Source of the DNA: a virus
Length of the DNA stretch: 64,000 nucleotides
Strand: one strand, 5' to 3'
Virus record (IMG/VR): IMGVR_UViG_3300005532_000007
Coordinates: 1-64,000 of that record
Shown: positions 1-64,000 of the stretch, piece by piece
Numbering within the stretch: position 1 is the first letter of the stretch
How the letters are laid out: each line of letters starts with the position of its first letter
Notes under the pieces: generated by a model
Told to the model about the DNA's origin: nothing
Database searches by the model: none
What the model saw: the letters and a program-made list of their open reading frames with translations, nothing else
Translations under genes and position numbers: made by a program

Positions 1-3
1 GTC

Positions 4-30
4 TGGTGTCCGAGGGGGGACTTGAACCCC
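4..30 (-). other. Attachment site: duplicated 3' end of a tRNA (probably tRNA-Leu)
   Basis: Minus strand GGGGTTCAAGTCCCCCCTCGGACACCA gives T-arm, acceptor 3' strand and CCA; similarity stops at 30, so it is not a full tRNA; resembles actinomycete tRNA-Leu 3' ends as I recall them. Confidence 0.85.
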
Positions 31-70
31 GCTTGCACAGCAGGTCAGCAGGTAGACGGCTCGCGCGAAT

Positions 71-97
71 GGCGACTAAAGGCGACTGGCGGCGAGT
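71..97 (+). repeat. Three GGCGA(C/G)T direct repeats at 10-bp spacing, candidate integrase arm/Xis sites
   Basis: ggcgactaaa ggcgactggc ggcgagt next to the att core. Confidence 0.4.
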
Positions 98-173
98 TTT
101 GACCGCTGCGTGCTCCAAAATACAGCAGCCGCCCGGCCCCGCACAGGGGCGGCAGGGCTCTGATCATGAGTGA

Positions 174-195
174 ATGACACTATTCACCGTGTCAT
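174..195. promoter_or_regulatory. Inverted repeat ATGACAC-N8-GTGTCAT upstream of the late operon
   Basis: Perfect 7-bp arms in an AT-richer patch just before the ATG at 205. Confidence 0.4.
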
Positions 196-204
196 CCTTT
201 GCGT

Positions 205-777
205 ATGACCGAAGATCGGCCGCACTGGAAGGACGAGCCGCGCACCCGCATGGGCCGGTGGGCCAAGTCCCTGGAGTCCGCCGAACGCGACGCCGAGGCC
301 GCTCGGCTGTGGGGCCGCGGCTGGACGTACGAGAAGATCTCCGACCATCTCGACTACGGCGACAAGGCCAACGCGTGGCGCGCCGTCCGCGCGGCACTCA
401 AGGCTGCTCAGAGCGAGGGCGTCGAAGAAGCACGCAAGGCGCAGATCGCTCTGATCGACGAGATGATCCGGCATGCCCTCGACGTCGCCGAAACCGATCA
501 CGTCATGGTCAGCCACGGCAAGATCATCAAGGATGACGATGGGAACCCGCTGTTCGATGACGGCCCGCGGCTTGCGGCGATCGGCCGAGTTGAGCAGCTG
601 ATCGCGCGCAAGGCGGCGCTGACCGGCACAGCAATGCCTACACGATCGAAGGTCGAATTCGGCCGTGACGACGAACGCGAGACCGAGCTGCTCGCCGAGA
701 TAGAACGGCTGCGCCGCGAACGCGCCGCTGGCGCGGACACAGAGCCGGACGGCGATGAGCGCAGCGAGCGGCCCTGA
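205..777 (+). CDS. Terminase small subunit (HTH)
   Basis: HTH-like LWGRGWTYEKISDHLDY; directly upstream of and overlapping the large terminase gene. Confidence 0.75.
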   Translation: MTEDRPHWKDEPRTRMGRWAKSLESAERDAEAARLWGRGWTYEKISDHLDYGDKANAWRAVRAALKAAQSEGVEEARKAQIALIDEMIRHALDVAETDHVMVSHGKIIKDDDGNPLFDDGPRLAAIGRVEQLIARKAALTGTAMPTRSKVEFGRDDERETELLAEIERLRRERAAGADTEPDGDERSERP

Positions 778-2686
778 CCGCGGCCCGTACCTCGAGGTCC
801 AGCGCGCCGCGCTGCGCGAGCTCGGCCACAGCGACACGGACATCGACCTCGCGGCGCTCGAACGCGAACTGGCCGACCTGCGGCTGTGGCGCCGCGCCCG
901 GGAACGCGACCGCGCCGCGCTCGAGGAGATCGCCGACCGGGAGAACGAGTTCGCGGCGCTGCTCGCGAACGCCGCCGGGTTCAACAAGCTGGTGCGCGAC
1001 GACCCGGACGTGGACGGGTACCTGCTACGGCCGGACGGTAGCGAGCACACCAGCGAGAGTTTCGACCTCACGGACTGGCTGACCGAACGCCTCGCGCCGT
1101 TCGGCGGCCTCGACTCCCCGCTGCTGCGCCGGCCCGAGGGACGCCGGGCGCTGACCGAGTGCGACCCGCTGCTGTTCGCCCTCGTCTATCTGCCGCACCA
1201 CCTCAAAACGGTGCTCCCTGGGCAGGTCGGCGAGGGCGTGTTCTCCTTCGCGGACTTCCACCTGGACGTGTGCCGGCGCGCCCGGCCCAGCGTGCAGCCC
1301 GTGCTGGAGGTGCGCGGACCCCGGGACTGCTACGTCGCCCCCCGTCACACCGGCAAAACCACCTGGCACTTCCTGCTGCTGGCCATGTGGGAGGCCGCGT
1401 TCCTGCACGAGAGCTTCATCGCCGCGTTCGCGGACTCCGCCACCCAGGCGGAGATCCACCTGATGAGCTTCCGCAACGAGCTGGAGAACAACGACCTGCT
1501 GCGCGAGGACTTCCCCGCGCTGTGCAAACCCGCGGTGAAACTGCGCGCCAGGGTCGACGACGCGGGCAACGTCCACGAGTCCGGGCGGGCGCTGAAAGAC
1601 AACGAGGCGATGTACATCGCCTCCAGCGGATTCATCTTCGCCGCCCGCGGCGTGGACACTAAGACATTGGGATTGAAGGTCGAGGAGAAACGCCCCAGCA
1701 AGCTGCTGCTCGACGACGTGGAACCGGACGAATCCAACTACAGCCAGGAGCAGTGCGCCAAACGGCTGCGCTCCATCATCGACGCGATCCTGCCGCTGAA
1801 CCTGCGCGCCCGCGTCGTGCTGGTCGGCACCGTGGTCATGCCCGGGTCGATCATCCACCAGCTCGTCGAGTCCGAGCGGTATCCGGAGGAGCAGGAGGAC
1901 AATCCGGACACTGAGTGGATCGCCGAACAGGCCATCGCGGTGCACTACTACGCGCCGATCATCGACACGTTCGACCCGGTCACCGGCGAGGCCGGGCAGC
2001 GTTCCATCTGGCCGGCGAAGTGGCCGCTGGAGTTCCTGCTCTCGATCTGCACTACCCGCGACTTCCTGAAGAACTTCGCCAACGACCCGATGGGCAGCCA
2101 GGGCACGTACTGGACGCCGGAGGACTTCGGCACCAACCGCGTCTCAGCGGAGCTGCAGGCGCAGACCCTCGCCTCCATCACGCACCAGCTGCTCGCGATC
2201 GACCCGGCGGTGACCACGAAGAAGAAGAGCGACTACACCGCGTTCGTCGTCGTCGGGTACAGCGCGGTGACCCGGCGGTGCGTGGTGCGCGACGCGTGGG
2301 CGGTGCGGGTGCAGCCGGGCGCGGCGATGTGCGCGTTCATCACGCGAGTGCTGGCGCAGTACCCGCAGATCCGCGGCCTGGTGATCGAGTCGAATCAGGG
2401 CGGCGAGACGTGGCTCGCGATCCTCGGGGATCTCGGGTTGCCGATCGAGACGGTGTGGCACAGCGAACCGAAGGAGGTGCGCGCCGCCCGACTGCTGGAC
2501 AAGTACCAGCGCGGCGGCCGGTGCTTCCATGAACGGCCGCTGCGCGAGCTCGAGCAGAACATGGTGGTCTTCCCGCGCGGCCGCAACGACGACCTGGTAG
2601 ACGGCGCCGGCACCGGGGTGGAGTGGTTCCTGGACCGACCGGCGCAGTCGCGGCGCGGCGGCGGGAAGAGCGTCGGGTACGTGTGA
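755..2686 (+). CDS. terL: Terminase large subunit
   Basis: Walker A APRHTGKTT, Walker B LLLDDVE, nuclease motifs AIDPA..SDYTA, IESNQGG, NDDLVDG. Confidence 0.93.
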   Translation: MSAASGPDRGPYLEVQRAALRELGHSDTDIDLAALERELADLRLWRRARERDRAALEEIADRENEFAALLANAAGFNKLVRDDPDVDGYLLRPDGSEHTSESFDLTDWLTERLAPFGGLDSPLLRRPEGRRALTECDPLLFALVYLPHHLKTVLPGQVGEGVFSFADFHLDVCRRARPSVQPVLEVRGPRDCYVAPRHTGKTTWHFLLLAMWEAAFLHESFIAAFADSATQAEIHLMSFRNELENNDLLREDFPALCKPAVKLRARVDDAGNVHESGRALKDNEAMYIASSGFIFAARGVDTKTLGLKVEEKRPSKLLLDDVEPDESNYSQEQCAKRLRSIIDAILPLNLRARVVLVGTVVMPGSIIHQLVESERYPEEQEDNPDTEWIAEQAIAVHYYAPIIDTFDPVTGEAGQRSIWPAKWPLEFLLSICTTRDFLKNFANDPMGSQGTYWTPEDFGTNRVSAELQAQTLASITHQLLAIDPAVTTKKKSDYTAFVVVGYSAVTRRCVVRDAWAVRVQPGAAMCAFITRVLAQYPQIRGLVIESNQGGETWLAILGDLGLPIETVWHSEPKEVRAARLLDKYQRGGRCFHERPLRELEQNMVVFPRGRNDDLVDGAGTGVEWFLDRPAQSRRGGGKSVGYV

Positions 2687-2736
2687 CAAGCCCTGAGCCT
2701 TACTATGTCCCCTAAATAGTGAGGGAGGCTCAGCAA

Positions 2737-4371
2737 ATGGCGCTCGCGTGGCCACCCACCCAGGCAGGGGCCGACCCGACCCGGTTCGTCGACGACCTCG
2801 ACGAAGGCCTCAAAGCCATGGCGCACGCCGACCGCGCCTACCGCAAAGCCCAGGTCTACTACGAGGGCTCCTTCCCCGAGGTGTTCGCCTCCCCCCGCCT
2901 GCGCGCCGCGCTCGCCCGCACCGGCGTGGACTTCCGCCTGAACTTCGCCAAGACGCCCGTGGACGCGGTGGTCTCCCGCCTGAAGATCAACGCCATCACC
3001 TCGCCCCTGGACGGCGTGCAGGACACGATCGCGCAGATCTGGAAAGACAACCAGCTCGACCTGTTCGAGATCCTCTCCTTCCGGCGGGCCTGCGAGTTCG
3101 GGGACTCCTACCTGCTGGTGTGGCCCGACGCGAACATCCCCTCAGGGGTGCGGGTGTACCTGAACAACCCGCGCGTGATGCGGATCCTGTACGACGCCGA
3201 GAACGAGATCGAGAAACGCTTCGCGATCAAAATGTGGAAGGACGGCAACGCCCACAAGGCGTTCCTGTACTACGCGGACCGCATCGAGAAGTACATCACC
3301 GCCGACGGCAAGGACGGCTCGCAACGCGACGACTGGGGCGAATACAGCGACCCGGAGGACGACGGCTGGCCGTTGGACAACCCCTTCGGCGAAGTACCGG
3401 TCTTCCATCTGCGCACCGATTTCCAGTATGGCGTCCCGGAGCACTCCGGGGCGTACGGGCCGCAGAACCTCGTGCACAAGCTGGTGATGGGACACGCCGC
3501 AGGCATCGACTACCACGCGCTGCCGCAGCGCTGGGCGCTGACCGAGACCGGCACGAACGCCAATGACTTCGCGGTGGGCGACGAGGACGAATACGCCTAC
3601 TCGCTCGATACCGGAGCTACCGGCAACGCCGATGACGGGCGGGCGCAACTGCGCTCCGAACCCGGGTCGGTGTGGTTCCTGGAGAACATCAAGGCACTGG
3701 GTGAGTTCGGGACCGGTGACCCGTCGGTGTTCATCGCGCCGATGGAGTTCTACGTGCGCGCCATGGCGCAGATCACCACCACCCCGATCCACTACTTCGA
3801 CACCATCGGGCAGACCCCGTCCGGTGAATCGCTGCGCACCATGGAAGCGCCGTTCGTGGAGAAGGTCGAAAACCGGCAGCTGCTGTTCGGCGGGGCGTGG
3901 CGCGACGCGATGGATTTCGCGCTCAAATGCCTCGGGGTCGATCAGGCGCAGATCGACGTGCACTGGAACCCGTGCTCGTCCGTGTCCGACATGCAGGCGT
4001 GGCAGACCGCGAAGATGAAGAACGACCTCGGTGTGCCGGCCAAGCAGCTGCTGTTGGAGGCCGGGTACAGCGAGGAGCAGGTCGACGCGTGGCTGGCCGA
4101 GGGCGCTCAGTCCCTCGCGCAGCAGATCGAGACCCTCAACGCGCTCGGCCTCGCGGCGCAGGGCCTGGCGGTCGCGGTTCAGCTAGGCGTGGTGGACGAG
4201 GCCGGGGTCAAGGCGCTGCTCGCGCACATGCTGCCGCAGATGCTCGGCATGGGCCCGGACGGCGAGCCGATGCCGCTCGGGTCGGCGGGCAAGGTCCCGG
4301 CGCTGACCGGGTCCGGCAGCATCGAAGACACGCAGGGCGTGGAGACCGCCGGTGACGGCGGCGATCAGTGA
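2737..4371 (+). CDS. Portal protein (SPP1 gp6-like)
   Basis: YYEG, NFAKTPVD, FGDSYLLVW, NPFGEVPVFH, PSGESLR motifs; follows terL; GGAGG RBS before ATG 2737. Confidence 0.92.
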   Translation: MALAWPPTQAGADPTRFVDDLDEGLKAMAHADRAYRKAQVYYEGSFPEVFASPRLRAALARTGVDFRLNFAKTPVDAVVSRLKINAITSPLDGVQDTIAQIWKDNQLDLFEILSFRRACEFGDSYLLVWPDANIPSGVRVYLNNPRVMRILYDAENEIEKRFAIKMWKDGNAHKAFLYYADRIEKYITADGKDGSQRDDWGEYSDPEDDGWPLDNPFGEVPVFHLRTDFQYGVPEHSGAYGPQNLVHKLVMGHAAGIDYHALPQRWALTETGTNANDFAVGDEDEYAYSLDTGATGNADDGRAQLRSEPGSVWFLENIKALGEFGTGDPSVFIAPMEFYVRAMAQITTTPIHYFDTIGQTPSGESLRTMEAPFVEKVENRQLLFGGAWRDAMDFALKCLGVDQAQIDVHWNPCSSVSDMQAWQTAKMKNDLGVPAKQLLLEAGYSEEQVDAWLAEGAQSLAQQIETLNALGLAAQGLAVAVQLGVVDEAGVKALLAHMLPQMLGMGPDGEPMPLGSAGKVPALTGSGSIEDTQGVETAGDGGDQ

Positions 4372-5411
4372 GCTCCCCCACGCTCGAGCAGCAGCCTGTC
4401 TCGGCGCAGACCGCGCAGTCGTGGGAGCACGCCGATCAGGTCGCCGCTTTCTCGGCCACGGCCGCCGCGCAGCTGACCGGCCGCGCCCCCGAGATGCTCA
4501 AGGCGCTGCTCGCGGCCGCGCTGGTGAAGTGGAGCGCGGAGGGCCTGGAGCACGCCGGTGACGGCCTGGTCGCGATGACGCGGCTGTTCGACTTCCGCAC
4601 CTGGTTCGCGGCCCGGCTCGCCGAGATCGGGGCGGCGCTGCCGGATCCGCAGCGCCTGATCCCCGCGCTGGAGCAGGCGGTCGAGCTGGGGGCGCGCCAG
4701 GCGGTCGCCGAGGCCGGGGCGGACATGCCGCCGCGTACCGCGCTGACGCTGGATCAAGGTTCGCTCGGTGAGCTGGCGTCGCTACGTTCGAAGCGGCAGA
4801 AGCTCGCGCAGGACGCGCAGGCCATGGCGGCCCAGGCCCGTACCCGCGCCCAGGTGCAGGCCGCGTTCGCGGTGGCGCAGCGGCAGGTGACGGTGACGCG
4901 CGGCACGGTCGAGGATCTGGTGCACGAGGCGGCGCATTCCGGGATCGATCAGGTCGCGCTCGCCGGGGGCTGGCAGGAGATCTGGATCGGCGAGCGCAAC
5001 GCGTGTGCGCGCTGCCAGAGCTTTCAGGGCGCGATCGCGGATGCGCCGGATTTCCTGTTCCGTCCGGTGCTGCTGGGCGCGTGGCTGCGCCCGGAGGATC
5101 ACATGGGCGTGACGATCGATCTGCATCCGCACGGCCGGTGCCGCGGGCGGCTGGTGCGCGCGCAGCAGGCGCGGGTGAGCAGCCTGATGGACCCCGGGTC
5201 GCTGGCCAGCGTGCTGCGGCGGGAGGCGCGCCGTTCGATCGTGCTCGGGCTGGCGTTGCCGTCCGAGTCGCAGGCGCTGCGCAAACGCGCGGCGCAGGAG
5301 CTGCTGGACCGGCGCGGTGGCGCGGGTCTGCCGAAGACGGTTGAGCAGCGGGCCCGGCAGCGTATCAAGGCGGGCGAGTTCCGCACGCGTGTCGATGTCA
5401 CAGCGAGATAG
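4368..5411 (+). CDS. Minor head / head morphogenesis protein (MuF-like)
   Basis: W..ERNACARC and LHPHGRCR motifs; lies between portal and scaffold. Confidence 0.75.
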   Translation: MSSPTLEQQPVSAQTAQSWEHADQVAAFSATAAAQLTGRAPEMLKALLAAALVKWSAEGLEHAGDGLVAMTRLFDFRTWFAARLAEIGAALPDPQRLIPALEQAVELGARQAVAEAGADMPPRTALTLDQGSLGELASLRSKRQKLAQDAQAMAAQARTRAQVQAAFAVAQRQVTVTRGTVEDLVHEAAHSGIDQVALAGGWQEIWIGERNACARCQSFQGAIADAPDFLFRPVLLGAWLRPEDHMGVTIDLHPHGRCRGRLVRAQQARVSSLMDPGSLASVLRREARRSIVLGLALPSESQALRKRAAQELLDRRGGAGLPKTVEQRARQRIKAGEFRTRVDVTAR

Positions 5412-5425
5412 AAAGCAGTCCCCTC

Positions 5426-6295
5426 ATGAGTGATGTGTTGGTGCTCGGTTACCGGGCGGATGGTCGTGCGGTGCATTGGATCCGCGGCGGCGCGGAAGGC
5501 GACGGCGGCGCCGCGGCGGGTGACGGGAACGCCGGGGCGGGCGCGGGCGACGGGAACCCCGCCGGCAGCGGTGGCGCGTCCGGACAGGCAGGACAAGGCG
5601 CCCAGAGCGGCAGCGGAGCGCAGCGCGCCGGCGCGGGCGACGGCGAGGAGATCGAGTACAACGAGGAGAACTTCAAGAAGCTGATCGACGACCTGAACCG
5701 CGAGCGCACCGAACGCGCCGAGCTAGAGGCGAAGCACCAGCAGGAGAAGCACTCCCTCTCCAGCGAGGCGAAGAAGTACCGGCTGCGGGCGCGGTCGCTC
5801 GCTGACATGCTCGGCGACGAGGCCACGGGTAAGCCCGGGCCGAAGGCTGCGGCGAAGGGCGCCCAGGGCCAGCAGCAGGATGCGGGGCCGGATCCGGAGG
5901 TGGCGCGGCTCGCCGCGCAGCTGGAGGAGACACGGGCGCGCATGCTTGCCTCGGAGGCGCAGGCGGAGCTGCTGCGCGCGGAGGCGAACCCGAAGCATGT
6001 GCAGCGGCTCGCGCGGATGCTGGATCTGAACGCGGACGGCCGGGAGGATGTGGCGTCGCTCGCGGAGCAGATCGCGGAGCTGAAGGCGGATATGCCGGAG
6101 CTGTTCGGCACCCCCGCCGCAGCGACGGCCGGAGCGGGCAACGGCGCCGGGACGGGCGCACGGGTGCTGCGCGCCGCCCCGGCCGTGGCCGGGAGAGGCG
6201 CCGCAGGCCGGGGCGGCAACGAGGCGGCTCAACCGCCCAAGAGCGCCAACATCCTGGCTGATCGGCTGCTCGGCCGGAGCGAACCGTCCGTTTAG
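5426..6295 (+). CDS. Capsid scaffolding protein
   Basis: Gly-rich N-terminus, coiled coil (EAKKYRLR), IAELKADMPELF motif; upstream of the capsid gene. Confidence 0.85.
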   Translation: MSDVLVLGYRADGRAVHWIRGGAEGDGGAAAGDGNAGAGAGDGNPAGSGGASGQAGQGAQSGSGAQRAGAGDGEEIEYNEENFKKLIDDLNRERTERAELEAKHQQEKHSLSSEAKKYRLRARSLADMLGDEATGKPGPKAAAKGAQGQQQDAGPDPEVARLAAQLEETRARMLASEAQAELLRAEANPKHVQRLARMLDLNADGREDVASLAEQIAELKADMPELFGTPAAATAGAGNGAGTGARVLRAAPAVAGRGAAGRGGNEAAQPPKSANILADRLLGRSEPSV

Positions 6296-6516
6296 GCCGC
6301 CAGCCGCGCCATCACCGCACTGATCGCGGCATCCACCGAGGCAATCACGCGTCCCGCGCCACAGGTGCATCCCGTGGCGCGCGGACCCAACTCGTCTGCC
6401 TCGCCGTCCGGATCCTCGTCCAGCCCTACCGCGCCGCACAGGTCGTGATGCACCGCGGTGCGCGCATCCACGAGATCGCGCCACTCCTGCGCGAGACCCG
6501 GCGGCAGAACCTCCAC
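6292..6516 (-). CDS. Small antisense hypothetical protein with His/Cys motif
   Basis: 74-aa frame VEVLPPGLAQEW..HHDLC..GCTC filling the scaffold-capsid gap; protein-like composition. Confidence 0.45.
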   Translation of the reverse strand: MEVLPPGLAQEWRDLVDARTAVHHDLCGAVGLDEDPDGEADELGPRATGCTCGAGRVIASVDAAISAVMARLAA

Positions 6517-6630
6517 GCCACATGTGTACCGTGCCGCGCCGACACGCGCGAGAGGTGCGCTTGCCCACGCAGCCATATGTGGCGCAAACTGTGAGGCAGC
6601 ATCAGGATCAAGCCAGGTCGCTCCCGGCGA

Positions 6631-6753
6631 TCCCGGTGCTTTCGAAGCCCTGAGGGCTTTCGCACGACCCGTACGCGGCCGAGCCGCACCCGCAGAAAAC
6701 TCCCACCGCAGCGCACGGCGCCCTGTGGCGCGCCCCGTACGCCAGCACCGGGA
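6631..6753 (+). ncRNA. Candidate structured RNA in the capsid gene leader
   Basis: Perfect 10-bp closing stem TCCCGGTGCT/AGCACCGGGA enclosing three further stems. Confidence 0.5.
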
Positions 6754-6824
6754 CTTACTCCTGTGACGGCTTCCTGCCCCTGTGCCCACATCCGGGGGCG
6801 GCTTCGGAAAGCGATGCCCTCAAG

Positions 6825-7850
6825 ATGCGTATCCTCCTGCCCGGCGCGGTGCTGGGCTACCGCAGCAACGGCGCCCCCATCGTCCTGATCGCAGGTGGCG
6901 CGACCGACAACTTCGACTCCTGGATCCCCGTCGAGTACTCCGCGGACGTGATCCAGAAGGTGAAGCAGACCTCTGCCGTCGAGGCGTACGGCCAGGAGGT
7001 CATGATGTCCACCAACAGCCGCAGCACGCCGCGCGACTCGGGTGCGGACATCGACCACACCGCCAAGGGCGGCTCGTACAACGAGGACACCAACACCAAC
7101 GACCAGGTCACGCTCACCGCCCAGAAGTTCACCCGGGCGTTCCGCATCGCGGAAGAGGACCTGAATGACTCCCTGGCGAACGTGATCAACTCCAAGCAGA
7201 ACGCGTGGGGTACCGCGTACGCGAAGAAGTTCGACAACGCGTGCCTCGGCGTCACCGCGAGCAAGACCACGACCGGCATGGCGTACGACTCGCTGTACTA
7301 CCTGCTCACGCAGAACGACACCGCGACCGGGTACACCGCGAACAGCAACATCACCAACTCGGCCGCGTCGCCGTCGTACGCGGAGTACAACACCTCCCTG
7401 GGCCTGTACGAGGCCGGCGACTACTTCGACGAGGGCGAAACCCTCGTGATTGCGCACCCCGACTTCAAGCAGTCCCTGCGCGGCGTGCTCGACTCGCAGA
7501 ACCGCCCGATCTTCCAGGAGTCCACCGTCGGGTTCCCCGGCGGCGGCCAGGGCGCCACCCCCGCGCGGATCTTCGGCTACCCGATCAAGTGGAGCCTCGG
7601 TGCGCGCCTGTCGGCGACCCCGACGGCCAAGCCCACCGGCCACCCGATCATGGTGTTCTGCAACCCCATGTACATGCTCGTCGGCAAGCGCATCACCAAC
7701 CCGACGAACCCTCAGGGCACCCCGGAATTCCAGGTCATCCCGCCCAACATCAGCTTGTCGGACGAGGCGGTGCTCAAGGGCCGCGCCCGTCGCGCATTCG
7801 CCCCGGGCGTCGAGCAGGCGTTCTCCATCCTCGTCGACACCAGCCGCTGA
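6825..7850 (+). CDS. Major capsid protein (HK97 fold)
   Basis: WIPVEYSADVIQ, LTAQKF, IAEEDLNDS, DSQNRPIF, IFGYPI motifs. Confidence 0.93.
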   Translation: MRILLPGAVLGYRSNGAPIVLIAGGATDNFDSWIPVEYSADVIQKVKQTSAVEAYGQEVMMSTNSRSTPRDSGADIDHTAKGGSYNEDTNTNDQVTLTAQKFTRAFRIAEEDLNDSLANVINSKQNAWGTAYAKKFDNACLGVTASKTTTGMAYDSLYYLLTQNDTATGYTANSNITNSAASPSYAEYNTSLGLYEAGDYFDEGETLVIAHPDFKQSLRGVLDSQNRPIFQESTVGFPGGGQGATPARIFGYPIKWSLGARLSATPTAKPTGHPIMVFCNPMYMLVGKRITNPTNPQGTPEFQVIPPNISLSDEAVLKGRARRAFAPGVEQAFSILVDTSR

Positions 7851-7899
7851 AGCGCGGCCTGATCAGCTTTCTGCGACTCCCGGAAGGACTCAATCGATC

Positions 7900-8340
7900 A
7901 TGCCTACAGCGGGTGGCACCGGCGACCGCAACGAGATCAAGGACCAGTTCGGCAACGTCGACGACTACGTCAGCTCCAGCGGCGAGCTCGTCGCCCAGTA
8001 CGGGCTCTCGCTCGGCGGCGCGGCCGGCCGGTTCGCAATCGGCTCCGGCGCGACCGCCACGATGCCGTCCACCGCGTCGGTCGCCTACACCAGCGCGACC
8101 GTCGCCACCGGCGGCGTGACGATCACGCTGCCGAACGCGAACGCGGTCACCCCAGGCCGTCTGTTCATCGTCAAGGACGAGAACGGCACCGCGACCGGCA
8201 CCAACGTCATCAAGGTCGTCACCGGCACCGGCGGCGGCGCGATCGACGGATCGGCGCAGGGCACCGCCGTGACCGTCGTGAACGCCGCGTACGGGTCGGC
8301 GCGGCTCTACAGCGACGGGACGAACTGGCACCAGTGCTAG
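7900..8340 (+). CDS. Putative capsid decoration / short fibre protein
   Basis: TITLP..GRLFIVKD..IDG..LYSDGTNW beta domain typical of virion appendages; directly after the capsid gene. Confidence 0.6.
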   Translation: MPTAGGTGDRNEIKDQFGNVDDYVSSSGELVAQYGLSLGGAAGRFAIGSGATATMPSTASVAYTSATVATGGVTITLPNANAVTPGRLFIVKDENGTATGTNVIKVVTGTGGGAIDGSAQGTAVTVVNAAYGSARLYSDGTNWHQC

Positions 8341-8352
8341 CGGGCTGATCCG

Positions 8353-8389
8353 GTGCCCGGGCGGATTCCGAGGGGACTGCCGCCCGGGC
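8353..8389 (+). terminator. GC-rich hairpin after the head genes
   Basis: gcccgggcgg ... ccgcccgggc inverted repeat. Confidence 0.4.
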
Positions 8390-8428
8390 GCCACCGCACC
8401 CAAAGGCCTTCGAGCAGGGAGCAGCGTG

Positions 8429-9040
8429 ATGAGTGACGAGCAGGCCACCGGCTCGGAGCAGCAGCCGGCGCAGGAGCAGGGCGACCAGTCGCTGGCGCAG
8501 CCGGTCGCAGACCCGGCCGCGCCACCGTCCGCGACGGAAGCCGAGGCGCAGTCCGCTGAGCCGTCGGTGGAGACCGGCAGCGCGACTGCGGAGGACAACG
8601 AGCAGACACCGGCCGCCGTGCCCGCACCCGAGGCTGAGCCGGAGCCTCCGGCGGCGCCCGAAGCCGCATCCGGCGAGGAGCCGGCCGAGACCAGCGCGAG
8701 CGCGCCCGCCGAGGGTTTCGACCCCGACAAGAACGTCTTCGTCAAGCAGTTCAACCTCGCCTCCGGCGCACCACTACACGAACTGTCCGCCGACGAGATC
8801 ACCGAGCACCCGCAGACCGCGGGCCTGCCGGACGCGGCCGCCCGGGCGGCACTGGACCTGGGCTACAAGCCGACCGGTCCGGCGCAGCTCGTACACGCCG
8901 AGCCCGACGGCGCCAAGAGCGCCCTGTCGTTCGCGGTGCCCGTCGAGCCGCGCCCAGGCCCGACGGCCTCGTTCGCGCCCGAGCCGTTCCAGGAGCGCCC
9001 GCGCGAAGACGGCCCGGAGTCGGCCCCGCCCGGCGAGTAA
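8429..9040 (+). CDS. Acidic Pro/Ala-rich hypothetical protein
   Basis: ORF with RBS in the structural operon. Confidence 0.7.
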   Translation: MSDEQATGSEQQPAQEQGDQSLAQPVADPAAPPSATEAEAQSAEPSVETGSATAEDNEQTPAAVPAPEAEPEPPAAPEAASGEEPAETSASAPAEGFDPDKNVFVKQFNLASGAPLHELSADEITEHPQTAGLPDAAARAALDLGYKPTGPAQLVHAEPDGAKSALSFAVPVEPRPGPTASFAPEPFQERPREDGPESAPPGE

Positions 9041-9092
9041 CCCGCTCCACCACCGAAATCGGACCGGCGCGCAAGGGAGGTGACGGCCGCTC

Positions 9093-12000
9093 ATGGTGTC
9101 CGTTTCCCTCGGCGCCTCATCCAAGCTGGACAAGTCCGGCGGCACCCTGACCGGGCCGCTGATCCTCGCGCGCGACCCGCAGCTGCCGCTGGAGGCCGCC
9201 ACCCGGCAGTGGGTGCTGGCCAGCGGCGGCGGGATCCCCCCGAGCACGGTCACGACCAAGGGCGACCTGATCGCCGCGACCGGGGCATCTGCGGTCACCC
9301 GGTTCGGGGTCGGCGCAGACGGCCAGGTGCTCACCGCGGCCTCTGGGCAGCCGACCGGACTGCAATGGGCGTCGCTGCCGTCGATCCCCGGCGCCGCCGC
9401 GAGCGTCGTGGCCGAAACCGGATACGGACAGTCCTCCGCGATCGGCGTGCTGACCAGTTACGCGCGCGAAGACCACACCCACGGCTCGCCGTTGCTGGCC
9501 TCCACCGCGCCGGCCACCACGTTGGGGATCGGGCAAGCCGCCGCGACCGGTACCGGCACAGTGCCGGCGCGCTCGGATCATGTCCACCCGCTCGCGGCCG
9601 CCGGCCTACCCGGCGGTTCCGCGGTCGGGGACACGGCCGCGACCGGCGCAGCGACCACGTTCGCCGCCAGCGACCACAGGCACGGACGCGAGAGCTTCGG
9701 CGCGGTCACCGCCCTCACCGCGTTCGGCACCGCGAGCAGCAACGGGATCAGCGCCTCGCCCGCGCGCGCGGACCACGTCCACGGCGCGCCCGCGCTGCCC
9801 GCCGCGAGCACCACCAGCGCGGGGATCGTGCAACTGGACGGCACCGCCACCGATATCGCCGCGCTCGGCGCTCAGGCGGCGGGCAGCGTCGGCAAGGCCG
9901 CGGACGCCGGGCATGTGCATCCGACCACTGGAGTGGTCCTGACCTCCAGCCTTCCGCTGTCGATCGCGCAGGGCGGCAGTGGCCAGACCACGCAGCAGGC
10001 AGCGATCAACGCGCTCACCGGAGCACAGACCGCGGGCCGCTATCTGCGCTCCGACGGCACGAACGCGGCACTGTCCACGATCCAGGCCGGTGATGTCCCG
10101 ACACTGAACCAGAACACCACGGGGACCGCTGCCGGACTGTCTGCGACGCTCGCCATCGGCTCCGGCGGCACGGGCCAGACCTCGCAACAGGCCGCGATCA
10201 ATGCCCTGACGGGCGTGCAGAGCGCCGGGCGCTACCTGAGGTCCGACGGCACGAATGCCGCTCTCGCGTCGATTCAGGCCGCCGATGTTCCGACGCTGAA
10301 TCAGAACACGACCGGAACGGCCGCTGGCCTGTCGGCGACCCTGGCCATCGCGTCCGGGGGAACCGGGCAGACCACGGCCACCGCCGCCGCCAACGCGCTC
10401 ACCAACACGGTATGGGTCAAACCGCCGTCCGGGGACAGCACCGGGGCCACCGACCAGGCGAACATCAACGCCGCGATCGCCGCGCTCCCCGCCGGCGGCG
10501 GCAGGGTGCAGCTGCAGGCCGGTACATACATCGTGCCCGCCCCGGCGTCCGCGTCCAGCGGCTGCATCAACATGAGCGTCAACAACTCCACGCTCGCGGG
10601 CATGGGCATCGGCGTCACCGTCATCCAGCTCGCCGCCGGGTCCACCGGCGTGACCGGGATCGTGCGCACGCCCTCGGGCGTGTCGAACTCGAAGATCACC
10701 TTCCGTGATTTCACGATCGACGGCAACAAGGCCGCGCAGACCGGCAACCCGACGATCATCGGGTTCTTCTGCGGCGTCACCCCCAACAGCGCGCTCACCG
10801 ACACGGACATCACGGTGGTCCGCGTCGAGGCGATGAACTGCGTCGGCTACGGCTTCGACCCGCACGAGCGCACCACGCGCCTGCTCATGATCGGCTGCGT
10901 CTCGCACGACAACGGATCGGACGGGGCGCACGACGGATTCACCCTCGACGCCCAGTACGACAGCACGCTGATCGGGTGCGTCGCCTACAACAACGGCCGC
11001 CACGGGTTCAACCTCGTCACGGCCAGCACCCGTGTGCGGCTGATCGGCTGCGAGTCCTACGGCAACACCGGCGCCGGGTACGTGATGCAGAACGGCGCGA
11101 AATACAACACGCTGACCGGCTGCACCGCCTACAACAACACCCTCGAGGGCGTCCTGATCAACGGAGTGGCGCAGAGCGGACAGCAGGACAACACCCCCGG
11201 CTCCGACAACACCGTCACCGGATGCACCATCGCCGGCAGCGGCACCCACGGCATCCACCTGGTCGGGGCGCTGCGGGCCACCGTCACCAGTAACACGATC
11301 CTGGACTCCTCGCAGACCACCACCAACACCTCCAACCAGATCTACCTGGACGAATCCGGGACCACGTACAGCACGTACTGCACGATCACCGGCAACAACC
11401 TCAACGTGACCGGTGTTGCGGCCACACCGAAATACGGGGTGCTGGAGAAGACCAGCAACGAGGACTTCAACCTCGTCACCAGCAACAAGAGCTACGGCGC
11501 GACGACCGGGCAGATCAGCCTCGCGGGCACCACCAGCAAAGCGATGGCCGCGCACAACGGCACCGTCGGCGAGCACCCGACCAGCTTCGCGTACAGCATG
11601 TTCGGGCCCTCCTACCACGGTCTGAGCGACTGGACCTACGACCCCGTCGGCATCGGGTCCACCACCAGCGCCATCACCAGCGGCACCGTGTATTTCGCCG
11701 CGGTCACCCCGCAAGCATCCGGCACCCTCACCAACATCAACCTGTACCTGGGCACCCAGGGCTCGACGTTGACCGCCGGGCAGTCGCTGGTCGGCCTGTA
11801 CTCCCTCTCCGGCGGGGTCGCCACCCTGCTCTCTTCCAGCGCCGACCAGTCCACGAACTGGTCCACCGCGGGCAACGCCAACAAGATCAGCACCGTCGCG
11901 TTGACCACCCCGCAGGCCGTCACCGCGGGCACCACCTACCTGGTCGGCATCCTGTCGGTGGGCACCACACCCCCGTCGTTCGGGCGCGGCGGCAGCTCCA

Positions 12001-12155
12001 CCGCCTCACCCCCCGACCTCGGCCTGTCCAAGAGCACCCCGCTGCGTTACGCGACGCACGTCACGCTCTCGCAGACCGCGCTGCCCGCGTCCGTGACCCT
12101 GAACACCGACGTCACCGCCACCAGCGCACTGTCCCACTGGATCGGGCTGAGCTGA
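9093..12155 (+). CDS. Fibre/spike protein with right-handed beta-helix (putative depolymerase)
   Basis: DHxH repeats, GGTG fibre repeats, DQANINAAI..GGRVQLQAGTY pectate-lyase-like start, Asn-ladder repeats. Confidence 0.85.
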   Translation: MVSVSLGASSKLDKSGGTLTGPLILARDPQLPLEAATRQWVLASGGGIPPSTVTTKGDLIAATGASAVTRFGVGADGQVLTAASGQPTGLQWASLPSIPGAAASVVAETGYGQSSAIGVLTSYAREDHTHGSPLLASTAPATTLGIGQAAATGTGTVPARSDHVHPLAAAGLPGGSAVGDTAATGAATTFAASDHRHGRESFGAVTALTAFGTASSNGISASPARADHVHGAPALPAASTTSAGIVQLDGTATDIAALGAQAAGSVGKAADAGHVHPTTGVVLTSSLPLSIAQGGSGQTTQQAAINALTGAQTAGRYLRSDGTNAALSTIQAGDVPTLNQNTTGTAAGLSATLAIGSGGTGQTSQQAAINALTGVQSAGRYLRSDGTNAALASIQAADVPTLNQNTTGTAAGLSATLAIASGGTGQTTATAAANALTNTVWVKPPSGDSTGATDQANINAAIAALPAGGGRVQLQAGTYIVPAPASASSGCINMSVNNSTLAGMGIGVTVIQLAAGSTGVTGIVRTPSGVSNSKITFRDFTIDGNKAAQTGNPTIIGFFCGVTPNSALTDTDITVVRVEAMNCVGYGFDPHERTTRLLMIGCVSHDNGSDGAHDGFTLDAQYDSTLIGCVAYNNGRHGFNLVTASTRVRLIGCESYGNTGAGYVMQNGAKYNTLTGCTAYNNTLEGVLINGVAQSGQQDNTPGSDNTVTGCTIAGSGTHGIHLVGALRATVTSNTILDSSQTTTNTSNQIYLDESGTTYSTYCTITGNNLNVTGVAATPKYGVLEKTSNEDFNLVTSNKSYGATTGQISLAGTTSKAMAAHNGTVGEHPTSFAYSMFGPSYHGLSDWTYDPVGIGSTTSAITSGTVYFAAVTPQASGTLTNINLYLGTQGSTLTAGQSLVGLYSLSGGVATLLSSSADQSTNWSTAGNANKISTVALTTPQAVTAGTTYLVGILSVGTTPPSFGRGGSSTASPPDLGLSKSTPLRYATHVTLSQTALPASVTLNTDVTATSALSHWIGLS
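9957..10380 (+). repeat. Tandem 192-bp (64-aa) duplication inside the fibre gene
   Basis: RYLRSDGTNAAL..DVPTLNQNTTGTAAGLSAT occurs twice; ccgacggcac at 10051 and 10243. Confidence 0.85.
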
Positions 12156-14248
12156 TGACCGCGACCGCATACGGATCCGGGGACAAGCTGCCGCTGACCG
12201 GCGGCACCCTCACCGGCACCCTCACCCTGACCGGCAACCCGGCGATGACGGTGGCCGCCGGCGCCGCCACCGGCAAGGTGTGGAGCAGCGACGCATCCGG
12301 CAACGGCACATGGGACTACACCGCCGGACCCTGGATCAACGTCAAAAACAGTGCGTACGGCGCGAAAGTCGACGGCACCACCGACGACACCGCCGCCGTC
12401 CAGGGCGCACTCAACGCCCTGGCCACCTTCGGCGGCGGCACCGTCGTCATCCCCGCCGGAACCTGCGTGCTGACCCCGACCGGCAGCCCCGCGCTCGCCC
12501 TGAGCATCCCGTCGAACACACGCCTGGCCGGCGCGGGCCGCACCGCCACGATCCTGAAGAAAGCCGCCAACGGCACCCTGATCAGCATGTCCGGCCCGAG
12601 TTCAGACCTGACCGGCGCCACGCACTGCCGGTTCTCCAGCCTGGAGAACCTCACCCTGCACGGCAACAGCCTGACCGGGCTGCTGGTACAGGCCTACTAC
12701 GCCGACAACCTGGTCTTCCGGGACGTGCGCTGGCTCAACAACGCGGATGTGTGCCTGGACACCGCGGAGTTCTGGGACAACCGGTTCTACAACTGCCTGT
12801 GGGATTCGTGCGGCAGCGCGAGCGCGAACGCGACCGTGCCGAATGTGTGGCTGCGCTCCTCGGCCGCCGCCTCAGGGTTCGGCTACTCCACCGACGTGCT
12901 CAACCAGGCCTATTTCCAAGGCTGCCGGTTCGAGAACTTCACCACCGGCGCGGTGCGGATCGAACGCGGACCGGGCGGCGGGATCAGCCAGCCCAACGGC
13001 GTCTACTTCGTCGAGTGCAAGTTCGAAACCAGCAGCCTCAACGGCTCCAGCCACCTGTTCGTCGACACCCCATGCCGGGATATCAACCTCAAGGCGTGCT
13101 ACTTCTACAGTGGCGGCTTCCACTCCGGGTACTCCACCGCGCAGGACGTCATCTCCTTCTCCCCCCAGTTCGGGACGCTGGACGACGTCCTGGTCTTCAA
13201 CGCCTCCGCCAGCGCCTGTGTCGCCAACGGCGTCACCGTCAACTCGGCGACCGCGAATCGCAACGTGGTGCTGCGCAACGTGCACGGCTCCTATCCGAGC
13301 GCCGCCCCGACGGGCGCGCACATCAGATTCGGGACGCAGACCGGCGGGATCCTGACCGACAACTGCACCACCGACAACGGTGCGCTCTACAGCGGCACCA
13401 CCCCGAACGCCCCGGCAGCGGGGGTCAGCAACACCCAGACGTTCACCGCGTCGGGCACCTGGACCAAACCGCCGGGCGCGGTCATGGTCACGGTGCTGCT
13501 GGTCGGCGGCGGAGGCGGCGGCGGGTCGGGCGCGGTGGAGGCCTCCGGGACGGTGTCCTCCGGCGGCGCGGGCGGCGGCGGCGGCGGATACAGCATCGTG
13601 ACCCTGCCCGCGAGCCTGCTCAATAGCACCGAGAGCGTCACCGTCGGCACCGGGGGCGCCGGCGGCAGCGCGGTCGGCACGGGCGCGAGCGTCGGCAATG
13701 CGGGCGGCAACGGCAACCCGAGCAGTTTCAAATCCACCAGCTTCGCCGTGGCCGGAGGCGGCGGGGGCGGCGCGGGCGGTTCGACCGGGTCCGCCAGCGG
13801 CGGTTTCTCCGGCGGCGGCAGCAGCAACGGCGCGCCGGGCGCGAACTCCTCCGGCAGCGGCGGCGCGGGCGCGACGAACTTCAACGCGCAGCAGGGCGGC
13901 GCGGGCGGCGGTTCGGGCGCCGGGCTGGCCACCACCCCGGCGAACGCGGCCGGCGGCGCGGGCGCGCAGGTCGCCGCGTCCGCGGGGGTGCTGGGGGGCG
14001 CCGCGGGCGCCTCCGGCGGCGGCGCGGGCGGCGCGGGGCAGAGCGCGGGCGCGAACTACCCGATCGCGGGCACGGGCGGCGGCGGCGGCGGGGCGAGCAC
14101 CACCGGCAACGGCGGCGCCGGAGGCGCGGGCGGCAACTATGGCGGCGCCGGAGGAGGCGGCGGTGGCGCGCTGACCACCCACACGTCCGGCGCGGGCGGC
14201 GCCGGAGCCGGCGGCATCGTCGTCGTCATCACCACGACGGCCACGTAA
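12155..14248 (+). CDS. Second fibre/spike protein: beta-helix plus glycine-rich C-terminal domain
   Basis: YGAKVDGTTDDTAAVQ..GGTVVIPAGT motif; FTASGTWTKP..VGGGGGGGSG Gly-rich domain. Confidence 0.85.
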   Translation: MTATAYGSGDKLPLTGGTLTGTLTLTGNPAMTVAAGAATGKVWSSDASGNGTWDYTAGPWINVKNSAYGAKVDGTTDDTAAVQGALNALATFGGGTVVIPAGTCVLTPTGSPALALSIPSNTRLAGAGRTATILKKAANGTLISMSGPSSDLTGATHCRFSSLENLTLHGNSLTGLLVQAYYADNLVFRDVRWLNNADVCLDTAEFWDNRFYNCLWDSCGSASANATVPNVWLRSSAAASGFGYSTDVLNQAYFQGCRFENFTTGAVRIERGPGGGISQPNGVYFVECKFETSSLNGSSHLFVDTPCRDINLKACYFYSGGFHSGYSTAQDVISFSPQFGTLDDVLVFNASASACVANGVTVNSATANRNVVLRNVHGSYPSAAPTGAHIRFGTQTGGILTDNCTTDNGALYSGTTPNAPAAGVSNTQTFTASGTWTKPPGAVMVTVLLVGGGGGGGSGAVEASGTVSSGGAGGGGGGYSIVTLPASLLNSTESVTVGTGGAGGSAVGTGASVGNAGGNGNPSSFKSTSFAVAGGGGGGAGGSTGSASGGFSGGGSSNGAPGANSSGSGGAGATNFNAQQGGAGGGSGAGLATTPANAAGGAGAQVAASAGVLGGAAGASGGGAGGAGQSAGANYPIAGTGGGGGGASTTGNGGAGGAGGNYGGAGGGGGGALTTHTSGAGGAGAGGIVVVITTTAT

Positions 14249-14261
14249 GGCAGGTGGCGGC

Positions 14262-15020
14262 GTGGACGTGACACAAGGGCAGCCGGGGACCTTCAACAGC
14301 CTGTGGTACGACGACACCGGCACGATGCTGGTGAACCTCGCGAGCATCGCGTTCGCGATCGTGGACCAGGCCGGGGACGTGGTGCTCGCCCCCACCGGCG
14401 CGGGCATCGTGCATGTGGCGACCGGGGTGTACACCTACACCTGGAACGTGCCCGCCGATCAGCCGCCCGGGGACTACGCGGCGATCTGGACCGGCACCGA
14501 CACCGGCGGCGCCCCGGTGCTCTCCGACGAGGACTTCGAGGTTCTCGCCTCGAACCCGAACATCTCCCCGCTCGGCTCGTGGGCGAGCCTCGACGACGTG
14601 GCCACCTACACGGGGATCACCGCGACCACCGCGCATCTCACCCGCGCGCAGGCGATCATCGACATGTTCGCGGGCCGCACCTACGACGCGCAGCCCAGGA
14701 CCGGGACGCGCGACCAGTACTGGCTCAAGCTCGCCGTCTCCTACCAGGCCGCGTGGCTGACCGCGCAACCGGACGCGTTCCAGCGCATCGACCTGGCGGC
14801 GATCACCATGTCGAACCGCGCGGTCGCGCTGAAGGACGACTCGCTGCGCGTCGCGCCGCTGGCCGCCAAAGCCCTCTCGAAAGTCTCCTGGCTGCGCGGC
14901 CGCTCCCTGCACGTCCAAGCCCCGTTCACCGACAGCTTCGGCGGGCTGCTCAACCCCAACGCCGACAGCAGCGCGAACGACCTGGCGTTCCCCTGGTACC
15001 CCGTCAGCGACTACACGTAA
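14262..15020 (+). CDS. Head-tail adaptor with extra N-terminal beta-sandwich domain
   Basis: WASLDDVATYTG..AQAIID..LKLAVSYQAAW helical adaptor domain; synteny. Confidence 0.75.
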   Translation: MDVTQGQPGTFNSLWYDDTGTMLVNLASIAFAIVDQAGDVVLAPTGAGIVHVATGVYTYTWNVPADQPPGDYAAIWTGTDTGGAPVLSDEDFEVLASNPNISPLGSWASLDDVATYTGITATTAHLTRAQAIIDMFAGRTYDAQPRTGTRDQYWLKLAVSYQAAWLTAQPDAFQRIDLAAITMSNRAVALKDDSLRVAPLAAKALSKVSWLRGRSLHVQAPFTDSFGGLLNPNADSSANDLAFPWYPVSDYT

Positions 15021-15030
15021 GGAGGCGAAC

Positions 15031-15372
15031 ATGTACGCTCTGGCGACCACCACGGTCAGCATCCTGCGCGGCACCACCACCGACGACGTCGGCGACGAAG
15101 TCGACACCGGCGACGTGTACGCCTCCGGGATCATCGCCGCGCTGATCGAGAAGAACCACACCACGTGGGACCGCGCCACCCAGCAGCGGCGCACCGTGCG
15201 CGTGATCACCTGCACGCTGCCCTCGGGTACGGACGTCACCTCCGAGGACCGGATCCGCGACGAGAAAACCGGCTACGTGTACGCGATCACCGACGTGACG
15301 CAGCCGTACGCCGTCGGGATCGTCCCGGACCTGGACCTGGAGCTCAAGCGCATCACGAGCGTGACCGCATGA
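15031..15372 (+). CDS. Head closure / stopper protein
   Basis: DDVGDEVD, GTDVTSEDRIRD..YAI motifs; synteny. Confidence 0.75.
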   Translation: MYALATTTVSILRGTTTDDVGDEVDTGDVYASGIIAALIEKNHTTWDRATQQRRTVRVITCTLPSGTDVTSEDRIRDEKTGYVYAITDVTQPYAVGIVPDLDLELKRITSVTA

Positions 15373-15704
15373 GCACCGTCGTCGTCTTCGAACCGGACTG
15401 GACGCAGCGCGTCCACGAGCGCACCGACGCGCTGTTTCTCGACCGGCTCGGTCCGGCGATCGTCGCCGACGAACGCCGCTACTGCCCGGTGGACACCGGC
15501 AACCTGCTCGAGCACTGCGAGCCGCCTCGCCTCGGCGGCGACGGCGGCCACGACCTGATCATCGAGAACAGCGCCGACTACGCCCGCTGGGTCGAAGAAG
15601 GCCACTGGACCCCCGCGCAGATCAACGGGCACCCGGCGCACCAGAGCTGGGTGCCGCCGCAGCCGTTCATCCGCCCCGCGGTGTATCAGGAGCGTGCCGG
15701 ATGA
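15369..15704 (+). CDS. HK97 gp10-like neck protein
   Basis: CPVDTGNL, YARWVEEG, PQPFIRPA motifs. Confidence 0.85.
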   Translation: MSTVVVFEPDWTQRVHERTDALFLDRLGPAIVADERRYCPVDTGNLLEHCEPPRLGGDGGHDLIIENSADYARWVEEGHWTPAQINGHPAHQSWVPPQPFIRPAVYQERAG

Positions 15705-16171
15705 GCCTGCCGCTGCGCCCGAACACCGAGCTGGTCGTCATGGCGTGGATCGCCTCCATTCCCGGGCTGTCCAGCGACATGGTGGCCACCAGCCTGCCGG
15801 ACCCCTCGGCGTGGAGCGAGGACGGATTCGTGGTGGTCACCGCCGGGGTGGGCACCACCGCGCTGGACGTGCCCGCACGCAACCCGGTCACGCAGATCGA
15901 CGCCTACGCGACCCATCCCACCAGCAACAAACCGCCGTGGGGCCGGGTGGATCTGCTGTGCGATCACATCATCGCCGAGACCCGGCAGCGCGATAGCTCC
16001 GTACGGGACCTGCCGCTCAGCGCCGGAAGCATCACCTACCCGCCGGTGCGCGTCTCCGGGGTCCGCGCGCTGACCGAGCCGCGCCGCGCCTACGGCGACC
16101 CGGCGGACTGGGCGCACAAGGTGTTCGACCTGCAGTTGCTGTGGGTCGAGACGGAGGCGACCTACTCGTGA
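15701..16171 (+). CDS. Tail terminator protein
   Basis: Size, position and PVTQIDAYA strand pattern. Confidence 0.65.
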   Translation: MSLPLRPNTELVVMAWIASIPGLSSDMVATSLPDPSAWSEDGFVVVTAGVGTTALDVPARNPVTQIDAYATHPTSNKPPWGRVDLLCDHIIAETRQRDSSVRDLPLSAGSITYPPVRVSGVRALTEPRRAYGDPADWAHKVFDLQLLWVETEATYS

Positions 16172-16178
16172 GGAGGCT

Positions 16179-16388
16179 GTGGTGGCGATGAAGCAGGGCG
16201 GCAAATCCGCCATCAAGATCAACCCGGCGAACAAGGGCAAGCTGCGCGCCGCCGCCGGGGTGAAGAAGGGCCAGAAGATCCCCGTCGCGAAGCTGCAGAC
16301 GCTGGCCAAGTCCAAGAACAAAACCACGCGGGCCCGCGCCCAGTTCGCGCTCAACGCCCGCAACTTCTCCAACAGGAAGAAAGGCTGA
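16179..16388 (+). CDS. Small highly basic phage protein
   Basis: IKINPANKGKL..KIP..RARAQFALNA motif; AGGAGG RBS. Confidence 0.7.
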   Translation: MVAMKQGGKSAIKINPANKGKLRAAAGVKKGQKIPVAKLQTLAKSKNKTTRARAQFALNARNFSNRKKG

Positions 16389-16394
16389 CCGGCC

Positions 16395-16757
16395 ATGACG
16401 CTGCTCACCCCCACCCCGCAGACCCCCACCGCGGCCGGCGGCGTCGGCGGGTACGTGCCCACGTACACCTCGCTCGGCTCCAACACCGGACTGACGTTCA
16501 CCAACGACGGCAAGTCGTGGGTGGAGGTGGTCACCACCGGCACCGCGACCACGGTCACGGAGAAGGTCGGGCGCAAGGTGCAGAACCAGACGGTCACCTC
16601 GCCGACCACGAACGTGGCCGCGACCACGCCGGCGCCGGTGAAGTTCGGGCCCTACCCGTCGGATTTCAACCAGCCCGGCACGCAGACCGTCGAGCTGGAC
16701 TTCTCCTCCTCCGTCGGCGTCAGCGTCGCGCTGTTCCGTCTGCCCGGCGTGTCCTGA
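16395..16757 (+). CDS. Small beta-rich structural protein
   Basis: FTNDGK..FGPYP motif; in the tail operon. Confidence 0.65.
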   Translation: MTLLTPTPQTPTAAGGVGGYVPTYTSLGSNTGLTFTNDGKSWVEVVTTGTATTVTEKVGRKVQNQTVTSPTTNVAATTPAPVKFGPYPSDFNQPGTQTVELDFSSSVGVSVALFRLPGVS

Positions 16758-16799
16758 CGCCGGGAACTACCGGCCGCGACCGAAAGGAGGTTTCCACTG

Positions 16800-16989
16800 A
16801 TGCCAGCGAAGAAGGGCCACCGCAAGTCTCCAGGCCCGGCTCACAGCAAGGCTCAGTGGCGACAACCGCTGGATGTACGCCACGCATAAGCCGTTCGCGA
16901 AGAAGTGGTCCGAGCAGATCGTGGCCACCCGCGGCAAGAAAACCGGTTACCGCGCGCTACCGGCCCGTAAAGGCGTCCGCAAGCGCTAG
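16800..16989 (+). pseudogene. Small basic protein gene broken by a 7-bp insertion
   Basis: Strong RBS; MPAKK..SKAQWR joins WMYATHKPFAKKW..RKR* if 16862-16868 is removed. Confidence 0.6.
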
Positions 16990-17055
16990 CGCAACCCGCA
17001 CAACCCGCACCATTCCTGTGATCCCCGGTAGACGGGGAACGAACGGAGCACCCCG

Positions 17056-17637
17056 ATGACAGGCACGCCCGGCAACATCGTCACCGGCGCCGGCAAGCTC
17101 TACGTCGCCAGCTTCGGCGCGACCGAGCCCGCCGACTCCTCCATGTCCCCCTACACCGTGCCCGACTCGAGCGTGTGGACCGACTGCGGTCTGACGACCG
17201 GCGGCATCGTGTGGGAGGACGACCTTCCCGTCACCGACCTGACGGTCGACCAGTTCCTCGGCCCGGTCGCCGGCGCGTACGTCAACGGCACCGCGCTGTC
17301 CACGATCACCGTGACGATGGCGGAATCCACGCTGGACAACTACGCGCTGGCGCTCAACAAGCTGGTGACCCGCAACTCGGGCACCGGGTGGGCCAGCGCC
17401 GAGGCGCTCGCCGCGTCGCTGCCGCCGGTGCCCACGTATGCGGCGGTGATGGTGGACGGCTGGGCGCCGGGCGGTTCGTTCCGGCGGCGGATGATCGGGC
17501 GCAAGTGTCTGTCGAAAGCGAAGGTGCAGAACACCGTCGCCCAGGACGGCAAGATCAACGGGGTGGCGGCGACCTGGACCATGTACGAGGTCTCCGAGAC
17601 CGTCGGGCGCTGGAAGCGGATCGACCAGACGGCCTGA
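17056..17637 (+). CDS. Major tail (tube) protein
   Basis: NIVTGAGKLYVA, WTDCGLTTGG, MAESTLDN motifs; precedes the chaperone and TMP genes. Confidence 0.85.
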   Translation: MTGTPGNIVTGAGKLYVASFGATEPADSSMSPYTVPDSSVWTDCGLTTGGIVWEDDLPVTDLTVDQFLGPVAGAYVNGTALSTITVTMAESTLDNYALALNKLVTRNSGTGWASAEALAASLPPVPTYAAVMVDGWAPGGSFRRRMIGRKCLSKAKVQNTVAQDGKINGVAATWTMYEVSETVGRWKRIDQTA

Positions 17638-17969
17638 TGACGATGACCACCGCGAAAACCACCACCGCGCCCGCCGCGCCAGACAACAACGACGAGCCCG
17701 AGGACCGGGTGCCCGCGTTCAAGGTCGGCGAGCACACCTATACCTTCCCCGCGCACGTGCCCGTCGGCTGGGGCCTGACCTACCTGCGGCTGTTCTACAG
17801 CACCGGGCAGGACCACGCCCTGATCTGGTCGCTGGGCAAGCTGCTGGGTTTCGAGCAGCTAGGCCGGCTCGAAACAGACCCGGCGCTCACGCGCGCAGAC
17901 CTGGACGAGGCGGCCGAGGCCTGCAAGCGGGCGCTGCTCGGGGATCTGGAGAACCCAAAAGGCTCCTAG
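17637..17969 (+). CDS. Tail assembly chaperone (gpG-like)
   Basis: Position; ends ENPKGS with a slippery heptamer. Confidence 0.8.
   Translation: MTMTTAKTTTAPAAPDNNDEPEDRVPAFKVGEHTYTFPAHVPVGWGLTYLRLFYSTGQDHALIWSLGKLLGFEQLGRLETDPALTRADLDEAAEACKRALLGDLENPKGS
17954..17960 (+). other. Programmed -1 ribosomal frameshift site C CCA AAA
   Basis: X XXY YYZ heptamer in the chaperone frame; the -1 frame is open and continuous with ORF 17996-18286. Confidence 0.8.
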
Positions 17970-18286
17970 CGGCGCGCGCGCAGCAAACCGGGTGGGTGCT
18001 GGCGTACTGGCGGGACGTGGTCAGCGACTTCAGCGTCTTCCACCGCGTCCGCTCACCCGAGCGCTGCGACGAGCTGGACGCCCCGGGATTCTTCGCGCTC
18101 GCGCACCGGCTCGACCTGTACGGAGGCGCGGTCGCGCTGCGCGTCGCCCAGCAGCGGCAGCAGCACACGGCGCCGCTGCCGGGTCCGGCCGGGGCGCCGA
18201 TGGAGTTCGACGAGTACTTCGCAGGCCGCAAAATCCAGCTGATCGAGGCCGCGGCGAGGATGGAAGGAGGTGGCGCGGATGCCTGA
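17960..18286 (+). CDS. Frameshift extension of the tail assembly chaperone (gpGT-like)
   Basis: WVLAYWRDVVSDFSVFHRV..FFALAHRL.Y.GAV; no own RBS. Confidence 0.75.
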   Translation, partial: RLLAARAQQTGWVLAYWRDVVSDFSVFHRVRSPERCDELDAPGFFALAHRLDLYGGAVALRVAQQRQQHTAPLPGPAGAPMEFDEYFAGRKIQLIEAAARMEGGGADA

Positions 18287-21167
18287 TCCGGAGGGCTTCA
18301 AGCTCGGTTCGGCGTGGATGGACGTCAAACCGAACATCGACCAGGCCGAGTGGGATGCCCGAGTCTCAGCGGCGCTGGCCGAGGCCGGCAGGGGCGCGAG
18401 CATCAGCGCCGGCTCCGGCGCCGGGTCCTCGCCGCTGAGCCGCAACCTCGTGCGCAGCCTGGAGGACGCGAAACCCGCGCTGGTCGCCGGCGCGGGCGAC
18501 GTCGGGACACAGGTCGGCGACCGGATCGCGTCGAGCACCGCCACGAGCGTGGAAGGACGGCTGCGCGACGAACACGGCCGGTTCGTGGCGGCGGGCCGCG
18601 ACAGCGGCGATCAGCTCGGCAAAGGGGTCGCCGACGGGATCCAGGACGCCGCGCCGATCGTCGAGGACGCCGGGGAGCGCCTGGGCCGCCAGCTGGCCGC
18701 GAAGTGGCGCGACCGGCTCGGCAAGGACACCGGGCAGCAGATCGGGCAGGGTATCGGCGCCGGGCTGGGCTCCGGGGTCGACGACGGGCTGACGCAGGAC
18801 ACCCCGAAGATCCGGGACCGGGCGAAGAAGACCGGGCAGGACGCGGGCGACGCGGCCGGCAAGGGCATGAGCCCGCTGATCGTCTCGGCGATCGCCGGGG
18901 CGGCGACGATCGGCGGCCCGCTGCTGGTGGCCGGGATCGGCGGCGCGATGGTCGGGGCGACCGCGCTGGTCCTGAAACAGAACAAGGTCATTTCCGCGGA
19001 CTTCGAGCAGGTCGGCAAGGACGCCGGCAACGCGATCCAGCTGGCGACCGCGCCGCTGACCGCGGACATGCACCAGGCGCTGGTCCAAGTCGACCACGAC
19101 GTCAACGCCCTGCAACCCGACTTGAAGAACCTGTTCGCGGCGGCCGAACCGGACATCTCCGCCGTCACCAGCGGGCTGACCGGGTTCGCGGGCACCGTGA
19201 TCCCCGGGGTGTCCAAGGCGGTCTCCTCCAGCCAGGTGATCGTCTCGGATTTCTCCCAGTCGCTTCCCGTGCTGGGCCAGGACATCGGCGGGTTCTTCAC
19301 CGGGCTCGTGCGCAACGCTGACCTGCAGGGCCAGGCGCTCGAGCAGACCATCGGGACGCTGGGGAACACGGTCCGCGTCGCCGGGTCCTTGATCGGATCG
19401 GCGTCTGCGGCCGCGTCGGCGGATCTGCTCGCGCTGACCCCGGTGATCAACGGGCTGGAGGGCGCGATCCAGGCGGTCGCGAACCCCGCGACGGTCGGCG
19501 GGGTGCTCGGCCTGTTCGGGGCGATGAAAGTCGACCCCGCGGTCAGCAAGGGCATCCAGAGCGTCAGCAACGGGCTGGTGACCGTGGCCGCCAAAGCCGA
19601 CGGCGCCGGCGGCCTCGTTGGCAAGGCGGGCGGTTTCGCGGAGAAGGCAGCGTCCGGGTTCGGGAAGATGGCCGACATCGTCGGCGGCCCGTGGGGCATC
19701 GCCATCGGCGCCGGCATCGGGCTGGTCTCCGGTCTGGCGGCGGCCCTGGGGCACGCGGACGACGCCACCAAGGCGATCACCGTGTCCGCGACCGACCTGC
19801 AAAGCGCGGTCGCCCAGGACGGCGCCACCGCGGGGCAGGCCACCAGCGCGTACGTGGCGGCGCAGGCGCAGCTATCCGGTCTGGCCGATGAGGCGAAGAA
19901 CGCCGGGGTGCCGCTCGACCTGCTCACGCAGGCCGCGATCGGTAACACCACGGCGATGGGGCAACTGGAGACCTCCACCCGGCACGCGAACGAGCAGTCC
20001 CGGCAGCAGCAGCAGGTCGCGGAGCAGAACCTGTCCGGGTACGCCAACCTGAACCAGGCGATGGCGACCGGCAACGACCGGCTGCAGAACTCCCTGGTGA
20101 TCACGAACTCGTTGACGACCTCCAACCGGCAGCTGCTCAACAGTGTCAAAGCGCAGGCGCAGCAGACCGCGGACGCGATCGAGAAGCAGGCGCAGCTGGA
20201 TCAGGCCACCAACGACCTGAACAACTCGACGAACATCTTCAACGCGACCCTGGACTCCGACTACCAGAAGCTCGTGGCCAAGGCGCAGGCCACCTCCGAG
20301 AGCGCGGTCGCGTCGCTGAACCTGGGTACGGGGCAGAGCGCGCTGAACCAGGCGCTGGCTGCCTCGATCGACCAGTACGACATGGCCGCCGGGGCCGGTC
20401 AGGGTTACGCGAGCGTGCTGCAGGCCCTCAACGACATGACGATGAACCTGGAGTCCTCCGAGGCGGCGTTCACGATCGCGTTGGACGGGGTGAGCAAGGC
20501 GGCGGCGGCGAACGGCCACAGCCTGGATATCAACAAGGTTTCCGGCGCGCAGAACATTCAGACGTTCACGCAGCTCGCGCAGTCGGCGGACAAGGCCGCG
20601 GCGGCGGTGTATCAGAACGAGGTCAACACCAAGGGCGCCAGTACAGCGTTCGCTGACGCGAACGCGAAACTCGCCTCGGAGAAGCAGGCGTTCATCGACG
20701 CCGCGGACAAAGCCGGGTTCAACGCGGGCAAAGTGAAGGAGCTGGCCGATCAGCTCTTCCACCTGCCGCAGGACGTGCAGGTCAACGTGGAGGCGAACAC
20801 CGCGCCGGCCCGGCAGGAACTCAACGGCCTCGTCCAGAAGATCAACGACTCGTACGGCACGGTGCAGATCTACGCCAGCGGCAGCGGCGCGCCGGGCGGC
20901 AAGGCGCTGGGGGCGAACGCAGGCGGCGGCCCGGTCACCGCAGGCACCCTGTCCACGATCAACGAGCACGGCGTCGAGACGGTGCTGTTCGGCCAGGACG
21001 CCTATGTGCTCACCCACGGGCAGACCACAGCGCTCCAAGGGCGCCCCGGCGGCATGAGCGGCACCAAACCGGCGGTCAACGCGACGTTCAACTACTACGG
21101 CACCCAGGGGCCGTCGAGCGAAACCAAGGCCCAGATGATGCGCGACCTCGCGATGGCGGTGGCCTGA
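18279..21167 (+). CDS. Tape measure protein
   Basis: ~960-aa Ala/Gly-rich helical protein, LGSAWMDV N-terminus, RLRDEHGRFV motif, follows the chaperones. Confidence 0.92.
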   Translation: MPDPEGFKLGSAWMDVKPNIDQAEWDARVSAALAEAGRGASISAGSGAGSSPLSRNLVRSLEDAKPALVAGAGDVGTQVGDRIASSTATSVEGRLRDEHGRFVAAGRDSGDQLGKGVADGIQDAAPIVEDAGERLGRQLAAKWRDRLGKDTGQQIGQGIGAGLGSGVDDGLTQDTPKIRDRAKKTGQDAGDAAGKGMSPLIVSAIAGAATIGGPLLVAGIGGAMVGATALVLKQNKVISADFEQVGKDAGNAIQLATAPLTADMHQALVQVDHDVNALQPDLKNLFAAAEPDISAVTSGLTGFAGTVIPGVSKAVSSSQVIVSDFSQSLPVLGQDIGGFFTGLVRNADLQGQALEQTIGTLGNTVRVAGSLIGSASAAASADLLALTPVINGLEGAIQAVANPATVGGVLGLFGAMKVDPAVSKGIQSVSNGLVTVAAKADGAGGLVGKAGGFAEKAASGFGKMADIVGGPWGIAIGAGIGLVSGLAAALGHADDATKAITVSATDLQSAVAQDGATAGQATSAYVAAQAQLSGLADEAKNAGVPLDLLTQAAIGNTTAMGQLETSTRHANEQSRQQQQVAEQNLSGYANLNQAMATGNDRLQNSLVITNSLTTSNRQLLNSVKAQAQQTADAIEKQAQLDQATNDLNNSTNIFNATLDSDYQKLVAKAQATSESAVASLNLGTGQSALNQALAASIDQYDMAAGAGQGYASVLQALNDMTMNLESSEAAFTIALDGVSKAAAANGHSLDINKVSGAQNIQTFTQLAQSADKAAAAVYQNEVNTKGASTAFADANAKLASEKQAFIDAADKAGFNAGKVKELADQLFHLPQDVQVNVEANTAPARQELNGLVQKINDSYGTVQIYASGSGAPGGKALGANAGGGPVTAGTLSTINEHGVETVLFGQDAYVLTHGQTTALQGRPGGMSGTKPAVNATFNYYGTQGPSSETKAQMMRDLAMAVA

Positions 21168-22408
21168 TGACCGTCTACCAGGCCGGGACCACGGCGAACC
21201 TGCAGTTCCAGTTCTTCAACGAGGACACTGGCGGCACCCTGACCGACGTGGCCGCGCTCCAGGTGGACATCACCTACGGCACCAGCACCCCCGTGCCGGG
21301 AGACTCCAGCCAGGACGTGGCCGGCGGCGGCCCGTTCACCTACCAGGGCGCCGGCACCGCGACACCGGGCCAGATCTGGCGCGTGTCCACCGGCGTGTAC
21401 CAGCTGGACTGGCCGATCCCGACGTCGATCGACTCCGGGGTGTACGTCGCGAACTGGGCCGCCACGTTCGGCAGCGATCTGATCCCGGCGCAGGAGAACT
21501 TCACCGTCACCGGGGCCTACGGCGCGGGGACGCCCGCGCCGGTGCCGGCTGACGCCGGACTGTGGCGCGACTCGATCACCGGCCCGGACGGCACCGTCCT
21601 GCAGTTCGGGGCGTTGGACGCCTCCGGGGTGGCGTGGATGCGCGAAACCCTCTCCGGGACCGGCGGCCCGGACACCAGCGGGCAGGTGGTGCAGCGCGCG
21701 AACGACCACGGCGGGTACGCCACCCCGCAGTTCTATGGCCCCCGCATGATCACCCTGACGTGCCGCGCCACCGCTCCGTCGCAGCTGCTGCGCGACGCAG
21801 CGCGCGCGAACCTGCAGCGCGCGGTCGCGATCGGCGGCGCGAGCGGCGAGATGAGCCTGCTGATCTACGACGAGCCGGTGCCGAAACAGCAACTGGTGCG
21901 CCGCAGCGGGCAGATCCAGGAGACCTACCCGACCCTGGCCACCGTCACCTTCAACATCCTGCTGGTCGCCCCCGACCCGCGCCGCTACGCCACCGTGCTG
22001 CAGTCCGCCACCGTGCAAGCTGCCGTCACCGTGCACGGGATCACCCCGCCGCTGACCCCGCCGATCACGATGCCCGCCAACGGGAAACCCGCGGTGATCG
22101 CCGCCACCAACGGCGGGAACTTCGAAACCCGCCCGGTCATCCAGGTCAACGGCCCGATCCAGAACCCCTCGCTCACGCTCGTGGACACCGGGCAGGTCGT
22201 CGCTTTCACCGGACTGCTGCTCGCCTCCGGGCAGCAGCTGCTCGTCGACTTCGACAAACGCCAAGCCACCCTCAATGGGGCGCTGGTGCCCGCGGACATC
22301 TCCTCCGCGTGGTGGGTGCTGGCGCCGGGCACCTCCACCATCCGGCTCGGCGGCATCGCCTCCTCCGGTTCCGGCATGACCGCCCAATGGCGCGACGCCT
22401 ACATCTGA
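21167..22408 (+). CDS. Distal tail protein (Dit-like) with extra N-terminal domain
   Basis: GPRMITL, LVAPDPRRY, NGGNFETRPVI.V.GP..NP, WWVLAPG, WRDAYI motifs. Confidence 0.85.
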   Translation: MTVYQAGTTANLQFQFFNEDTGGTLTDVAALQVDITYGTSTPVPGDSSQDVAGGGPFTYQGAGTATPGQIWRVSTGVYQLDWPIPTSIDSGVYVANWAATFGSDLIPAQENFTVTGAYGAGTPAPVPADAGLWRDSITGPDGTVLQFGALDASGVAWMRETLSGTGGPDTSGQVVQRANDHGGYATPQFYGPRMITLTCRATAPSQLLRDAARANLQRAVAIGGASGEMSLLIYDEPVPKQQLVRRSGQIQETYPTLATVTFNILLVAPDPRRYATVLQSATVQAAVTVHGITPPLTPPITMPANGKPAVIAATNGGNFETRPVIQVNGPIQNPSLTLVDTGQVVAFTGLLLASGQQLLVDFDKRQATLNGALVPADISSAWWVLAPGTSTIRLGGIASSGSGMTAQWRDAYI

Positions 22409-22424
22409 CAGGAAAGGACCACCC

Positions 22425-23495
22425 ATGGGCACCAGCGCCACGCTGCGCAACCCGCCGTGGCTCGACGGCATCACCTTCACCTCGCAGGACGCGCGCCTGG
22501 CGATCGTGGCCGCGCTGCTGGCGGCCGCCGGATCCTCCGGCACCACCGGGATCGCCGCGCGCGCCGGGGTGCGGCCCGGGGTCGGCTCGCCGCTGCTGGT
22601 GCAGGCCGCCTCCGGCATGAACATCACCGTCAACAACGGGTTCGCGTTCGTGCAGGGCTCCACCGCGCTGGACTCCGGGATCTACCCGGTGTGCCTGGAC
22701 GCGGCCACGACGTTGACGGTGAGCACCGCCGACCCGTCCAACCCCCGGATCGACAACGTGTGCCTCACGCTGGTGGACAACGGGGACGCCACCAGCACGT
22801 TCGTCGTGCAGATCCAGGCCGGCACCCCCGCCGCATCCCCGGCCGCGCCGACCCTGCCCGGCAACTCGCTGCTGCTGGCCACGATCCAGGTCAACGCCGG
22901 CGCGTCGTCGATCACCGCCGGGAACATCACCGACCAGCGGATCTTCACCACCGGGCACGGCGGGATCCTGTACTGCACCTCCTCCGCGCAGTACCCCGGC
23001 GCGGGCCCGGAGCAGCAATACCTGCACGACGGCACCACGCACCGGCTGCGGCGCCTCAACGGCACCGGCGGCACCGTGCCGCCGAACGTCGCGCCGTTCG
23101 CGACCGTCGCCACGCAGGTCACCAGCCCCGTCACGTGCACCTCGAACGTCACCAAGCAGCTGGTGGCGCAGGTCACGGTGACCGTGGACGGCACCAGCCC
23201 GGTGCAGGTGACCGCATCCTGGTCGCACATCGTGGCCAACACCGCCCCGGTCGGGGACTCGTGCGTGATGCAGCTGTGGCGTGACACCACGCAGATCAAA
23301 CAACTGACGACGGTGCGGGATCAAAGCACGCACACCACGATGGACGGTGCGACGCTCACCACGCAGGAAACCCCGGCGTCCGGGACGCACACCTACAGCC
23401 TCTATATGATCAACAGTTTCGCGGGTGACTCGTTCAGCATGTACGCGGCAGCGGGCGCCCCGATCGACCTGATCGTCGCCCCGGTGCCGCTGTGA
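22425..23495 (+). CDS. Minor tail protein
   Basis: ADPSNPRID, GTPAASPAAP, ITDQR motifs typical of actinophage baseplate proteins. Confidence 0.8.
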   Translation: MGTSATLRNPPWLDGITFTSQDARLAIVAALLAAAGSSGTTGIAARAGVRPGVGSPLLVQAASGMNITVNNGFAFVQGSTALDSGIYPVCLDAATTLTVSTADPSNPRIDNVCLTLVDNGDATSTFVVQIQAGTPAASPAAPTLPGNSLLLATIQVNAGASSITAGNITDQRIFTTGHGGILYCTSSAQYPGAGPEQQYLHDGTTHRLRRLNGTGGTVPPNVAPFATVATQVTSPVTCTSNVTKQLVAQVTVTVDGTSPVQVTASWSHIVANTAPVGDSCVMQLWRDTTQIKQLTTVRDQSTHTTMDGATLTTQETPASGTHTYSLYMINSFAGDSFSMYAAAGAPIDLIVAPVPL

Positions 23496-23502
23496 GCCCG
23501 CG

Positions 23503-24636
23503 GTGACCGACTACCGGTATGTCTCCACCGACCTGGTCACGGGCAGGCTGCTGGCCGATGAGATCCCGCTGCACGTGCAGGGCTTCGCGCGGCAGATCGG
23601 GCAGGAGATGCCGCTGACCGGGTACCTGGATTTGACCGCGGGCAACGCGAAATACCTCGCGGCGTTGGAGACGCGCCGCACGATGCTGTGGGTGCTGGAG
23701 GACAACTACCCGGTGTGGTGCGGGGTGATCTGGGACGAGCCCACCCAGTCGATCCTGGACGGCAGATACCAGATCGGCGCGAAAACCCTCGAGTCGCTGT
23801 TCGCCCGCCGCCGCATCCGCGACAACCTGACCTACACCAACCTTGACTACTGCGACGTGTGGCGGGCGCTGCTGCGCTACGCCACCGACCCGGTGCTCAA
23901 GGGCAAACAGGCCGCGGTCGCCGGGCTGTCGATGCAGGACACACAGATCGGTTCGCAGGTCACCACCTCGTACGCGGCCGGGGACCTGAAGGACGTGGCC
24001 GGCGCCCTGGCCGACCTGGAGACCGCCGGGAACTTCGAGGCGACGTTCGAACCGATGCTGGACGGCTCCGGGAACCTCGCCGTCCTCGCCCGGCTCGCCG
24101 CCACCCTGGGGCAGCCGTATCAGCAGACCAACGTGCAGCTGGTGTTCCCCGGCAACCTGACCGACTACGGGTGGCCGCGCATGGGTTCGCAGGGCGCGAA
24201 CATGGTGATCGCGACCGCGCCGACCTCCGGGATGGGTACCTGGACCTCCGGGTACAGCGCCGGGTACGGCGTGGATGAGGCGGACCTGGCCGCCGGGTAT
24301 CCGCTGCTGGAGACCGCGGTGCAGTACAACGGGGCGGCGATCACCAGCCAGGCGCAGATCGACGCCTACGCCGACGGGTACCTGGGCATCACCGGGCACT
24401 CCCCGACGGTGCCGCCGATCGTGATTGACACCTCCTCGCCGTCGGCGCCGGCGATCCGGGCCCTGGGGCTCGGGGACCGGGCGGCGCTGCTGGCGACCTC
24501 GCCGCGGCACCCGGCGCGCGCGGACGGCTCCCCCGGGCTGCAGGCGGTGGTGCGCGTGATCGGCTGGCAGGTGGTGCCTCCGGACGACGGCCAGGACGGG
24601 AAGATCACGTTGACGGCGGGGGATGTGGCGGCATGA
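23503..24636 (+). CDS. Minor tail / baseplate hub protein
   Basis: DLVTG, PVWCGVIW, AGYPLLE, LGLGD motifs; synteny. Confidence 0.75.
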   Translation: MTDYRYVSTDLVTGRLLADEIPLHVQGFARQIGQEMPLTGYLDLTAGNAKYLAALETRRTMLWVLEDNYPVWCGVIWDEPTQSILDGRYQIGAKTLESLFARRRIRDNLTYTNLDYCDVWRALLRYATDPVLKGKQAAVAGLSMQDTQIGSQVTTSYAAGDLKDVAGALADLETAGNFEATFEPMLDGSGNLAVLARLAATLGQPYQQTNVQLVFPGNLTDYGWPRMGSQGANMVIATAPTSGMGTWTSGYSAGYGVDEADLAAGYPLLETAVQYNGAAITSQAQIDAYADGYLGITGHSPTVPPIVIDTSSPSAPAIRALGLGDRAALLATSPRHPARADGSPGLQAVVRVIGWQVVPPDDGQDGKITLTAGDVAA

Positions 24637-25463
24637 CGCAGTATCCGACGCCGGTCGAGCAGGCGCTGCCGAAACTGATCCGCGACCTGAGGGCGCGGGT
24701 GACATCGCTTGAGCAGCGCACCAACGCGCTCGGTTCGGCGGCCGGCACCGGGGCGCTCTCCCTGCCCGCGGTCACGGTGACGGGGCCGAACGGGACGCTG
24801 ACGCTGGCGCAGAACCCGTCGCTGCCTTCCCCCGGCACCAGCAGCCCGGCGCTGATCCTGAGCGACGGGCAGGGGTCCAGCGCGTACGCGCCGCAGCTGT
24901 ACAGCCACGAGGTCACTGCGGGCAGTAATCAGCCGTTCGAGGAGCTGGTGGCGGCGGGCCCGCAGTCCTCGGCGGACACGCAACTGTCCGCGGCGAGCAT
25001 GGTGCTGGACGGCGGGGGGACGGGGGTGAACGCGGCGCGCGGCGCGCTCAAGTGGGCGCAGAACGTGGGCGCCGCGGCGCTGGCCGCTGTGGGGTGGGAT
25101 CAGTGGGGTGTCACCCTGGCGCAGCCCGCGTCCGGGTCGGCCGCCTCCGGTGGGGCGCAGGTGACCGGGTCGGCGGTGCAGAACGATGTCGCGCCGTCCG
25201 GTGGTTCCAGCGCGAAGTTCGTGCGCATGGGCGTGTTGTCCGGGACGACGGACGGATCGGGGAACCTGGCGGTCACCGGCCTGGCGCTGGGTTTCACCCC
25301 GTCCGGGGTGGTGGTGATGCGCAACGGCGGCACAGGGCCGGCCGCGGTGGCGTGCAAGTCGGCGTCGGGCCTGTCGTCGTCGGGGTTCTCAACCTATTGG
25401 GACAACGCCGGGGTGGCTTACGCATCCAGTGCGGTCGCGGGCTGGTTCATCGTGTTCGGCTGA
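24633..25463 (+). CDS. Minor tail protein / tail fibre
   Basis: N-terminal LRARVTSLEQR coiled coil, C-terminal LGFTP..GF..WFIVFG domain. Confidence 0.7.
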   Translation: MTQYPTPVEQALPKLIRDLRARVTSLEQRTNALGSAAGTGALSLPAVTVTGPNGTLTLAQNPSLPSPGTSSPALILSDGQGSSAYAPQLYSHEVTAGSNQPFEELVAAGPQSSADTQLSAASMVLDGGGTGVNAARGALKWAQNVGAAALAAVGWDQWGVTLAQPASGSAASGGAQVTGSAVQNDVAPSGGSSAKFVRMGVLSGTTDGSGNLAVTGLALGFTPSGVVVMRNGGTGPAAVACKSASGLSSSGFSTYWDNAGVAYASSAVAGWFIVFG

Positions 25464-25879
25464 GCGGGCGGCACGGTGATGGCTTCCTCGGTCGCGGCGC
25501 CGTGGTGGATGCGCCAGGCGCGCAGCACCGGCGCGGCTGGGTCTTTGAGCGACACGATCAGGTAGAGGGTCTGCGGGTCGGCGGCGTGCAGGATGTCCAC
25601 GGCGGAGGGCCGCGCTTCGGTGGCGGTGTGGGAGTGCACGATCGCGAGGGGGTCTTCGCCGCGCTGGTCCATGTCCTGGTAGGCGGCGAGCTGTTGGGCG
25701 GGGTCGAACTGGTAGAGGTAGGGGCGTGCGGGCTCGTGGGCGGCGTTGCGCATGGGGATGTACCGGGTGGGGGTGTGGCTGCCGGGTGGTCCGGCGAGGA
25801 TGCCGCAGGCTTCGTCGGGTTTCGCGGCGAGGGTGTGCGCGAGTATTTCGTGGCGCAGGGCCTGGGTGAGGGTCAGCAC
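25418..25879 (-). CDS. JAB/MPN+ (M67) metallopeptidase, Mec/CysO-cysteine-peptidase-like
   Basis: PDEACGILAG and intact JAMM motif HSHTATEARPSAVD; YLIVSL..LRAWRI; GTG start overlaps the upstream stop. Confidence 0.92.
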   Translation of the reverse strand: MLTLTQALRHEILAHTLAAKPDEACGILAGPPGSHTPTRYIPMRNAAHEPARPYLYQFDPAQQLAAYQDMDQRGEDPLAIVHSHTATEARPSAVDILHAADPQTLYLIVSLKDPAAPVLRAWRIHHGAATEEAITVPPAQPNTMNQPATALDA

Positions 25880-26112
25880 GGTGTTTCCGGGTCCGGGTAG
25901 ACGATGCGGGTCGCGCCGCCGTGTCCGTTGATCGCGATTAGGTCGTCGAGGCTGTCCCAGTGGACGGTGGATGGCCGGGCGCCTCGCCAGCGGACGGTGA
26001 TGGTGCCGTCGGGCCATTGCACGCCGTCGGCGACGTGCCCGGTGCCGGAGATCCCGCTCACGTCCACGTCCCGCTCGAGGCGGAACAACCGCGGCGCTGG
26101 TCCCCCGCTCAT
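25873..26112 (-). CDS. Conserved small actinophage protein
   Basis: RDVDVSGISGTG.VADGVQW.DG..RW..GHGG.T motif. Confidence 0.75.
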   Translation of the reverse strand: MSGGPAPRLFRLERDVDVSGISGTGHVADGVQWPDGTITVRWRGARPSTVHWDSLDDLIAINGHGGATRIVYPDPETPC

Positions 26113-26693
26113 CGGGCGGTCGCGTGTTCGTCAAGGAATCGGGCGATCACTCGGTTGTGTCGGGCGTCCTGCAGAGCGTTGTGGTGCCCGTCGATCTGCG
26201 GTGGCATGTCGTCATCGCTTAGTCCGAGGCGCGCGGCTTCCTGCTTGAGGTCGTTGGTCCACATCGGGATGCCGTCGGGCAGGTCGATCATCCGGCCGAA
26301 CAGCTGCGCTAGTACCACGTGGTCGTAGGCGCCGTACCAGGCCCACAGCTGCGGGCTCGGGTGGCTAAGGATGAATCTGCTCACGTCGTGGGCGATCTGC
26401 GCGCGGGTCGCCACCTCGTCGGCGCCCCAGTTGAACAGGCGCTTGACGTGTCGGTACGCGGATGCGCCTTCGCTCATGGACGCGAGGAGCATCATCCGGG
26501 CATCGCCGCGCACCTGGGGCAGCGACGGCCACACGTTGGCCATCAGCCAGTCGTTCTTGGCGAAGGCCTTGCGGTCGAACTCAGAGCTGACGGCGTAGTA
26601 CTCGGCACCGGTTTCGGCGACGATGCCGATCGAGACGAGGTCGATCGTCTTGCCGTCTTCGATGAACTCGCAGTCGTAGAAGAGCCTTGTCAT
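26109..26693 (-). CDS. 3'-5' exoribonuclease, RNase AS/DUF5051-like (DEDDh)
   Basis: FYDCEFIEDGKTIDLVSIG, LWAWYGAYDHV, HNALQDAR. Confidence 0.9.
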   Translation of the reverse strand: MTRLFYDCEFIEDGKTIDLVSIGIVAETGAEYYAVSSEFDRKAFAKNDWLMANVWPSLPQVRGDARMMLLASMSEGASAYRHVKRLFNWGADEVATRAQIAHDVSRFILSHPSPQLWAWYGAYDHVVLAQLFGRMIDLPDGIPMWTNDLKQEAARLGLSDDDMPPQIDGHHNALQDARHNRVIARFLDEHATAR

Positions 26694-26929
26694 TGTTCGC
26701 GCTCGATCCTGCTCGGGCCGATCCGCTGGAACGTGACGACCAGATCGCGATGCCGCCGCGGCTCCAGCGGGCCGCGCACCACGAGCTTCGTGCCGTCGTC
26801 CGCCACCGACTCCACAAACGCCACATGCGACTGGCCGTCACCGGCCTGCACGTGCATCAGATCCCCTAGCCGCGGCGGCACATGCCCGCACGCGGTCTGG
26901 ACTGGCCGGTCGATCACAAGAGTGTCCAT
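26690..26929 (-). CDS. Hypothetical protein
   Basis: Coupled ORF in the leftward block. Confidence 0.6.
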   Translation of the reverse strand: MDTLVIDRPVQTACGHVPPRLGDLMHVQAGDGQSHVAFVESVADDGTKLVVRGPLEPRRHRDLVVTFQRIGPSRIEREQ

Positions 26930-26933
26930 GCCG

Positions 26934-27134
26934 CTAGTCGCCGATCCGATCGTGGAGCACGTGCTTGCCGTCGCTGTCCTTGCCGACGCTGACCCAGGCG
27001 TCGCCGACGCCGAGCTCCAGGCGCATATTCGGGGAGATCCGCACTCCGGTCTTCGCCTCGACCTCGTCCAGCAGCTCCAGCGCTTGGGCGAGTTGCCGCA
27101 ACTCCTGCGGGCTCGCCACGATCGGCATGCTCAC
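26934..27134 (-). CDS. Hypothetical protein
   Basis: Coupled ORF (MPIVASPQELRQLA). Confidence 0.6.
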   Translation of the reverse strand: MSMPIVASPQELRQLAQALELLDEVEAKTGVRISPNMRLELGVGDAWVSVGKDSDGKHVLHDRIGD

Positions 27135-27454
27135 GGCTGCTCCGGTACGTGCGGCTGCTGCGGGTGCTCCAGCGCGTACGCGATCCGCGCGTCCTGGATC
27201 GCGTCCCAGTGCTGCGAGACCCACGCCCCGAACCCGGGATCCTCCAGGGACGGTGTGGCCTGCTGCGCGAGCGCCGCCAACCCCTCCAGCTCGCCGCGCA
27301 CCGACCCCAGATCCGCGTTCAACACCGCGACCGCCTGCTGAGACTCCGCCAGCGCGCTCTGCGCGAACGCCAAATCGTGCGTAACCTCCGCGAGCCTGCT
27401 GCGATACCACTCCACGACGTTCGCCGCGTTCGCCCGCACCTGCTGCCCGCTCAT
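27131..27454 (-). CDS. Coiled-coil hypothetical protein
   Basis: ATG overlaps the upstream stop; GGGAGG RBS. Confidence 0.65.
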   Translation of the reverse strand: MSGQQVRANAANVVEWYRSRLAEVTHDLAFAQSALAESQQAVAVLNADLGSVRGELEGLAALAQQATPSLEDPGFGAWVSQHWDAIQDARIAYALEHPQQPHVPEQP

Positions 27455-27945
27455 GCCCGGCCCCTCCCCTGCGTGCTGTTCATCGCCGCCATGGCCTGCG
27501 CCGCGGCCTGCCCCATCGCCGTGCGCCGCCGCGCATCCTGCGCGAGGCTCAGGATCGCCCGATTCCAGTCCCGGACGCGGTGCTGCGGGATCAGGATCCC
27601 GGTGACGCCGTCCACGATCAGGCCGCGCAGCGGCCACCGCGCGGTCGCGATGACGGGAACGCCGGCGCGCATGACCGCGGTGGCGCGTTTCGCCAGAGCC
27701 GCGCCGTCCACCGGGGGCCGGATCAACGGGGCGAGCATGATGTGGAAGTCGCGTGCGGCACCGGGCGGGCTGATGCGCCAGCGGCCTTCGAGCCGCCACA
27801 GCGGTTCGTCGGCGGCGCCGGGGTAGCCGATGGTGTGCACGCTGATCGCGGGTTCGGCGAGGGCGGCGCGCAGGATCTCGTCCTGGATGGAGGTCAGGTG
27901 CGGGGCGTCGGCGGGGGCGCCTTCCCAGCCGACGATCACGTCCAC
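27451..27945 (-). CDS. Glycosyltransferase family 4-like C-terminal domain only
   Basis: MRAGVPVIAT..IVDGVTGILI..RRRTAMGQAA; N-terminal domain and E-x7-E motif absent. Confidence 0.6.
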   Translation of the reverse strand: MDVIVGWEGAPADAPHLTSIQDEILRAALAEPAISVHTIGYPGAADEPLWRLEGRWRISPPGAARDFHIMLAPLIRPPVDGAALAKRATAVMRAGVPVIATARWPLRGLIVDGVTGILIPQHRVRDWNRAILSLAQDARRRTAMGQAAAQAMAAMNSTQGRGRA

Positions 27946-28024
27946 GCGTTGCCTTTCCGGTGGTCTCGGCCCGAGATGCTGAGTGATTGTAACCTTTCCG
28001 TGGGTTAAGCATCAGGAGGCCGTC

Positions 28025-28318
28025 ATGGCGTGGCTCGCGCACATCCTCGGCATCGACAACGTCTCCGGGGCCTGGTACGCGTTCTGGTCGGGCTTCGGGT
28101 CCGACCTCGGTGAGGTCGCGATCGTCGGGAGCCTGTTGGCGGCGTACCGGCGGCATACCTGCCATGTCGATAGCCCGCGGTTCTGCTGGCGCCCCGGGGT
28201 GCATCCCGTGGAGGGAACGCCGTACAAGGTGTGCAAGCGGCATCATCCGCGCGTTCCGGACGCCGTATCCGCGCATCACATCGCTCAGGCACATCAACAG
28301 GCGAGCGCTGATTCCTAG
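28025..28318 (+). CDS. Small membrane protein with Cys/His motif
   Basis: WYAFWSGFGSD, TM segment, HTCH..CWR..CKRHHP; AGGAGG RBS. Confidence 0.7.
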   Translation: MAWLAHILGIDNVSGAWYAFWSGFGSDLGEVAIVGSLLAAYRRHTCHVDSPRFCWRPGVHPVEGTPYKVCKRHHPRVPDAVSAHHIAQAHQQASADS

Positions 28319-28396
28319 CGGCTGGGTGCAGGAACACGAGCGGCGAGTACCATCGCCTCAGCACTAGTTACAGTCCCTCACAATCAGGAGCACCGC

Positions 28397-28798
28397 ATGT
28401 CTCTGGGTGAACTTCTCGCGGACGCTAAGGACGCGATCTCCCGGCTGCTCACGCACGCCGACCCGCAGGTGACCGCGATCGCCCAGGAGGTGCACGACAA
28501 GGTCGGCGCCGCGCTGGAGCAGGCCGGTGCGGACGCCGCGGCGCTGGGGCACGAGGCGGTCGCGGACGCCGAGCAGCTCGGGCGCGAGGGTTCCGCCGCG
28601 GTCGCGCCGCTCGTGACGGAGGCCGAGCACGACGTGCAGGAGCTCGGCGGCGAGGCCGTGCATGACGCGGAGAGCATCGCGCAGTCGGCGGCCTCACCGC
28701 AGCAGGCCGCGGCCACCGAGCCCGCCCCCGCGCCGACCCCGGAGGCGCCGGCCGAGGGCGCCGCTCCCGAGGCCGAGCCGTCCGCGCCGACCGCATAA
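28397..28798 (+). CDS. Acidic helical hypothetical protein
   Basis: AGGAG RBS, amphipathic repeats. Confidence 0.7.
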   Translation: MSLGELLADAKDAISRLLTHADPQVTAIAQEVHDKVGAALEQAGADAAALGHEAVADAEQLGREGSAAVAPLVTEAEHDVQELGGEAVHDAESIAQSAASPQQAAATEPAPAPTPEAPAEGAAPEAEPSAPTA

Positions 28799-28821
28799 CG
28801 GCGGCAGCGCCACACATCTGT

Positions 28822-28857
28822 ACGGGCCACCGCCACCATCCCCGGGCGGTGGCCCGT
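28822..28857 (+). terminator. Perfect 13-bp hairpin before the lysis genes
   Basis: acgggccaccgcc / ggcggtggcccgt. Confidence 0.55.
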
Positions 28858-28882
28858 CACATACCCCCGGAAGGAGCCGCCG

Positions 28883-29677
28883 GTGAGCAGGAGCATGTAT
28901 GACGGCGTGGACGCCTCGAGGCTGCCCGCCGGCGCGCAGCTCGTCGCCGGCTACGTCGACGGCCTCTACGCGTGGTCCGACGCGGACTGGGCGAGGTTCC
29001 CGAACTCGGTGAAGGTCCGCATCGCCTGCTTCGCCGACACCGACGACGGCGAGGTCCTGGACGTCGAACCCGGCAACGCCACCCCGGCCGAATCAGTGGA
29101 CTGGGTTCTGATGCGGCGGCGCGCCGGAGCGGACCCGACCGTGTACATGAACACGTCCACCTGGCCCACCGTGCGTTCCGCGTTCGCCGCGCGGAACGTG
29201 GCCGAACCGCACTACTGGGTCGCGCAGTACGACGGCGTCGCCACGCTGCCCGCCGGGGCGCACGCCAAGCAGTACTACAACAACGACCAGGCCGGATACG
29301 ACCTGTCCGTGGTCGCGGACTACTGGCCCGGCATCGACCGCGCACCCGCCGGGGGCGCCGCTGTGAACCTGACCCCCGCGGACACGCGCAGGAGGAACGA
29401 CATGCACGTCGACCTGAAGCCGAACACCCCCGTGGTGTTCACCAACCCGGCCGCCGCGCTCGGCGGCACCTCCACGCTGCTGCTCGCCTCCGACTTCGGC
29501 GACGCGACCGTGCGGGTGGCCACGTTCAGTTTCAAGACCGCGAGTTGGACGGTCGTGAACCACGTGATCGGCAGCAAGGGCGGCGCGTTCAGCATGCCGA
29601 TGCCGCCGGATACCAACAAGGTCAGTGTGGTGTTGCAGACCGATGGTGTGCCCGTCGGCCTGGACGTGCTGGCCTGA
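28883..29677 (+). CDS. Endolysin, GH25-like muramidase
   Basis: MYD, AGYVDG, LDVEPG, PTVY, YWVAQY, AKQY, YDLSVV; upstream of a holin-like gene. Confidence 0.75.
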   Translation: MSRSMYDGVDASRLPAGAQLVAGYVDGLYAWSDADWARFPNSVKVRIACFADTDDGEVLDVEPGNATPAESVDWVLMRRRAGADPTVYMNTSTWPTVRSAFAARNVAEPHYWVAQYDGVATLPAGAHAKQYYNNDQAGYDLSVVADYWPGIDRAPAGGAAVNLTPADTRRRNDMHVDLKPNTPVVFTNPAAALGGTSTLLLASDFGDATVRVATFSFKTASWTVVNHVIGSKGGAFSMPMPPDTNKVSVVLQTDGVPVGLDVLA

Positions 29678-29678
29678 C

Positions 29679-29987
29679 ATGGCCACCGTCGCGGGAGACA
29701 GCCGCGGCCCGGTGCGCCAAGCGATCGACCAGGAAGCAGCGCACTACCACCCGTGGGCGCAACTGGCCTGGTTCCTCACCTTATTCACGGGTGCGCTGAT
29801 CATGCAGCTGTTCGGCGGTGCACACGTGGCCGGGTGGGCGGATCTGCGTTCCCTTTTAGTGAGCTGCGCCGGGATCGCGTGGAAGCAGTGGCGCAAGACC
29901 CTACCGGTGAAAACTGCGCAGCGCGTCGCGACAGAACACGAACAGGCCTGCGCCGGGCGTGATCCAGCAAACCCAGCAACACCGTAA
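29679..29987 (+). CDS. Putative holin
   Basis: Two hydrophobic segments and a basic C-terminal region; follows the endolysin. Confidence 0.6.
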   Translation: MATVAGDSRGPVRQAIDQEAAHYHPWAQLAWFLTLFTGALIMQLFGGAHVAGWADLRSLLVSCAGIAWKQWRKTLPVKTAQRVATEHEQACAGRDPANPATP

Positions 29988-29997
29988 AAGGAGCCCG

Positions 29998-30213
29998 GTG
30001 AATGGCGACCCGCCGCGCAACCTCACTCTGGCCGAACTGTGGCGGATGCTTCAAGCCCTCACCGAACGCCTCCAGAAAGCCGAGGACGCGATCGAAGAAC
30101 TGGAGAAACGCGGCCGCTGGACGCGCGCCGAGGTCATGCAGTTCGTATCGGTGGCGATCGCGGCGCTGGTAGTGGTGTGGAGCGTGTACACGGCGACGAA
30201 GGGTGCGAAGTGA
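29998..30213 (+). CDS. Coiled-coil protein with C-terminal TM (lysis cassette)
   Basis: AAGGAG RBS; coiled coil followed by one TM. Confidence 0.65.
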
Positions 30214-31076
30214 GCGGGCCGGGTCTGACGCGTAGTCGGCGGCGCTGGCGCGCGGCTGGTGTGGTGCTGCTGGTGGTGGTCGCCGGGTACGCGGTGTGGG
30301 GTATCCGGCAGTTGCAGGAGGCGAACGCGTCGCGGGACCGGGCGATCAGTGCTCTGTCGGTGCAGGTGGAGGCCTACCGGTCGCAGGCGGCTCAGCATGG
30401 GTTGCCGACGGGGCCGCCTCCGGTGCAGATCGTGCAGGGCGCGACGGGCGCGGCGGGTCCGCAGGGCGTGGCGGGGGCGCCGGGGATGCCGGGAGCCGCG
30501 GGCAGTCCTGGGCCGCGTGGCGAAACCGGTCCGGCCGGCAGTCCAGGTCCGGTCGGGCCAAGCGGCCCCGCTGGCGCTGCCGGTCCAGCCGGACCGGCCG
30601 GTGCGCAAGGCGAACCCGGGCCGGTGGGACCTCAAGGCGAGCCGGGCCCCGCTGGCCCGAGCGGCCCACCGGGGCCTGCCTGCCCGGACGGGTACAGCCA
30701 GCAACCGGAGAAGATCAACGGGCATGAGGCGCTGGTGTGCGAGGTGACACCGTCGCCGTCGCCCACCGGATCAGCCAGCGCTTCCGCGTCGCCGCCGTCC
30801 GCGTCTCCGACTCCTGTGCTGTCGACACCGGCACCGTCGGCCCAGCGCCGCGCGGCCGCACAACCGAGCCCGGCAGCCGTGATGGCGCGCAGTGCGCGCG
30901 TGGACATGGCCCCGGCCGCCGACGTGACGCCCACTTGCCCTGCCCCGGGTGCGCCGTCGCCGTCCACGCCGTCAGGTCCCGGGCCGCTCGCGCCGCTGAG
31001 CCTGTCGGATCCCGCGGCCCGGGTGCGGCGGATCGTGCCGGGGCCGGGTCAGCCGGTGTGGCCCACGGCGGCGTAG
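30210..31076 (+). CDS. Membrane-anchored collagen-like protein
   Basis: N-terminal TM, (Gly-X-Y)n tract, CPDGY..LVC motif as in actinophage lysis cassettes. Confidence 0.8.
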
Positions 31077-31579
31077 GCCAGGCCGTTCTTCGCGGCACGG
31101 CCTTCGTTCATCAGCTGCACGAGGGTCGCGCCGAGCAGGGTGCCGGTGATGCCAGTGTCTCTGGCGATGGTTTTGGAGTCGCTGGCGCCGTGGGCGCGCA
31201 GGTAGGCGAGGATCACTTGGTCGGGGCTCAGGTCGGCCTCGTCCTCGGCGTCGGCTTCGGCAGGCTCGTCGGCGGTGGCCGGTCCGGGCAGGCTGGTGAC
31301 GAAGCCCTCGTCCTGCGGGGTCGTGACGTGCTCCAGGAGCGTCTGCTCGTCGTAGACCGTGCCCAGCAGGGTGTGCGCGGCGCCGGCGCTGCTGGTCATG
31401 CCGAGGGCGGCCGCGAGCCGCTGGACGTCGACCGGCCCGTCTACGGAGAGCACGACGTACGGGGTGCCGTCGACTTTGAGGAAGCCCTGGATTTTGGTGA
31501 GGGTCGCCATTTCGCGCTTGTGTTGCGCGGTCGGCGCGGCCGGGGCCTGTTCGGTCTCAGCCGTCGGGGTGGTGGTCAC
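31049..31579 (-). CDS. Hypothetical protein with C-terminal winged HTH
   Basis: [28 protein letters not shown]. Confidence 0.7.
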
Positions 31580-31607
31580 GGTGGCTCCCGGCGGTATCGG
31601 TGGGACG

Positions 31608-31644
31608 AAAAACGGCCCCGGCCACGTGGGGCGGCCGGGGCCGT
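31608..31644 (-). terminator. Intrinsic terminator
   Basis: 11-bp GC stem followed by TTTTT on the minus strand. Confidence 0.65.
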
Positions 31645-31833
31645 GTGCGCGAGGCGAAGTTGCTGTGGGATCCGGGTCCGCAATGGCCCCGCGTCGCGCC
31701 TGTTGAGGATATCGCGTGCGGCGTGGGCGAGCCCCGTACGCCGGGGGGAAGGACGTGACGGGGCTCGCGATCCGGATCCAGGACCCACGGTAGCGGGCAC
31801 AGCGCCGCCAGATGGAGCAGTTGAGCGCGGCGC

Positions 31834-32664
31834 CTACAGATACTGCCCAGTACCCCGCTCGGCGTCAGGCTCCGGTTCCCGGGAACCGACGCCCCACGCC
31901 GGGGCGAGCAGTGCCGCCGTGGCCGGGTCGTTGCCCAGCGCGGCGCGGGCCTCCGGACCCAGCTGCAGCAGCTCGCGTAGCGACGCGCCGATCGCCGGGC
32001 CGGTCCAGCGGGCCCCGGCCTGCTGCGCGTATGGGTCGTAGCCCAGGGCCATCGCGGTCTGCGCGCGCAGTGCCTCGCGCTGGGTGCGGGCGTTCTCTTT
32101 GATCCGGGTGCGTTCGATCGCGGCGTCGGCCCGCACTTGTTCGACAGTGATCGTGGTCGCGGCCTCGATCTGTTTGTGGCTCAAATCGGCGGCCCGCTGT
32201 GCCCGGCGTTCGGCGTCGCCGCGGCCGAGCAGGTGCCGCACGGATCCGGCGACCACGGCGGCGACCACGGCCCAGCCGACACGCAGCCACGGGTTGGTGG
32301 TGTACGCGCCGATCCCGAATTCGACGGCGCCGGCGGTCACGCCGAGGCAGGTGGCGGCGAGCCCCGGGTGGCGGCGCACCAGCACACCGCAGGCGCAGCT
32401 GGCGCCGGCAACCAGTCCCGCGATCACGGCGTCGCCTGCTGAGTGCGCGGCTCCGCCGGCGGATGCGCTGAAGGATGCCGCGAGGATGGCGGCGGGAGCG
32501 ATCGAGGGTGGCCCGGCGGCGCGCAGGGCACGCCACAGCCAGCCGCCTGCGGGTTGAGCCGCGCCCTGAGCAACTGGATAGGTTCCGTCGTGATGCTGGT
32601 ACGAGCTCGGCGCCCACGGTGCCTCGTACGGCGCGGGCAGCCGGCTGCCAGGGGTGTGGTTCAT
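31834..32664 (-). CDS. Multi-TM membrane protein with coiled coil (Spd-like)
   Basis: About four hydrophobic segments; translationally coupled to the TraB-like gene. Confidence 0.65.
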   Translation of the reverse strand: MNHTPGSRLPAPYEAPWAPSSYQHHDGTYPVAQGAAQPAGGWLWRALRAAGPPSIAPAAILAASFSASAGGAAHSAGDAVIAGLVAGASCACGVLVRRHPGLAATCLGVTAGAVEFGIGAYTTNPWLRVGWAVVAAVVAGSVRHLLGRGDAERRAQRAADLSHKQIEAATTITVEQVRADAAIERTRIKENARTQREALRAQTAMALGYDPYAQQAGARWTGPAIGASLRELLQLGPEARAALGNDPATAALLAPAWGVGSREPEPDAERGTGQYL

Positions 32665-34727
32665 GCTGCTGCTCCGTCCAGGACAGTGGCGCCGTTTCGC
32701 TGCGCGGCCGGGGCGAGGTATTTCGCCAGGGTCCAGCGGCCGGTGCCGGGTTCCTGGACGGCGCCGTTGCGCTGTAGGGCGTTTATCACGGCCGTGTCGG
32801 TGGCGCCGACCGCGGCGGCGATGTCGCATACGCGTTGCGGGTCGCCGGTGAACTCGAGGAACTGCTCCACGCGCGGCCAGGTCTCGCCGCGGGCCGGCTT
32901 GGTCTTCACGGTGATCGGCGTTGCCGATGCGTTTGCCGCAGGGGCGGCGTGCTCCGGTGCTGGTTGCGGTGCCGCGGCGCGGGTGTTCGCGGCGACCAGC
33001 GCGGGGTCGCGCAGCTGCCGGGCGAACAGTTCGCGCAGCGCGGCCGCCTGCTCGACGTGCGCCGAGCGGCCCGTGGCCAGCCAGCGGGCATCGGACTGCA
33101 CGAAACGGATCGGCTGCCCGACCTCATCGCCGCCCGACGCCCGATAACCCAGGCCGCCGGTCGGCGAGCCGTCCGCGAAATGCGCCTGCAGTCCGCGCGG
33201 ATCCACCCCGGCCACGCCGGGCGCCATGTTCAGCTTCGTCGCCAGACTCCCGCCACGCAGCAGGAACTTGTCCCCGGACACCAGGGCGTCGCGCAGCGTG
33301 TGGCTCGTGAGCACGTCCTCCGCGACCGAGATCGACAGGACGGTCAGGCGCACTGCCGCCTTACGGCCGCCCTCGGCGAGCTCCTCCAGCAGCCCGAGGA
33401 TCTTCTTGTCGCGGCGCATCAGCGTCGGGACCTCGTCGATGTACCCGGACACCAGCGGCCGCTCAAAGGTGGGCCGGATCAGGTCGATGCCCTCGGCGGC
33501 CATCTGCCCGACCCGGGTGCGCAGCACCTGCACCATCGCCTCGAGGCTCAGGCGGATCTGCACGTACAGGTCCTCGATCGGCAGCGGGCGCGCGAACAGG
33601 TCGAGCTTGTCCAGCCACCCGGCGTAGGAGGCGCCGGCGTGCGGGTCGAGCACCCACGGCGCCACCACGGGACGCCCGTGCTCGTCCGTGGTGTGCATGT
33701 CCAGGGTCAGCAGGGTGCGCGCGAGCTGGCTCTTGCCCGAGCCGGTCGAGCCGACGGCGACACGGTGTGGTGAGCCGAATCCGTCGATCCACACCCGGTA
33801 GGGCTGGTATTCGCCGGTGACGGTGCGGGCTAGCTGCGGGTGGGTGAACGAACCGGGCTGCGCGACGCGCTCGAGGCGGGCGGTGGCCTGCAGCGGGTTG
33901 CGTTCGAACACGTACAGGCGGGCGGTGCCGTCCGGGCGTGGCTGCGCGATGACGTTCGCCGGGTGGATCGCGGCGCGGCCGTCGCCGACGCCGGTGTACG
34001 CCTGCGCGATCAGATCGGTGTGCTCGATCAGCATCGCGGGCCGCTGCCGCACGGGCCCCTTGCCGAGGTTGAAGCGCACGGTGGCGGCGAACGCGAACCC
34101 GCCGGTGTCACTGAGCCGCTCGATCTGGTCGAGGGCGGTGCGGGGGAACTGGCCGCCCTCGCAGGCGAAACCCTCCTCCCACACATCCGCGATCAGGCGG
34201 GTGAACGCGTCGCGCGGATCGGCTGGGTCTTGCTGCTCGCCAGCAGACGGCTGGGTTTCGGCCGCGGCCGGGGCTGCGGGCGCTGCGGGCACGAGGCGGC
34301 GCAGCCACCAGGCGAGCGACAGCGGCGCGGTCAGCGTCCCGAACAGGATCAGCATGCTCTCGTGCAGCGGAGAGACCGCGCTGGCGCACGCGAGATACGT
34401 GATGGAGGAGGACGCGAGCGCGGCCTGATAGAGGCGGTGCGCGTTGGCCAGCGGGCGGCCGTTGCGTTTGCGCCACAGCCGGTGCGCGGCGTGCCCGCCG
34501 AGCGCCGCCGCCGTGGCGGCGCCCAAACCGAGCGCGTCGGTGACCCCGGTGACGCGGTGTGCTTCGCATCCGGCGGCGAACAGCACAGCCGCGCCGGTGA
34601 CGGGCGCGTAGGCGGCGCGGTGACGCCAGTAGTGGCGTGCGGCCTTCCCGGGCGCGGTGTCGGCGAACTTCACCGGCGCTGCGGCCGGTGCCGGCAGCAC
34701 GGGAAGGTTCTGGCTCGGGCGGCCCAT
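32661..34727 (-). CDS. TraB-like FtsK/SpoIIIE-family DNA translocase
   Basis: N-terminal TM segments, Walker A GSTGSGKS, Walker B YIDE, GRKAAV motif, GLGY, C-terminal winged helix. Confidence 0.82.
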   Translation of the reverse strand: MGRPSQNLPVLPAPAAAPVKFADTAPGKAARHYWRHRAAYAPVTGAAVLFAAGCEAHRVTGVTDALGLGAATAAALGGHAAHRLWRKRNGRPLANAHRLYQAALASSSITYLACASAVSPLHESMLILFGTLTAPLSLAWWLRRLVPAAPAAPAAAETQPSAGEQQDPADPRDAFTRLIADVWEEGFACEGGQFPRTALDQIERLSDTGGFAFAATVRFNLGKGPVRQRPAMLIEHTDLIAQAYTGVGDGRAAIHPANVIAQPRPDGTARLYVFERNPLQATARLERVAQPGSFTHPQLARTVTGEYQPYRVWIDGFGSPHRVAVGSTGSGKSQLARTLLTLDMHTTDEHGRPVVAPWVLDPHAGASYAGWLDKLDLFARPLPIEDLYVQIRLSLEAMVQVLRTRVGQMAAEGIDLIRPTFERPLVSGYIDEVPTLMRRDKKILGLLEELAEGGRKAAVRLTVLSISVAEDVLTSHTLRDALVSGDKFLLRGGSLATKLNMAPGVAGVDPRGLQAHFADGSPTGGLGYRASGGDEVGQPIRFVQSDARWLATGRSAHVEQAAALRELFARQLRDPALVAANTRAAAPQPAPEHAAPAANASATPITVKTKPARGETWPRVEQFLEFTGDPQRVCDIAAAVGATDTAVINALQRNGAVQEPGTGRWTLAKYLAPAAQRNGATVLDGAAA

Positions 34728-34771
34728 GATCCTGGCTCCTTCTAGTGGTGCGGTCGGTCGGATGCGGATGG

Positions 34772-36001
34772 TTAGGCCAGCAGGAAGTCGTGGTCAGCCG
34801 AGCCGTGCCCGACGCGCGCCGTCTCGTCGCGGAACCCGCCCTGGTGGTTGGCGAGCGTCGCGCGCACCTGCCCGGCGACCTGCGCTGCGTTCTCCGCGTC
34901 ACCCTGCACGCCCGGCATGAGCGCAGCCAGGGACGCTTCCATCTGCGCGATCTGGTCGCTCAGTTGCGCGGCCTGCGCGGCCTTGGCGGCCATCGCCTGG
35001 TAGACCTGCACGCTGTCGGCCATGGCGCCGACGGAGGCCTGGTCCACGCCGCGTTCGGCGGCGTTCTGGGTGCTGGCGGCCCACGCCGCGGCGGCCTGCC
35101 GGGCGGACGCGGCCAGCGCGTCGAGTGCCTGCGCGCGGGCGCCGGCGGAGGCGGCGCGGTTGGTGGCGATCGCGGCGTGCTGCCCGGCCTGACCGCTGAT
35201 CTGGGTGGCGGCCTCGGCGCTACCGGAGGCGGCGGTCATGACTTGGCTGTAGGTCTCGGCAGCGGCGGGGGCGAGTTCATTGGCCATGGTTGTTCCGATC
35301 TGTGCGATGGGGATGTTCGTGGTGGGGATGCCGCGCGGTGCGCGCGGGAAAATGCCGTCGATAGTCGGGTCGTGAACAACCTCGGCGTCGGCGACATCCG
35401 CGGGTTCGGCGCGAGCCGTGGGGGCATCGGCAGCGTCGTCGACGATCTCGCCGTCCGCCGTGTCGCCGTCCTTCCAGTCGGCGGCGCGCGGCGGGGCACC
35501 TCCCGCCGGGCCGGGACCCGGCCGGGAGCCACCGAACCGGCGTCCGGCTCGATCGAACGGGCCGCGCGGCCACGATCCGGTAAAGCCGCCGCGGGTGCGG
35601 TCACCGGCCGGGCCGCTCGCCGCGTCAGGCTCGTCGCCGCTACTCGTCGGCCGTGTGCCTTCGCGCGGGGCGCCCGGTTCGCGAGCGGGCCCGCCCAGGG
35701 CGCCGCGTGCGGCGCGCTTGGCCAGGTGCCAGCCGTCCACACCGGCCGCCCAACCGAACCCGGCGCCCAGCGCCAGGGCCCAGCCGATGCCCCGCGCGCC
35801 GAGATCCGCGAGCACCGATCCGGCGCCCGGGCCGCCCGGTTGCGCGGGGAACGCGTGGCGCAGCGCAGCGGCGATGCGCTGCGCTGACGCGGGCACCCGC
35901 TCGCTGAGCATCTCCCGCCCGTGCCGGACGACGGCGACCAACGACCAGATGATCACCGCGCCGAGTAGCACGCCCCACGCCTGCGCCGCATTGGTCACCA
36001 T
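34772..36001 (-). CDS. Transfer accessory protein (TraA-like position), N-terminal TM plus Ala-rich helical domain
   Basis: Immediately upstream of the TraB-like gene; ends H..F..(A)DHDFL. Confidence 0.55.
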   Translation of the reverse strand: MVTNAAQAWGVLLGAVIIWSLVAVVRHGREMLSERVPASAQRIAAALRHAFPAQPGGPGAGSVLADLGARGIGWALALGAGFGWAAGVDGWHLAKRAARGALGGPAREPGAPREGTRPTSSGDEPDAASGPAGDRTRGGFTGSWPRGPFDRAGRRFGGSRPGPGPAGGAPPRAADWKDGDTADGEIVDDAADAPTARAEPADVADAEVVHDPTIDGIFPRAPRGIPTTNIPIAQIGTTMANELAPAAAETYSQVMTAASGSAEAATQISGQAGQHAAIATNRAASAGARAQALDALAASARQAAAAWAASTQNAAERGVDQASVGAMADSVQVYQAMAAKAAQAAQLSDQIAQMEASLAALMPGVQGDAENAAQVAGQVRATLANHQGGFRDETARVGHGSADHDFLLA

Positions 36002-36008
36002 CGCTGGC

Positions 36009-36635
36009 TCACCCGAGCCCGAACCAAGAGCCGACCAGATGCCCGATCTCCGCCGCGAGCGCGGCGAACGGCACCGCAGCCATCGCTCCGGCCGGTCCGG
36101 GCAGCGTGACGGTCAGCGGGCCGACGCCGATCGCGCCGTACTTCTCGAAGCGGTGCTCGATCCACTGCCAGGACTTGCCGCCGGAGCGGCCCGCGGCGGC
36201 GCCTGGCCCGGCGGTGATGGCCGCGGGCCCGCTGCCGGCGCCGGTCCGCGAGCGGGCGGCCCGACGGCCTTGGACCGCGTCCCACAGGTGCAGGGCCGCC
36301 CACAGCAGCAGCGGGATCTCGATCAACGTCAGGATGCCGACGCTCGAGGGCCAGTTCGACGTGAGCTGCGTGGCGCGCGCCGCGTCGCGCAGCAGGCCCG
36401 CGGACCAGGTGTTGATGCCCTGCAGCAGGCGCGCGCCGGGAGACGCGAACAGGATCGTCGCGCCGGCCGCCATGAGGATCTTGGCGAGCAGGTCGAGGAT
36501 GCGGTGGCGGTGGGCGAGCTTGTGGTGCGCGAACCACGCGATCGCCAGGGTGATAGCGCCGACCGCCGCGGAGACGGCGGCGGTTCCGGCGGACAGTGCG
36601 AGGGTGGCGCTCTGCGCGAGCGCTTGCGGGTGCAT
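36009..36635 (-). CDS. Membrane protein (Spd-like)
   Basis: Multiple TM segments. Confidence 0.65.
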   Translation of the reverse strand: MHPQALAQSATLALSAGTAAVSAAVGAITLAIAWFAHHKLAHRHRILDLLAKILMAAGATILFASPGARLLQGINTWSAGLLRDAARATQLTSNWPSSVGILTLIEIPLLLWAALHLWDAVQGRRAARSRTGAGSGPAAITAGPGAAAGRSGGKSWQWIEHRFEKYGAIGVGPLTVTLPGPAGAMAAVPFAALAAEIGHLVGSWFGLG

Positions 36636-36757
36636 CAGGGGGCTCCGTTTCCGTTTTGACGTGAGTGGATCAGTGCTCTAATCTCGCGCGCGCGGGCGCG
36701 CGCCCGCGTGTAGGACCCGTTTTCGGGCCCGGGGCGGGTGTGAGCGGGGTTGTGAGT

Positions 36758-37087
36758 TCACGTGCCGTACCTCGCGATCACGGCGTCGAGTGCCTTGGTG
36801 GCGGCGGTCAGTGCCCGCTCGTTGTCCAGGGCGCGCACCTGGTCGGCGGCGACTTCGAACAGGGCGCGGGGGCTGTTGGCGGCGCGGTGGCGGCGGTCGG
36901 CGTAGAACGCGGCTCGGCGTGCGGCGCGGCGTTCGGATTTGCGCGGCCGGGCGCCCGCGGTGGGCGCCGGCTCGTCGTGGGTCGTCGAAGAGCGGCTCGC
37001 CGGGGTGGGCGACTCGACGCGTTGCGCGTCGGGTGATTCGCCGAGCCACTGCAACGCCCGCCGCGCCGCGGGTTTACGCGCCGTCAT
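36758..37087 (-). CDS. Hypothetical protein
   Basis: Coupled to the DUF2637 gene; AGGAG RBS. Confidence 0.55.
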   Translation of the reverse strand: MTARKPAARRALQWLGESPDAQRVESPTPASRSSTTHDEPAPTAGARPRKSERRAARRAAFYADRRHRAANSPRALFEVAADQVRALDNERALTAATKALDAVIARYGT

Positions 37088-38226
37088 GAGGCACGCTCCT
37101 GCGGGGTGTCATCCGCGTTGCCGCGGCCGCCGCTCTTGCTGCGTCGGCTGCGTGTCACGCGCACGTAGACCTTGTCAACGGTGACACCCCGTGCGGCGAG
37201 TAGCGCTACGGCGTGTGAGGCGACACGCCCGGGTAGCAGGTCGTCGAGCCGCCGCACGGCTTCGGCCTGTGTCATCTCGTGCCACGCCGGGGGCCCGGCG
37301 GCGTCGAGGACGCGCAGGTCGGCTTCGAGATCGGCGTGCGGCAGGGGTGTCGCTGCGCCCGCGGTCAGGGGCGTCACGGTGGGGCGTGTCGCGCGGGGAC
37401 GGCGGGGTGTCGCGGGAGTGTCGGTGCTACGTGCAGGGCGCGCCGGGGTATCGGCGCCTGCCGTCTCGCCCGTGGCGGTGGGCGTGTCAGTCGCAGGGGT
37501 ATCGCCGCTACGCGTCGCGGCGACCGCGGCGGGGGTGTCGCTTTCGCCGAGGGCGATGGAGAGACGTGTCGCGGCCGATACGTGCCAGCGCCAGGCGCGG
37601 CCGTGTGTATCGCGCAGCGCGGCGATGCGGCCGAGACGTACACGTTCCATCGCGAGGGCGGTGCTGTAGGAGTTCTGGTGCCACAGGATCATGCGCCGCC
37701 ACAGCTTCAGGGTCGGCCACGGCGAAAGCAGCCAGCGCGCCGCCGGGATCGGCTCGCGCAGGCTGCCGCCGTGCCGCAGCGCGGTGCGCCGCACGACGTG
37801 CCGCATGAGTTCGACGAACATCACCCACACGCTGGGCATCAGGACGTGCGCGACGCGGCCGGTGAGGTCTCCGCCGGCGGCGTAGTTGAGCCACACGGTC
37901 CCGAAGGTGGCGCCGTACACGGTCCAGCGCGCGAGCGGGTGGCTCATGCCGAGCCGGTTGAGGACGAGGTCGACGCCGGAGAACACCAGGACGGTCAGGT
38001 CGACGACGAGCGGGACAAGCCACGCCCAGCGGGGCCCGAAGCTGGGGGTCATACGCACGGAGACGGCGTGGAAGGACAGGGCCATGCCGGCGACGGCGAT
38101 GAGGGCGGCGAGGACGCCGATGACGACGGTGACGGTGAGCCAGCCGGGGCCGAGCGGTTCGGGCGTGGGGTCCGGGCCGTTGGGGTCGCGCTGGGTGGTC
38201 ATGGTCGCCTCGCTGGTGGTGGTCAT
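37084..38226 (-). CDS. DUF2637 / SpdA-like membrane protein
   Basis: ALSF, AWLVPLVVD, TVWLN, HVLMP, IPAARWLLSPWPTLKLWRRMILW motifs. Confidence 0.8.
   Translation of the reverse strand: MTTTSEATMTTQRDPNGPDPTPEPLGPGWLTVTVVIGVLAALIAVAGMALSFHAVSVRMTPSFGPRWAWLVPLVVDLTVLVFSGVDLVLNRLGMSHPLARWTVYGATFGTVWLNYAAGGDLTGRVAHVLMPSVWVMFVELMRHVVRRTALRHGGSLREPIPAARWLLSPWPTLKLWRRMILWHQNSYSTALAMERVRLGRIAALRDTHGRAWRWHVSAATRLSIALGESDTPAAVAATRSGDTPATDTPTATGETAGADTPARPARSTDTPATPRRPRATRPTVTPLTAGAATPLPHADLEADLRVLDAAGPPAWHEMTQAEAVRRLDDLLPGRVASHAVALLAARGVTVDKVYVRVTRSRRSKSGGRGNADDTPQERAS
37103..37570. repeat. Cluster of GG(G/C/A)GT(G/A)TC 8-mers, candidate clt/TraB recognition sequences
   Basis: Copies at about 37103, 37344, 37383, 37404, 37415, 37445, 37481, 37496, 37532 (variants 37149, 37368, 37563; inverted 37183, 37222). 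Confidence 0.6.
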
Positions 38227-38318
38227 CGGTCTCGCCTCCTTCGGAACTGGGGGTCAGATGGCGCGGTAGCGGTCGGTTTGCCCGGGCCAGGGGATGCCGT
38301 CCAGGGCGCGGGTCAGGG

Positions 38319-39065
38319 CTAGTGGTGCGGCGACCGGGAAGCGGCGGCCTCGATCACGTCCAGGTCGGCGCCGGACACCTGCGCGAGCCCGGCATGGACG
38401 AGCCACAGCACCCACACCGGTTCGATCCCGGGCGTGTCGGCGCTGCCGTGGGCGTAGGCGACGGTACGGGTGACCAGGTCGGTGATCTGGGTGGCGGTGA
38501 GCCAGCGGGCGTTGCGGGTTTCGCGCGCGCTGGGGCTCAGCTGCCCAGTGGCGCTGGCGGTGTACACGCTCCAGTGGTGGCCGATGCCTGCGGGCCCGGC
38601 GGGGCGGCGGCAGACGTTGGGGCGCCATCCTCCGGTCACGAGGGTGAGCGGTCCGACGGTAAGGCCGGTTTCCTCGGCGGCTTCTGCTGCGGCGCCCTGT
38701 TCGGGGGTGCCGTGGGTGTCGATGTGTCCGGCGGCGGGGGCGGTGCCGGGGGGCGGGGTGTTGCGGTCGAACATGAGCCAGGTGCCGGTTTCGGGGTTGT
38801 GGATGAGGATCCCGACGCTGGTGTTGTCGCAGTGCGGGGTGATCGCGAGGATGCGGGCGGCGTCGAGGACGCGGGTGTGGCTGGGGCCGTGGGGGGTGAG
38901 GCGTGCGGGGATGAGTAGGTGGAGTCCGGGCGTGGGGTTGGTGGTCAGTTCGCGTAGGGCGTCGAGTTCGTCGGGTGTGACGCTGGCTGTGAGGGTTTGG
39001 GGATGGGGGTTGTCGGTTTGGTAGGTGATGTCGGCGGTGAGGGTGGCGGTCATGGTGGGGGTCAT
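38319..39065 (-). CDS. Nudix hydrolase
   Basis: APAAGHID..PEQGAAAEAAEETGL Nudix box; CDNTSVGILI, NVCRR, GHHWSVY. Confidence 0.85.
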   Translation of the reverse strand: MTPTMTATLTADITYQTDNPHPQTLTASVTPDELDALRELTTNPTPGLHLLIPARLTPHGPSHTRVLDAARILAITPHCDNTSVGILIHNPETGTWLMFDRNTPPPGTAPAAGHIDTHGTPEQGAAAEAAEETGLTVGPLTLVTGGWRPNVCRRPAGPAGIGHHWSVYTASATGQLSPSARETRNARWLTATQITDLVTRTVAYAHGSADTPGIEPVWVLWLVHAGLAQVSGADLDVIEAAASRSPHH

Positions 39066-39158
39066 GGTGGGGGTCTCGTTTTCGTTGCGGTCGGGGCTGG
39101 CTCTCCGCCGGGGCACGTCCGGGGCACGTCCCGCGTGGGGGCGTGCCCTGGCGGAGGG

Positions 39159-39614
39159 TCAGAGCGTCGGGTAGTGCGGGACGGGTTCGGTCAGGTAGCC
39201 GGGCAGGTCCGGGTCGCCGAGCGGGATGGTGGCGATGACCGTGTGCCAGTCGCCGCGCGTGGTCTCGGTCAGTGAACTGGCCAGGACGGCGATGATGAGC
39301 AGGCCGCGGCCGTGTTCGTCGGTTTCGTAGGGGTCTTCGTTGTCGGCGGGAGTTTTGCCGGGCCGGTCGGTGACGGTGAGGGTGAGCAGGTCGCCGGGCA
39401 GGTGTGCAGTAATGGCGAGCGGGGGTAGGGCGTGGGTGAGGGCGTTGGTGAAGAGTTCGGAGAGGACGAGGACGGCACCGTCGGCGGTGTCGCCTTGGTA
39501 GCCGCGGCGGGTCAGATAGTCCGACAGCCAGGTGCGGGCGTGGGCGACGGTGGTTTTGTTCGGGTGGGCATAGGTGACGGCGTGGGTTGCCTGCTCGATC
39601 GTCGCGGCGGTCAT
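39159..39614 (-). CDS. ATP-binding protein (HATPase_c-like, anti-sigma-factor type)
   Basis: LVLSELFTNALTHA, VTD, DEHGRGLLII motifs. Confidence 0.88.
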   Translation of the reverse strand: MTAATIEQATHAVTYAHPNKTTVAHARTWLSDYLTRRGYQGDTADGAVLVLSELFTNALTHALPPLAITAHLPGDLLTLTVTDRPGKTPADNEDPYETDEHGRGLLIIAVLASSLTETTRGDWHTVIATIPLGDPDLPGYLTEPVPHYPTL

Positions 39615-39658
39615 CGGTCCACTCCCGTGTGCTGCTGTGCGGCGCGCGTTGGTGTGTG

Positions 39659-39937
39659 TCACGCGGCACCGTCCAGGTGCGGCAGGTGGTCGAGGGCGTC
39701 GAGGGCGCTGACGGCCTGCTGGTCGTGTTCGGGGGTGTCGTTGAGGGCTTGGGTGGCCCATGCGGCGGCGGCGCGCCAGATGTCGGCGAGTACGTCCGTG
39801 GGGCGGCGGCCGGCGGCGAGTTGGTCGAGGCCGATTTCGACGGCGTCGTCCATGGCTTCGAGCTGTTCGAGGATCGCGCCGCGCGGCGCGGTCGAGGTGT
39901 GCCGGTGGCCGGTGGGGAATTCCAGCACGACGCTCAC
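39659..39937 (-). CDS. Hypothetical protein
   Basis: Coupled ORF. Confidence 0.6.
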   Translation of the reverse strand: MSVVLEFPTGHRHTSTAPRGAILEQLEAMDDAVEIGLDQLAAGRRPTDVLADIWRAAAAWATQALNDTPEHDQQAVSALDALDHLPHLDGAA

Positions 39938-40275
39938 GAGGCCACCTGCCCGCTGTTCGCCGCGTCGGCGGCGGTGTCCCACAGATCGAGCAGCGTGTCG
40001 CGCACGGTGCCGCGGGCGTTTTCGTGCAGGGCGAGCGCGGTCATGAGCGCCGTGGTGGCCTGCTCGACGAGCTCGTGGGTGTCGGTGGGCTGGCCGTTCA
40101 CAGACGGCGGGTCGATGCGCGGGGTGCCGGCGGTGACCCCACCCAGGTCGCTGAACTTCTCGATCTCGAGGGCGGCCTCGGACGCCATGAACTCGGCATA
40201 CTTGGCCGCAGTCGTGCCGGCCGGGACCTCGAACGTGACGGGCAGGTGCAGGACGGTGCGGGCAGTGTCGCTCAT
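39934..40275 (-). CDS. Hypothetical protein
   Basis: Coupled ORF (MSDTARTVLHLPV). Confidence 0.6.
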   Translation of the reverse strand: MSDTARTVLHLPVTFEVPAGTTAAKYAEFMASEAALEIEKFSDLGGVTAGTPRIDPPSVNGQPTDTHELVEQATTALMTALALHENARGTVRDTLLDLWDTAADAANSGQVAS

Positions 40276-40640
40276 CAGGCGCCCGCGGTTTCCGCGGTAC
40301 CCGCGAGGGCCTGCAGCTCGTAGTAGCGGGCGAGGTCCAGGTCGCCGTGCAGCAGCGCGTCGGTGGCCAGCAGCGCCATCGCCATCGGCTTGATCTGGTC
40401 CGGCTCCAGGGACATCCCGAACCCGGCCATGACGGTGAGCTGGGTGTTGCCCTTGTGCCGCTGCAGGGAGAAGACGGCCTCGGTCACGGCGTCTTCGTGG
40501 GGTCCGCGGTCGCCGAAGTTCAGGCGGATCGGGGTGTTGTAGCAGGAGCCGGCACCGGGTTCGTCGGGGTCCTCGTAGTGCTCGGCGGGGCTGCACCACG
40601 CGGCGTGGTTGTCGGCCGGCTGGGGTACGGTGGTGGTCAT
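40275..40640 (-). CDS. Hypothetical protein (H..WC...H motif common in AICE small genes)
   Basis: HAAWCSPAEH..C; AGAGGA RBS. Confidence 0.65.
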   Translation of the reverse strand: MTTTVPQPADNHAAWCSPAEHYEDPDEPGAGSCYNTPIRLNFGDRGPHEDAVTEAVFSLQRHKGNTQLTVMAGFGMSLEPDQIKPMAMALLATDALLHGDLDLARYYELQALAGTAETAGA

Positions 40641-40789
40641 TGATCCGGTTCCTCTCGCGTGGTGGCGGATCGCGGGCCCGGCGGTGAAGGCGTCACCGCC
40701 GGGCTTCGGCCTGCTCGGGGATGGTGCTGGTCGGACTGGGCGCCCAGCGGCCGTGCGTGGAGGGGGCGGCCGCCGGGCTTCCGGCCCGG

Positions 40790-40984
40790 TCAGGACGTGC
40801 TGATCTCATTGCGCACGGCGTTATAGACCAGGTCCATGTCGCCGTCGTTCAGGTCGATGCCGTTGTCGGCGCAGTAGTCCTCGATCCACTGGGTGATCGA
40901 GGCGCCGTCGGGGTGGGGACCGTGCTCGTCAAGCAGCCCGGGGGTGACCTGCTTGGCGAGGTCGGCGGCTTCGATGGCGTCCAT
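40790..40984 (-). CDS. Small acidic hypothetical protein
   Basis: AGGAAGGA RBS. Confidence 0.6.
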   Translation of the reverse strand: MDAIEAADLAKQVTPGLLDEHGPHPDGASITQWIEDYCADNGIDLNDGDMDLVYNAVRNEISTS

Positions 40985-41070
40985 CGGTTCGGGTTCCTTC
41001 CTGCTGGCTGGTGCGGGGTGGCTGCCGCCCGCGGCTGGAGTGCGGCCAGGCCGCGGGCGGCGGCTCGGGG

Positions 41071-41241
41071 TTACCGCGGGACGCCGTCGGGCCAGATCAG
41101 CGCGGTCAGGCGCGCCGAGTCCTGCGCTTGGTCTGGGGAGGGCTCTCCTGCCGCGTTGGTGTGGTTGTTGAGCCGGTTGCGCAGGGACTCGGCTTGGGTT
41201 TCGAGCGTGACGCGTTCTGCGGGGGTCAGGGGTCTGGGCAT
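41071..41241 (-). CDS. Small hypothetical protein (56 aa, not in the ORF track)
   Basis: AAGGAG RBS; MPRPLTPAERVTLE..LIWPDGVPR*. Confidence 0.55.
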   Translation of the reverse strand: MPRPLTPAERVTLETQAESLRNRLNNHTNAAGEPSPDQAQDSARLTALIWPDGVPR

Positions 41242-41286
41242 GTCGGTCTCCTTGTTTGGCCGGTTTCGGGCGGCGCTCGTGGGCGG

Positions 41287-41499
41287 CTAAGCCGCAGCGG
41301 GGGTGGCGCCAATCGCGTTGCGAGCCATGTACGCCTCGACGGATGAGCGGGTTACGCGGATGCGGGTCTTAGTCGGCCCGACGCGAAACGCCTCGAACTC
41401 CCCTGCCGCGATCTCCCGCAGGATCGTCGCCTTACTCACGCCGACGATGCCGGCGACCTGCGCGGGCGTCAGCTTGTCGGTGCCCTCGGTGGTCTGCAT
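41287..41499 (-). CDS. xis: Excisionase-family HTH protein
   Basis: LTPAQVAGIVGVSKATILREI..G..AFRVG..IRV....VEAYM. Confidence 0.85.
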   Translation of the reverse strand: MQTTEGTDKLTPAQVAGIVGVSKATILREIAAGEFEAFRVGPTKTRIRVTRSSVEAYMARNAIGATPAAA

Positions 41500-41542
41500 C
41501 GGTCGGCTCCTAGCTGGTGCGTTACTTCCAACGCCTCAACCG

Positions 41543-41575
41543 TAGCGCTATGGTGCTATGGCGTCAATGACGCTA
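41543..41575. promoter_or_regulatory. Operator: tandem TAGCGCTA-like 8-mers upstream of xis
   Basis: TAGCGCTA TGGTGCTA TGGCGTCA a TGACGCTA. Confidence 0.65.
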
Positions 41576-41588
41576 GGCTGAATCAGGC

Positions 41589-41617
41589 AAAGAAAAAGCC
41601 CCGGAGTCAGCCGGGGC
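41589..41617 (-). terminator. Intrinsic terminator of the GntR gene
   Basis: gccccgg/ccggggc stem followed by TTTTTCTTT on the minus strand. Confidence 0.75.
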
Positions 41618-41633
41618 CGCTGGCGAGGAGGTG

Positions 41634-42371
41634 TCAGGCGTCGTGAACCGGAAGGTCATACTCCAGCTCGTAGCGCTCGGCACTGAACACGATGTCCAGC
41701 GCCTCAACCGGATGCCCATCGTCAGTCCACGTCACGCGCAGGGTGCGCAGAACCGGGACACCCGACGGAATCCGCAGTGTCTCCACCTCGAACGAAGTGG
41801 GCATTCTGCCCGTCACCCATTCGCGACAGGCCCGCGGCGGGTAGCCCAGCCGCTTCAGCACCGTGGGCGTCGCACCCTTGAGCTTCGCTCTGAAGGCGAG
41901 TGGCGTGTCGAATGCGACGTCCAACGGGAAGTACGAGGTCGCGATCTCCAGCGGATCACCGTTCGCGTTGCGCATGACGCGCCGCCGCATCACGACCTGC
42001 TCGTCGGGTTCGACCTCCAGCTTCAAAGCCACTTCATCAGGAGGCGTCACGACATCAACCTCTGGCGGGTCAGAGCGGCCGTGTGGCGGTTTGGTGCCTT
42101 CGGCGACCGGCGATACGAAGTCTGCCGATCGGCTGATCTCGCGCTTCACCTGCCGCACGTAGACACCCTTGCCAGGCGCGGATTCCACCAGGCCGGCCGC
42201 CTTGAGTGCGCGCACCGCCTTCTGGACCGTCGTGGCCGCCACATGATGCTGAGCGGCCAACGCCGTCACCGAGGGGATCGCGGCGCCTGGTGGGATCTCG
42301 CCGTTCTCGATCTTCTTCCGAAGATCCGTCACGATCCGGATGTACGCCGGTTCGCCACTCCACTCGGTCAT
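41634..42371 (-). CDS. GntR/HutC-family repressor (KorSA-like, wHTH + UTRA)
   Basis: PAYIRI..LR.KI..G..PGAAIPS..TVQKAV..L...GLV....GKGVYV plus C-terminal UTRA domain. Confidence 0.92.
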   Translation of the reverse strand: MTEWSGEPAYIRIVTDLRKKIENGEIPPGAAIPSVTALAAQHHVAATTVQKAVRALKAAGLVESAPGKGVYVRQVKREISRSADFVSPVAEGTKPPHGRSDPPEVDVVTPPDEVALKLEVEPDEQVVMRRRVMRNANGDPLEIATSYFPLDVAFDTPLAFRAKLKGATPTVLKRLGYPPRACREWVTGRMPTSFEVETLRIPSGVPVLRTLRVTWTDDGHPVEALDIVFSAERYELEYDLPVHDA

Positions 42372-42398
42372 GGGCGGCCTCACTCCCTGTCGGCGTCT

Positions 42399-42438
42399 AA
42401 GCGCTACAGCACCAAAGATGCTCTAGCGCTATACGCTA
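42399..42438. promoter_or_regulatory. Operator: TAGCGCTA-like 8-mers upstream of the GntR gene
   Basis: AAGCGCTA CAGCACCA ... TAGCGCTA TACGCTA, same motif as at 41543. Confidence 0.65.
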
Positions 42439-42512
42439 CACAGTGTGTAGGGCGTCCCGTCAATGCGACCCGATATCCGCTACCTGCGGCTTTCGTGGCA
42501 ACGACAGAGCAA

Positions 42513-42956
42513 CTATGCGGCTTTCCCGTGGCTGCCGCGGTGCAACTGCGTATCCGACGTGTGCGCCGCCAAATCAGCCTTAATCGCCTGAACCACCCGC
42601 TGCACATCCTCAATCCGCGATGTCAACCGCGCCTCGGCCCGACCCACCTCACCGGTCACAAACTCCGGCAAAGCAGCGATCGCCTGCTGCTGCTGATGCA
42701 CGATCCCCGAGATCGCCTCAAGGGTCTGCGTGGTCTCCGTGTGCCGAGATTCGGCCAGCTCAACATATGCGTGGAAGTCCAGCCTCAGCGTGCCCAGATC
42801 AGACTTGATCCCGGCGACGTCATCACGCACCGCGTTCTGGCCAGCCGCAAGAGCAGCGATCGCCGCACCATGCTCACCCTGCACACGAGCCACCGCGCCG
42901 ATCGCATCCAACACGTCACGCAGCGTCGGCTCGCCAGCGGGCTGAGGGCTCGTCAT
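42513..42956 (-). CDS. Coiled-coil hypothetical protein, probably leaderless
   Basis: TACGGT-N6-ATG; EPTLRDVLDAI followed by heptad repeats. Confidence 0.7.
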   Translation of the reverse strand: MTSPQPAGEPTLRDVLDAIGAVARVQGEHGAAIAALAAGQNAVRDDVAGIKSDLGTLRLDFHAYVELAESRHTETTQTLEAISGIVHQQQQAIAALPEFVTGEVGRAEARLTSRIEDVQRVVQAIKADLAAHTSDTQLHRGSHGKAA

Positions 42957-43096
42957 GACACCACCGTACCGGGCGGCGCTGCACGCATAAAGCGACTCTC
43001 CGGAAACGCATCAGCACGCGGCTTGATCAGCAAAGACGCACGGAAACGAGAAACGCTTCAATGCGTCATTATTGAGGGGCACTCACTACCCCAAGC

Positions 43097-43132
43097 AAAA
43101 GGAAAGGCCGGTTCCCGGGGAAGGAACCGGCC
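43097..43132 (-). terminator. Terminator-like hairpin antisense to the rep leader
   Basis: ggccggttcc/ggaaccggcc stem with TTTCCTTTT on the minus strand. Confidence 0.6.
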
Positions 43133-43286
43133 CCCACGATCAGCGAGTTGGCCGCTCGCCAGACCACTTGCGCTAAGGAGTCGCGACACCCGATGGACAA
43201 CACGATCAACTCATCCACAAAGCAGTCGCACTCATGACGATAACGCATCTCGCCGACAGCCGCCGCCGACCACCACGCGGTGCCTC

Positions 43287-44069
43287 GTGAGCCACGAAGC
43301 CATCGACTGGGCCATCAAGCAGGACGCACGCGGCAACGCCCCCCGGAAGCTGATCCTCATCCTCCTCGCCAACCGCGCCGACGACGCATGGGTCTGCTGG
43401 CCAAGCAACCGCCTGATCGCCGAGGAGTCCGGGCTGAGCATCCGACAAGTCGTCCGACACATCGCATCACTCGAACAGGACGGCCTGATCCGGCGCGTGC
43501 CCTGGGAACGGGCAGATGGCGGCCAAGGCGCGAACGTCTTCGCGCTCGGCCCAACAGCCACCGATGCCCCCGTGTCATGTACGACACGGGGAGGGGGTCA
43601 TGTACGACATGGGGGGTGGGTCACTGATGACACCCCCCGGGTGTCATACACGACACCCCTAGAACCCAAAGAAGAAACCACAAAGAACCCTCACTCATCC
43701 GGCCCGCGCGAAGAATCGCGGGGCCGCTCGCTCGCTGACGCGAACGAGACGCACACGCCGCACCAGCCAACCGAACGCGAACTCTGGCAAGCGATCCGCG
43801 CCACCGCGCTCCACAACCCCGACACCTACCAACGGCAAATCGACACCATCCGCGCCCGCGCACCCCGGCTCTGGCGAGACGCCACAGACGCCGCGTTCAC
43901 GCAGTTCCGAGAGAACGACTCTCCCCACCAGCACGACCCCGCGCAGGTCGCATTGCTCGCCTACCAGTACGTGATCCAGATGCGGGCACCGGATTGGCCG
44001 GCGTGGCTGCTCGGTCCGCTGCTGCCGATGCTCGCCACAACCCAAACCGACACCACCCGCGCCGCATGA
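43287..44069 (+). CDS. Phage replication initiator (N-terminal HTH, lambda-O-like layout)
   Basis: MSHEAIDWA..KLILILLANRAD....CWPS...IA.ESGLS.RQV.R.I..LE..GLI.R; internal iterons. Confidence 0.85.
   Translation: MSHEAIDWAIKQDARGNAPRKLILILLANRADDAWVCWPSNRLIAEESGLSIRQVVRHIASLEQDGLIRRVPWERADGGQGANVFALGPTATDAPVSCTTRGGGHVRHGGWVTDDTPRVSYTTPLEPKEETTKNPHSSGPREESRGRSLADANETHTPHQPTERELWQAIRATALHNPDTYQRQIDTIRARAPRLWRDATDAAFTQFRENDSPHQHDPAQVALLAYQYVIQMRAPDWPAWLLGPLLPMLATTQTDTTRAA
43568..43658. repeat. Four iterons GTCA-N5-GACA (replication origin)
   Basis: gtgtcatgtacgacac, gggtcatgtacgacat, gggtcactgatgacac, gtgtcatacacgacac followed by an A-rich tract. Confidence 0.8.
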
Positions 44070-44206
44070 CCAGCACCGGAGCAACCATGGCCGAAGCGAA
44101 ATCGCAGGTTCACATAGTGCCTGTCGGCTTTGCCGACGCGTGCGCCTTCAGTGAGTTGCGCGGCACCGAAGGCGTGCAGCGCACCCTGTGGGAGGCCGCC
44201 GCGTGA
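44066..44206 (+). pseudogene. Internally deleted XF1762-like gene remnant
   Basis: N-terminal VHIVPVGFADACAF fused directly to C-terminal RGTEGVQRTLWEAA, as I recall the two ends of this family. Confidence 0.5.
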
Positions 44207-44211
44207 TCATT

Positions 44212-45045
44212 TCAGCACTTCGTCCAACCACCCGTCGGATCCGAACACACCTGCGCCGACGCGATGTTGTACCCGCCATCCGCGCTCGCGCTGTTGCTCG
44301 TCTGATCCGCGAACCCGCCCAGATCGTCGATCTGCACGGTGGTTGTGCACGACACGCTGCCGCCGCCTTGCAGTTGCGCGCTGGTGACGTAGTACAGAGC
44401 GCCCTGGGTGAGCGGGTCGGTGTGGCTGAACGGAAGGCTCGACGCGGAGTGCTGCGACCCGTTCGGGCCGTAGGTGATGTTCACGCCACCGTGCCCGGTA
44501 CAGGCGTAGGTGACTTGTTCGGGGGCGGGTGTTGCGGCGACGGTCGGGGACGGCGACGGGTCCTGCGTATAGAGCACGCCGCCGAGAATCCCCTCGGCTT
44601 GCTGCGCGTAGGCCGGCGGAGCCTCCAGGGACCAGTTCACGCCGGTGAGCATCACGCGGCCGTCGTCGAACTGGAAGTGCGCCGAGACCAGGCTCATGAC
44701 GTCGCTGTGTGCTTTGAAGACCACGATGTCGACGTCGAGGGAGGCGGTGTTCGGGCTTGCGCATTCGTCGGAGGCGATTGCGTTGTCGAGTTGCGATGGG
44801 TCCTGTGCCTGTACCGATCCGCAGGGCGCACCGCCGTATGCGAGTGCGCGTTCGATTTGTTCGGCGTCTCCGTAGGTGCCGCCATCTGCGGGCAGTTGCG
44901 TGGCGACTGGGCTGACGGCCGGGGTGGTCGGTGGTGGGGTGGATGCGTCTGCGGCCGGCTTGTTGCCGCTCGACGAGCAGCCGCACGCCAGACCCACAAC
45001 CAGACCCACAACGACCGCCGCAAATCGACAACGCATCAGCCCCAC
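44212..45045 (-). CDS. Lipoprotein with C-terminal MmpS-like domain
   Basis: Signal peptide with lipobox LACGC; VTY..G..NITYG..SLPF..SAQ..GSVSCT; antisense to the early operon. Confidence 0.75.
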   Translation of the reverse strand: MGLMRCRFAAVVVGLVVGLACGCSSSGNKPAADASTPPPTTPAVSPVATQLPADGGTYGDAEQIERALAYGGAPCGSVQAQDPSQLDNAIASDECASPNTASLDVDIVVFKAHSDVMSLVSAHFQFDDGRVMLTGVNWSLEAPPAYAQQAEGILGGVLYTQDPSPSPTVAATPAPEQVTYACTGHGGVNITYGPNGSQHSASSLPFSHTDPLTQGALYYVTSAQLQGGGSVSCTTTVQIDDLGGFADQTSNSASADGGYNIASAQVCSDPTGGWTKC

Positions 45046-45146
45046 CTCTCACGATTCGCTATCAGTGCTCGCACGGTAACGCCGGGCGCTGACTGCTTAC
45101 AGCACTTTGACGCAACCGTGACCGCGACGACTGGAAGGACCCGAAC

Positions 45147-45908
45147 GTGACCACTGCAACGCTCCCCACCATTCCGATCGAACGCCCCGACGACGGGATC
45201 GCCATCGTCACCCTCACCGCCCCGCTCGACGCCGACACGACTGCGGCCCTGCGCGGCACGCTCACCGCGCTCTCCGCCGAGGGACGCCGGCACGTGGCCA
45301 TCGATCTGGCCTCTGTAGTTTTCGCTGGCACCGCCGCTGGGATTGCGGATCTTGCCCGCCAGGTTGAGAGCCAGCGTGCGGCGGCCGGAGACCTGTACCT
45401 GATCAGCCCGCCCAGCGGCCTCGCGGAGGCAGTCAAGGCCCGCGCGTTCAGGGACCGGGCGTTCTGGGACCGGTTCGGCGGCCTGCGCCTCATGCCGATG
45501 CCGCACCCGATCCGGTACACGCCCATCGACCGGGTCCTGGCCGACTCGGAGGTCTTCTACGGCGTGCCGGTCGTGGAGATCGGCGAGGACGGCGAGATCG
45601 TGCTGGTCCTCGGGCATCACGAGCCGCGCAGGTTCTACGCTGCGCTGTGCGCGTTCGCCCGTCGTAACGGCTGCGACCCGGCCGACTACCTGCTGGACCG
45701 GGTCGAGGACTTGGCTGGGTTCGCGGCGAAGGCGACTGGCTGGCATGTGATATACACGCACGCCGACCGGGCGACGCTCGGCAACGCGCTGCCGGGCGAC
45801 GACCCGCAGTGGTGTGTGTGCGACGAGGGCTGCGGCTGGTACGCGGACCAGGTCGTCGAGGGCACTGAGCGCGCGGTCCCGACGATGACGTACTGGATCG
45901 GGGGCTGA
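45147..45908 (+). CDS. Degenerate STAS-domain fusion protein
   Basis: IVTLTAPLDADTTAALR..VAIDLASVVF..GDLYLI; lacks the DSxG serine. Confidence 0.65.
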   Translation: MTTATLPTIPIERPDDGIAIVTLTAPLDADTTAALRGTLTALSAEGRRHVAIDLASVVFAGTAAGIADLARQVESQRAAAGDLYLISPPSGLAEAVKARAFRDRAFWDRFGGLRLMPMPHPIRYTPIDRVLADSEVFYGVPVVEIGEDGEIVLVLGHHEPRRFYAALCAFARRNGCDPADYLLDRVEDLAGFAAKATGWHVIYTHADRATLGNALPGDDPQWCVCDEGCGWYADQVVEGTERAVPTMTYWIGG

Positions 45909-45909
45909 G

Positions 45910-46584
45910 GTGACCACACCAACCGCTCCCCCGCCGCCTGGGATTCTTTCGCACGCCGACCTGCGCGACGCGGTCGAATTCGCACTCACCAACACCCCCG
46001 CGAAGCACGCGGCGGACCGCGGCGGCCAGATCGACACGCACGGCACTGAGCATCGCTACAACGGCAGCTGCGCTTTATGCCGTGGTGAGGCGGACACGCT
46101 CACCGACGCCGTCATAAACCTGATGGGCGACCAGAACCCGAAACCACACGCTGATGAAGCCGCGCGGATCGTGCGCGCTTTCGCCGTGCGCTGGATACTC
46201 AAGATCGCCGAGGAAGGCTACGCGAAGGGTTTCGACGCTTTCGACGAGCAGGGTAAGCCGATCCGGATGACACCGGAGCATCTGCTCACCGTCGTTACTG
46301 ACCGGATGCTCGCGATTGCTCATGACCGGCAGCCGTATCCGACGCCGTTCGCGTATGAGCAGGCGTGTGAGGCGCTGCGTAAGCACCGTGAGCGCGCGGA
46401 CGCTGCGGAGGCGCGCGTTGACGCGCTACGTGCGCTGCCTGAGCGGTTGCGTGTTACGGCGGCCGCGGCTGGCCCGAATCCTGATGCGCGGCGTGCCGCG
46501 TTGCGTGAGGCGGCGCTGCTGATCGACAAGGCGCTGATCGACACCGCGCCCAACCCGTTGACTGCCCCAGAAGTCGAGGGCTGA
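45910..46584 (+). CDS. Hypothetical phage protein
   Basis: CALC and YPT.FAYEQAC.AL.KH motifs. Confidence 0.65.
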   Translation: MTTPTAPPPPGILSHADLRDAVEFALTNTPAKHAADRGGQIDTHGTEHRYNGSCALCRGEADTLTDAVINLMGDQNPKPHADEAARIVRAFAVRWILKIAEEGYAKGFDAFDEQGKPIRMTPEHLLTVVTDRMLAIAHDRQPYPTPFAYEQACEALRKHRERADAAEARVDALRALPERLRVTAAAAGPNPDARRAALREAALLIDKALIDTAPNPLTAPEVEG

Positions 46585-46587
46585 GCG

Positions 46588-46827
46588 ATGGCGACCTATT
46601 CGCGCCGTGAGCGCATCACCCGCACCGTCGAATTCCCCGTCCCAGCCGAACCACCGTACGGCGCGTGCTGGGCCGAAGTCTGGAAAGCGTTCAATGCAGC
46701 CAGGCAGGAACTGGTAGCGGCTGGCCTGCTGGAGAAGGACGTCATGCCGCCTGACGACGTGATCCGGATCCTCGCGGGCGACGACGAGGTCATCGTCTGC
46801 TACGAGATGGAAGAAGCCAAGCCATGA
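46588..46827 (+). CDS. Hypothetical phage protein
   Basis: ORF in the early operon. Confidence 0.65.
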
Positions 46828-47450
46828 CCGGCTGGGAAATGTACGGGCACGAACGCCAACGCTTCGAGCGCGACGCCGACCCACAGACCATCACCGAGCG
46901 ACTCGTCAAAGCACGCCAAGAACTCGCCACCCTGCAGGCGCACATCGAATGGCTCGACAAGCTCTACAACCAGCGCGTCACCGAACAAGCCGCAGGCACC
47001 TGGCCCTACCCGCCGAACCCGCGCGCCGAGCGCTTCCCCTGCGGCCGGTCGCACGTATGCGTTTCGTGCTCGCCGGAGCTCGACGTGCGCGGGCCCGGCT
47101 GCATCAACTGCCGCCAGACCGGCTATGACCAGACGCCCTGCCTCGCCTGCGCGAAAGCGATCCGCGGCCGAACCCCGATAGGTTCAGACCTCGGCATGCT
47201 GATCGAGGCCGCCGAGCAGGTCATCTCCACGCAGTTCGGTTCCCGCTCCATGGTCCAGCGGCGCCTGCGCGTCGGGTTCGCCAAGGTCGGGCATCTCATG
47301 GACTTGTTGGAGGAGCGGGACATCATCGCTCCGGGTGTCGGCTCGGCCGCTCGGCGGGTGCTTGTGCCGCGAGACAGGCTCGCCGAGGCCATCGACGCGA
47401 TTCGGTCCGAAGCCGGCACCGAGACGACGAGCCCGAGGACAAACCAGTGA
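46824..47450 (+). CDS. Cys-rich protein with C-terminal FtsK gamma (wHTH) domain
   Basis: [46 protein letters not shown]; several CxxC pairs upstream. Confidence 0.85.
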
Positions 47451-47737
47451 TCCGCGACTACTCAGCCGGCGCCACTGGCGTCACGCTCCCCCACCAGCGC
47501 CTCACCTGGCATCCCGCGGCCAGCATCCGCCTGCACCCCGTGGGCGACTGGCCGACTCCTGTCGCCGAGCCGAAGACCACGCTCGCGATCAACTCGGTCG
47601 CGTTCGCGGACGGCTGGGTCATCACCAGCGGCGGCGGCCCTGAACAGCCCGCAGTGGTGGTCGCCTATCCCGCATGGCGCGTGATCGAGATCGCCTTGCA
47701 ACCGATCCCCACAAAGCAGGAGGTTGATCGTGATTGA
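47447..47737 (+). CDS. Hypothetical protein
   Basis: Coupled ORF. Confidence 0.6.
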
Positions 47738-48218
47738 GATTCGCGGGTTATCGGTCCGCCAGCCCTGGGCGGCGTGCATCGCCTCCGGCCGCAAGACCAC
47801 CGAGAACCGCACCTGGCCCACCCGCTACCGCGGCCCGGTCCTCATCCACGCCGCGCAAGCTGTCGACACCGACGCCCTGCAGATCAGCGCGAGGCGCGAA
47901 CACATGTGGCGCGCCCTCGCCGCCGATCCCACACTCGTCCACGTACGCGGCGCCGTGATTGCGATCGCGCGCCTGACCGACTGCCACCTCGAAGACCACC
48001 AGGGCTGCTGCGCCCCGTGGGGCGAGACCGGCCGCGGGATCTGGCATTGGACGCTTCAGGATGTGGTCAAGCTATCGAGCCCGGTGCCGTGCAAGGGTCG
48101 GCTGGGGTTGTGGATCCCGGACGGCGGGTTGATGGCGGCGTTGCGGGAGCCGTTGGGGTTGACGGATGCTGTGCTCGCCGAATACACGCTCACCGCCGCG
48201 GCGAAAGCAGCCCGGTGA
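47730..48218 (+). CDS. ASCH-domain protein
   Basis: LSVRQPWA..I..G.KT.ENRTW.T.YRGP.LIHA; PVPCKGRLGLW. Confidence 0.9.
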   Translation: MIEIRGLSVRQPWAACIASGRKTTENRTWPTRYRGPVLIHAAQAVDTDALQISARREHMWRALAADPTLVHVRGAVIAIARLTDCHLEDHQGCCAPWGETGRGIWHWTLQDVVKLSSPVPCKGRLGLWIPDGGLMAALREPLGLTDAVLAEYTLTAAAKAAR

Positions 48219-48565
48219 CCTCCAGCGTCGGTCCGCGTCTGGGCCCCGAGGACACCGAGCCCCGCGCGATCTGCGGCTACGCCGACGACGAACAAGCCCC
48301 ACGCTGCCAGGCCCCTGCGGAGATCCACCTATGGGTCCTGATGCCCGACGGGTACGAGACGATGCTCGCCGCCTGCCTACGCCACTACCCGATCGCGCGC
48401 CTGGTCGGCACGGTGATCGACCGGCACCGTCATTGGGGCGTGTGCGGGCTGCCGGGCACGGTGTGGTCGTTCGATCTGCAGCAGTGCGTGCTCGACGACA
48501 GCGGCCAAGAACCGGAACGGTCCGCCGAGAACGCGTCGCCCGTTCTCACCGCCGCCCACGCATGA
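48215..48565 (+). CDS. Cys/His-rich hypothetical protein
   Basis: Coupled ORF; C..H, CGLPG..W motifs. Confidence 0.6.
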   Translation: MTSSVGPRLGPEDTEPRAICGYADDEQAPRCQAPAEIHLWVLMPDGYETMLAACLRHYPIARLVGTVIDRHRHWGVCGLPGTVWSFDLQQCVLDDSGQEPERSAENASPVLTAAHA

Positions 48566-49125
48566 CCAGCCGCGCCACGAGCGAGCACGCTGCGCGTGAA
48601 GCCGAACGCATCCTCACCACACACCACCCCACTGGCACACTGCCCATCCCGGTCGAAGCCATCGCCCACGCCCTCGGCTACCGCGTCCTACGCAACCACC
48701 ACGACGGCCCGCAGATCAGCTTCTACCTGCAAGACGCCAACGGGCGCCCGCATCTCGGCCTGAACACCGCGATGAGCCACGGCCGGCAGCGGTTCGCCGC
48801 GGCGCATGCCCTCGGCCATGGGCTGCTGCATCCTCGTGATCTGGTCATCTGCTCGTGGCTGCGCCTCGACGAAGACGGCGAGCATCGGCGGCCGGCCGAG
48901 GCGACGGACGCGGAGGAGAGCGCGGCGACCCGGTTCGCGACGGAACTGCTCATGCCGCGCCAGGTCTTCATCGAGCACACAGGCCAGCTACTCGCCGCGC
49001 TGCCGCCCAGGTTCACCGACACGGCGCAACGCGACAGCATCGTGCAGGAGTTGGCGCGCGAGTTCGGGGTGAGCTGGGAGGCTATCCGGTTCCGAATGAT
49101 GGATCTGGCGATCGTCGGTAACTGA
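48562..49125 (+). CDS. ImmA/IrrE-family metallopeptidase-like protein, catalytic Glu replaced
   Basis: PIPVEAIA, RQRFAAAHALGH, FATELLMP, LAREFGVS.EAIRFR. Confidence 0.85.
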   Translation: MTSRATSEHAAREAERILTTHHPTGTLPIPVEAIAHALGYRVLRNHHDGPQISFYLQDANGRPHLGLNTAMSHGRQRFAAAHALGHGLLHPRDLVICSWLRLDEDGEHRRPAEATDAEESAATRFATELLMPRQVFIEHTGQLLAALPPRFTDTAQRDSIVQELAREFGVSWEAIRFRMMDLAIVGN

Positions 49126-49309
49126 CGGACCGCCCCGGTTCCTCTGGCTGCGGCGCCCCCGCTCGAACGAGGACGCCGCACGTGCCTGCCCAGCGTGACG
49201 ATCAGCTCTGAAAGCCGCCACCGATGACGCTACCGGTTGTCGCCCGGCGTTGCGCCTTAAGCCCGCGAACCCGGACAGGTGTCCGCGGATCCGGACAGCG
49301 CTCACGGTC

Positions 49310-49555
49310 TCAGCTGTCGCTCGCGTGTTCGCGTAGCCGCTCGACCATCGCCACCAACTCGTCCACGACCTCCCGCCGCAGCAACCGATCCGGACCGAAC
49401 ACGCCATTGCGCGCGAGCCGCATATCCCGCAGCAGCGCCAGCACCGCGGGCCCGGTGCGGATCCCGAACTGCGCGAGGGGCCGGGTCAGCTCGGACCAGA
49501 TGGCGAGCGCGATGTCCTCGTCGTCCTGACCCGGCGGTGTCGGCGGGGGCGTCAC
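49310..49555 (-). CDS. Hypothetical protein
   Basis: Protein-like frame VTPPPTPPGQDDEDIALAIW. Confidence 0.5.
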   Translation of the reverse strand: MTPPPTPPGQDDEDIALAIWSELTRPLAQFGIRTGPAVLALLRDMRLARNGVFGPDRLLRREVVDELVAMVERLREHASDS

Positions 49556-49635
49556 GCGCCCACCACTAGGGCCACGACACCGGCCGCGGCCAACAGCACC
49601 GCCAGACCCGTCAGGAACGCCACAGCGAGCCCCAT

Positions 49636-50064
49636 TCAGCCCTCCCCTGACCCTGCGTCGCCAGAGCCGTTTTCGGCGCTGTACGACGCCCACAGACGTC
49701 TCCCGCGCGCATCCAGCTCCGCGCCCCACTCAAGGCTCGCCGCCTCCAAGCGCGCCACCTGCTCCCGGCCACCCGCAGCGAGCAGCCACACCGGCCGCCG
49801 CGGCAATGTCTCATGCCGGTCCGCGACCTCCGTGAACAACAACGGCGGATCCCACACCAGCGTTATCTCCACCAGCACGTTCGGGTCGTTCGCGCGCAGC
49901 CACCCGAGCAGCTCGCCCAGGCCGGTACACGCCGCCGCCTCGAGGTGCCCCAGGCCCCAGTCCGGCAGTTGCGCCCGCGCGAACAGCCGGGCATTCTCCG
50001 CCGCGGAGTCGTCGGCGAGCAGGGACGTGGAGCGGGTTTGCGCGTTCGTCAGCGCCGTCACCAC
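49636..50064 (-). CDS. Degenerate HATPase_c / anti-sigma-like protein
   Basis: AR.FARAQLPDWGL..L.....ELL, EVAD, EWG...GRRLWA; ATP-binding N and G boxes eroded. Confidence 0.6.
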   Translation of the reverse strand: MVTALTNAQTRSTSLLADDSAAENARLFARAQLPDWGLGHLEAAACTGLGELLGWLRANDPNVLVEITLVWDPPLLFTEVADRHETLPRRPVWLLAAGGREQVARLEAASLEWGAELDARGRRLWASYSAENGSGDAGSGEG

Positions 50065-50188
50065 GCCCGCTCCGTTTCTGGCCACGCCGCATGGTGCCGT
50101 GTATTCGTCATGTGACGGACGGTAAACGCGTGTGGTGTTGGCTCGGAAGGGCTATTCACGCTCCCGCATATTGGCTTCCACGTTGCAG

Positions 50189-51406
50189 CTACGTGCCAAC
50201 GGTTGCGATGCGTTGCCGGATCGCTGGTTCCTGCTTCACGGACTGGCCAATGCCGAGGTCTCCACAGGCTGCCACCGCATGCCCTGCGGCGGTAAGGATG
50301 TTGCGCGCCGCGTTCACGTCGGCGTGCTCGCGATGGCCGCAGGACGTGCAACGGAAGACGGCTTGGCTCTCGCGCGACTTCGCGTCCACGTGCCTGCATC
50401 GCGAACAGGTCTGGCTCGTGTACGGCGCGGGGACTTTCTTCACCTCCGTCCCGGTGTACCGGGCGGCGGAGCGTAGAGCTCGTTCGAACAGATACCAGCC
50501 CTTGTCGAGGATCGTGCGGTTCAATGCCGTCTTCGCTCGCACGTTTCGGCCGGGCTTCTCGACTGTGCCTGCAGCAGACGAAGTCATGTTCGTCGTCTTC
50601 AAGTTCTCGAGGACTACCACTGCGTATCGCACAGCGATCAAGTGGGCTAGCTGGGCGCAGAAGTCCCTACGCCTTGCTCGTGTGCGGGCGTAATGTCGTT
50701 GGATGAGTAGCCTGACCTGCTTCGACTTGCGGGAATCAATGCAAGATCGAGAACGCCGCTGGAGCAACCGCCGTAATCGCACGCGCTCTGGGGTGGTAGC
50801 AAAGAGGCGGTCATAAAACTCAGCATCGCTCGTGACGACGGCAGCTTTCACGCCTCGGTCGACACCGATCGCCGATGATGGATCCGCATGGCACTTGGGT
50901 GCCGTCTCTTCGTCATCGATACAGAATGAGACGAACCAACGTCCTGCGTCATAACTGACAGTCGCATTGCGGATTTGGCCTCCGATAGCACGTGTCCATC
51001 GGAACCGCGCCCAACCGATCTTCGGCAGCAGAACGCGAGCCCATCTCTTGTTTAACCTCTCGACACGGATCGCGTAGCCACGGGGGCATCGGAAGGTTGG
51101 CTTCCAGTAGCGCGCCGAGCGCCAATGGATCTTCCACACTCCGTGCGTTCGACAGGCCTTATCCAAGTCACGCAATGCCTGTTGGAGTACCTCGCGCGGC
51201 GCTTCTGCAAGCCAATCAGATTCGCGTCGCGCTTCCGTGAACTGACGGGACTGTTCGTTGTAAGAGATGTAGGCGTCTTTGCGCCGGTAGATGCGGCGCT
51301 GTTCCAGGGCGATGTTCCATACGTATCGGCAAGCTTCCGAGACTCGTTCCGCGTTTGCCTGTTGCTCGGGCGTGAAATCGAGCAGATACTTTCGTCCCGT
51401 CAGCAC
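50189..51406 (-). CDS. tnpB: RNA-guided endonuclease TnpB (IS200/IS605 family), no tnpA
   Basis: RuvC I GVDRG, RuvC II LENL, zinc finger CSRC..CTSC, RuvC III ADVNAARNI; lower GC than the flanks. Confidence 0.95.
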   Translation of the reverse strand: MLTGRKYLLDFTPEQQANAERVSEACRYVWNIALEQRRIYRRKDAYISYNEQSRQFTEARRESDWLAEAPREVLQQALRDLDKACRTHGVWKIHWRSARYWKPTFRCPRGYAIRVERLNKRWARVLLPKIGWARFRWTRAIGGQIRNATVSYDAGRWFVSFCIDDEETAPKCHADPSSAIGVDRGVKAAVVTSDAEFYDRLFATTPERVRLRRLLQRRSRSCIDSRKSKQVRLLIQRHYARTRARRRDFCAQLAHLIAVRYAVVVLENLKTTNMTSSAAGTVEKPGRNVRAKTALNRTILDKGWYLFERALRSAARYTGTEVKKVPAPYTSQTCSRCRHVDAKSRESQAVFRCTSCGHREHADVNAARNILTAAGHAVAACGDLGIGQSVKQEPAIRQRIATVGT

Positions 51407-51427
51407 GCGAACGCCCTCATGAGAGCC

Positions 51428-51450
51428 ATTATATGGCCGAGCACTGACAA
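51428..51450 (-). promoter_or_regulatory. PafBC/RecA-NDp-type DNA-damage promoter upstream of tnpB
   Basis: TTGTCAGTGCTCGGCCATATAAT = tTGTCRGtg-N8-TAnnnT. Confidence 0.7.
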
Positions 51451-51458
51451 TCTCCGTG

Positions 51459-52325
51459 CTACACCGATCGGTCCATGGCCTGGTACTCGGCAGCTGCGGC
51501 GCGCAGAAACGCGGCGGCCTGCGCGCCGACCAACGCCACATCCCAGAACCGATCGAACACCCCGCGGTGGTAGGCGACGTCCTGCGGGTCGTGCAACAGC
51601 ACCTCACCACTGAGGACTTCGACGGTGACGAACCGGTCGTCGTACAGCACGAACACGTTCAGGGCCATCAGCGGCCAGCGCGCGGCGAACGGAACCAGGC
51701 CGACCTCCACGCTGGGCGCGCCGGCCTCGGCGAGATCCGCCATGTGCCCGCACTGCCCCGCCATCACGCTCAGGGGTGCGACGCGGGCGCGGATCGCGGT
51801 CTCCGTCATCAAGAACACAAACCGGCGCTCCGGATCGCGCAGCGCGTCCTGCCGGGCCATCTTCGCGTCGATCACCTGCCCGAACACCCCCGACGGCACC
51901 GTGCCCAACGCCGCGAGCGTCGCCTCCGCGTACGCCCGCGTGTGCAGCAACCCCGTCGGCACCGCCGGCAGGAAATGCCGCATCACCGCAGCCGAACGCT
52001 CCAGGCCCGCGAGCTCAGCCTGCTTGCGGTCCATCCCCCGCTGCCGGCTCGCACGACCCGACCGGTACTCCTGCGCCGCCGACCGCGCGAGCACCAAGAC
52101 CCGCGCCGCCATCTCCTCGTCAGCGCCGTACGCCTTCAGCAGCCGCTCGACATCCGAGAGCGACGGCAGTGCGCGCCCCGTCTCCACCCGGGAGATCTGC
52201 GACTGCGACATCAGCGCACGGCGTCCCGCTTCGACCCCCGACAAGCCAGTGGCCCCGCGCAGGTCGCGCAGGGCCTTGGCGAGGTCGCGACGGGTTGCCG
52301 CGGCCGGATCCGGCGGTTCAGGCAT
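51459..52325 (-). CDS. XRE HTH regulator with DUF5753 domain
   Basis: LRDLR...GLS......SQSQISRVETG; VP.GLL.T.AYA, F.FLMTE. Confidence 0.9.
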   Translation of the reverse strand: MPEPPDPAAATRRDLAKALRDLRGATGLSGVEAGRRALMSQSQISRVETGRALPSLSDVERLLKAYGADEEMAARVLVLARSAAQEYRSGRASRQRGMDRKQAELAGLERSAAVMRHFLPAVPTGLLHTRAYAEATLAALGTVPSGVFGQVIDAKMARQDALRDPERRFVFLMTETAIRARVAPLSVMAGQCGHMADLAEAGAPSVEVGLVPFAARWPLMALNVFVLYDDRFVTVEVLSGEVLLHDPQDVAYHRGVFDRFWDVALVGAQAAAFLRAAAAEYQAMDRSV

Positions 52326-52837
52326 CAGGGCCGGTAGTCGGCGAACGGGATGGAGGCGGCGATCGCGGCGTCCCTGGCGCGCAGGAACGGCCCAGGGTCT
52401 GTGTCGAGCAGTTCCCGGCCGGTCTGCGTGCCGTCCTGCTCATACAGCATCGCGACCACGGCGGTGTCGTCGAACAGCCAGAAGTCGAAGTTCGGCAGCG
52501 CCTCGGGTCTCGTGGTGCGGGAAAGATCGAGGATCCGCACGTCCTCACCCGCCTGCACGCTGTACGGGTAGTACCAGCTCGTTTCGAAACGCAGGTACTC
52601 GCTCAATGGCGGGGTGAGCACGTGCACCCGGCCGATGCTTTTGCCTGCGGCGCGGGCGGTACGGATCTTGCGGTGCCAGTCCTCGTTGATTCCCGCGGGG
52701 CGTGGGGCACCGGCGCGGAAGGCGGTCAAGGCCTCGGCTTCCTGCGGCACGAGGTACTGGGGCAGTAGTTCGAGGCGCCACGCGGAGCGCTGGAAGTCCC
52801 GGAAATAGGCGGCCCAGGTCTCACCTTCCAAGCGCAC
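52325..52837 (-). CDS. DUF6879-like protein
   Basis: SAWRLE..PQY, RVHV...PLSEYLRFE, AGEDVRI, DFWLFDD. Confidence 0.8.
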   Translation of the reverse strand: MRLEGETWAAYFRDFQRSAWRLELLPQYLVPQEAEALTAFRAGAPRPAGINEDWHRKIRTARAAGKSIGRVHVLTPPLSEYLRFETSWYYPYSVQAGEDVRILDLSRTTRPEALPNFDFWLFDDTAVVAMLYEQDGTQTGRELLDTDPGPFLRARDAAIAASIPFADYRP

Positions 52838-53045
52838 GCGCGGCCTCCAGCAGGATCTCTCGCGGGATCTCGACAATGCCCTCCCCTGTCGGTACCGGGT
52901 GGTCGAACACGTAGCCCTGGACAGCGATGCTGCCGGTGGGGGTTTCGTAGACGGTGGGGCAGTCGTCCCCGCCGCAGGGCGGGTCGTCGTCTCCTGAGGT
53001 AGCGGGCGTGGTGGTGCAGGTTCCGGCGAGGCGGGTGAGCTGCAA
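52821..53045 (-). CDS. Small protein of the DUF6879/XRE cluster
   Basis: CPTVY....VQGY....E..VEIP; GAAGGAG RBS. Confidence 0.75.
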   Translation of the reverse strand: MQLTRLAGTCTTTPATSGDDDPPCGGDDCPTVYETPTGSIAVQGYVFDHPVPTGEGIVEIPREILLEAARALGR

Positions 53046-53206
53046 GACGGGCTCCTTCGTCAGTGAGCGCTCTGATGCTGACGGTATTCAGCGTTCGCTT
53101 GGCGCGGCAAGCACCCGAGCAGGGTGATTCGCGTTCCCGCATAACCGCGCTGTGGCGAGATGGGATGCTGAGCCAATGGAAACATCCACTAGCGAAACCG
53201 ATGCTG

Positions 53207-53758
53207 ATGCCTGAACCGATGCCCACACCCAACGACCACCCGCCGATCCAAGACCTCGTCATCGAGGACATCGAGAAACGCCGCCGCATCGGCATCCAGA
53301 CCTACGGCACACCGCTACAGCCGTTCAACGGCCGGCGCAGCCTCGTGGACGCATACGAGGAAGCCCTCGACCTCGCGATGTACCTGCGTCAGGCGATCTA
53401 CGAGGCCGAGCACCCGCAGCCGCCACAGCCGTCCGCGACCTGCGGCACGTGCAAAGGTCACGGGTATGTTCCGGACTGGTCGAACTTCAATCCGGAGTTC
53501 GGCGAGCCGAGGCCGAAGCCGTGCCCGACCTGTTCGATCGCTGTCGCGGGCGTCCCGGCTGACCTCGTCGCGCTGTTCGTCCAGCATGCGGCCTCGGTGG
53601 TCTTCGACGAGACGACGCCGGATGACACCCCGATCACTGCGTTGCGCGAGCAGGCGACTGCGCGGGGCCTCGCCGCGGTCATCCCGCTGATCGAGGCCCG
53701 GGCGCTCGATCGGCTGCGACCGTCGGCGGTCGCCGCGACGGGAGCGGAGCGGCCGTGA
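53207..53758 (+). CDS. MazG-like all-alpha domain plus zinc ribbon
   Basis: R..IG..TYG..L..FNGR..L.DAYEEALDLAMYL; CGTCKG..CPTC. Confidence 0.6.
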   Translation: MPEPMPTPNDHPPIQDLVIEDIEKRRRIGIQTYGTPLQPFNGRRSLVDAYEEALDLAMYLRQAIYEAEHPQPPQPSATCGTCKGHGYVPDWSNFNPEFGEPRPKPCPTCSIAVAGVPADLVALFVQHAASVVFDETTPDDTPITALREQATARGLAAVIPLIEARALDRLRPSAVAATGAERP

Positions 53759-54018
53759 GCGGCGGTATGCCAGAGTGGGCGCGCACCCCGACGAGCGCCC
53801 CGTTCACCCGCGCCGGCTACACCTGCAAGTGGGTGTCCACGCAGTCGCACTATCCGGAATTCCTCGACCCCGAGGACCCGACGCTGAAAATCGTCGTGTC
53901 GGTGCGCGACCGACTGCGGCGCAAACACCTGATCGACTTCGAGCCTGCGGCGTTCTTCCAGATGAGCGACGCCGTGTTCGCGGCGCAGCTACGTCCGATC
54001 GGGAGCGGTGGCGGATGA
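53755..54018 (+). CDS. Hypothetical protein
   Basis: Coupled ORF. Confidence 0.55.
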   Translation: MSGGMPEWARTPTSAPFTRAGYTCKWVSTQSHYPEFLDPEDPTLKIVVSVRDRLRRKHLIDFEPAAFFQMSDAVFAAQLRPIGSGGG

Positions 54019-54311
54019 CGAACTTCGTACACACCGACGACTACGACCAGAACCCGGAACGCCAGCTCGAGGACATGAAACGCCTCGTCGTGCTCCTCAT
54101 GAACCGGCTCGGCACAGACCGGATCGAGATCGGCTACGACGAGATCTACGAGTCGCAGCTCCAGCGCGCAGAGATCGTCATCTGGCCCGACCGGATGACG
54201 GACAAGCTGATGGTCGCCGTGCGCACGCCCAGACCGGATGAACCAGTGGACACCGAGACGCTCAACGATGCGATCATGGGCGCCGTACGGGAGGCACTCA
54301 CCGATGGCTGA
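54015..54311 (+). CDS. Hypothetical protein
   Basis: Coupled ORF (MTNFVHTDDY). Confidence 0.6.
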   Translation: MTNFVHTDDYDQNPERQLEDMKRLVVLLMNRLGTDRIEIGYDEIYESQLQRAEIVIWPDRMTDKLMVAVRTPRPDEPVDTETLNDAIMGAVREALTDG

Positions 54312-54657
54312 GATCCTGCTGCGCTTGCGCGTCCTCGACCACGGCACGAACGAGCGCGCCAAAACCGACAAGCGCTGGCAGCGTTCGATCGACGTCGAAT
54401 TCCTGCCTTCGCTCGGCGATCTCATCCAGCTGTGGGGCCGCGAAGACGGTGTTCTGTCTCCGGTGCGCCGGCGCTGGTGGCGCCCGGACGGCACGCCGTT
54501 GCTCGTGCTCGCGCAGCTGAGCGTGGACAGCCCTTATACGACTCCTCCCCCGGATGAACCCGGTCTCGGGCCGAGGTGGATTCCGTGGTCTTCGGATAAG
54601 GGCGATCTCGCGGCGTGGCTGCGCTCGGCCGGCTGGGCGGTGCTCACCGATGCCTGA
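54304..54657 (+). CDS. Hypothetical protein
   Basis: GGAGG RBS; coupled. Confidence 0.6.
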   Translation: MAEILLRLRVLDHGTNERAKTDKRWQRSIDVEFLPSLGDLIQLWGREDGVLSPVRRRWWRPDGTPLLVLAQLSVDSPYTTPPPDEPGLGPRWIPWSSDKGDLAAWLRSAGWAVLTDA

Positions 54658-55474
54658 GCCGGTCAATAGCCACACAATCCTGATCGACGGACCCATGGCC
54701 GGGCACTGCTGGCCGATCCCGCCGGAGTGCAAGTACTCGTACGCGATCACCGTCCCGCAACCGCTCAGCATCGCCGCGTTCGACCCGGAGAAACTCGCCA
54801 CGGTCACGGACACGCATGCGTACTACCAGCTGCGCACCGTCACCTTCACGGATCAGCTCGGCCTGGAACACGCGGTCCGGATCGGCTGGAGCAAGGCAGG
54901 TCAGCCGAACCAGCAGGATCTTCTCGAGCACGTCCCGACTGGGCTCGCCGAACAGGGCGTCATCCCGTGGGAATACGTCCCGCACACGGTCCTCGACCGC
55001 ATGGCGAAAGTCCCGATCCTCGAATACGGCGACGTCGCCAAGGACTGCGCGATCACCGTCACCAACCCGTACACCTCCTGCGTCGCAGTCCTCGATGCGT
55101 GGTGCGGCTGCGGATGGCGCACCGATCGCGTCGCACTGGACCAGCGATCCTGGCTGCTTCGCGCGGCGTACCGGCATGCGATCGGGCAGGATGCGCGGCA
55201 GGAACGCTTCAAGCAGCCGATCCGGGTCGTGTCCGCGGGCAGTGGCGGGCAGCCGGACTGCTATGCCGGGATCGCCGAGGACGAGTTCAACGAGTGCGTG
55301 TACGGGAAGTGCCGGCGCTGCAGTTGGCAGACCGAGCAGATCGAGTACTACCGCACGGGACCGTTGCAGGCCCTGTGCCAGGCGCACACGGGTCCTGATG
55401 GGGTTCGGCGTGTGCGGGATCAGTTGCTCGCATCGCTCGGGCTGCCGCCGGCCGGGGAGGCGCGGGATGGCTGA
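54650..55474 (+). CDS. Hypothetical protein with two C-x-CGW/CxxCxW zinc-type motifs
   Basis: LIDGP.AG, WCGCGW..H, CRRCSW..H. Confidence 0.6.
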   Translation: MPEPVNSHTILIDGPMAGHCWPIPPECKYSYAITVPQPLSIAAFDPEKLATVTDTHAYYQLRTVTFTDQLGLEHAVRIGWSKAGQPNQQDLLEHVPTGLAEQGVIPWEYVPHTVLDRMAKVPILEYGDVAKDCAITVTNPYTSCVAVLDAWCGCGWRTDRVALDQRSWLLRAAYRHAIGQDARQERFKQPIRVVSAGSGGQPDCYAGIAEDEFNECVYGKCRRCSWQTEQIEYYRTGPLQALCQAHTGPDGVRRVRDQLLASLGLPPAGEARDG

Positions 55475-55727
55475 CGAGCGTCCGGACGATGCCGCGCTCG
55501 CGTGGGCGCGCGACCAGGTCGAGCAGGTCGCCGCGAAATACGACGGGTTCGCAGAACACGAAACCAACCCGATCCTCGCGACCGCGTTCCAGCTCACCGC
55601 GCGGCTGATGCGCCTCGAGCTCTGCGGCGACCTCGACACCGACCTCGGTAAGCGCGTCATCGGCCGGTTTGAGCCCGGATTCCGCGACGAGCAGCCCGGT
55701 GAGACAACGACGAGTATCGATGCCTGA
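55467..55727 (+). CDS. Hypothetical protein
   Basis: GGAGG RBS; coupled. Confidence 0.6.
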   Translation: MADERPDDAALAWARDQVEQVAAKYDGFAEHETNPILATAFQLTARLMRLELCGDLDTDLGKRVIGRFEPGFRDEQPGETTTSIDA

Positions 55728-56130
55728 CAACCCGCCGTGGCAGGACGTGCTGGCCGAGTACCAGCGTCTGCTCGACACGACGCCCCAAGTGCCGCGCGAG
55801 ATCGCTGCGAGCGACGGTGCGACGGTGGACGCTCTGCTCGCGGGCATTCCCAAATCTGAGCCGGGCGCGCTCGCCGGCACATTCGGCTCGATCCCGATCG
55901 TCATCGACGCGGGCCTGCCACCGGGCCGGGTTGAGCTCCGTGACCGCGACGGCAACGCCACCACCAGGCTGCGACTGGTGGCCGGGCATTGGTTCGACGA
56001 GGACGAACTGGCCGCGGCCGCCGAGTGGGCGCGGCAGATTTCCTTGACGGACAACTTCCGAATCCGCTCGTCACTGAGGATTTCCGCAGGTCCGCTCTTT
56101 GACGGTCGTTTGCCGCCCCCGGGCGTCTAG
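55720..56130 (+). CDS. Hypothetical protein
   Basis: IPIVID..LP.G.VELRD motif; coupled. Confidence 0.6.
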   Translation: MPDNPPWQDVLAEYQRLLDTTPQVPREIAASDGATVDALLAGIPKSEPGALAGTFGSIPIVIDAGLPPGRVELRDRDGNATTRLRLVAGHWFDEDELAAAAEWARQISLTDNFRIRSSLRISAGPLFDGRLPPPGV

Positions 56131-56139
56131 GGTCGAGGC

Positions 56140-56598
56140 GTGGACGATGCGCAACAAGGCCGCTGGGTCGACGAGCCGCCCTTACGCGAACTCGCCACTC
56201 CCCCGCCCCACCTGATCCAGACCCACGGCGCGCAACTCGTGCGCATCTACACAATCGACGACCCAGACCCGCGCAGACACGAGGGATACACCGAAGCCCT
56301 GTTCCTCGCCTGGGCGCCGATCCCCAACAGCAGGGACTGGGCGGTGCTCGCCGCGTGGCTCTCCGCCTGGCAGGACGGTGTCCGCACCACCGGGAAGGGA
56401 CGCTACGGCTGGCTGCGGATCGTGATGCCGGCTGATATCGAGAGCGGCCGGGTGCGGGCAGTGAAGCCGTTTGTGATGGATGAGGATGAATGGCATGGCC
56501 ACCATCCTTTGGCGGAGTTCTCGATTGCGGTGCGTGCAGCTGTGGCGAGCCTGCCGGAGGGTCTGCGGGAGCGTGCGGTCAGGCCGCGCGAGACGTGA
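56140..56598 (+). CDS. Hypothetical protein
   Basis: ORF with GAGG RBS. Confidence 0.6.
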   Translation: MDDAQQGRWVDEPPLRELATPPPHLIQTHGAQLVRIYTIDDPDPRRHEGYTEALFLAWAPIPNSRDWAVLAAWLSAWQDGVRTTGKGRYGWLRIVMPADIESGRVRAVKPFVMDEDEWHGHHPLAEFSIAVRAAVASLPEGLRERAVRPRET

Positions 56599-56788
56599 CG
56601 CCGCGGCGGCGCTGGTTGCGTTCCCGGACGGTGCGCAGCGCGGCCATGGGCAGCGCGGCGGCGAGCGTGCCGACCGTGAGCAGCGCGGCCAGCGCGTATC
56701 CGATTGCGGCGATCCCGAGTGTGAGCAGCCAGAAGAACAAGCCGCCGCTGACTGTGGTACGGCGTGTGGTGCGCGCGTGCACGCGCAT
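56579..56788 (-). CDS. Small membrane protein
   Basis: GGGAGG RBS; long hydrophobic segment. Confidence 0.55.
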   Translation of the reverse strand: MRVHARTTRRTTVSGGLFFWLLTLGIAAIGYALAALLTVGTLAAALPMAALRTVRERNQRRRGVTSRAA

Positions 56789-56864
56789 CGTGGTTTCCCT
56801 CCCCTGCGGCGCTTTGCCGCTACAGCACACAATACCCGCGGTCGCCGACTGCCATGCTGGGAGG

Positions 56865-57122
56865 GTGTTCTCCTTTGGTCCTTTCTCGCCGCTGCAATCG
56901 GCCATACGGGCGCAACAGGCGCAGATCGATGCGCACACCAAGCGGCACGATGACGAGCTACTCGGATTGCCGCCGCGCGGCCCGGAGTTTGGCCGTGCGC
57001 CGAGCCATGAGCCGTCGTTTCTACGCCCGGTGGAGGGGCTGCGCCCGTCGCGCGTTCCGAAGTGGCTGATCCGCTGGCGGTGGGGGCGCTATCGTGTGCG
57101 CAGGGTCGGCCGCCAGCAATAG
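56865..57122 (+). CDS. Hypothetical protein
   Basis: Protein-like frame divergent from the membrane gene. Confidence 0.45.
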   Translation: MFSFGPFSPLQSAIRAQQAQIDAHTKRHDDELLGLPPRGPEFGRAPSHEPSFLRPVEGLRPSRVPKWLIRWRWGRYRVRRVGRQQ

Positions 57123-57355
57123 GAACCATCTTCGCGGGCCGACCCGAGGAACCCCATCTCAAAGAGAGGGGGACGCAAAGGGAAGGGAGCCAGACCCTTG
57201 AGTCTGGCGGGCTCCGCTAAGCCCCGAGAGGCGGTCCCTGTCCCCCGACGATGCAGGGCGTGCCTCCGATGCCGTGGCAGTGGCGGCGGGAGCAGGTGGC
57301 CCGGCGGGTGCCCTGGCCGACCATGGCCAGGGCATCACGCTTTAAGGTGTCAGGC

Positions 57356-57700
57356 ATGGACAAAATCGAGGTCGCATTCAGCGTGAAGCCAGGTGACTGG
57401 ATCTGGGATGACCTCGACGTGCGCGCGGCACGGATCAGCGAAGAGCTCGCGGCGCTACAGCGCACCACCTATCCGTGGCTGACCGGGACCTGCGTGTGGA
57501 ACAGCATCGACGGCGCTGACGATGCCGTCGCCAGGACGCCGGGAAACATGGTCGTCAGCGCGGACCTGCATGATGATCAGCCGGTCACTGAGGTGCTGAC
57601 CAGGGTGACGCGGGGGATGTGCCCGGGATTCGAGTTCGAATCGATCACGGCGTCAGTGGTCCACTACGAGGACGACGAGGGCTTTGAGTTGAGTGTTTAG
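57356..57700 (+). CDS. Hypothetical protein, probably leaderless
   Basis: TAAGGT-N6-ATG; MDKIEVAFSV. Confidence 0.65.
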   Translation: MDKIEVAFSVKPGDWIWDDLDVRAARISEELAALQRTTYPWLTGTCVWNSIDGADDAVARTPGNMVVSADLHDDQPVTEVLTRVTRGMCPGFEFESITASVVHYEDDEGFELSV

Positions 57701-57827
57701 TGCCGGGAGCCGGATTTGAACCGGCCTCAAACCACCTGATCGGGCCCGTTCCCCTGCGCGGAGCACGGGGCGCGGCCCGGGCTGCTCGGCCTACCGCGTG
57801 AGCGGGTACCACCTGGCATATCCCGGC
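57701..57827 (-). ncRNA. Enlarged tRNA-like RNA (127 nt)
   Basis: Acceptor GCCGGGA/TCCCGGC-A, T-arm GCCGG-TTCAAAT-CCGGC, U8A9 and D-loop AGGTGGTA, expanded centre without a canonical anticodon loop. Confidence 0.75.
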
Positions 57828-57836
57828 AGATCGAGG

Positions 57837-58217
57837 CTAGTCGCCGTCCGCGTCCGAACCGGGCGCCTCGTTGACGAACGGTCCGTCATGACGCTCGACG
57901 ATCAACGTGAGCTGCGGGCCCACAGTCGGCATCGGCTCGTTGGCTGGCCAATTCGTTGACCCGCGCTGCGAAAACATCCACGACCGTTCGATCACCTTGT
58001 ATCCGTCGCCGAACAACACGAGGTCGCCGACCTGCGGCGGGTGCATCGACCAGATGTCCATCAGGCTGCTGTGGTACTTGCCGGTGTCGACGGGTTCGTA
58101 CCGGTAGAGCGGCGCGCCGTCGGCTCCGAGCACGGGGTCGCCGTCGACCGTCACAGGCGTGCGGACGTAAAAGGACAGGTTGACGAGGTGGCGCTGCGGG
58201 TGCTGTTCCATGGTCAC
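57837..58217 (-). CDS. Hypothetical phage protein
   Basis: HPPQVGDLV..VIERSW..GS.NWP; TAAGGAAG RBS. Confidence 0.7.
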   Translation of the reverse strand: MTMEQHPQRHLVNLSFYVRTPVTVDGDPVLGADGAPLYRYEPVDTGKYHSSLMDIWSMHPPQVGDLVLFGDGYKVIERSWMFSQRGSTNWPANEPMPTVGPQLTLIVERHDGPFVNEAPGSDADGD

Positions 58218-58588
58218 GCTTCCTTAATCGCAGTGAACGTCTCGCACGGCCACGCCTCCGGGTTCGCTTCCCACCCATCGACCGGATGCGCGCACTCCGC
58301 CCAGCCCATCACGCCCTGAACCGGATGATGGACCTTCAACACGGCGAGCGCCGGCGCGTTCCCAGCCAGCCGCTCGCACACCGCCTTCCAGTCGGCTTGG
58401 GCCTGCGCGAGCTGGTCGGCGCGTTCCTGCTCGCGTTTCCGATTCGCCTCGGCGCGTTGCGCGGGTGTCATCGCGGCCTGACGGCGTTCGGATTCCCGCA
58501 TCGCCTCGGCGTCGGCAAGGTCGTCCTCGCTCACCTGGACGTGCATCGGGAAGCGACGCGCCTGCAACGGCTGCTCGGGGCCGACCAT
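58214..58588 (-). CDS. Hypothetical phage protein
   Basis: VL..H.P...C.....WPC.T motif. Confidence 0.7.
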   Translation of the reverse strand: MVGPEQPLQARRFPMHVQVSEDDLADAEAMRESERRQAAMTPAQRAEANRKREQERADQLAQAQADWKAVCERLAGNAPALAVLKVHHPVQGVMGWAECAHPVDGWEANPEAWPCETFTAIKEA

Positions 58589-58884
58589 CAGCAGCACACC
58601 TCGCCGGGCGTCGTGTGCGCGCCGATGCAGCCGGGAAGACCGCACCGGTACGGGCCGCGTGCGATCTCCTCGTCGCGCGGGATCCGTGACGCGGGCGGCT
58701 GCATCTCGTTGACCATGGTTACGCGCTCCGCTGGGATCGTCACCGTGACCGTCGGCGTCTTGTCTAACGCGGGCGCGGGCACGACGATCCCCGCCGTGTA
58801 CCAAGGGAACGGCTGCCCGTCGATCGTGATCTGCGGCGCTCCGTGCTTGTCCTGGTCGACGCGGATCTCCTTCGCGAACTCCAC
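58588..58884 (-). CDS. Hypothetical phage protein
   Basis: IDG.PFPW..PTVTVTIPA.RV motif. Confidence 0.65.
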   Translation of the reverse strand: MEFAKEIRVDQDKHGAPQITIDGQPFPWYTAGIVVPAPALDKTPTVTVTIPAERVTMVNEMQPPASRIPRDEEIARGPYRCGLPGCIGAHTTPGEVCC

Positions 58885-58885
58885 G

Positions 58886-59080
58886 TCAGCTCTCCACTTC
58901 GCGGTCGACCTGAACACTGCCGTCGACCGGCAGTCCGGCGGCGCGGCGTTTCGCGTGGCCCGCGTCGATCGCGTCCGCGAGCAGCGGCACACGGCGCGCC
59001 CACGCGGGCAGTACCAGCGGATGCACGAACGGGTCCGTCGTGCCATACAGGAGCTCCGCCGTCACGGGTTCGCTGGCCAT
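58886..59080 (-). CDS. Hypothetical protein
   Basis: Coupled ORF. Confidence 0.5.
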   Translation of the reverse strand: MASEPVTAELLYGTTDPFVHPLVLPAWARRVPLLADAIDAGHAKRRAAGLPVDGSVQVDREVES

Positions 59081-59586
59081 TCCCGCTCCGCTGTCGTCAA
59101 TTGCACGCCGCTGCCGCTGTGACCCGCGTCGAACCAGCCCGCGCCCAGCACGTCGCACTCGTTGTCCGTCCACGACCGCGACTGCCCGTCCGGCTGCGTC
59201 GAATGATGGCGCTTCTCTGGCCCGTGCGGCGGCAACTCGCACCGGGTGCGGTAAGCCGTCGCGCTCAGCGACGCGCCACACGTACCGGCCGGCGTCCATA
59301 TCTGCCCGAGTGTCTCCGGCAGCCGCGTGAGCTTCTCGCCGCGTTCCCGCACCGCCTGACCCACCGCAGTCAGCAACCGGCCGAGCGGATGCGTGCCGAC
59401 ATGCTCCGACACCGCCTGCTCCACGACCGGCTCGGTGCCGCTGGTCTCCCAGTCGCACTCGTGGCACTGCGCCCGGAACCAGCCGGGTGAGCGCACGGAG
59501 TCGGTGTCCTCGAACACGAACACGCGGTCGGCTTCGGCACGAAACAGGTGGTCGATCTGGTGCGCGGTGTACTGGTCCGGGGTCAT
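59062..59586 (-). CDS. Hypothetical protein with zinc-type motifs
   Basis: CHECDW..H, C....C.L...H...H. Confidence 0.6.
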   Translation of the reverse strand: MTPDQYTAHQIDHLFRAEADRVFVFEDTDSVRSPGWFRAQCHECDWETSGTEPVVEQAVSEHVGTHPLGRLLTAVGQAVRERGEKLTRLPETLGQIWTPAGTCGASLSATAYRTRCELPPHGPEKRHHSTQPDGQSRSWTDNECDVLGAGWFDAGHSGSGVQLTTAEREWPANP

Positions 59587-59792
59587 CACGAACCCAGCGT
59601 ATCCATCGTGACCGTCTTGGCCTCGGTCTTCGGGCAGCGCGTACACGCCCGGATCCGCTGCACGAGATCAACGCCACGCCATGTGAACCGGCGCGGGTCC
59701 GACCACGGCCCGAACCGGTGACCGAGCAGCCGGCACATCAGCCGCGCGGCGTGCACGCGGCGGTCGCCCCATAGGTCGGCACGTAGATTCAC
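59586..59792 (-). CDS. Small zinc-ribbon protein
   Basis: CRLLGHR..R.CTRC. Confidence 0.65.
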   Translation of the reverse strand: MNLRADLWGDRRVHAARLMCRLLGHRFGPWSDPRRFTWRGVDLVQRIRACTRCPKTEAKTVTMDTLGS

Positions 59793-59837
59793 GATCAGGT
59801 TCCCCCTTGTCGGGCCGGGTGCAACTGAACCGCGGGT

Positions 59838-60215
59838 TCAGTTGGAAGTCCCGGCCGAACTAGCAACATCACTTGACCCGTCGTTGCGCGCTAGCCACGC
59901 CTCCAGCGCGCCGCGCACCGGCTCGTCCGGCACGATGCCTTGAGCCAGACGGGTCAACACCGACGCCGGCGCACCCACGAGCCGGGCCAGCTCGCGCCAC
60001 GTCACCCCGAGTTGGGTGCGGGCCGCGTCCAGTCGAGCGTAGAGATCCGCCGCGGCCGGGTGCGGCGGATGCAGAAGTTCGTGGTGGCGTTGCGCGGCGG
60101 CCACGATCTCGGCGAGCGCCGCGATGCCTTCCGCGGTCGGTTCCCGGTCGCCGCGCACGATGACGACCTGCCCGTCTGGCAGCTCGACTGGACGGCACTG
60201 GTCACGTCGTCGCAT
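59838..60215 (-). CDS. HTH DNA-binding protein
   Basis: LYARLDAAR...GVTWRELAR.VG..ASVLTRLAQG..P. Confidence 0.7.
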   Translation of the reverse strand: MRRRDQCRPVELPDGQVVIVRGDREPTAEGIAALAEIVAAAQRHHELLHPPHPAAADLYARLDAARTQLGVTWRELARLVGAPASVLTRLAQGIVPDEPVRGALEAWLARNDGSSDVASSAGTSN

Positions 60216-60735
60216 GCGGCGGCTCCCAGGGTTGCGGCGTGAGGTCGGCGCGCAGGTACAGCGGATGCCGAGGCTGCCCCGCGCCGGTCAACGCCAGCGC
60301 GTGCAACCGGCCCGCACCCGGCGCCTTGCGGTGGATCTGAAGGAACCGCGCTATCCGATCCGGCCGAGCATGCGCACCCCACGCCACCACCACCTCGTGA
60401 CCGGTCAGCGTCTCGCGCAGATGCTCGTCATTGTCCGGTCCTATCGGATCAGCCGCGCGCCACAGGTCGCTCGGCTCCGTCGCCCGGTACGCGTACAGGT
60501 TCACGACGATCAACCGGCTGAAACCCATGCGCCTGCTGAATCCGGTGATGCGCCGCAGCGTCGGGTCGTCCGTGTACGCGTCCGCGGTGGAGGGATTGAG
60601 CATCACCCAGGTGACGGTGAACCCGCCGGGCGCCCAGCGGCGTTCGAGCCGGTACCGGTAGAGGCCATCGTCGGAGATGACGGCGGTACGGTCGGCGCCG
60701 AACTCGTCGAGCGCGAGCGCGGTCTGCTCAGTCAC
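60202..60735 (-). CDS. DUF1643 family protein
   Basis: YRYRLERRW, MLNPSTAD...DDPT, VNLYAYRAT.P, AWG, PRHPLY. Confidence 0.9.
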   Translation of the reverse strand: MTEQTALALDEFGADRTAVISDDGLYRYRLERRWAPGGFTVTWVMLNPSTADAYTDDPTLRRITGFSRRMGFSRLIVVNLYAYRATEPSDLWRAADPIGPDNDEHLRETLTGHEVVVAWGAHARPDRIARFLQIHRKAPGAGRLHALALTGAGQPRHPLYLRADLTPQPWEPPHATT

Positions 60736-61282
60736 CGAACACCTGCGCCCACGGGCACACAGTGCGCCGCATCAACGTCCACCGCGACGCCTCCGCCTCG
60801 GTGACCGACAACACCACCTCGCGCGCATCACCCTCACAGTCCATCGGATGCAGGAACTCGCGGCCCATCACGGACGTGAACCGCACCGCCCACTCAAACT
60901 TGATCACGCCCGGGTCCGCAGTCTCGGGAATAACCGAACGCACCTCGCCGATCATCTCCCGGATCTGCTCCGCGCCCGTGACATCGCCGCTGTCCTCGCG
61001 GGCGTCTGCGTATCCGGCGAGGCCGTGCATGACTAGGGCGATCAGGCGTAGCCGTTCGTGCAGGTCGAGGGCGTCGTGTGATTCGTGGCGTAGGGTCAGG
61101 CCCGCGTTGTCGGCGGCGCGCAGCCAGTGCCGGGCTTCGGTGGTCGCTCGCTCGCGTTGGTACTCGTCGAGCGCCTCCCAGGGCGGGGCGGGAAATGTGT
61201 TGGCGCGTGAGGCGATGTGCTGGCGTGCCATGGCCAGGCGCACGGCTTGATCGCGTTCGGCGTCAGATGTGAAGTCAGGCAT
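60728..61282 (-). CDS. Hypothetical protein
   Basis: Coupled ORF. Confidence 0.6.
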   Translation of the reverse strand: MPDFTSDAERDQAVRLAMARQHIASRANTFPAPPWEALDEYQRERATTEARHWLRAADNAGLTLRHESHDALDLHERLRLIALVMHGLAGYADAREDSGDVTGAEQIREMIGEVRSVIPETADPGVIKFEWAVRFTSVMGREFLHPMDCEGDAREVVLSVTEAEASRWTLMRRTVCPWAQVFGD

Positions 61283-61703
61283 CAGCGGCCTCGATCCCGG
61301 CGAGCACCCCGAGCTCACCCATCCCGTGTAGCCCGGCCAGATCCGTCACCATCATCGCGACGTGATGCGCATAGTCCGAGAACCGCGTCGAGTCCAGCAC
61401 CATCACGATGCTGCCCTCCCCGATCCAGCCCGGCCGCTTGACGTTCTTGGCCCACTCGGAACACTCGTCGTACTGCTTGAACAGGGTCCAGCCGAGCGCG
61501 GTCAGGAACGCACGTATCCGCGCCGGGCTGTGGTGTTCGCGGCTGATGAACGGTTCCAGCGAGCGGGGCATGACGCGCAGCCTGCGCGCGGCCTCGGCTT
61601 CGTTGCAGAGCGCCTCGAGAACGGGTGCCAGTTCGGCTGCGAGGCCGCCCTCGTCAGCGGCGGCGGTCTTAGCCAGGGCGCGTGCCTGGGTCAGGTCGAT
61701 CAT
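61275..61703 (-). CDS. Hypothetical protein
   Basis: GAGGAG RBS; FL...GW, FSDY motifs. Confidence 0.6.
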   Translation of the reverse strand: MIDLTQARALAKTAAADEGGLAAELAPVLEALCNEAEAARRLRVMPRSLEPFISREHHSPARIRAFLTALGWTLFKQYDECSEWAKNVKRPGWIGEGSIVMVLDSTRFSDYAHHVAMMVTDLAGLHGMGELGVLAGIEAADA

Positions 61704-62092
61704 GACGGGTGCTCCTCGTCGCTCAGGGATTCGATCTGCTCCAGCAATCGCCGGCGCCCGTTGGCCCACCCGTTCGCGTATGCCTCGGTCGGGCTGGCCA
61801 TGAGTAGAGTCACGGGGCCGCGCGCCAGCACGTCCTCCCAGTGAGGGTGCAGCGGCACCTCGTTCGGGCCCGGGCGGGGCGCGGGCCCGCGGTCTGTGAG
61901 CTTCTCCAACTCGCTGCGCGGATCGACCCACGCCTTCGGGCGGCCGAACTCGCCGCCGAGTGGATACCAATTCCCGATGTTCGCGCCCGAACGAACCCAG
62001 ATCTCCTGCCGCCGATAGTCGCCCCAGTGTACGGCGACGATCGCGCCGGACTCCTGCGGCTCGTCCTCGCAGCCGACTGCTTCGGCGGTCAC
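61700..62092 (-). CDS. Hypothetical protein
   Basis: Coupled ORF. Confidence 0.6.
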   Translation of the reverse strand: MTAEAVGCEDEPQESGAIVAVHWGDYRRQEIWVRSGANIGNWYPLGGEFGRPKAWVDPRSELEKLTDRGPAPRPGPNEVPLHPHWEDVLARGPVTLLMASPTEAYANGWANGRRRLLEQIESLSDEEHPS

Positions 62093-62652
62093 GTCAGAAT
62101 CTCTTTCAGGTCGTCTCGGGTGATGTGCTGCCGCTGGTCGACGGCCCTTTGCCACGCCGCGCGCACTGCGGGCAGCAGCCCGAAGGCCACCGACTCCAGG
62201 CACCCGGCCGGCATGTCCGCGTCGGCCGCGATCCGCCGCTCGGCATGCGCTCAGTTGATCGGCCACTCGGACTCGATGACCGAGGCGAGCGTCCCGTCCG
62301 GCGACCACAGAAGCCAGCCGCGCGAGAACTGCCCGGTCACCGCCGTCAGCATCGCGAGCACGTCCTCGGCCCGATCCGCGACCTGCTGGCAGAACTCCTC
62401 ACCCAGCAGCAGGATCCGCGGCCCATCGCCGTAGGGAATCGTGCGGCGTCCGAGTTCCATCGGGTAGCCGCCACTGTCCCCGTAGGCGACGATCCGCAGC
62501 GCGTCCTCGCAGGGCGCGAGCGCCACGGTGAGCGGTGTGGCGGGAGCGCCGGGTTCTACGAGCACGAACGGTTCGTCGGGGCAGCATTCGATCAGCGCCG
62601 TGCACACGCAGCGGGCGATCTCGTTGCCACGGATCTCGATGACGGCCATCAC
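62089..62652 (-). pseudogene. Hypothetical gene with in-frame TGA at 62251-62253
   Basis: The frame continues 53 codons past the stop to a second stop that overlaps the next start codon. Confidence 0.5.
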
Positions 62653-63029
62653 GTGCCCCTCTCGTTGAGCTCCGGGTAGCCCTCGTGGCGCAGCCAGCGG
62701 GACACCGCCGCGCGGCGCGCCTTGGCCTGCTCGTACGCCTCACGGTCGATGGTGCGGCCGGCGAAGAAGTCGTTGTGGAACGTGTCGACGCCGCCGGCGT
62801 GCAGTTCGATCGACCACACGTCCAGATCGGGTAGGCGCTGGCCGTCGTGGAACGCGGCGAGGGCCGTGGAGGCTTTGGCCATGGCGCTGTCGAACGCGGC
62901 CTGGGCCTTGGCGAGTTCAGCGTGCGCCGTTTCCATCTGGGCTGTGTAGTAGCCCTCGATTTCTTCGCGGGCGATCTGCTCGTCGTCGGGCTGCATCGGC
63001 TCGAGCTTCGGGCGTTTCGCGGCCATCAC
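62649..63029 (-). CDS. Hypothetical protein
   Basis: GGAGG RBS; coupled. Confidence 0.65.
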   Translation of the reverse strand: MMAAKRPKLEPMQPDDEQIAREEIEGYYTAQMETAHAELAKAQAAFDSAMAKASTALAAFHDGQRLPDLDVWSIELHAGGVDTFHNDFFAGRTIDREAYEQAKARRAAVSRWLRHEGYPELNERGT

Positions 63030-63109
63030 ACGCCTCCGATCCGGATCTCGGCTGCGGTCAGCGGCGGGTCAATCCGGATCTCGCCGCTGTAACGGTTCTC
63101 GTAGCTCAC
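63026..63109 (-). pseudogene. 27-codon remnant (DUF6205-like N-terminus)
   Basis: AAGGAG RBS; MSY....GEIRIDPPLT.AEIR then an immediate stop coupled to the next gene. Confidence 0.4.
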
Positions 63110-63168
63110 GGTGCTCCTTCGGTTTGGGCCGCGCGCGCTTCGGGTGGTGGACCGAGCGCGCACGGAGA

Positions 63169-63474
63169 TCAGTGGGTAGCGGGGTCGAACTCGACCACGA
63201 GCGGGGCGAGGCGACGCGCCACCTGCTGCACCCCGGCATCGGCCAGCGCGTCCAGCACCGCGGACAGGACCGCGTCGTACAGGCCGGGTGGCACCTCGCA
63301 CGTGACGCCCTCGCCGTGGCAGCGCGCGCACGGCCGGGACGCGTACGGCTCCAGGACACGGGCCTGCGTGCGGTGGCCGTTGCAGCTGCGGCAGGTCGCG
63401 ATCTGGATCTCGTTCTGCAGGTCCACGATCGCGCTGGCGAGGTCCACGACGCTCGGAGTTGTCTCGGCCATCAC
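63169..63474 (-). CDS. Zinc-ribbon hypothetical protein
   Basis: CRSCNG..CARCHGEG. Confidence 0.65.
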   Translation of the reverse strand: MMAETTPSVVDLASAIVDLQNEIQIATCRSCNGHRTQARVLEPYASRPCARCHGEGVTCEVPPGLYDAVLSAVLDALADAGVQQVARRLAPLVVEFDPATH

Positions 63475-64000
63475 GCGATCAGTTCGCTCGCGTGCATCGC
63501 CGTGACCACCGCGCCGTCACGCCACACCAGCCGCAGCGGACCGAACGAGTCGTAAGCGCGCTCGGCGGCCATACCGTCGCCACCGACGTAGAGGTGTCCG
63601 CCAGCGCCACAAACCAGCGGCTGCGGGATCGACTTCTCGAGGTTGCCGAGCCACACGTCGCCGACCTGCGGCGGCCAGAACGTCGACCTCGGGTCAGGCT
63701 CGGGTGGCGTAGGCTCGGCGCCCTTCGGCGCGAGCAGCTCCAGCGCGCCCTCCACGGTCTCGGCGTGCGGGATCGCCTTATGCACGCCCGTGACCCGCAG
63801 CGATTTCCCGGGGCGGCTGTCGAGGTCTACGAGGAGGGCCAGCCGGCCGCCGTGCGCTACCGCGCGCTTGGCTGCGCCGACGATCACGCCGAGGCCCGTC
63901 GAGTCGAGCAGGTCCACGCCGCGCAGGTCGATCACCTGCCGGTATCGGGCCTCGTTGATCAGGCCGATCAGCTTGCTGCGCAGTTCGGGCGCGGCGTACA
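63471..64000 (-). CDS. STAS anti-anti-sigma factor (BldG/RsbV-like) fused to a phage domain; 5' end beyond the window
   Basis: YAAPELR..L..LI......VIDL.GVDLLDSTGLGVIVG..KR..AHGG.L.L; C-terminal WPPQVGDVW domain. Confidence 0.85.
   Translation of the reverse strand, partial: YAAPELRSKLIGLINEARYRQVIDLRGVDLLDSTGLGVIVGAAKRAVAHGGRLALLVDLDSRPGKSLRVTGVHKAIPHAETVEGALELLAPKGAEPTPPEPDPRSTFWPPQVGDVWLGNLEKSIPQPLVCGAGGHLYVGGDGMAAERAYDSFGPLRLVWRDGAVVTAMHASELIA

Follow-up and report, generated by a model that had tools for sequence, protein, structure and literature searches.

We describe here an 11-kb block of co-directional genes (31.0–42.4 kb) which represents, with moderate probability, a lineage-conserved DNA-transfer and spreading module of plasmid origin within a temperate tailed phage that bears an integrase and infects a mycelial actinomycete. 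This phage appears to carry the gene set with which Streptomyces plasmids pump double-stranded DNA between hyphae, and it may therefore spread without virus particles; by analogy with these plasmids, we infer that the module would transfer DNA.

The phage genome and the layout of the block

IMGVR_UViG_3300005532_000007 is an 88,172-bp viral contig from a soil metagenome, and the window, the whole stretch analyzed here, corresponds to its first 64,000 nt. A near-identical sequence (0–2 differences per contig) occurs in a mine metagenome of another study. The record carries a perfect 120-bp terminal direct repeat (1–120 and 88053–88172), the left copy of which opens, in reverse complement, on a tRNA-like T-arm, acceptor strand and CCA. 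This repeat, a candidate att core or assembly overlap, matched neither a complete tRNA nor an Rfam family. A tyrosine integrase lies at 86496–87935 of the record, beyond the window and 117 bp from the right repeat copy. The right arm also holds recombination and replication genes, the latter being phage-type (an iteron-bearing gene and a DnaC-like loader). The genome that holds the block also encodes portal, capsid and tail proteins and a terminase with 44% identity to terminases of cultured Streptomyces phages. From its gene content, this genome, known as a metagenome contig, is predicted to be that of a complete temperate tailed phage of a mycelial actinomycete. An earlier note on this DNA had recognized its virion genes, in agreement with these results; its label of prophage gives way to a metagenome viral contig with terminal repeats, and its statement that there is no integrase holds for the window and the block, not for the whole record. 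Elsewhere in the genome, we observed a separate FtsK_gamma-domain protein (46824–47450) as well as STAS and PP2C genes, all outside the block.

As the earlier note had stated, the block ORFs are co-directional; they all lie on the minus strand, are open, show a high third-position GC content and are mostly preceded by Shine-Dalgarno-like sequences, and the operon is flanked by terminators. On the left, a collagen-repeat tail-fibre gene (30039–31076, plus strand; Pfam Collagen 5.2e-14; PHROG tail-fibre families), with which the virion module ends, converges on the block. A lysis gene had been claimed as this neighbor; the search for one returned only a sub-threshold CHAP fragment at 26690–26929. 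The first minus-strand gene, g31049 (31049–31579), encodes a winged-helix (MarR-like) protein of 176 aa (phrog_1687, 1.8e-5) and forms its own transcription unit. An 80% relative of g31049 is found on a 44,066-bp contig, and an 87% capsid relative on a contig of equal length. A strong terminator-like hairpin with a 14-bp stem and a T run (31612–31644, minus strand) marks the end of the transfer operon, and two GC-rich hairpins (40675–40781), a possible internal terminator or attenuator, separate the regulatory from the transfer part. The right neighbor, divergently placed, is a 260-aa HTH_36 protein (43287–44069, plus strand; PF13730 1.1e-13; weak RP-C match) whose N-terminal winged helix is replication-initiator-like. 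Family searches identified neither integrase nor Rep families on any block ORF and, as previously noted, no convincing direct repeats flank the block; no block-less joined form was found in the public runs searched.

Genes of the module and a candidate loading site

The central gene (32661–34727, minus strand) encodes a 688-aa protein assigned as a TraB-like dsDNA translocase on the basis of a family profile, an AlphaFold model and intact motifs. This pump comprises four N-terminal helices, an FtsK-type alpha/beta motor and a C-terminal winged helix; its Walker A motif, GSTGSGKS, is at residue 326, and its Walker B motif, YIDE, at residue 429. Alone, it has no Pfam match (FtsK_SpoIIIE, 15 bits vs a threshold of 24). 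Among 1.84 billion proteins, 133 representative relatives were retrieved at E ≤ 1e-3; 60 were aligned to build the family profile, and these match PF01580 (40/60), MarR_2 (14/60) or FtsK_gamma (2/60). All residues invariant across these 60 members, including the catalytic ones, are kept in the pump. The profile matches EssC (1.4e-21) and FtsK (2.6e-16) as well as HerA-Sir2 entries, and its positions 580–636 match winged-helix proteins. In the model (pLDDT 85.1), FtsK motor domains were matched at E 1.2e-12 (TM by target 0.63–0.66) and fit best, with alpha and beta domains both, HerA defence ATPases fitting worse. Profile and predicted fold thus identify the pump as an FtsK-type motor that ends, like TraB of Streptomyces, in a winged helix, and sequence comparison places it in a divergent subfamily of TraB-like proteins. 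Of the transmembrane-ATPase-winged-helix architecture formerly proposed, motor and winged helix are borne out, while hydrophobicity is only mild in the N-terminal helices (mean Kyte-Doolittle −0.06 to 0.87).

Several membrane proteins accompany the pump, as the earlier note had it, all encoded on the minus strand and with hydrophobic segments. The likely start of the 31834–32667 gene overlaps the pump stop; its product of about 277 aa, Spd-like by position, has hydrophobic segments at 77–99 and 130–148 and no family match. Upstream of the pump are a 409-aa protein (34772–36001) that begins with a membrane helix, is helical and rich in Ala in its C-terminal half, and has a weak DUF7427 match (E 0.001) and no named relative in the atlas, a 208-aa polytopic protein (36009–36635) without family match, and a basic protein of 109 aa (36758–37087) to which no family was assigned. 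The DUF2637 (SpdB-like) membrane protein reported earlier is confirmed at 37084–38226 (PF10935 5.5e-21; phrog_29003 1.6e-23); a low-complexity linker follows its membrane part, then a helical C-terminal domain, and HTH_SpdB_C occurs in 56% of the members of its nearest atlas cluster, which we treat as a lead only.

Inside this DUF2637 gene, at 37103–37539, lies an array of about 10–12 copies of the 8-mer GG(G/C/A)G(T/C)(G/A)TC (GACACCCC-like on the strand of the gene). Twelve copies were observed vs 0.8 expected, for a motif defined after the array was seen, and 11 of the 34 genome-wide copies fall within 37101–37600. The array sits in a Thr/Pro-rich low-complexity coding stretch, six of its copies being read in one codon phase and four in another. 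For local 8-mer enrichment, the 3' half of the DUF2637 gene ranks 5 of 305 windows in this genome; the equivalent windows rank 2/465 in the phage relative G001 (a CGGCAAC-type array) and 1/64 in plasmid NZ_CP108729.1 (GCGGACAA, 28 copies, both orientations), and are not outstanding in two of the five modules, those of the relative G002 (18/468) and of plasmid NZ_CP106800.1 (21/64). The pump of Streptomyces plasmids is described as a membrane-anchored FtsK-like hexamer whose C-terminal winged helix reads 8-bp clt repeats, and pWTY27 TraA as binding TGACACC repeats located in the clt (PMC3583192). The array is a candidate clt, i.e., the loading site of the pump, located within the DUF2637 gene and not, as in Streptomyces conjugative plasmids, at the pump gene's 3' end. 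It could instead be bound by the C-terminal domain of the DUF2637 protein itself.

Regarding regulation, the GntR-UTRA protein of the earlier note is a regulator of GntR/HutC type carrying UTRA as its effector domain (41634–42383, minus strand; E 3.3e-16 and 2.5e-20, respectively), KorSA/TraR-like by family. Its gene looks monocistronic, with its own terminator-like hairpin directly 3' (41597–41618, minus strand) and a single palindrome, CTACACAGTGTGTAG (42436–42450), 53 bp upstream of its start. This palindrome, the sole site in the window at ≤3 mismatches, is a candidate operator, weak evidence when taken alone since at least two matches arose in 9 of 100 shuffles. We infer that the GntR protein may be the master repressor. 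Next to it, a 70-aa protein (41287–41499, minus strand) has the HTH_17 domain (PF12728 2.2e-10) of excisionase/AlpA-type DNA-binding proteins; the former Xis assignment stands only as a domain call, for a gene 45 kb from the integrase. Further along the minus strand are two small acidic ORFs of 64 and 56 aa without family (40790–41241), two more small ORFs (39934–40260 and 40275–40640, the latter termed g40275), an RsbW/SpoIIAB-like anti-sigma serine kinase (HATPase_c_2; 39159–39761; PF13581 7.5e-11; NF041045 6.2e-9) whose true start is probably internal to the ORF, and a Nudix-like protein (38319–39116) with an uncertain start codon. The Nudix call, also made earlier, survives in part: the NCBIfam match is sub-threshold (NF041652; best E 1.8e-4, 21.8 bits vs a cut-off of 200), and what we take to be the 23-residue Nudix box is in register but degenerate, the first conserved E being replaced by G and the conserved R by A.

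Plasmid kinship and a conserved slot in phage relatives

The pump matches 20 plasmid records (18 Streptomyces, 2 Kitasatospora) at 26–30% identity. In two of them, NZ_CP106800.1 and NZ_CP108729.1, the gene order is DUF2637, a protein of ~340–430 aa and a 688- or 708-aa pump, with a GntR gene upstream in NZ_CP106800.1 only. In tblastn searches against the plasmid loci, the pump (1.4e-24), the DUF2637 protein (2.6e-18; 30–37% identity) and the GntR regulator (1.9e-24; 30%) were matched; plasmid homologues were detected for only three of the roughly 16 genes of the block. These three genes are homologous to those of the modules of Streptomyces (linear) and Kitasatospora plasmids and keep their order, in support of the conjugative-type module proposed in the earlier note. 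Likewise, the pump type, the GntR-type repressor and the DUF2637/Spd protein recall pSVH1 (TraB/SpdB2), pIJ101 (tra/korA) and pWTY27 (traA-clt). Unlike Streptomyces plasmid transfer loci, however, the module is embedded in a genome that encodes virions, its pump is divergent and below the Pfam threshold, and its GntR gene is co-directional with its own terminator, whereas that of NZ_CP106800.1 is divergent.

We examined two complete phage relatives, G001 and G002 (n = 2; terminase 76–81% identical), which share the virion module with the element (40–86% identity). Both carry, at the same position and in the same orientation, their own GntR gene, DUF2637-like gene and TraB-like pump, the latter being PF01580 ORFs (7.4e-12 and 6.8e-7) directly after the DUF2637-like ORFs that hhalign places in the TraB-like family (99.2% and 98.8% probability). 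This outcome of the search for related genomes, a check put forward in the earlier note, favors that note. The ORFs are flanked, in unchanged order, by homologues of GntR (26–31% identity), HTH_17 (51% to G001 80612–80845, likewise next after a GntR gene), g40275 (35%, at the matching position in G001) and g31049 (36% to G001 102063–102674 and 40% to G002 84112–84705), yet none of the 11 core block ORFs has a match in them (tblastn, 1e-5). The slot therefore appears conserved in the lineage and the cassette swapped, which argues against a chance AICE insertion. The pump is closer to plasmid pumps (27% over 525 aa, E 1.4e-24) than to those of the relatives (24% over 130 aa, E 0.025), and the nearness of the core cassette to plasmid genes suggests exchange with plasmids or AICEs inside the conserved slot; given how different the pump and DUF2637 genes of the relatives are, the cassette was probably swapped in situ with plasmid or AICE versions. 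Among five distant relatives (terminase 42–45% identical), none has PF01580 or DUF2637, and in two only the winged-helix part of the pump family profile was matched. One of these two ORFs, when examined, matched phage genes for DNA primase/helicase, and hhalign covers its C-terminal winged helix only.

[quoted passage not shown] The likeness concerns described functions, and pZL12 is reported to be maintained as a plasmid with ParA and ParB, whereas the element and its two complete relatives have tyrosine integrases and no match to ParA (PF13614) or ParB (PF02195). With the AICE transfer set of pSAM2, SLP1 and pMEA300 type, as reviewed (PMC2440964), the element shares a tyrosine integrase beside an att-like site that has a tRNA-like end, an excisionase-type HTH_17 protein, a KorSA-family GntR, a Nudix-like protein, Spd-like membrane proteins and a transfer protein resembling FtsK. 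By contrast, the element has 88 kb and a full virion module, which AICEs lack, its block is devoid of RepSA, RepAM and prim-pol, and its Xis-like gene is remote from the integrase. AICEs range from 9 to 24 kb. The specifically pSAM2-type identity put forward earlier is hence not retained, in view of the missing RepSA-like gene, the divergent pump and the degenerate Nudix box.

Alternative roles and a proposed route of transfer

A less likely alternative is that the pump acts in the infection cycle within one mycelium and not in conjugation to new hosts, either moving phage DNA across cross-walls as a "movement protein" and enlarging the infected compartment, or resolving or segregating concatemers. 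On plasmids, DUF2637/SpdB-type proteins function in intramycelial spread, and the separate FtsK_gamma-domain protein of the genome also speaks for this reading. Besides, 92 phage records (91 Streptomyces), many of them large lytic phages, have genes annotated as FtsK-like DNA translocases, for which authors guess a role in replication (PMC11536984; bioRxiv 10.1101/2024.02.16.580700, as described there). Given that cultured Streptomyces phages, lytic for the most part, often have such genes, the pump may have a role other than conjugation. Gilgamesh, NootNoot, Paradiddles and others resemble the element in having FtsK-family ATPases, and Gilgamesh also has a DUF2637-like membrane protein, its two genes being far apart (7 kb and 76 kb). 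These phage genes match the pump of G002 (Gilgamesh 30%, the listed ~131-kb phages 25–26%), whereas the pump of the element had no match at E 1e-5 in 50,697 phage records, those of the cultured phages included. Against this reading, GntR, Nudix-like, SpdB-like, pump and array together form a set as described for plasmids and AICEs, not a lone FtsK-like gene, and the element is both temperate and integrase-bearing. The two mechanisms overlap, and only the recipient differs.

It is rather improbable that the block is a passenger, i.e., a transfer cassette that came from a plasmid or AICE by recombination into a variable phage region and that, of no service to the phage, is selfish cargo or on the way to decay. 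Its pump is indeed nearer to plasmid genes than to the corresponding genes of the phage relatives, and the 81–84% relatives of the pump lie on three contigs (8,465, 47,923 and 129,561 bp) whose lengths recur neither among the contigs of the 120 listed of 426 capsid relatives nor among those of g31049 relatives. The GC content of the block (0.721) also exceeds that of the virion arm (0.702) and right arm (0.67–0.69), but this difference is small. Against such a passenger stand the analogous modules between homologous flanking genes in both complete relatives, the lack of flanking repeats and of a block integrase or Rep, the intact ORFs, catalytic residues and terminators, and the almost unchanged sequence in an independent study. 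Finally, an exclusion or defence device, in which the membrane ATPase and its partners would block plasmids, AICEs or phages on the same route or abort infection, is very improbable: the pSAM2 Nudix protein Pif is described as an immunity factor (PMC2440964), the block has an anti-sigma kinase and the genome STAS and PP2C genes, and HerA/FtsK-type ATPases occur in defence systems and HerA-Sir2 among the profile matches, but FtsK motors fit the pump better, family searches of the block ORFs showed neither a nuclease nor a Sir2 partner, and the block is syntenic with plasmid tra-type loci.

In the transfer-module reading that we favor, the GntR protein would silence the leftward operon, and prophage induction or a ligand would lift this silencing. 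A replicating double-stranded circle would then arise through the integrase, to which the HTH_17 protein may be added, and through the iteron-type origin and DnaC-like loader of the phage. The winged helix of the membrane-anchored pump hexamer would bind the 8-mer array in the DUF2637 gene, and the pump would drive the unprocessed double-stranded genome into a neighboring hypha or across cross-walls. Further spread of the DNA within the mycelium would fall to the DUF2637 protein together with the small membrane proteins, while the Nudix-like protein, like Pif in pSAM2, may curb redundant transfer. If this is correct, the element would be a phage with two routes of propagation, by virions and by contact-dependent transfer.

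Genome layout and content of the block

The record, of which the window covers the first 64 kb, is a single-contig virus record of 88,172 bp from a soil metagenome. In a second study, a mine metagenome contains a near-identical sequence (share of words 0.90, with 0-2 letters different per contig listed), and part of the same sequence is present in a third study. The record carries a perfect direct terminal repeat of 120 bp (window 1-120 and record 88053-88172) which, from 3 bases in, looks in reverse complement like the end of a tRNA (CCA, acceptor strand and T-arm). This likeness to a tRNA 3' end is limited to ~29 nt, and ARAGORN and Rfam were both negative for a complete tRNA or tmRNA in the repeat. 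The two complete phage relatives, G001 and G002, have terminal repeats of 99 and 127 bp, sizes typical of assembler overlaps. The 120-bp repeat may be a genuine terminal repeat, a k-mer overlap, or an att core exposed where the assembly graph branches. A tyrosine integrase (PF00589) is encoded outside the window, at record 86496-87935, only 117 bp from the right copy of the repeat. On the strength of this integrase and of the tRNA-like end of the terminal repeat, we take the element to be a temperate-type phage genome with an att-like end. The earlier note had described a prophage and reported no integrase for the block: the temperate-type character stands, while an integrated state does not follow from a metagenome contig, and the lack of an integrase holds for the block and the window but not for the whole record.

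Genes were called by third-position GC. A virion module occupies the left arm (0.2-31.1 kb, plus strand) and encodes terminase, portal, HK97-type capsid and tail proteins, the terminase being 44% identical to those of cultured Streptomyces phages; a 1020-aa gene of this module (9093-12155) contains a tandem duplication (window 9972-10376, 213 bp, 77% identical). Lysis genes, which had been proposed as left neighbours of the block, were not identified in this module, where only a sub-threshold CHAP fragment was found (26690-26929), and it is a collagen-repeat tail fibre (30039-31076, plus strand), at the distal end of the virion module, that adjoins the block. The right arm (43-88 kb) encodes an HTH_36 protein, STAS proteins, an FtsK_gamma-domain protein, HTH_31/DUF5753 and DUF6879 proteins, a PP2C phosphatase, two DNA methylases, a DnaC-like loader, RusA, DUF5131, an RNase_T-type exonuclease, ERF, YqaJ and the integrase. 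Immediately upstream of the DnaC-like loader, a 357-aa gene contains 11 copies of the 8-mer GTGACTCA (0.14 expected; record 71173-72246, or 9173-10246 of the sub-locus L001), the densest non-trivial 8-mer cluster in the genome, which looks like an iteron-type replication origin within an initiator gene, as is the case for the origin inside lambda O. Parts of a partner-switching system, namely an RsbW-like anti-sigma kinase, two STAS-domain proteins and a PP2C phosphatase, are scattered along the genome (window 39159-39761 and 45147-45908; record 63471-64193 and 64356-65132) and suggest a manipulation of a host sigma-factor pathway by the phage.

Between the two arms, the genes of the block are all on the minus strand. 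In the order of transcription, the block starts with a GntR+UTRA regulator assigned by its Pfam families (41634-42383), whose gene is directly followed by a terminator (41618-41597) and looks monocistronic. Upstream of this gene, at a distance of 53 bp, is a 7+1+7 palindrome; it is weak on its own and, as it has no second site in the window, no regulon was drawn. The analyses gave no support to the role of master repressor that the earlier note proposed for the GntR protein. A sigma-70 promoter scan found none, a result that is uninformative for a high-GC actinomycete. The regulator is followed by an HTH_17 protein (41287-41499), an excisionase by domain only, then by two small ORFs, two hairpins (40675-40781), two more small ORFs and the RsbW-like HATPase_c_2 kinase (39159-39761). 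The next gene (38319-39116) was read as Nudix in the earlier note, and this assignment is weak: a box of 23 residues is in register, but it lacks the first conserved Glu and the conserved Arg of the Nudix consensus, and the best NCBIfam match (E 1.8e-4) is far below the cut-off. The SpdB-like membrane protein (37084-38226) has a clear DUF2637 domain (PF10935, E 5.5e-21, 75.6 bits for a cut-off of 22.8, and 78.7 bits in a second search). Downstream lie a protein of 109 aa, a polytopic membrane protein of 208 aa and a 409-aa protein that has a membrane helix at its N-terminus and no named relative in the protein atlas. They are followed by the 688-aa ATPase that we call the pump (32661-34727) and by a membrane protein of ~277 aa whose start overlaps the ATPase stop and after whose gene stands a strong terminator (31644-31612). 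A separate gene, g31049 (31049-31579), encodes a 176-aa winged-helix protein. The GC content differs little between the block (0.721), the virion arm (0.702) and the right arm (0.67-0.69).

A TraB-like pump and a candidate loading site

The pump matches no Pfam, PHROG or NCBIfam family apart from P-loop-sized matches, and it misses the threshold of FtsK_SpoIIIE (PF01580) with 15 bits for a cut-off of 24. Nevertheless, its Walker A (GSTGSGKS, residue 326) and Walker B (YIDE, residue 429) motifs are present together with other family-invariant residues, and a search of 1.84 billion proteins retrieved 133 representatives at E <= 1e-3, mostly of 600-750 aa. Among the 60 of these 133 taken into the alignment and family profile, 40 match PF01580 at E <= 0.01, 14 match MarR_2 and two FtsK_gamma. 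The profile itself matches EssC (1.4e-21) and FtsK motor domains (2.6e-16), as well as EccC, HerA and the pCW3 coupling protein TcpA, while its C-terminal ~60 positions (580-636) match winged-helix proteins. An AlphaFold model built on the 60-member alignment (pLDDT 85.1) starts with four helices, continues with a region of mixed alpha/beta structure and ends in a domain of three helices (helices at 616-677, pLDDT ~90). In Foldseek it is closest to FtsK motor domains (E 1.2e-12, TM by target 0.63-0.66 over ~430-448 columns), then to EccC and TcpA. At the N-terminus, four helices are predicted at 41-145, with a mean hydropathy of just -0.06 to 0.87 and one segment above 1.5, so that a membrane anchor is only moderately supported. 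Of the membrane-anchored, winged-helix translocase initially proposed, the FtsK-type motor and the winged helix are thus borne out by profile and fold, the anchor less so.

Streptomyces TraB is described (PMC3583192, citing Vogelmann et al. 2011) as a membrane anchor joined to an FtsK-like motor and to a winged helix reading 8-bp repeats. The pump resembles it in its FtsK/HerA-type motor with intact Walker A and B motifs and in its C-terminal winged helix; its predicted architecture is that of TraB, with conjugal transfer as a putative function. Elsewhere in the genome, a winged-helix domain of the KOPS-reading FtsK gamma type (E 1.7e-14) is found in a separate 208-aa protein (window 46824-47450). 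This protein has a 54% relative in G001 and shares 63% identity, over 63 aa, with the end of a 'DNA translocase FtsK 4TM' gene of the plasmid NZ_CP108729.1.

If the winged helix reads short repeats, its site could lie within the DUF2637 gene. The word GG(G/C/A)GT(G/A)TC is found 34 times on both strands of the 88 kb, with 11 copies in 37101-37600, and GGGGTGTC, with one mismatch allowed, is present in 12 copies in an array at 37103-37539 (0.8 expected). The ten plus-strand copies of the array fall in two codon phases (6 and 4), which favours a constraint acting at the level of DNA and not of the peptide. When the windows of the genome were ranked without bias by local 8-mer enrichment, the one with the array came 5th of 305. 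The 3' half of the DUF2637-like gene of G001 ranks 2nd of 465 windows, with the word CGGCAAC(A/G), and the equivalent window of NZ_CP108729.1 ranks 1st of 64, with 28 copies of GCGGACAA in both orientations (0.8 expected). The equivalent window is unremarkable in G002 (18th of 468) and in a second plasmid, NZ_CP106800.1 (21st of 64), whose top-ranked window overlaps the end of the DUF2637 gene. A module-specific 8-mer array thus occupies the corresponding DUF2637 position in three of five modules. The clt loci known so far consist of short-repeat arrays, and TraA of pWTY27 binds TGACACC repeats (PMC3583192), a word resembling the GACACC core of the array found here. Alternatively, the array could be bound by the C-terminal domain of the DUF2637 protein itself. 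As a lead only, PF27079 HTH_SpdB_C is present in 56% of the members of the nearest atlas cluster (score 0.92); the Pfam search gave no such match. The array is best described as a candidate clt of 8-bp words and a putative target of the pump's winged helix.

A conserved slot with probably exchanged contents

Related phages carrying a module at the same position were sought to place the block in its lineage. In IMG/VR, the terminase has four close relatives (76-81% identity), two of which, G001 (109,516 bp) and G002 (115,995 bp), are complete with terminal repeats. With 116 predicted proteins as tblastn queries, the virion module was found to be common to both, in order and at 40-86% identity, while none of the 11 core ORFs of the block (31834-41241) matched either genome at 1e-5. 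Taken alone, this result resembles an insertion; family searches alter the picture. Indeed, each relative has a PF01580 ORF (G002 71694-74147, 7.4e-12; G001 90446-93160, 6.8e-7) directly after a DUF2637-like ORF, the DUF2637 matches being sub-threshold (E 3.6e-5 and 1.4e-4), and hhalign places both ATPases in the TraB-like family (probability 99.2%, E 1.6e-19, and 98.8%, E 4.4e-17), with an alignment that extends through the C-terminal winged helix for the G001 ATPase. The flanking genes are homologous too, and their order and their orientation with respect to the virion module are the same. G001 has, in order, GntR (26%), HTH_17 (51%), a relative of the small ORF g40275 (35%), DUF2637-like, pump, g31049-like winged helix (36%) and virion distal end; G002 has GntR (31%), DUF2637-like, pump and g31049-like (40%). 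The check for a same-position module therefore came out positive: all three complete genomes of the sub-lineage keep a transfer-type module in the same slot and orientation. In G002, TnpB/OrfB_IS605-type genes flank the module (68536-69786 and 77982-79361, or 8536-9786 and 17982-19361 of the sub-locus L026) and are a possible route for rearranging this variable region.

Among five more distant relatives (terminase 42-45% identical), none has PF01580 or DUF2637. A match to the pump profile in two of the five is confined to the winged-helix part; one of these two ORFs was rejected as a pump, since it aligns just at the C-terminal winged helix and matches phage DNA primase/helicase genes.

The contents of the slot have kin on plasmids. 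By tblastn, the pump matches 20 plasmid records (18 from Streptomyces and two from Kitasatospora) at 26-30% identity, with no match in public phage records at E 1e-5; a megablast of 31000-42500 did not find the same block in these phage records either. Searches for related loci with the pump alone or with a 5-sequence alignment gave no relative in viral or genome contigs and, in metagenome contigs, only a 1,057-bp fragment. In the plasmid NZ_CP106800.1, a divergent GntR gene is followed by small genes, DUF2637, further small genes, 428-aa and 241-aa proteins and a 688-aa 'hypothetical protein' that is the homologue of the pump; NZ_CP108729.1 has the same core order, without an annotated GntR nearby. 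In a local tblastn against the two plasmids, homology was found for the pump (E 1.4e-24 and 5.3e-23), DUF2637 (1e-16 and 2.6e-18) and GntR (1.9e-24), the remaining block genes giving nothing at E <= 0.01. From this shared gene order and homology, the block belongs to a family of plasmid modules so far uncharacterised. Moreover, the pump shares 27% identity over 525 aa with the plasmid pumps, while the pumps of the phage relatives reach 24% over 130 aa (E 0.025). As it is much closer to the former, we infer that the cassette has been exchanged within a conserved slot. Relatives of the pump at 81-84% identity lie on contigs of 8,465, 47,923 and 129,561 bp. As indirect evidence, no contig of these sizes was found for the g31049 relatives or for the 120 top-ranked of 426 capsid relatives, so that this cassette type is probably found on other backbones as well. 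A contig of 44,066 bp seems to encode relatives of both the capsid (87%) and g31049 (80%).

An insertion of the whole block bounded by att sites was rejected for lack of evidence: in agreement with the earlier note, no convincing direct repeats flank the block, around which only low-identity, chance-like repeat pairs occur. Both junctions are bridged by single contigs in the source run (29401-38441, and 39049 to beyond 47000). In the mine metagenome, phage and block parts occur at similar depth and near identity, none of the contigs listed bridging a junction. Block-less joined forms were also sought in the read sets, where the many 'joints' retrieved all have sides of 20-26 letters and are treated as noise.

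Comparison with AICEs and phage-plasmids

The usual AICE set, as outlined in PMC2440964, comprises an integrase with attP, a GntR or XRE regulator, an excisionase, a transfer protein, a Nudix hydrolase and a replication protein. Compared with pSAM2, SLP1 and pMEA300, the 88-kb element as a whole has most of this set: the GntR+UTRA regulator, the FtsK-like transfer gene and the HTH_17 protein, an excisionase by domain, are all present, and the integrase/attP/tRNA arrangement has a possible counterpart in a PF00589 gene close to a repeat with a tRNA-like 3' end, without a full tRNA. As for the Pif-like Nudix protein, which has an intact box in AICEs, the candidate of the block gives sub-threshold matches, and its box is in register with deviations at two conserved positions. 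However, no AICE-type Rep (RepSA, RepAM or prim-pol) was found on any block ORF, the right arm having instead the DnaC-like loader and the iteron-bearing gene. In addition, AICEs are small and without virion genes, in contrast to this element with its terminase, portal, capsid and tail genes. The description of the block as a pSAM2-type AICE module is hence not retained: the comparisons point to a lineage-conserved slot filled with a plasmid-type cassette rather than to a pSAM2-type AICE insertion. The gene content reported in the earlier note was largely right, and the best reading of these genomes is still a hybrid of a phage and a transfer module, with a putative function.

The closest precedent, the plasmid-phages pZL12 and pSLE1, likewise have a plasmid-type tra gene on the same replicon as their virion genes. 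They rely on ParA and ParB for maintenance, whereas neither ParA (PF13614) nor ParB (PF02195) had a match in the genome under study (G000), G001 or G002, controls being matched in 14 of 14 and 10 of 14 genomes. pZL12 is absent among the matches listed for the terminase and pump searches, and the literature consulted on conjugative phages and prophages, phage-ICE elements and AICEs describes no AICE-like phage hybrid beyond pZL12. A terminase with 40% identity to that of the present genome, annotated just as a hypothetical protein, is encoded by the plasmid NZ_CP036456.1 of Streptomonospora litoralis (89,998 bp), which may be another actinomycete phage-plasmid. Genes with an 'FtsK-like DNA translocase' annotation that match the pump of G002 are found in 92 phage records, 91 of them from Streptomyces, and Gilgamesh and VWB also have DUF2637-like genes. 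In PMC11536984 and bioRxiv 10.1101/2024.02.16.580700, such genes are mentioned just in passing.

A broader proposal, which we put forward tentatively and consider somewhat doubtful as a whole, is that this clade of temperate actinophages would be 'AICEs with a capsid', keeping a fixed slot for a TraB/SpdB dsDNA-transfer module whose contents are swapped with plasmids and AICEs. The winged helix of each pump would be paired with an 8-mer array of its own, located in the neighbouring spdB-like (DUF2637) gene; the phages would spread by virions and by hyphal contact, and pump-clt pairs would diversify like specificity or incompatibility alleles. Two features go beyond the pZL12 precedent: a slot that is conserved in a lineage while its cassette is exchanged, and module-specific 8-mer arrays inside the DUF2637 genes of a phage, its relative and a plasmid. 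Should the module be functional, it would provide a tailed phage of a mycelial actinomycete with a second, capsid-free route of movement. In that case, the boundary between prophage, AICE and conjugative plasmid would be blurred, a function would be provided for many actinophage 'FtsK-like DNA translocase' genes, and models of host range, superinfection and gene flow in soil Streptomyces would change.
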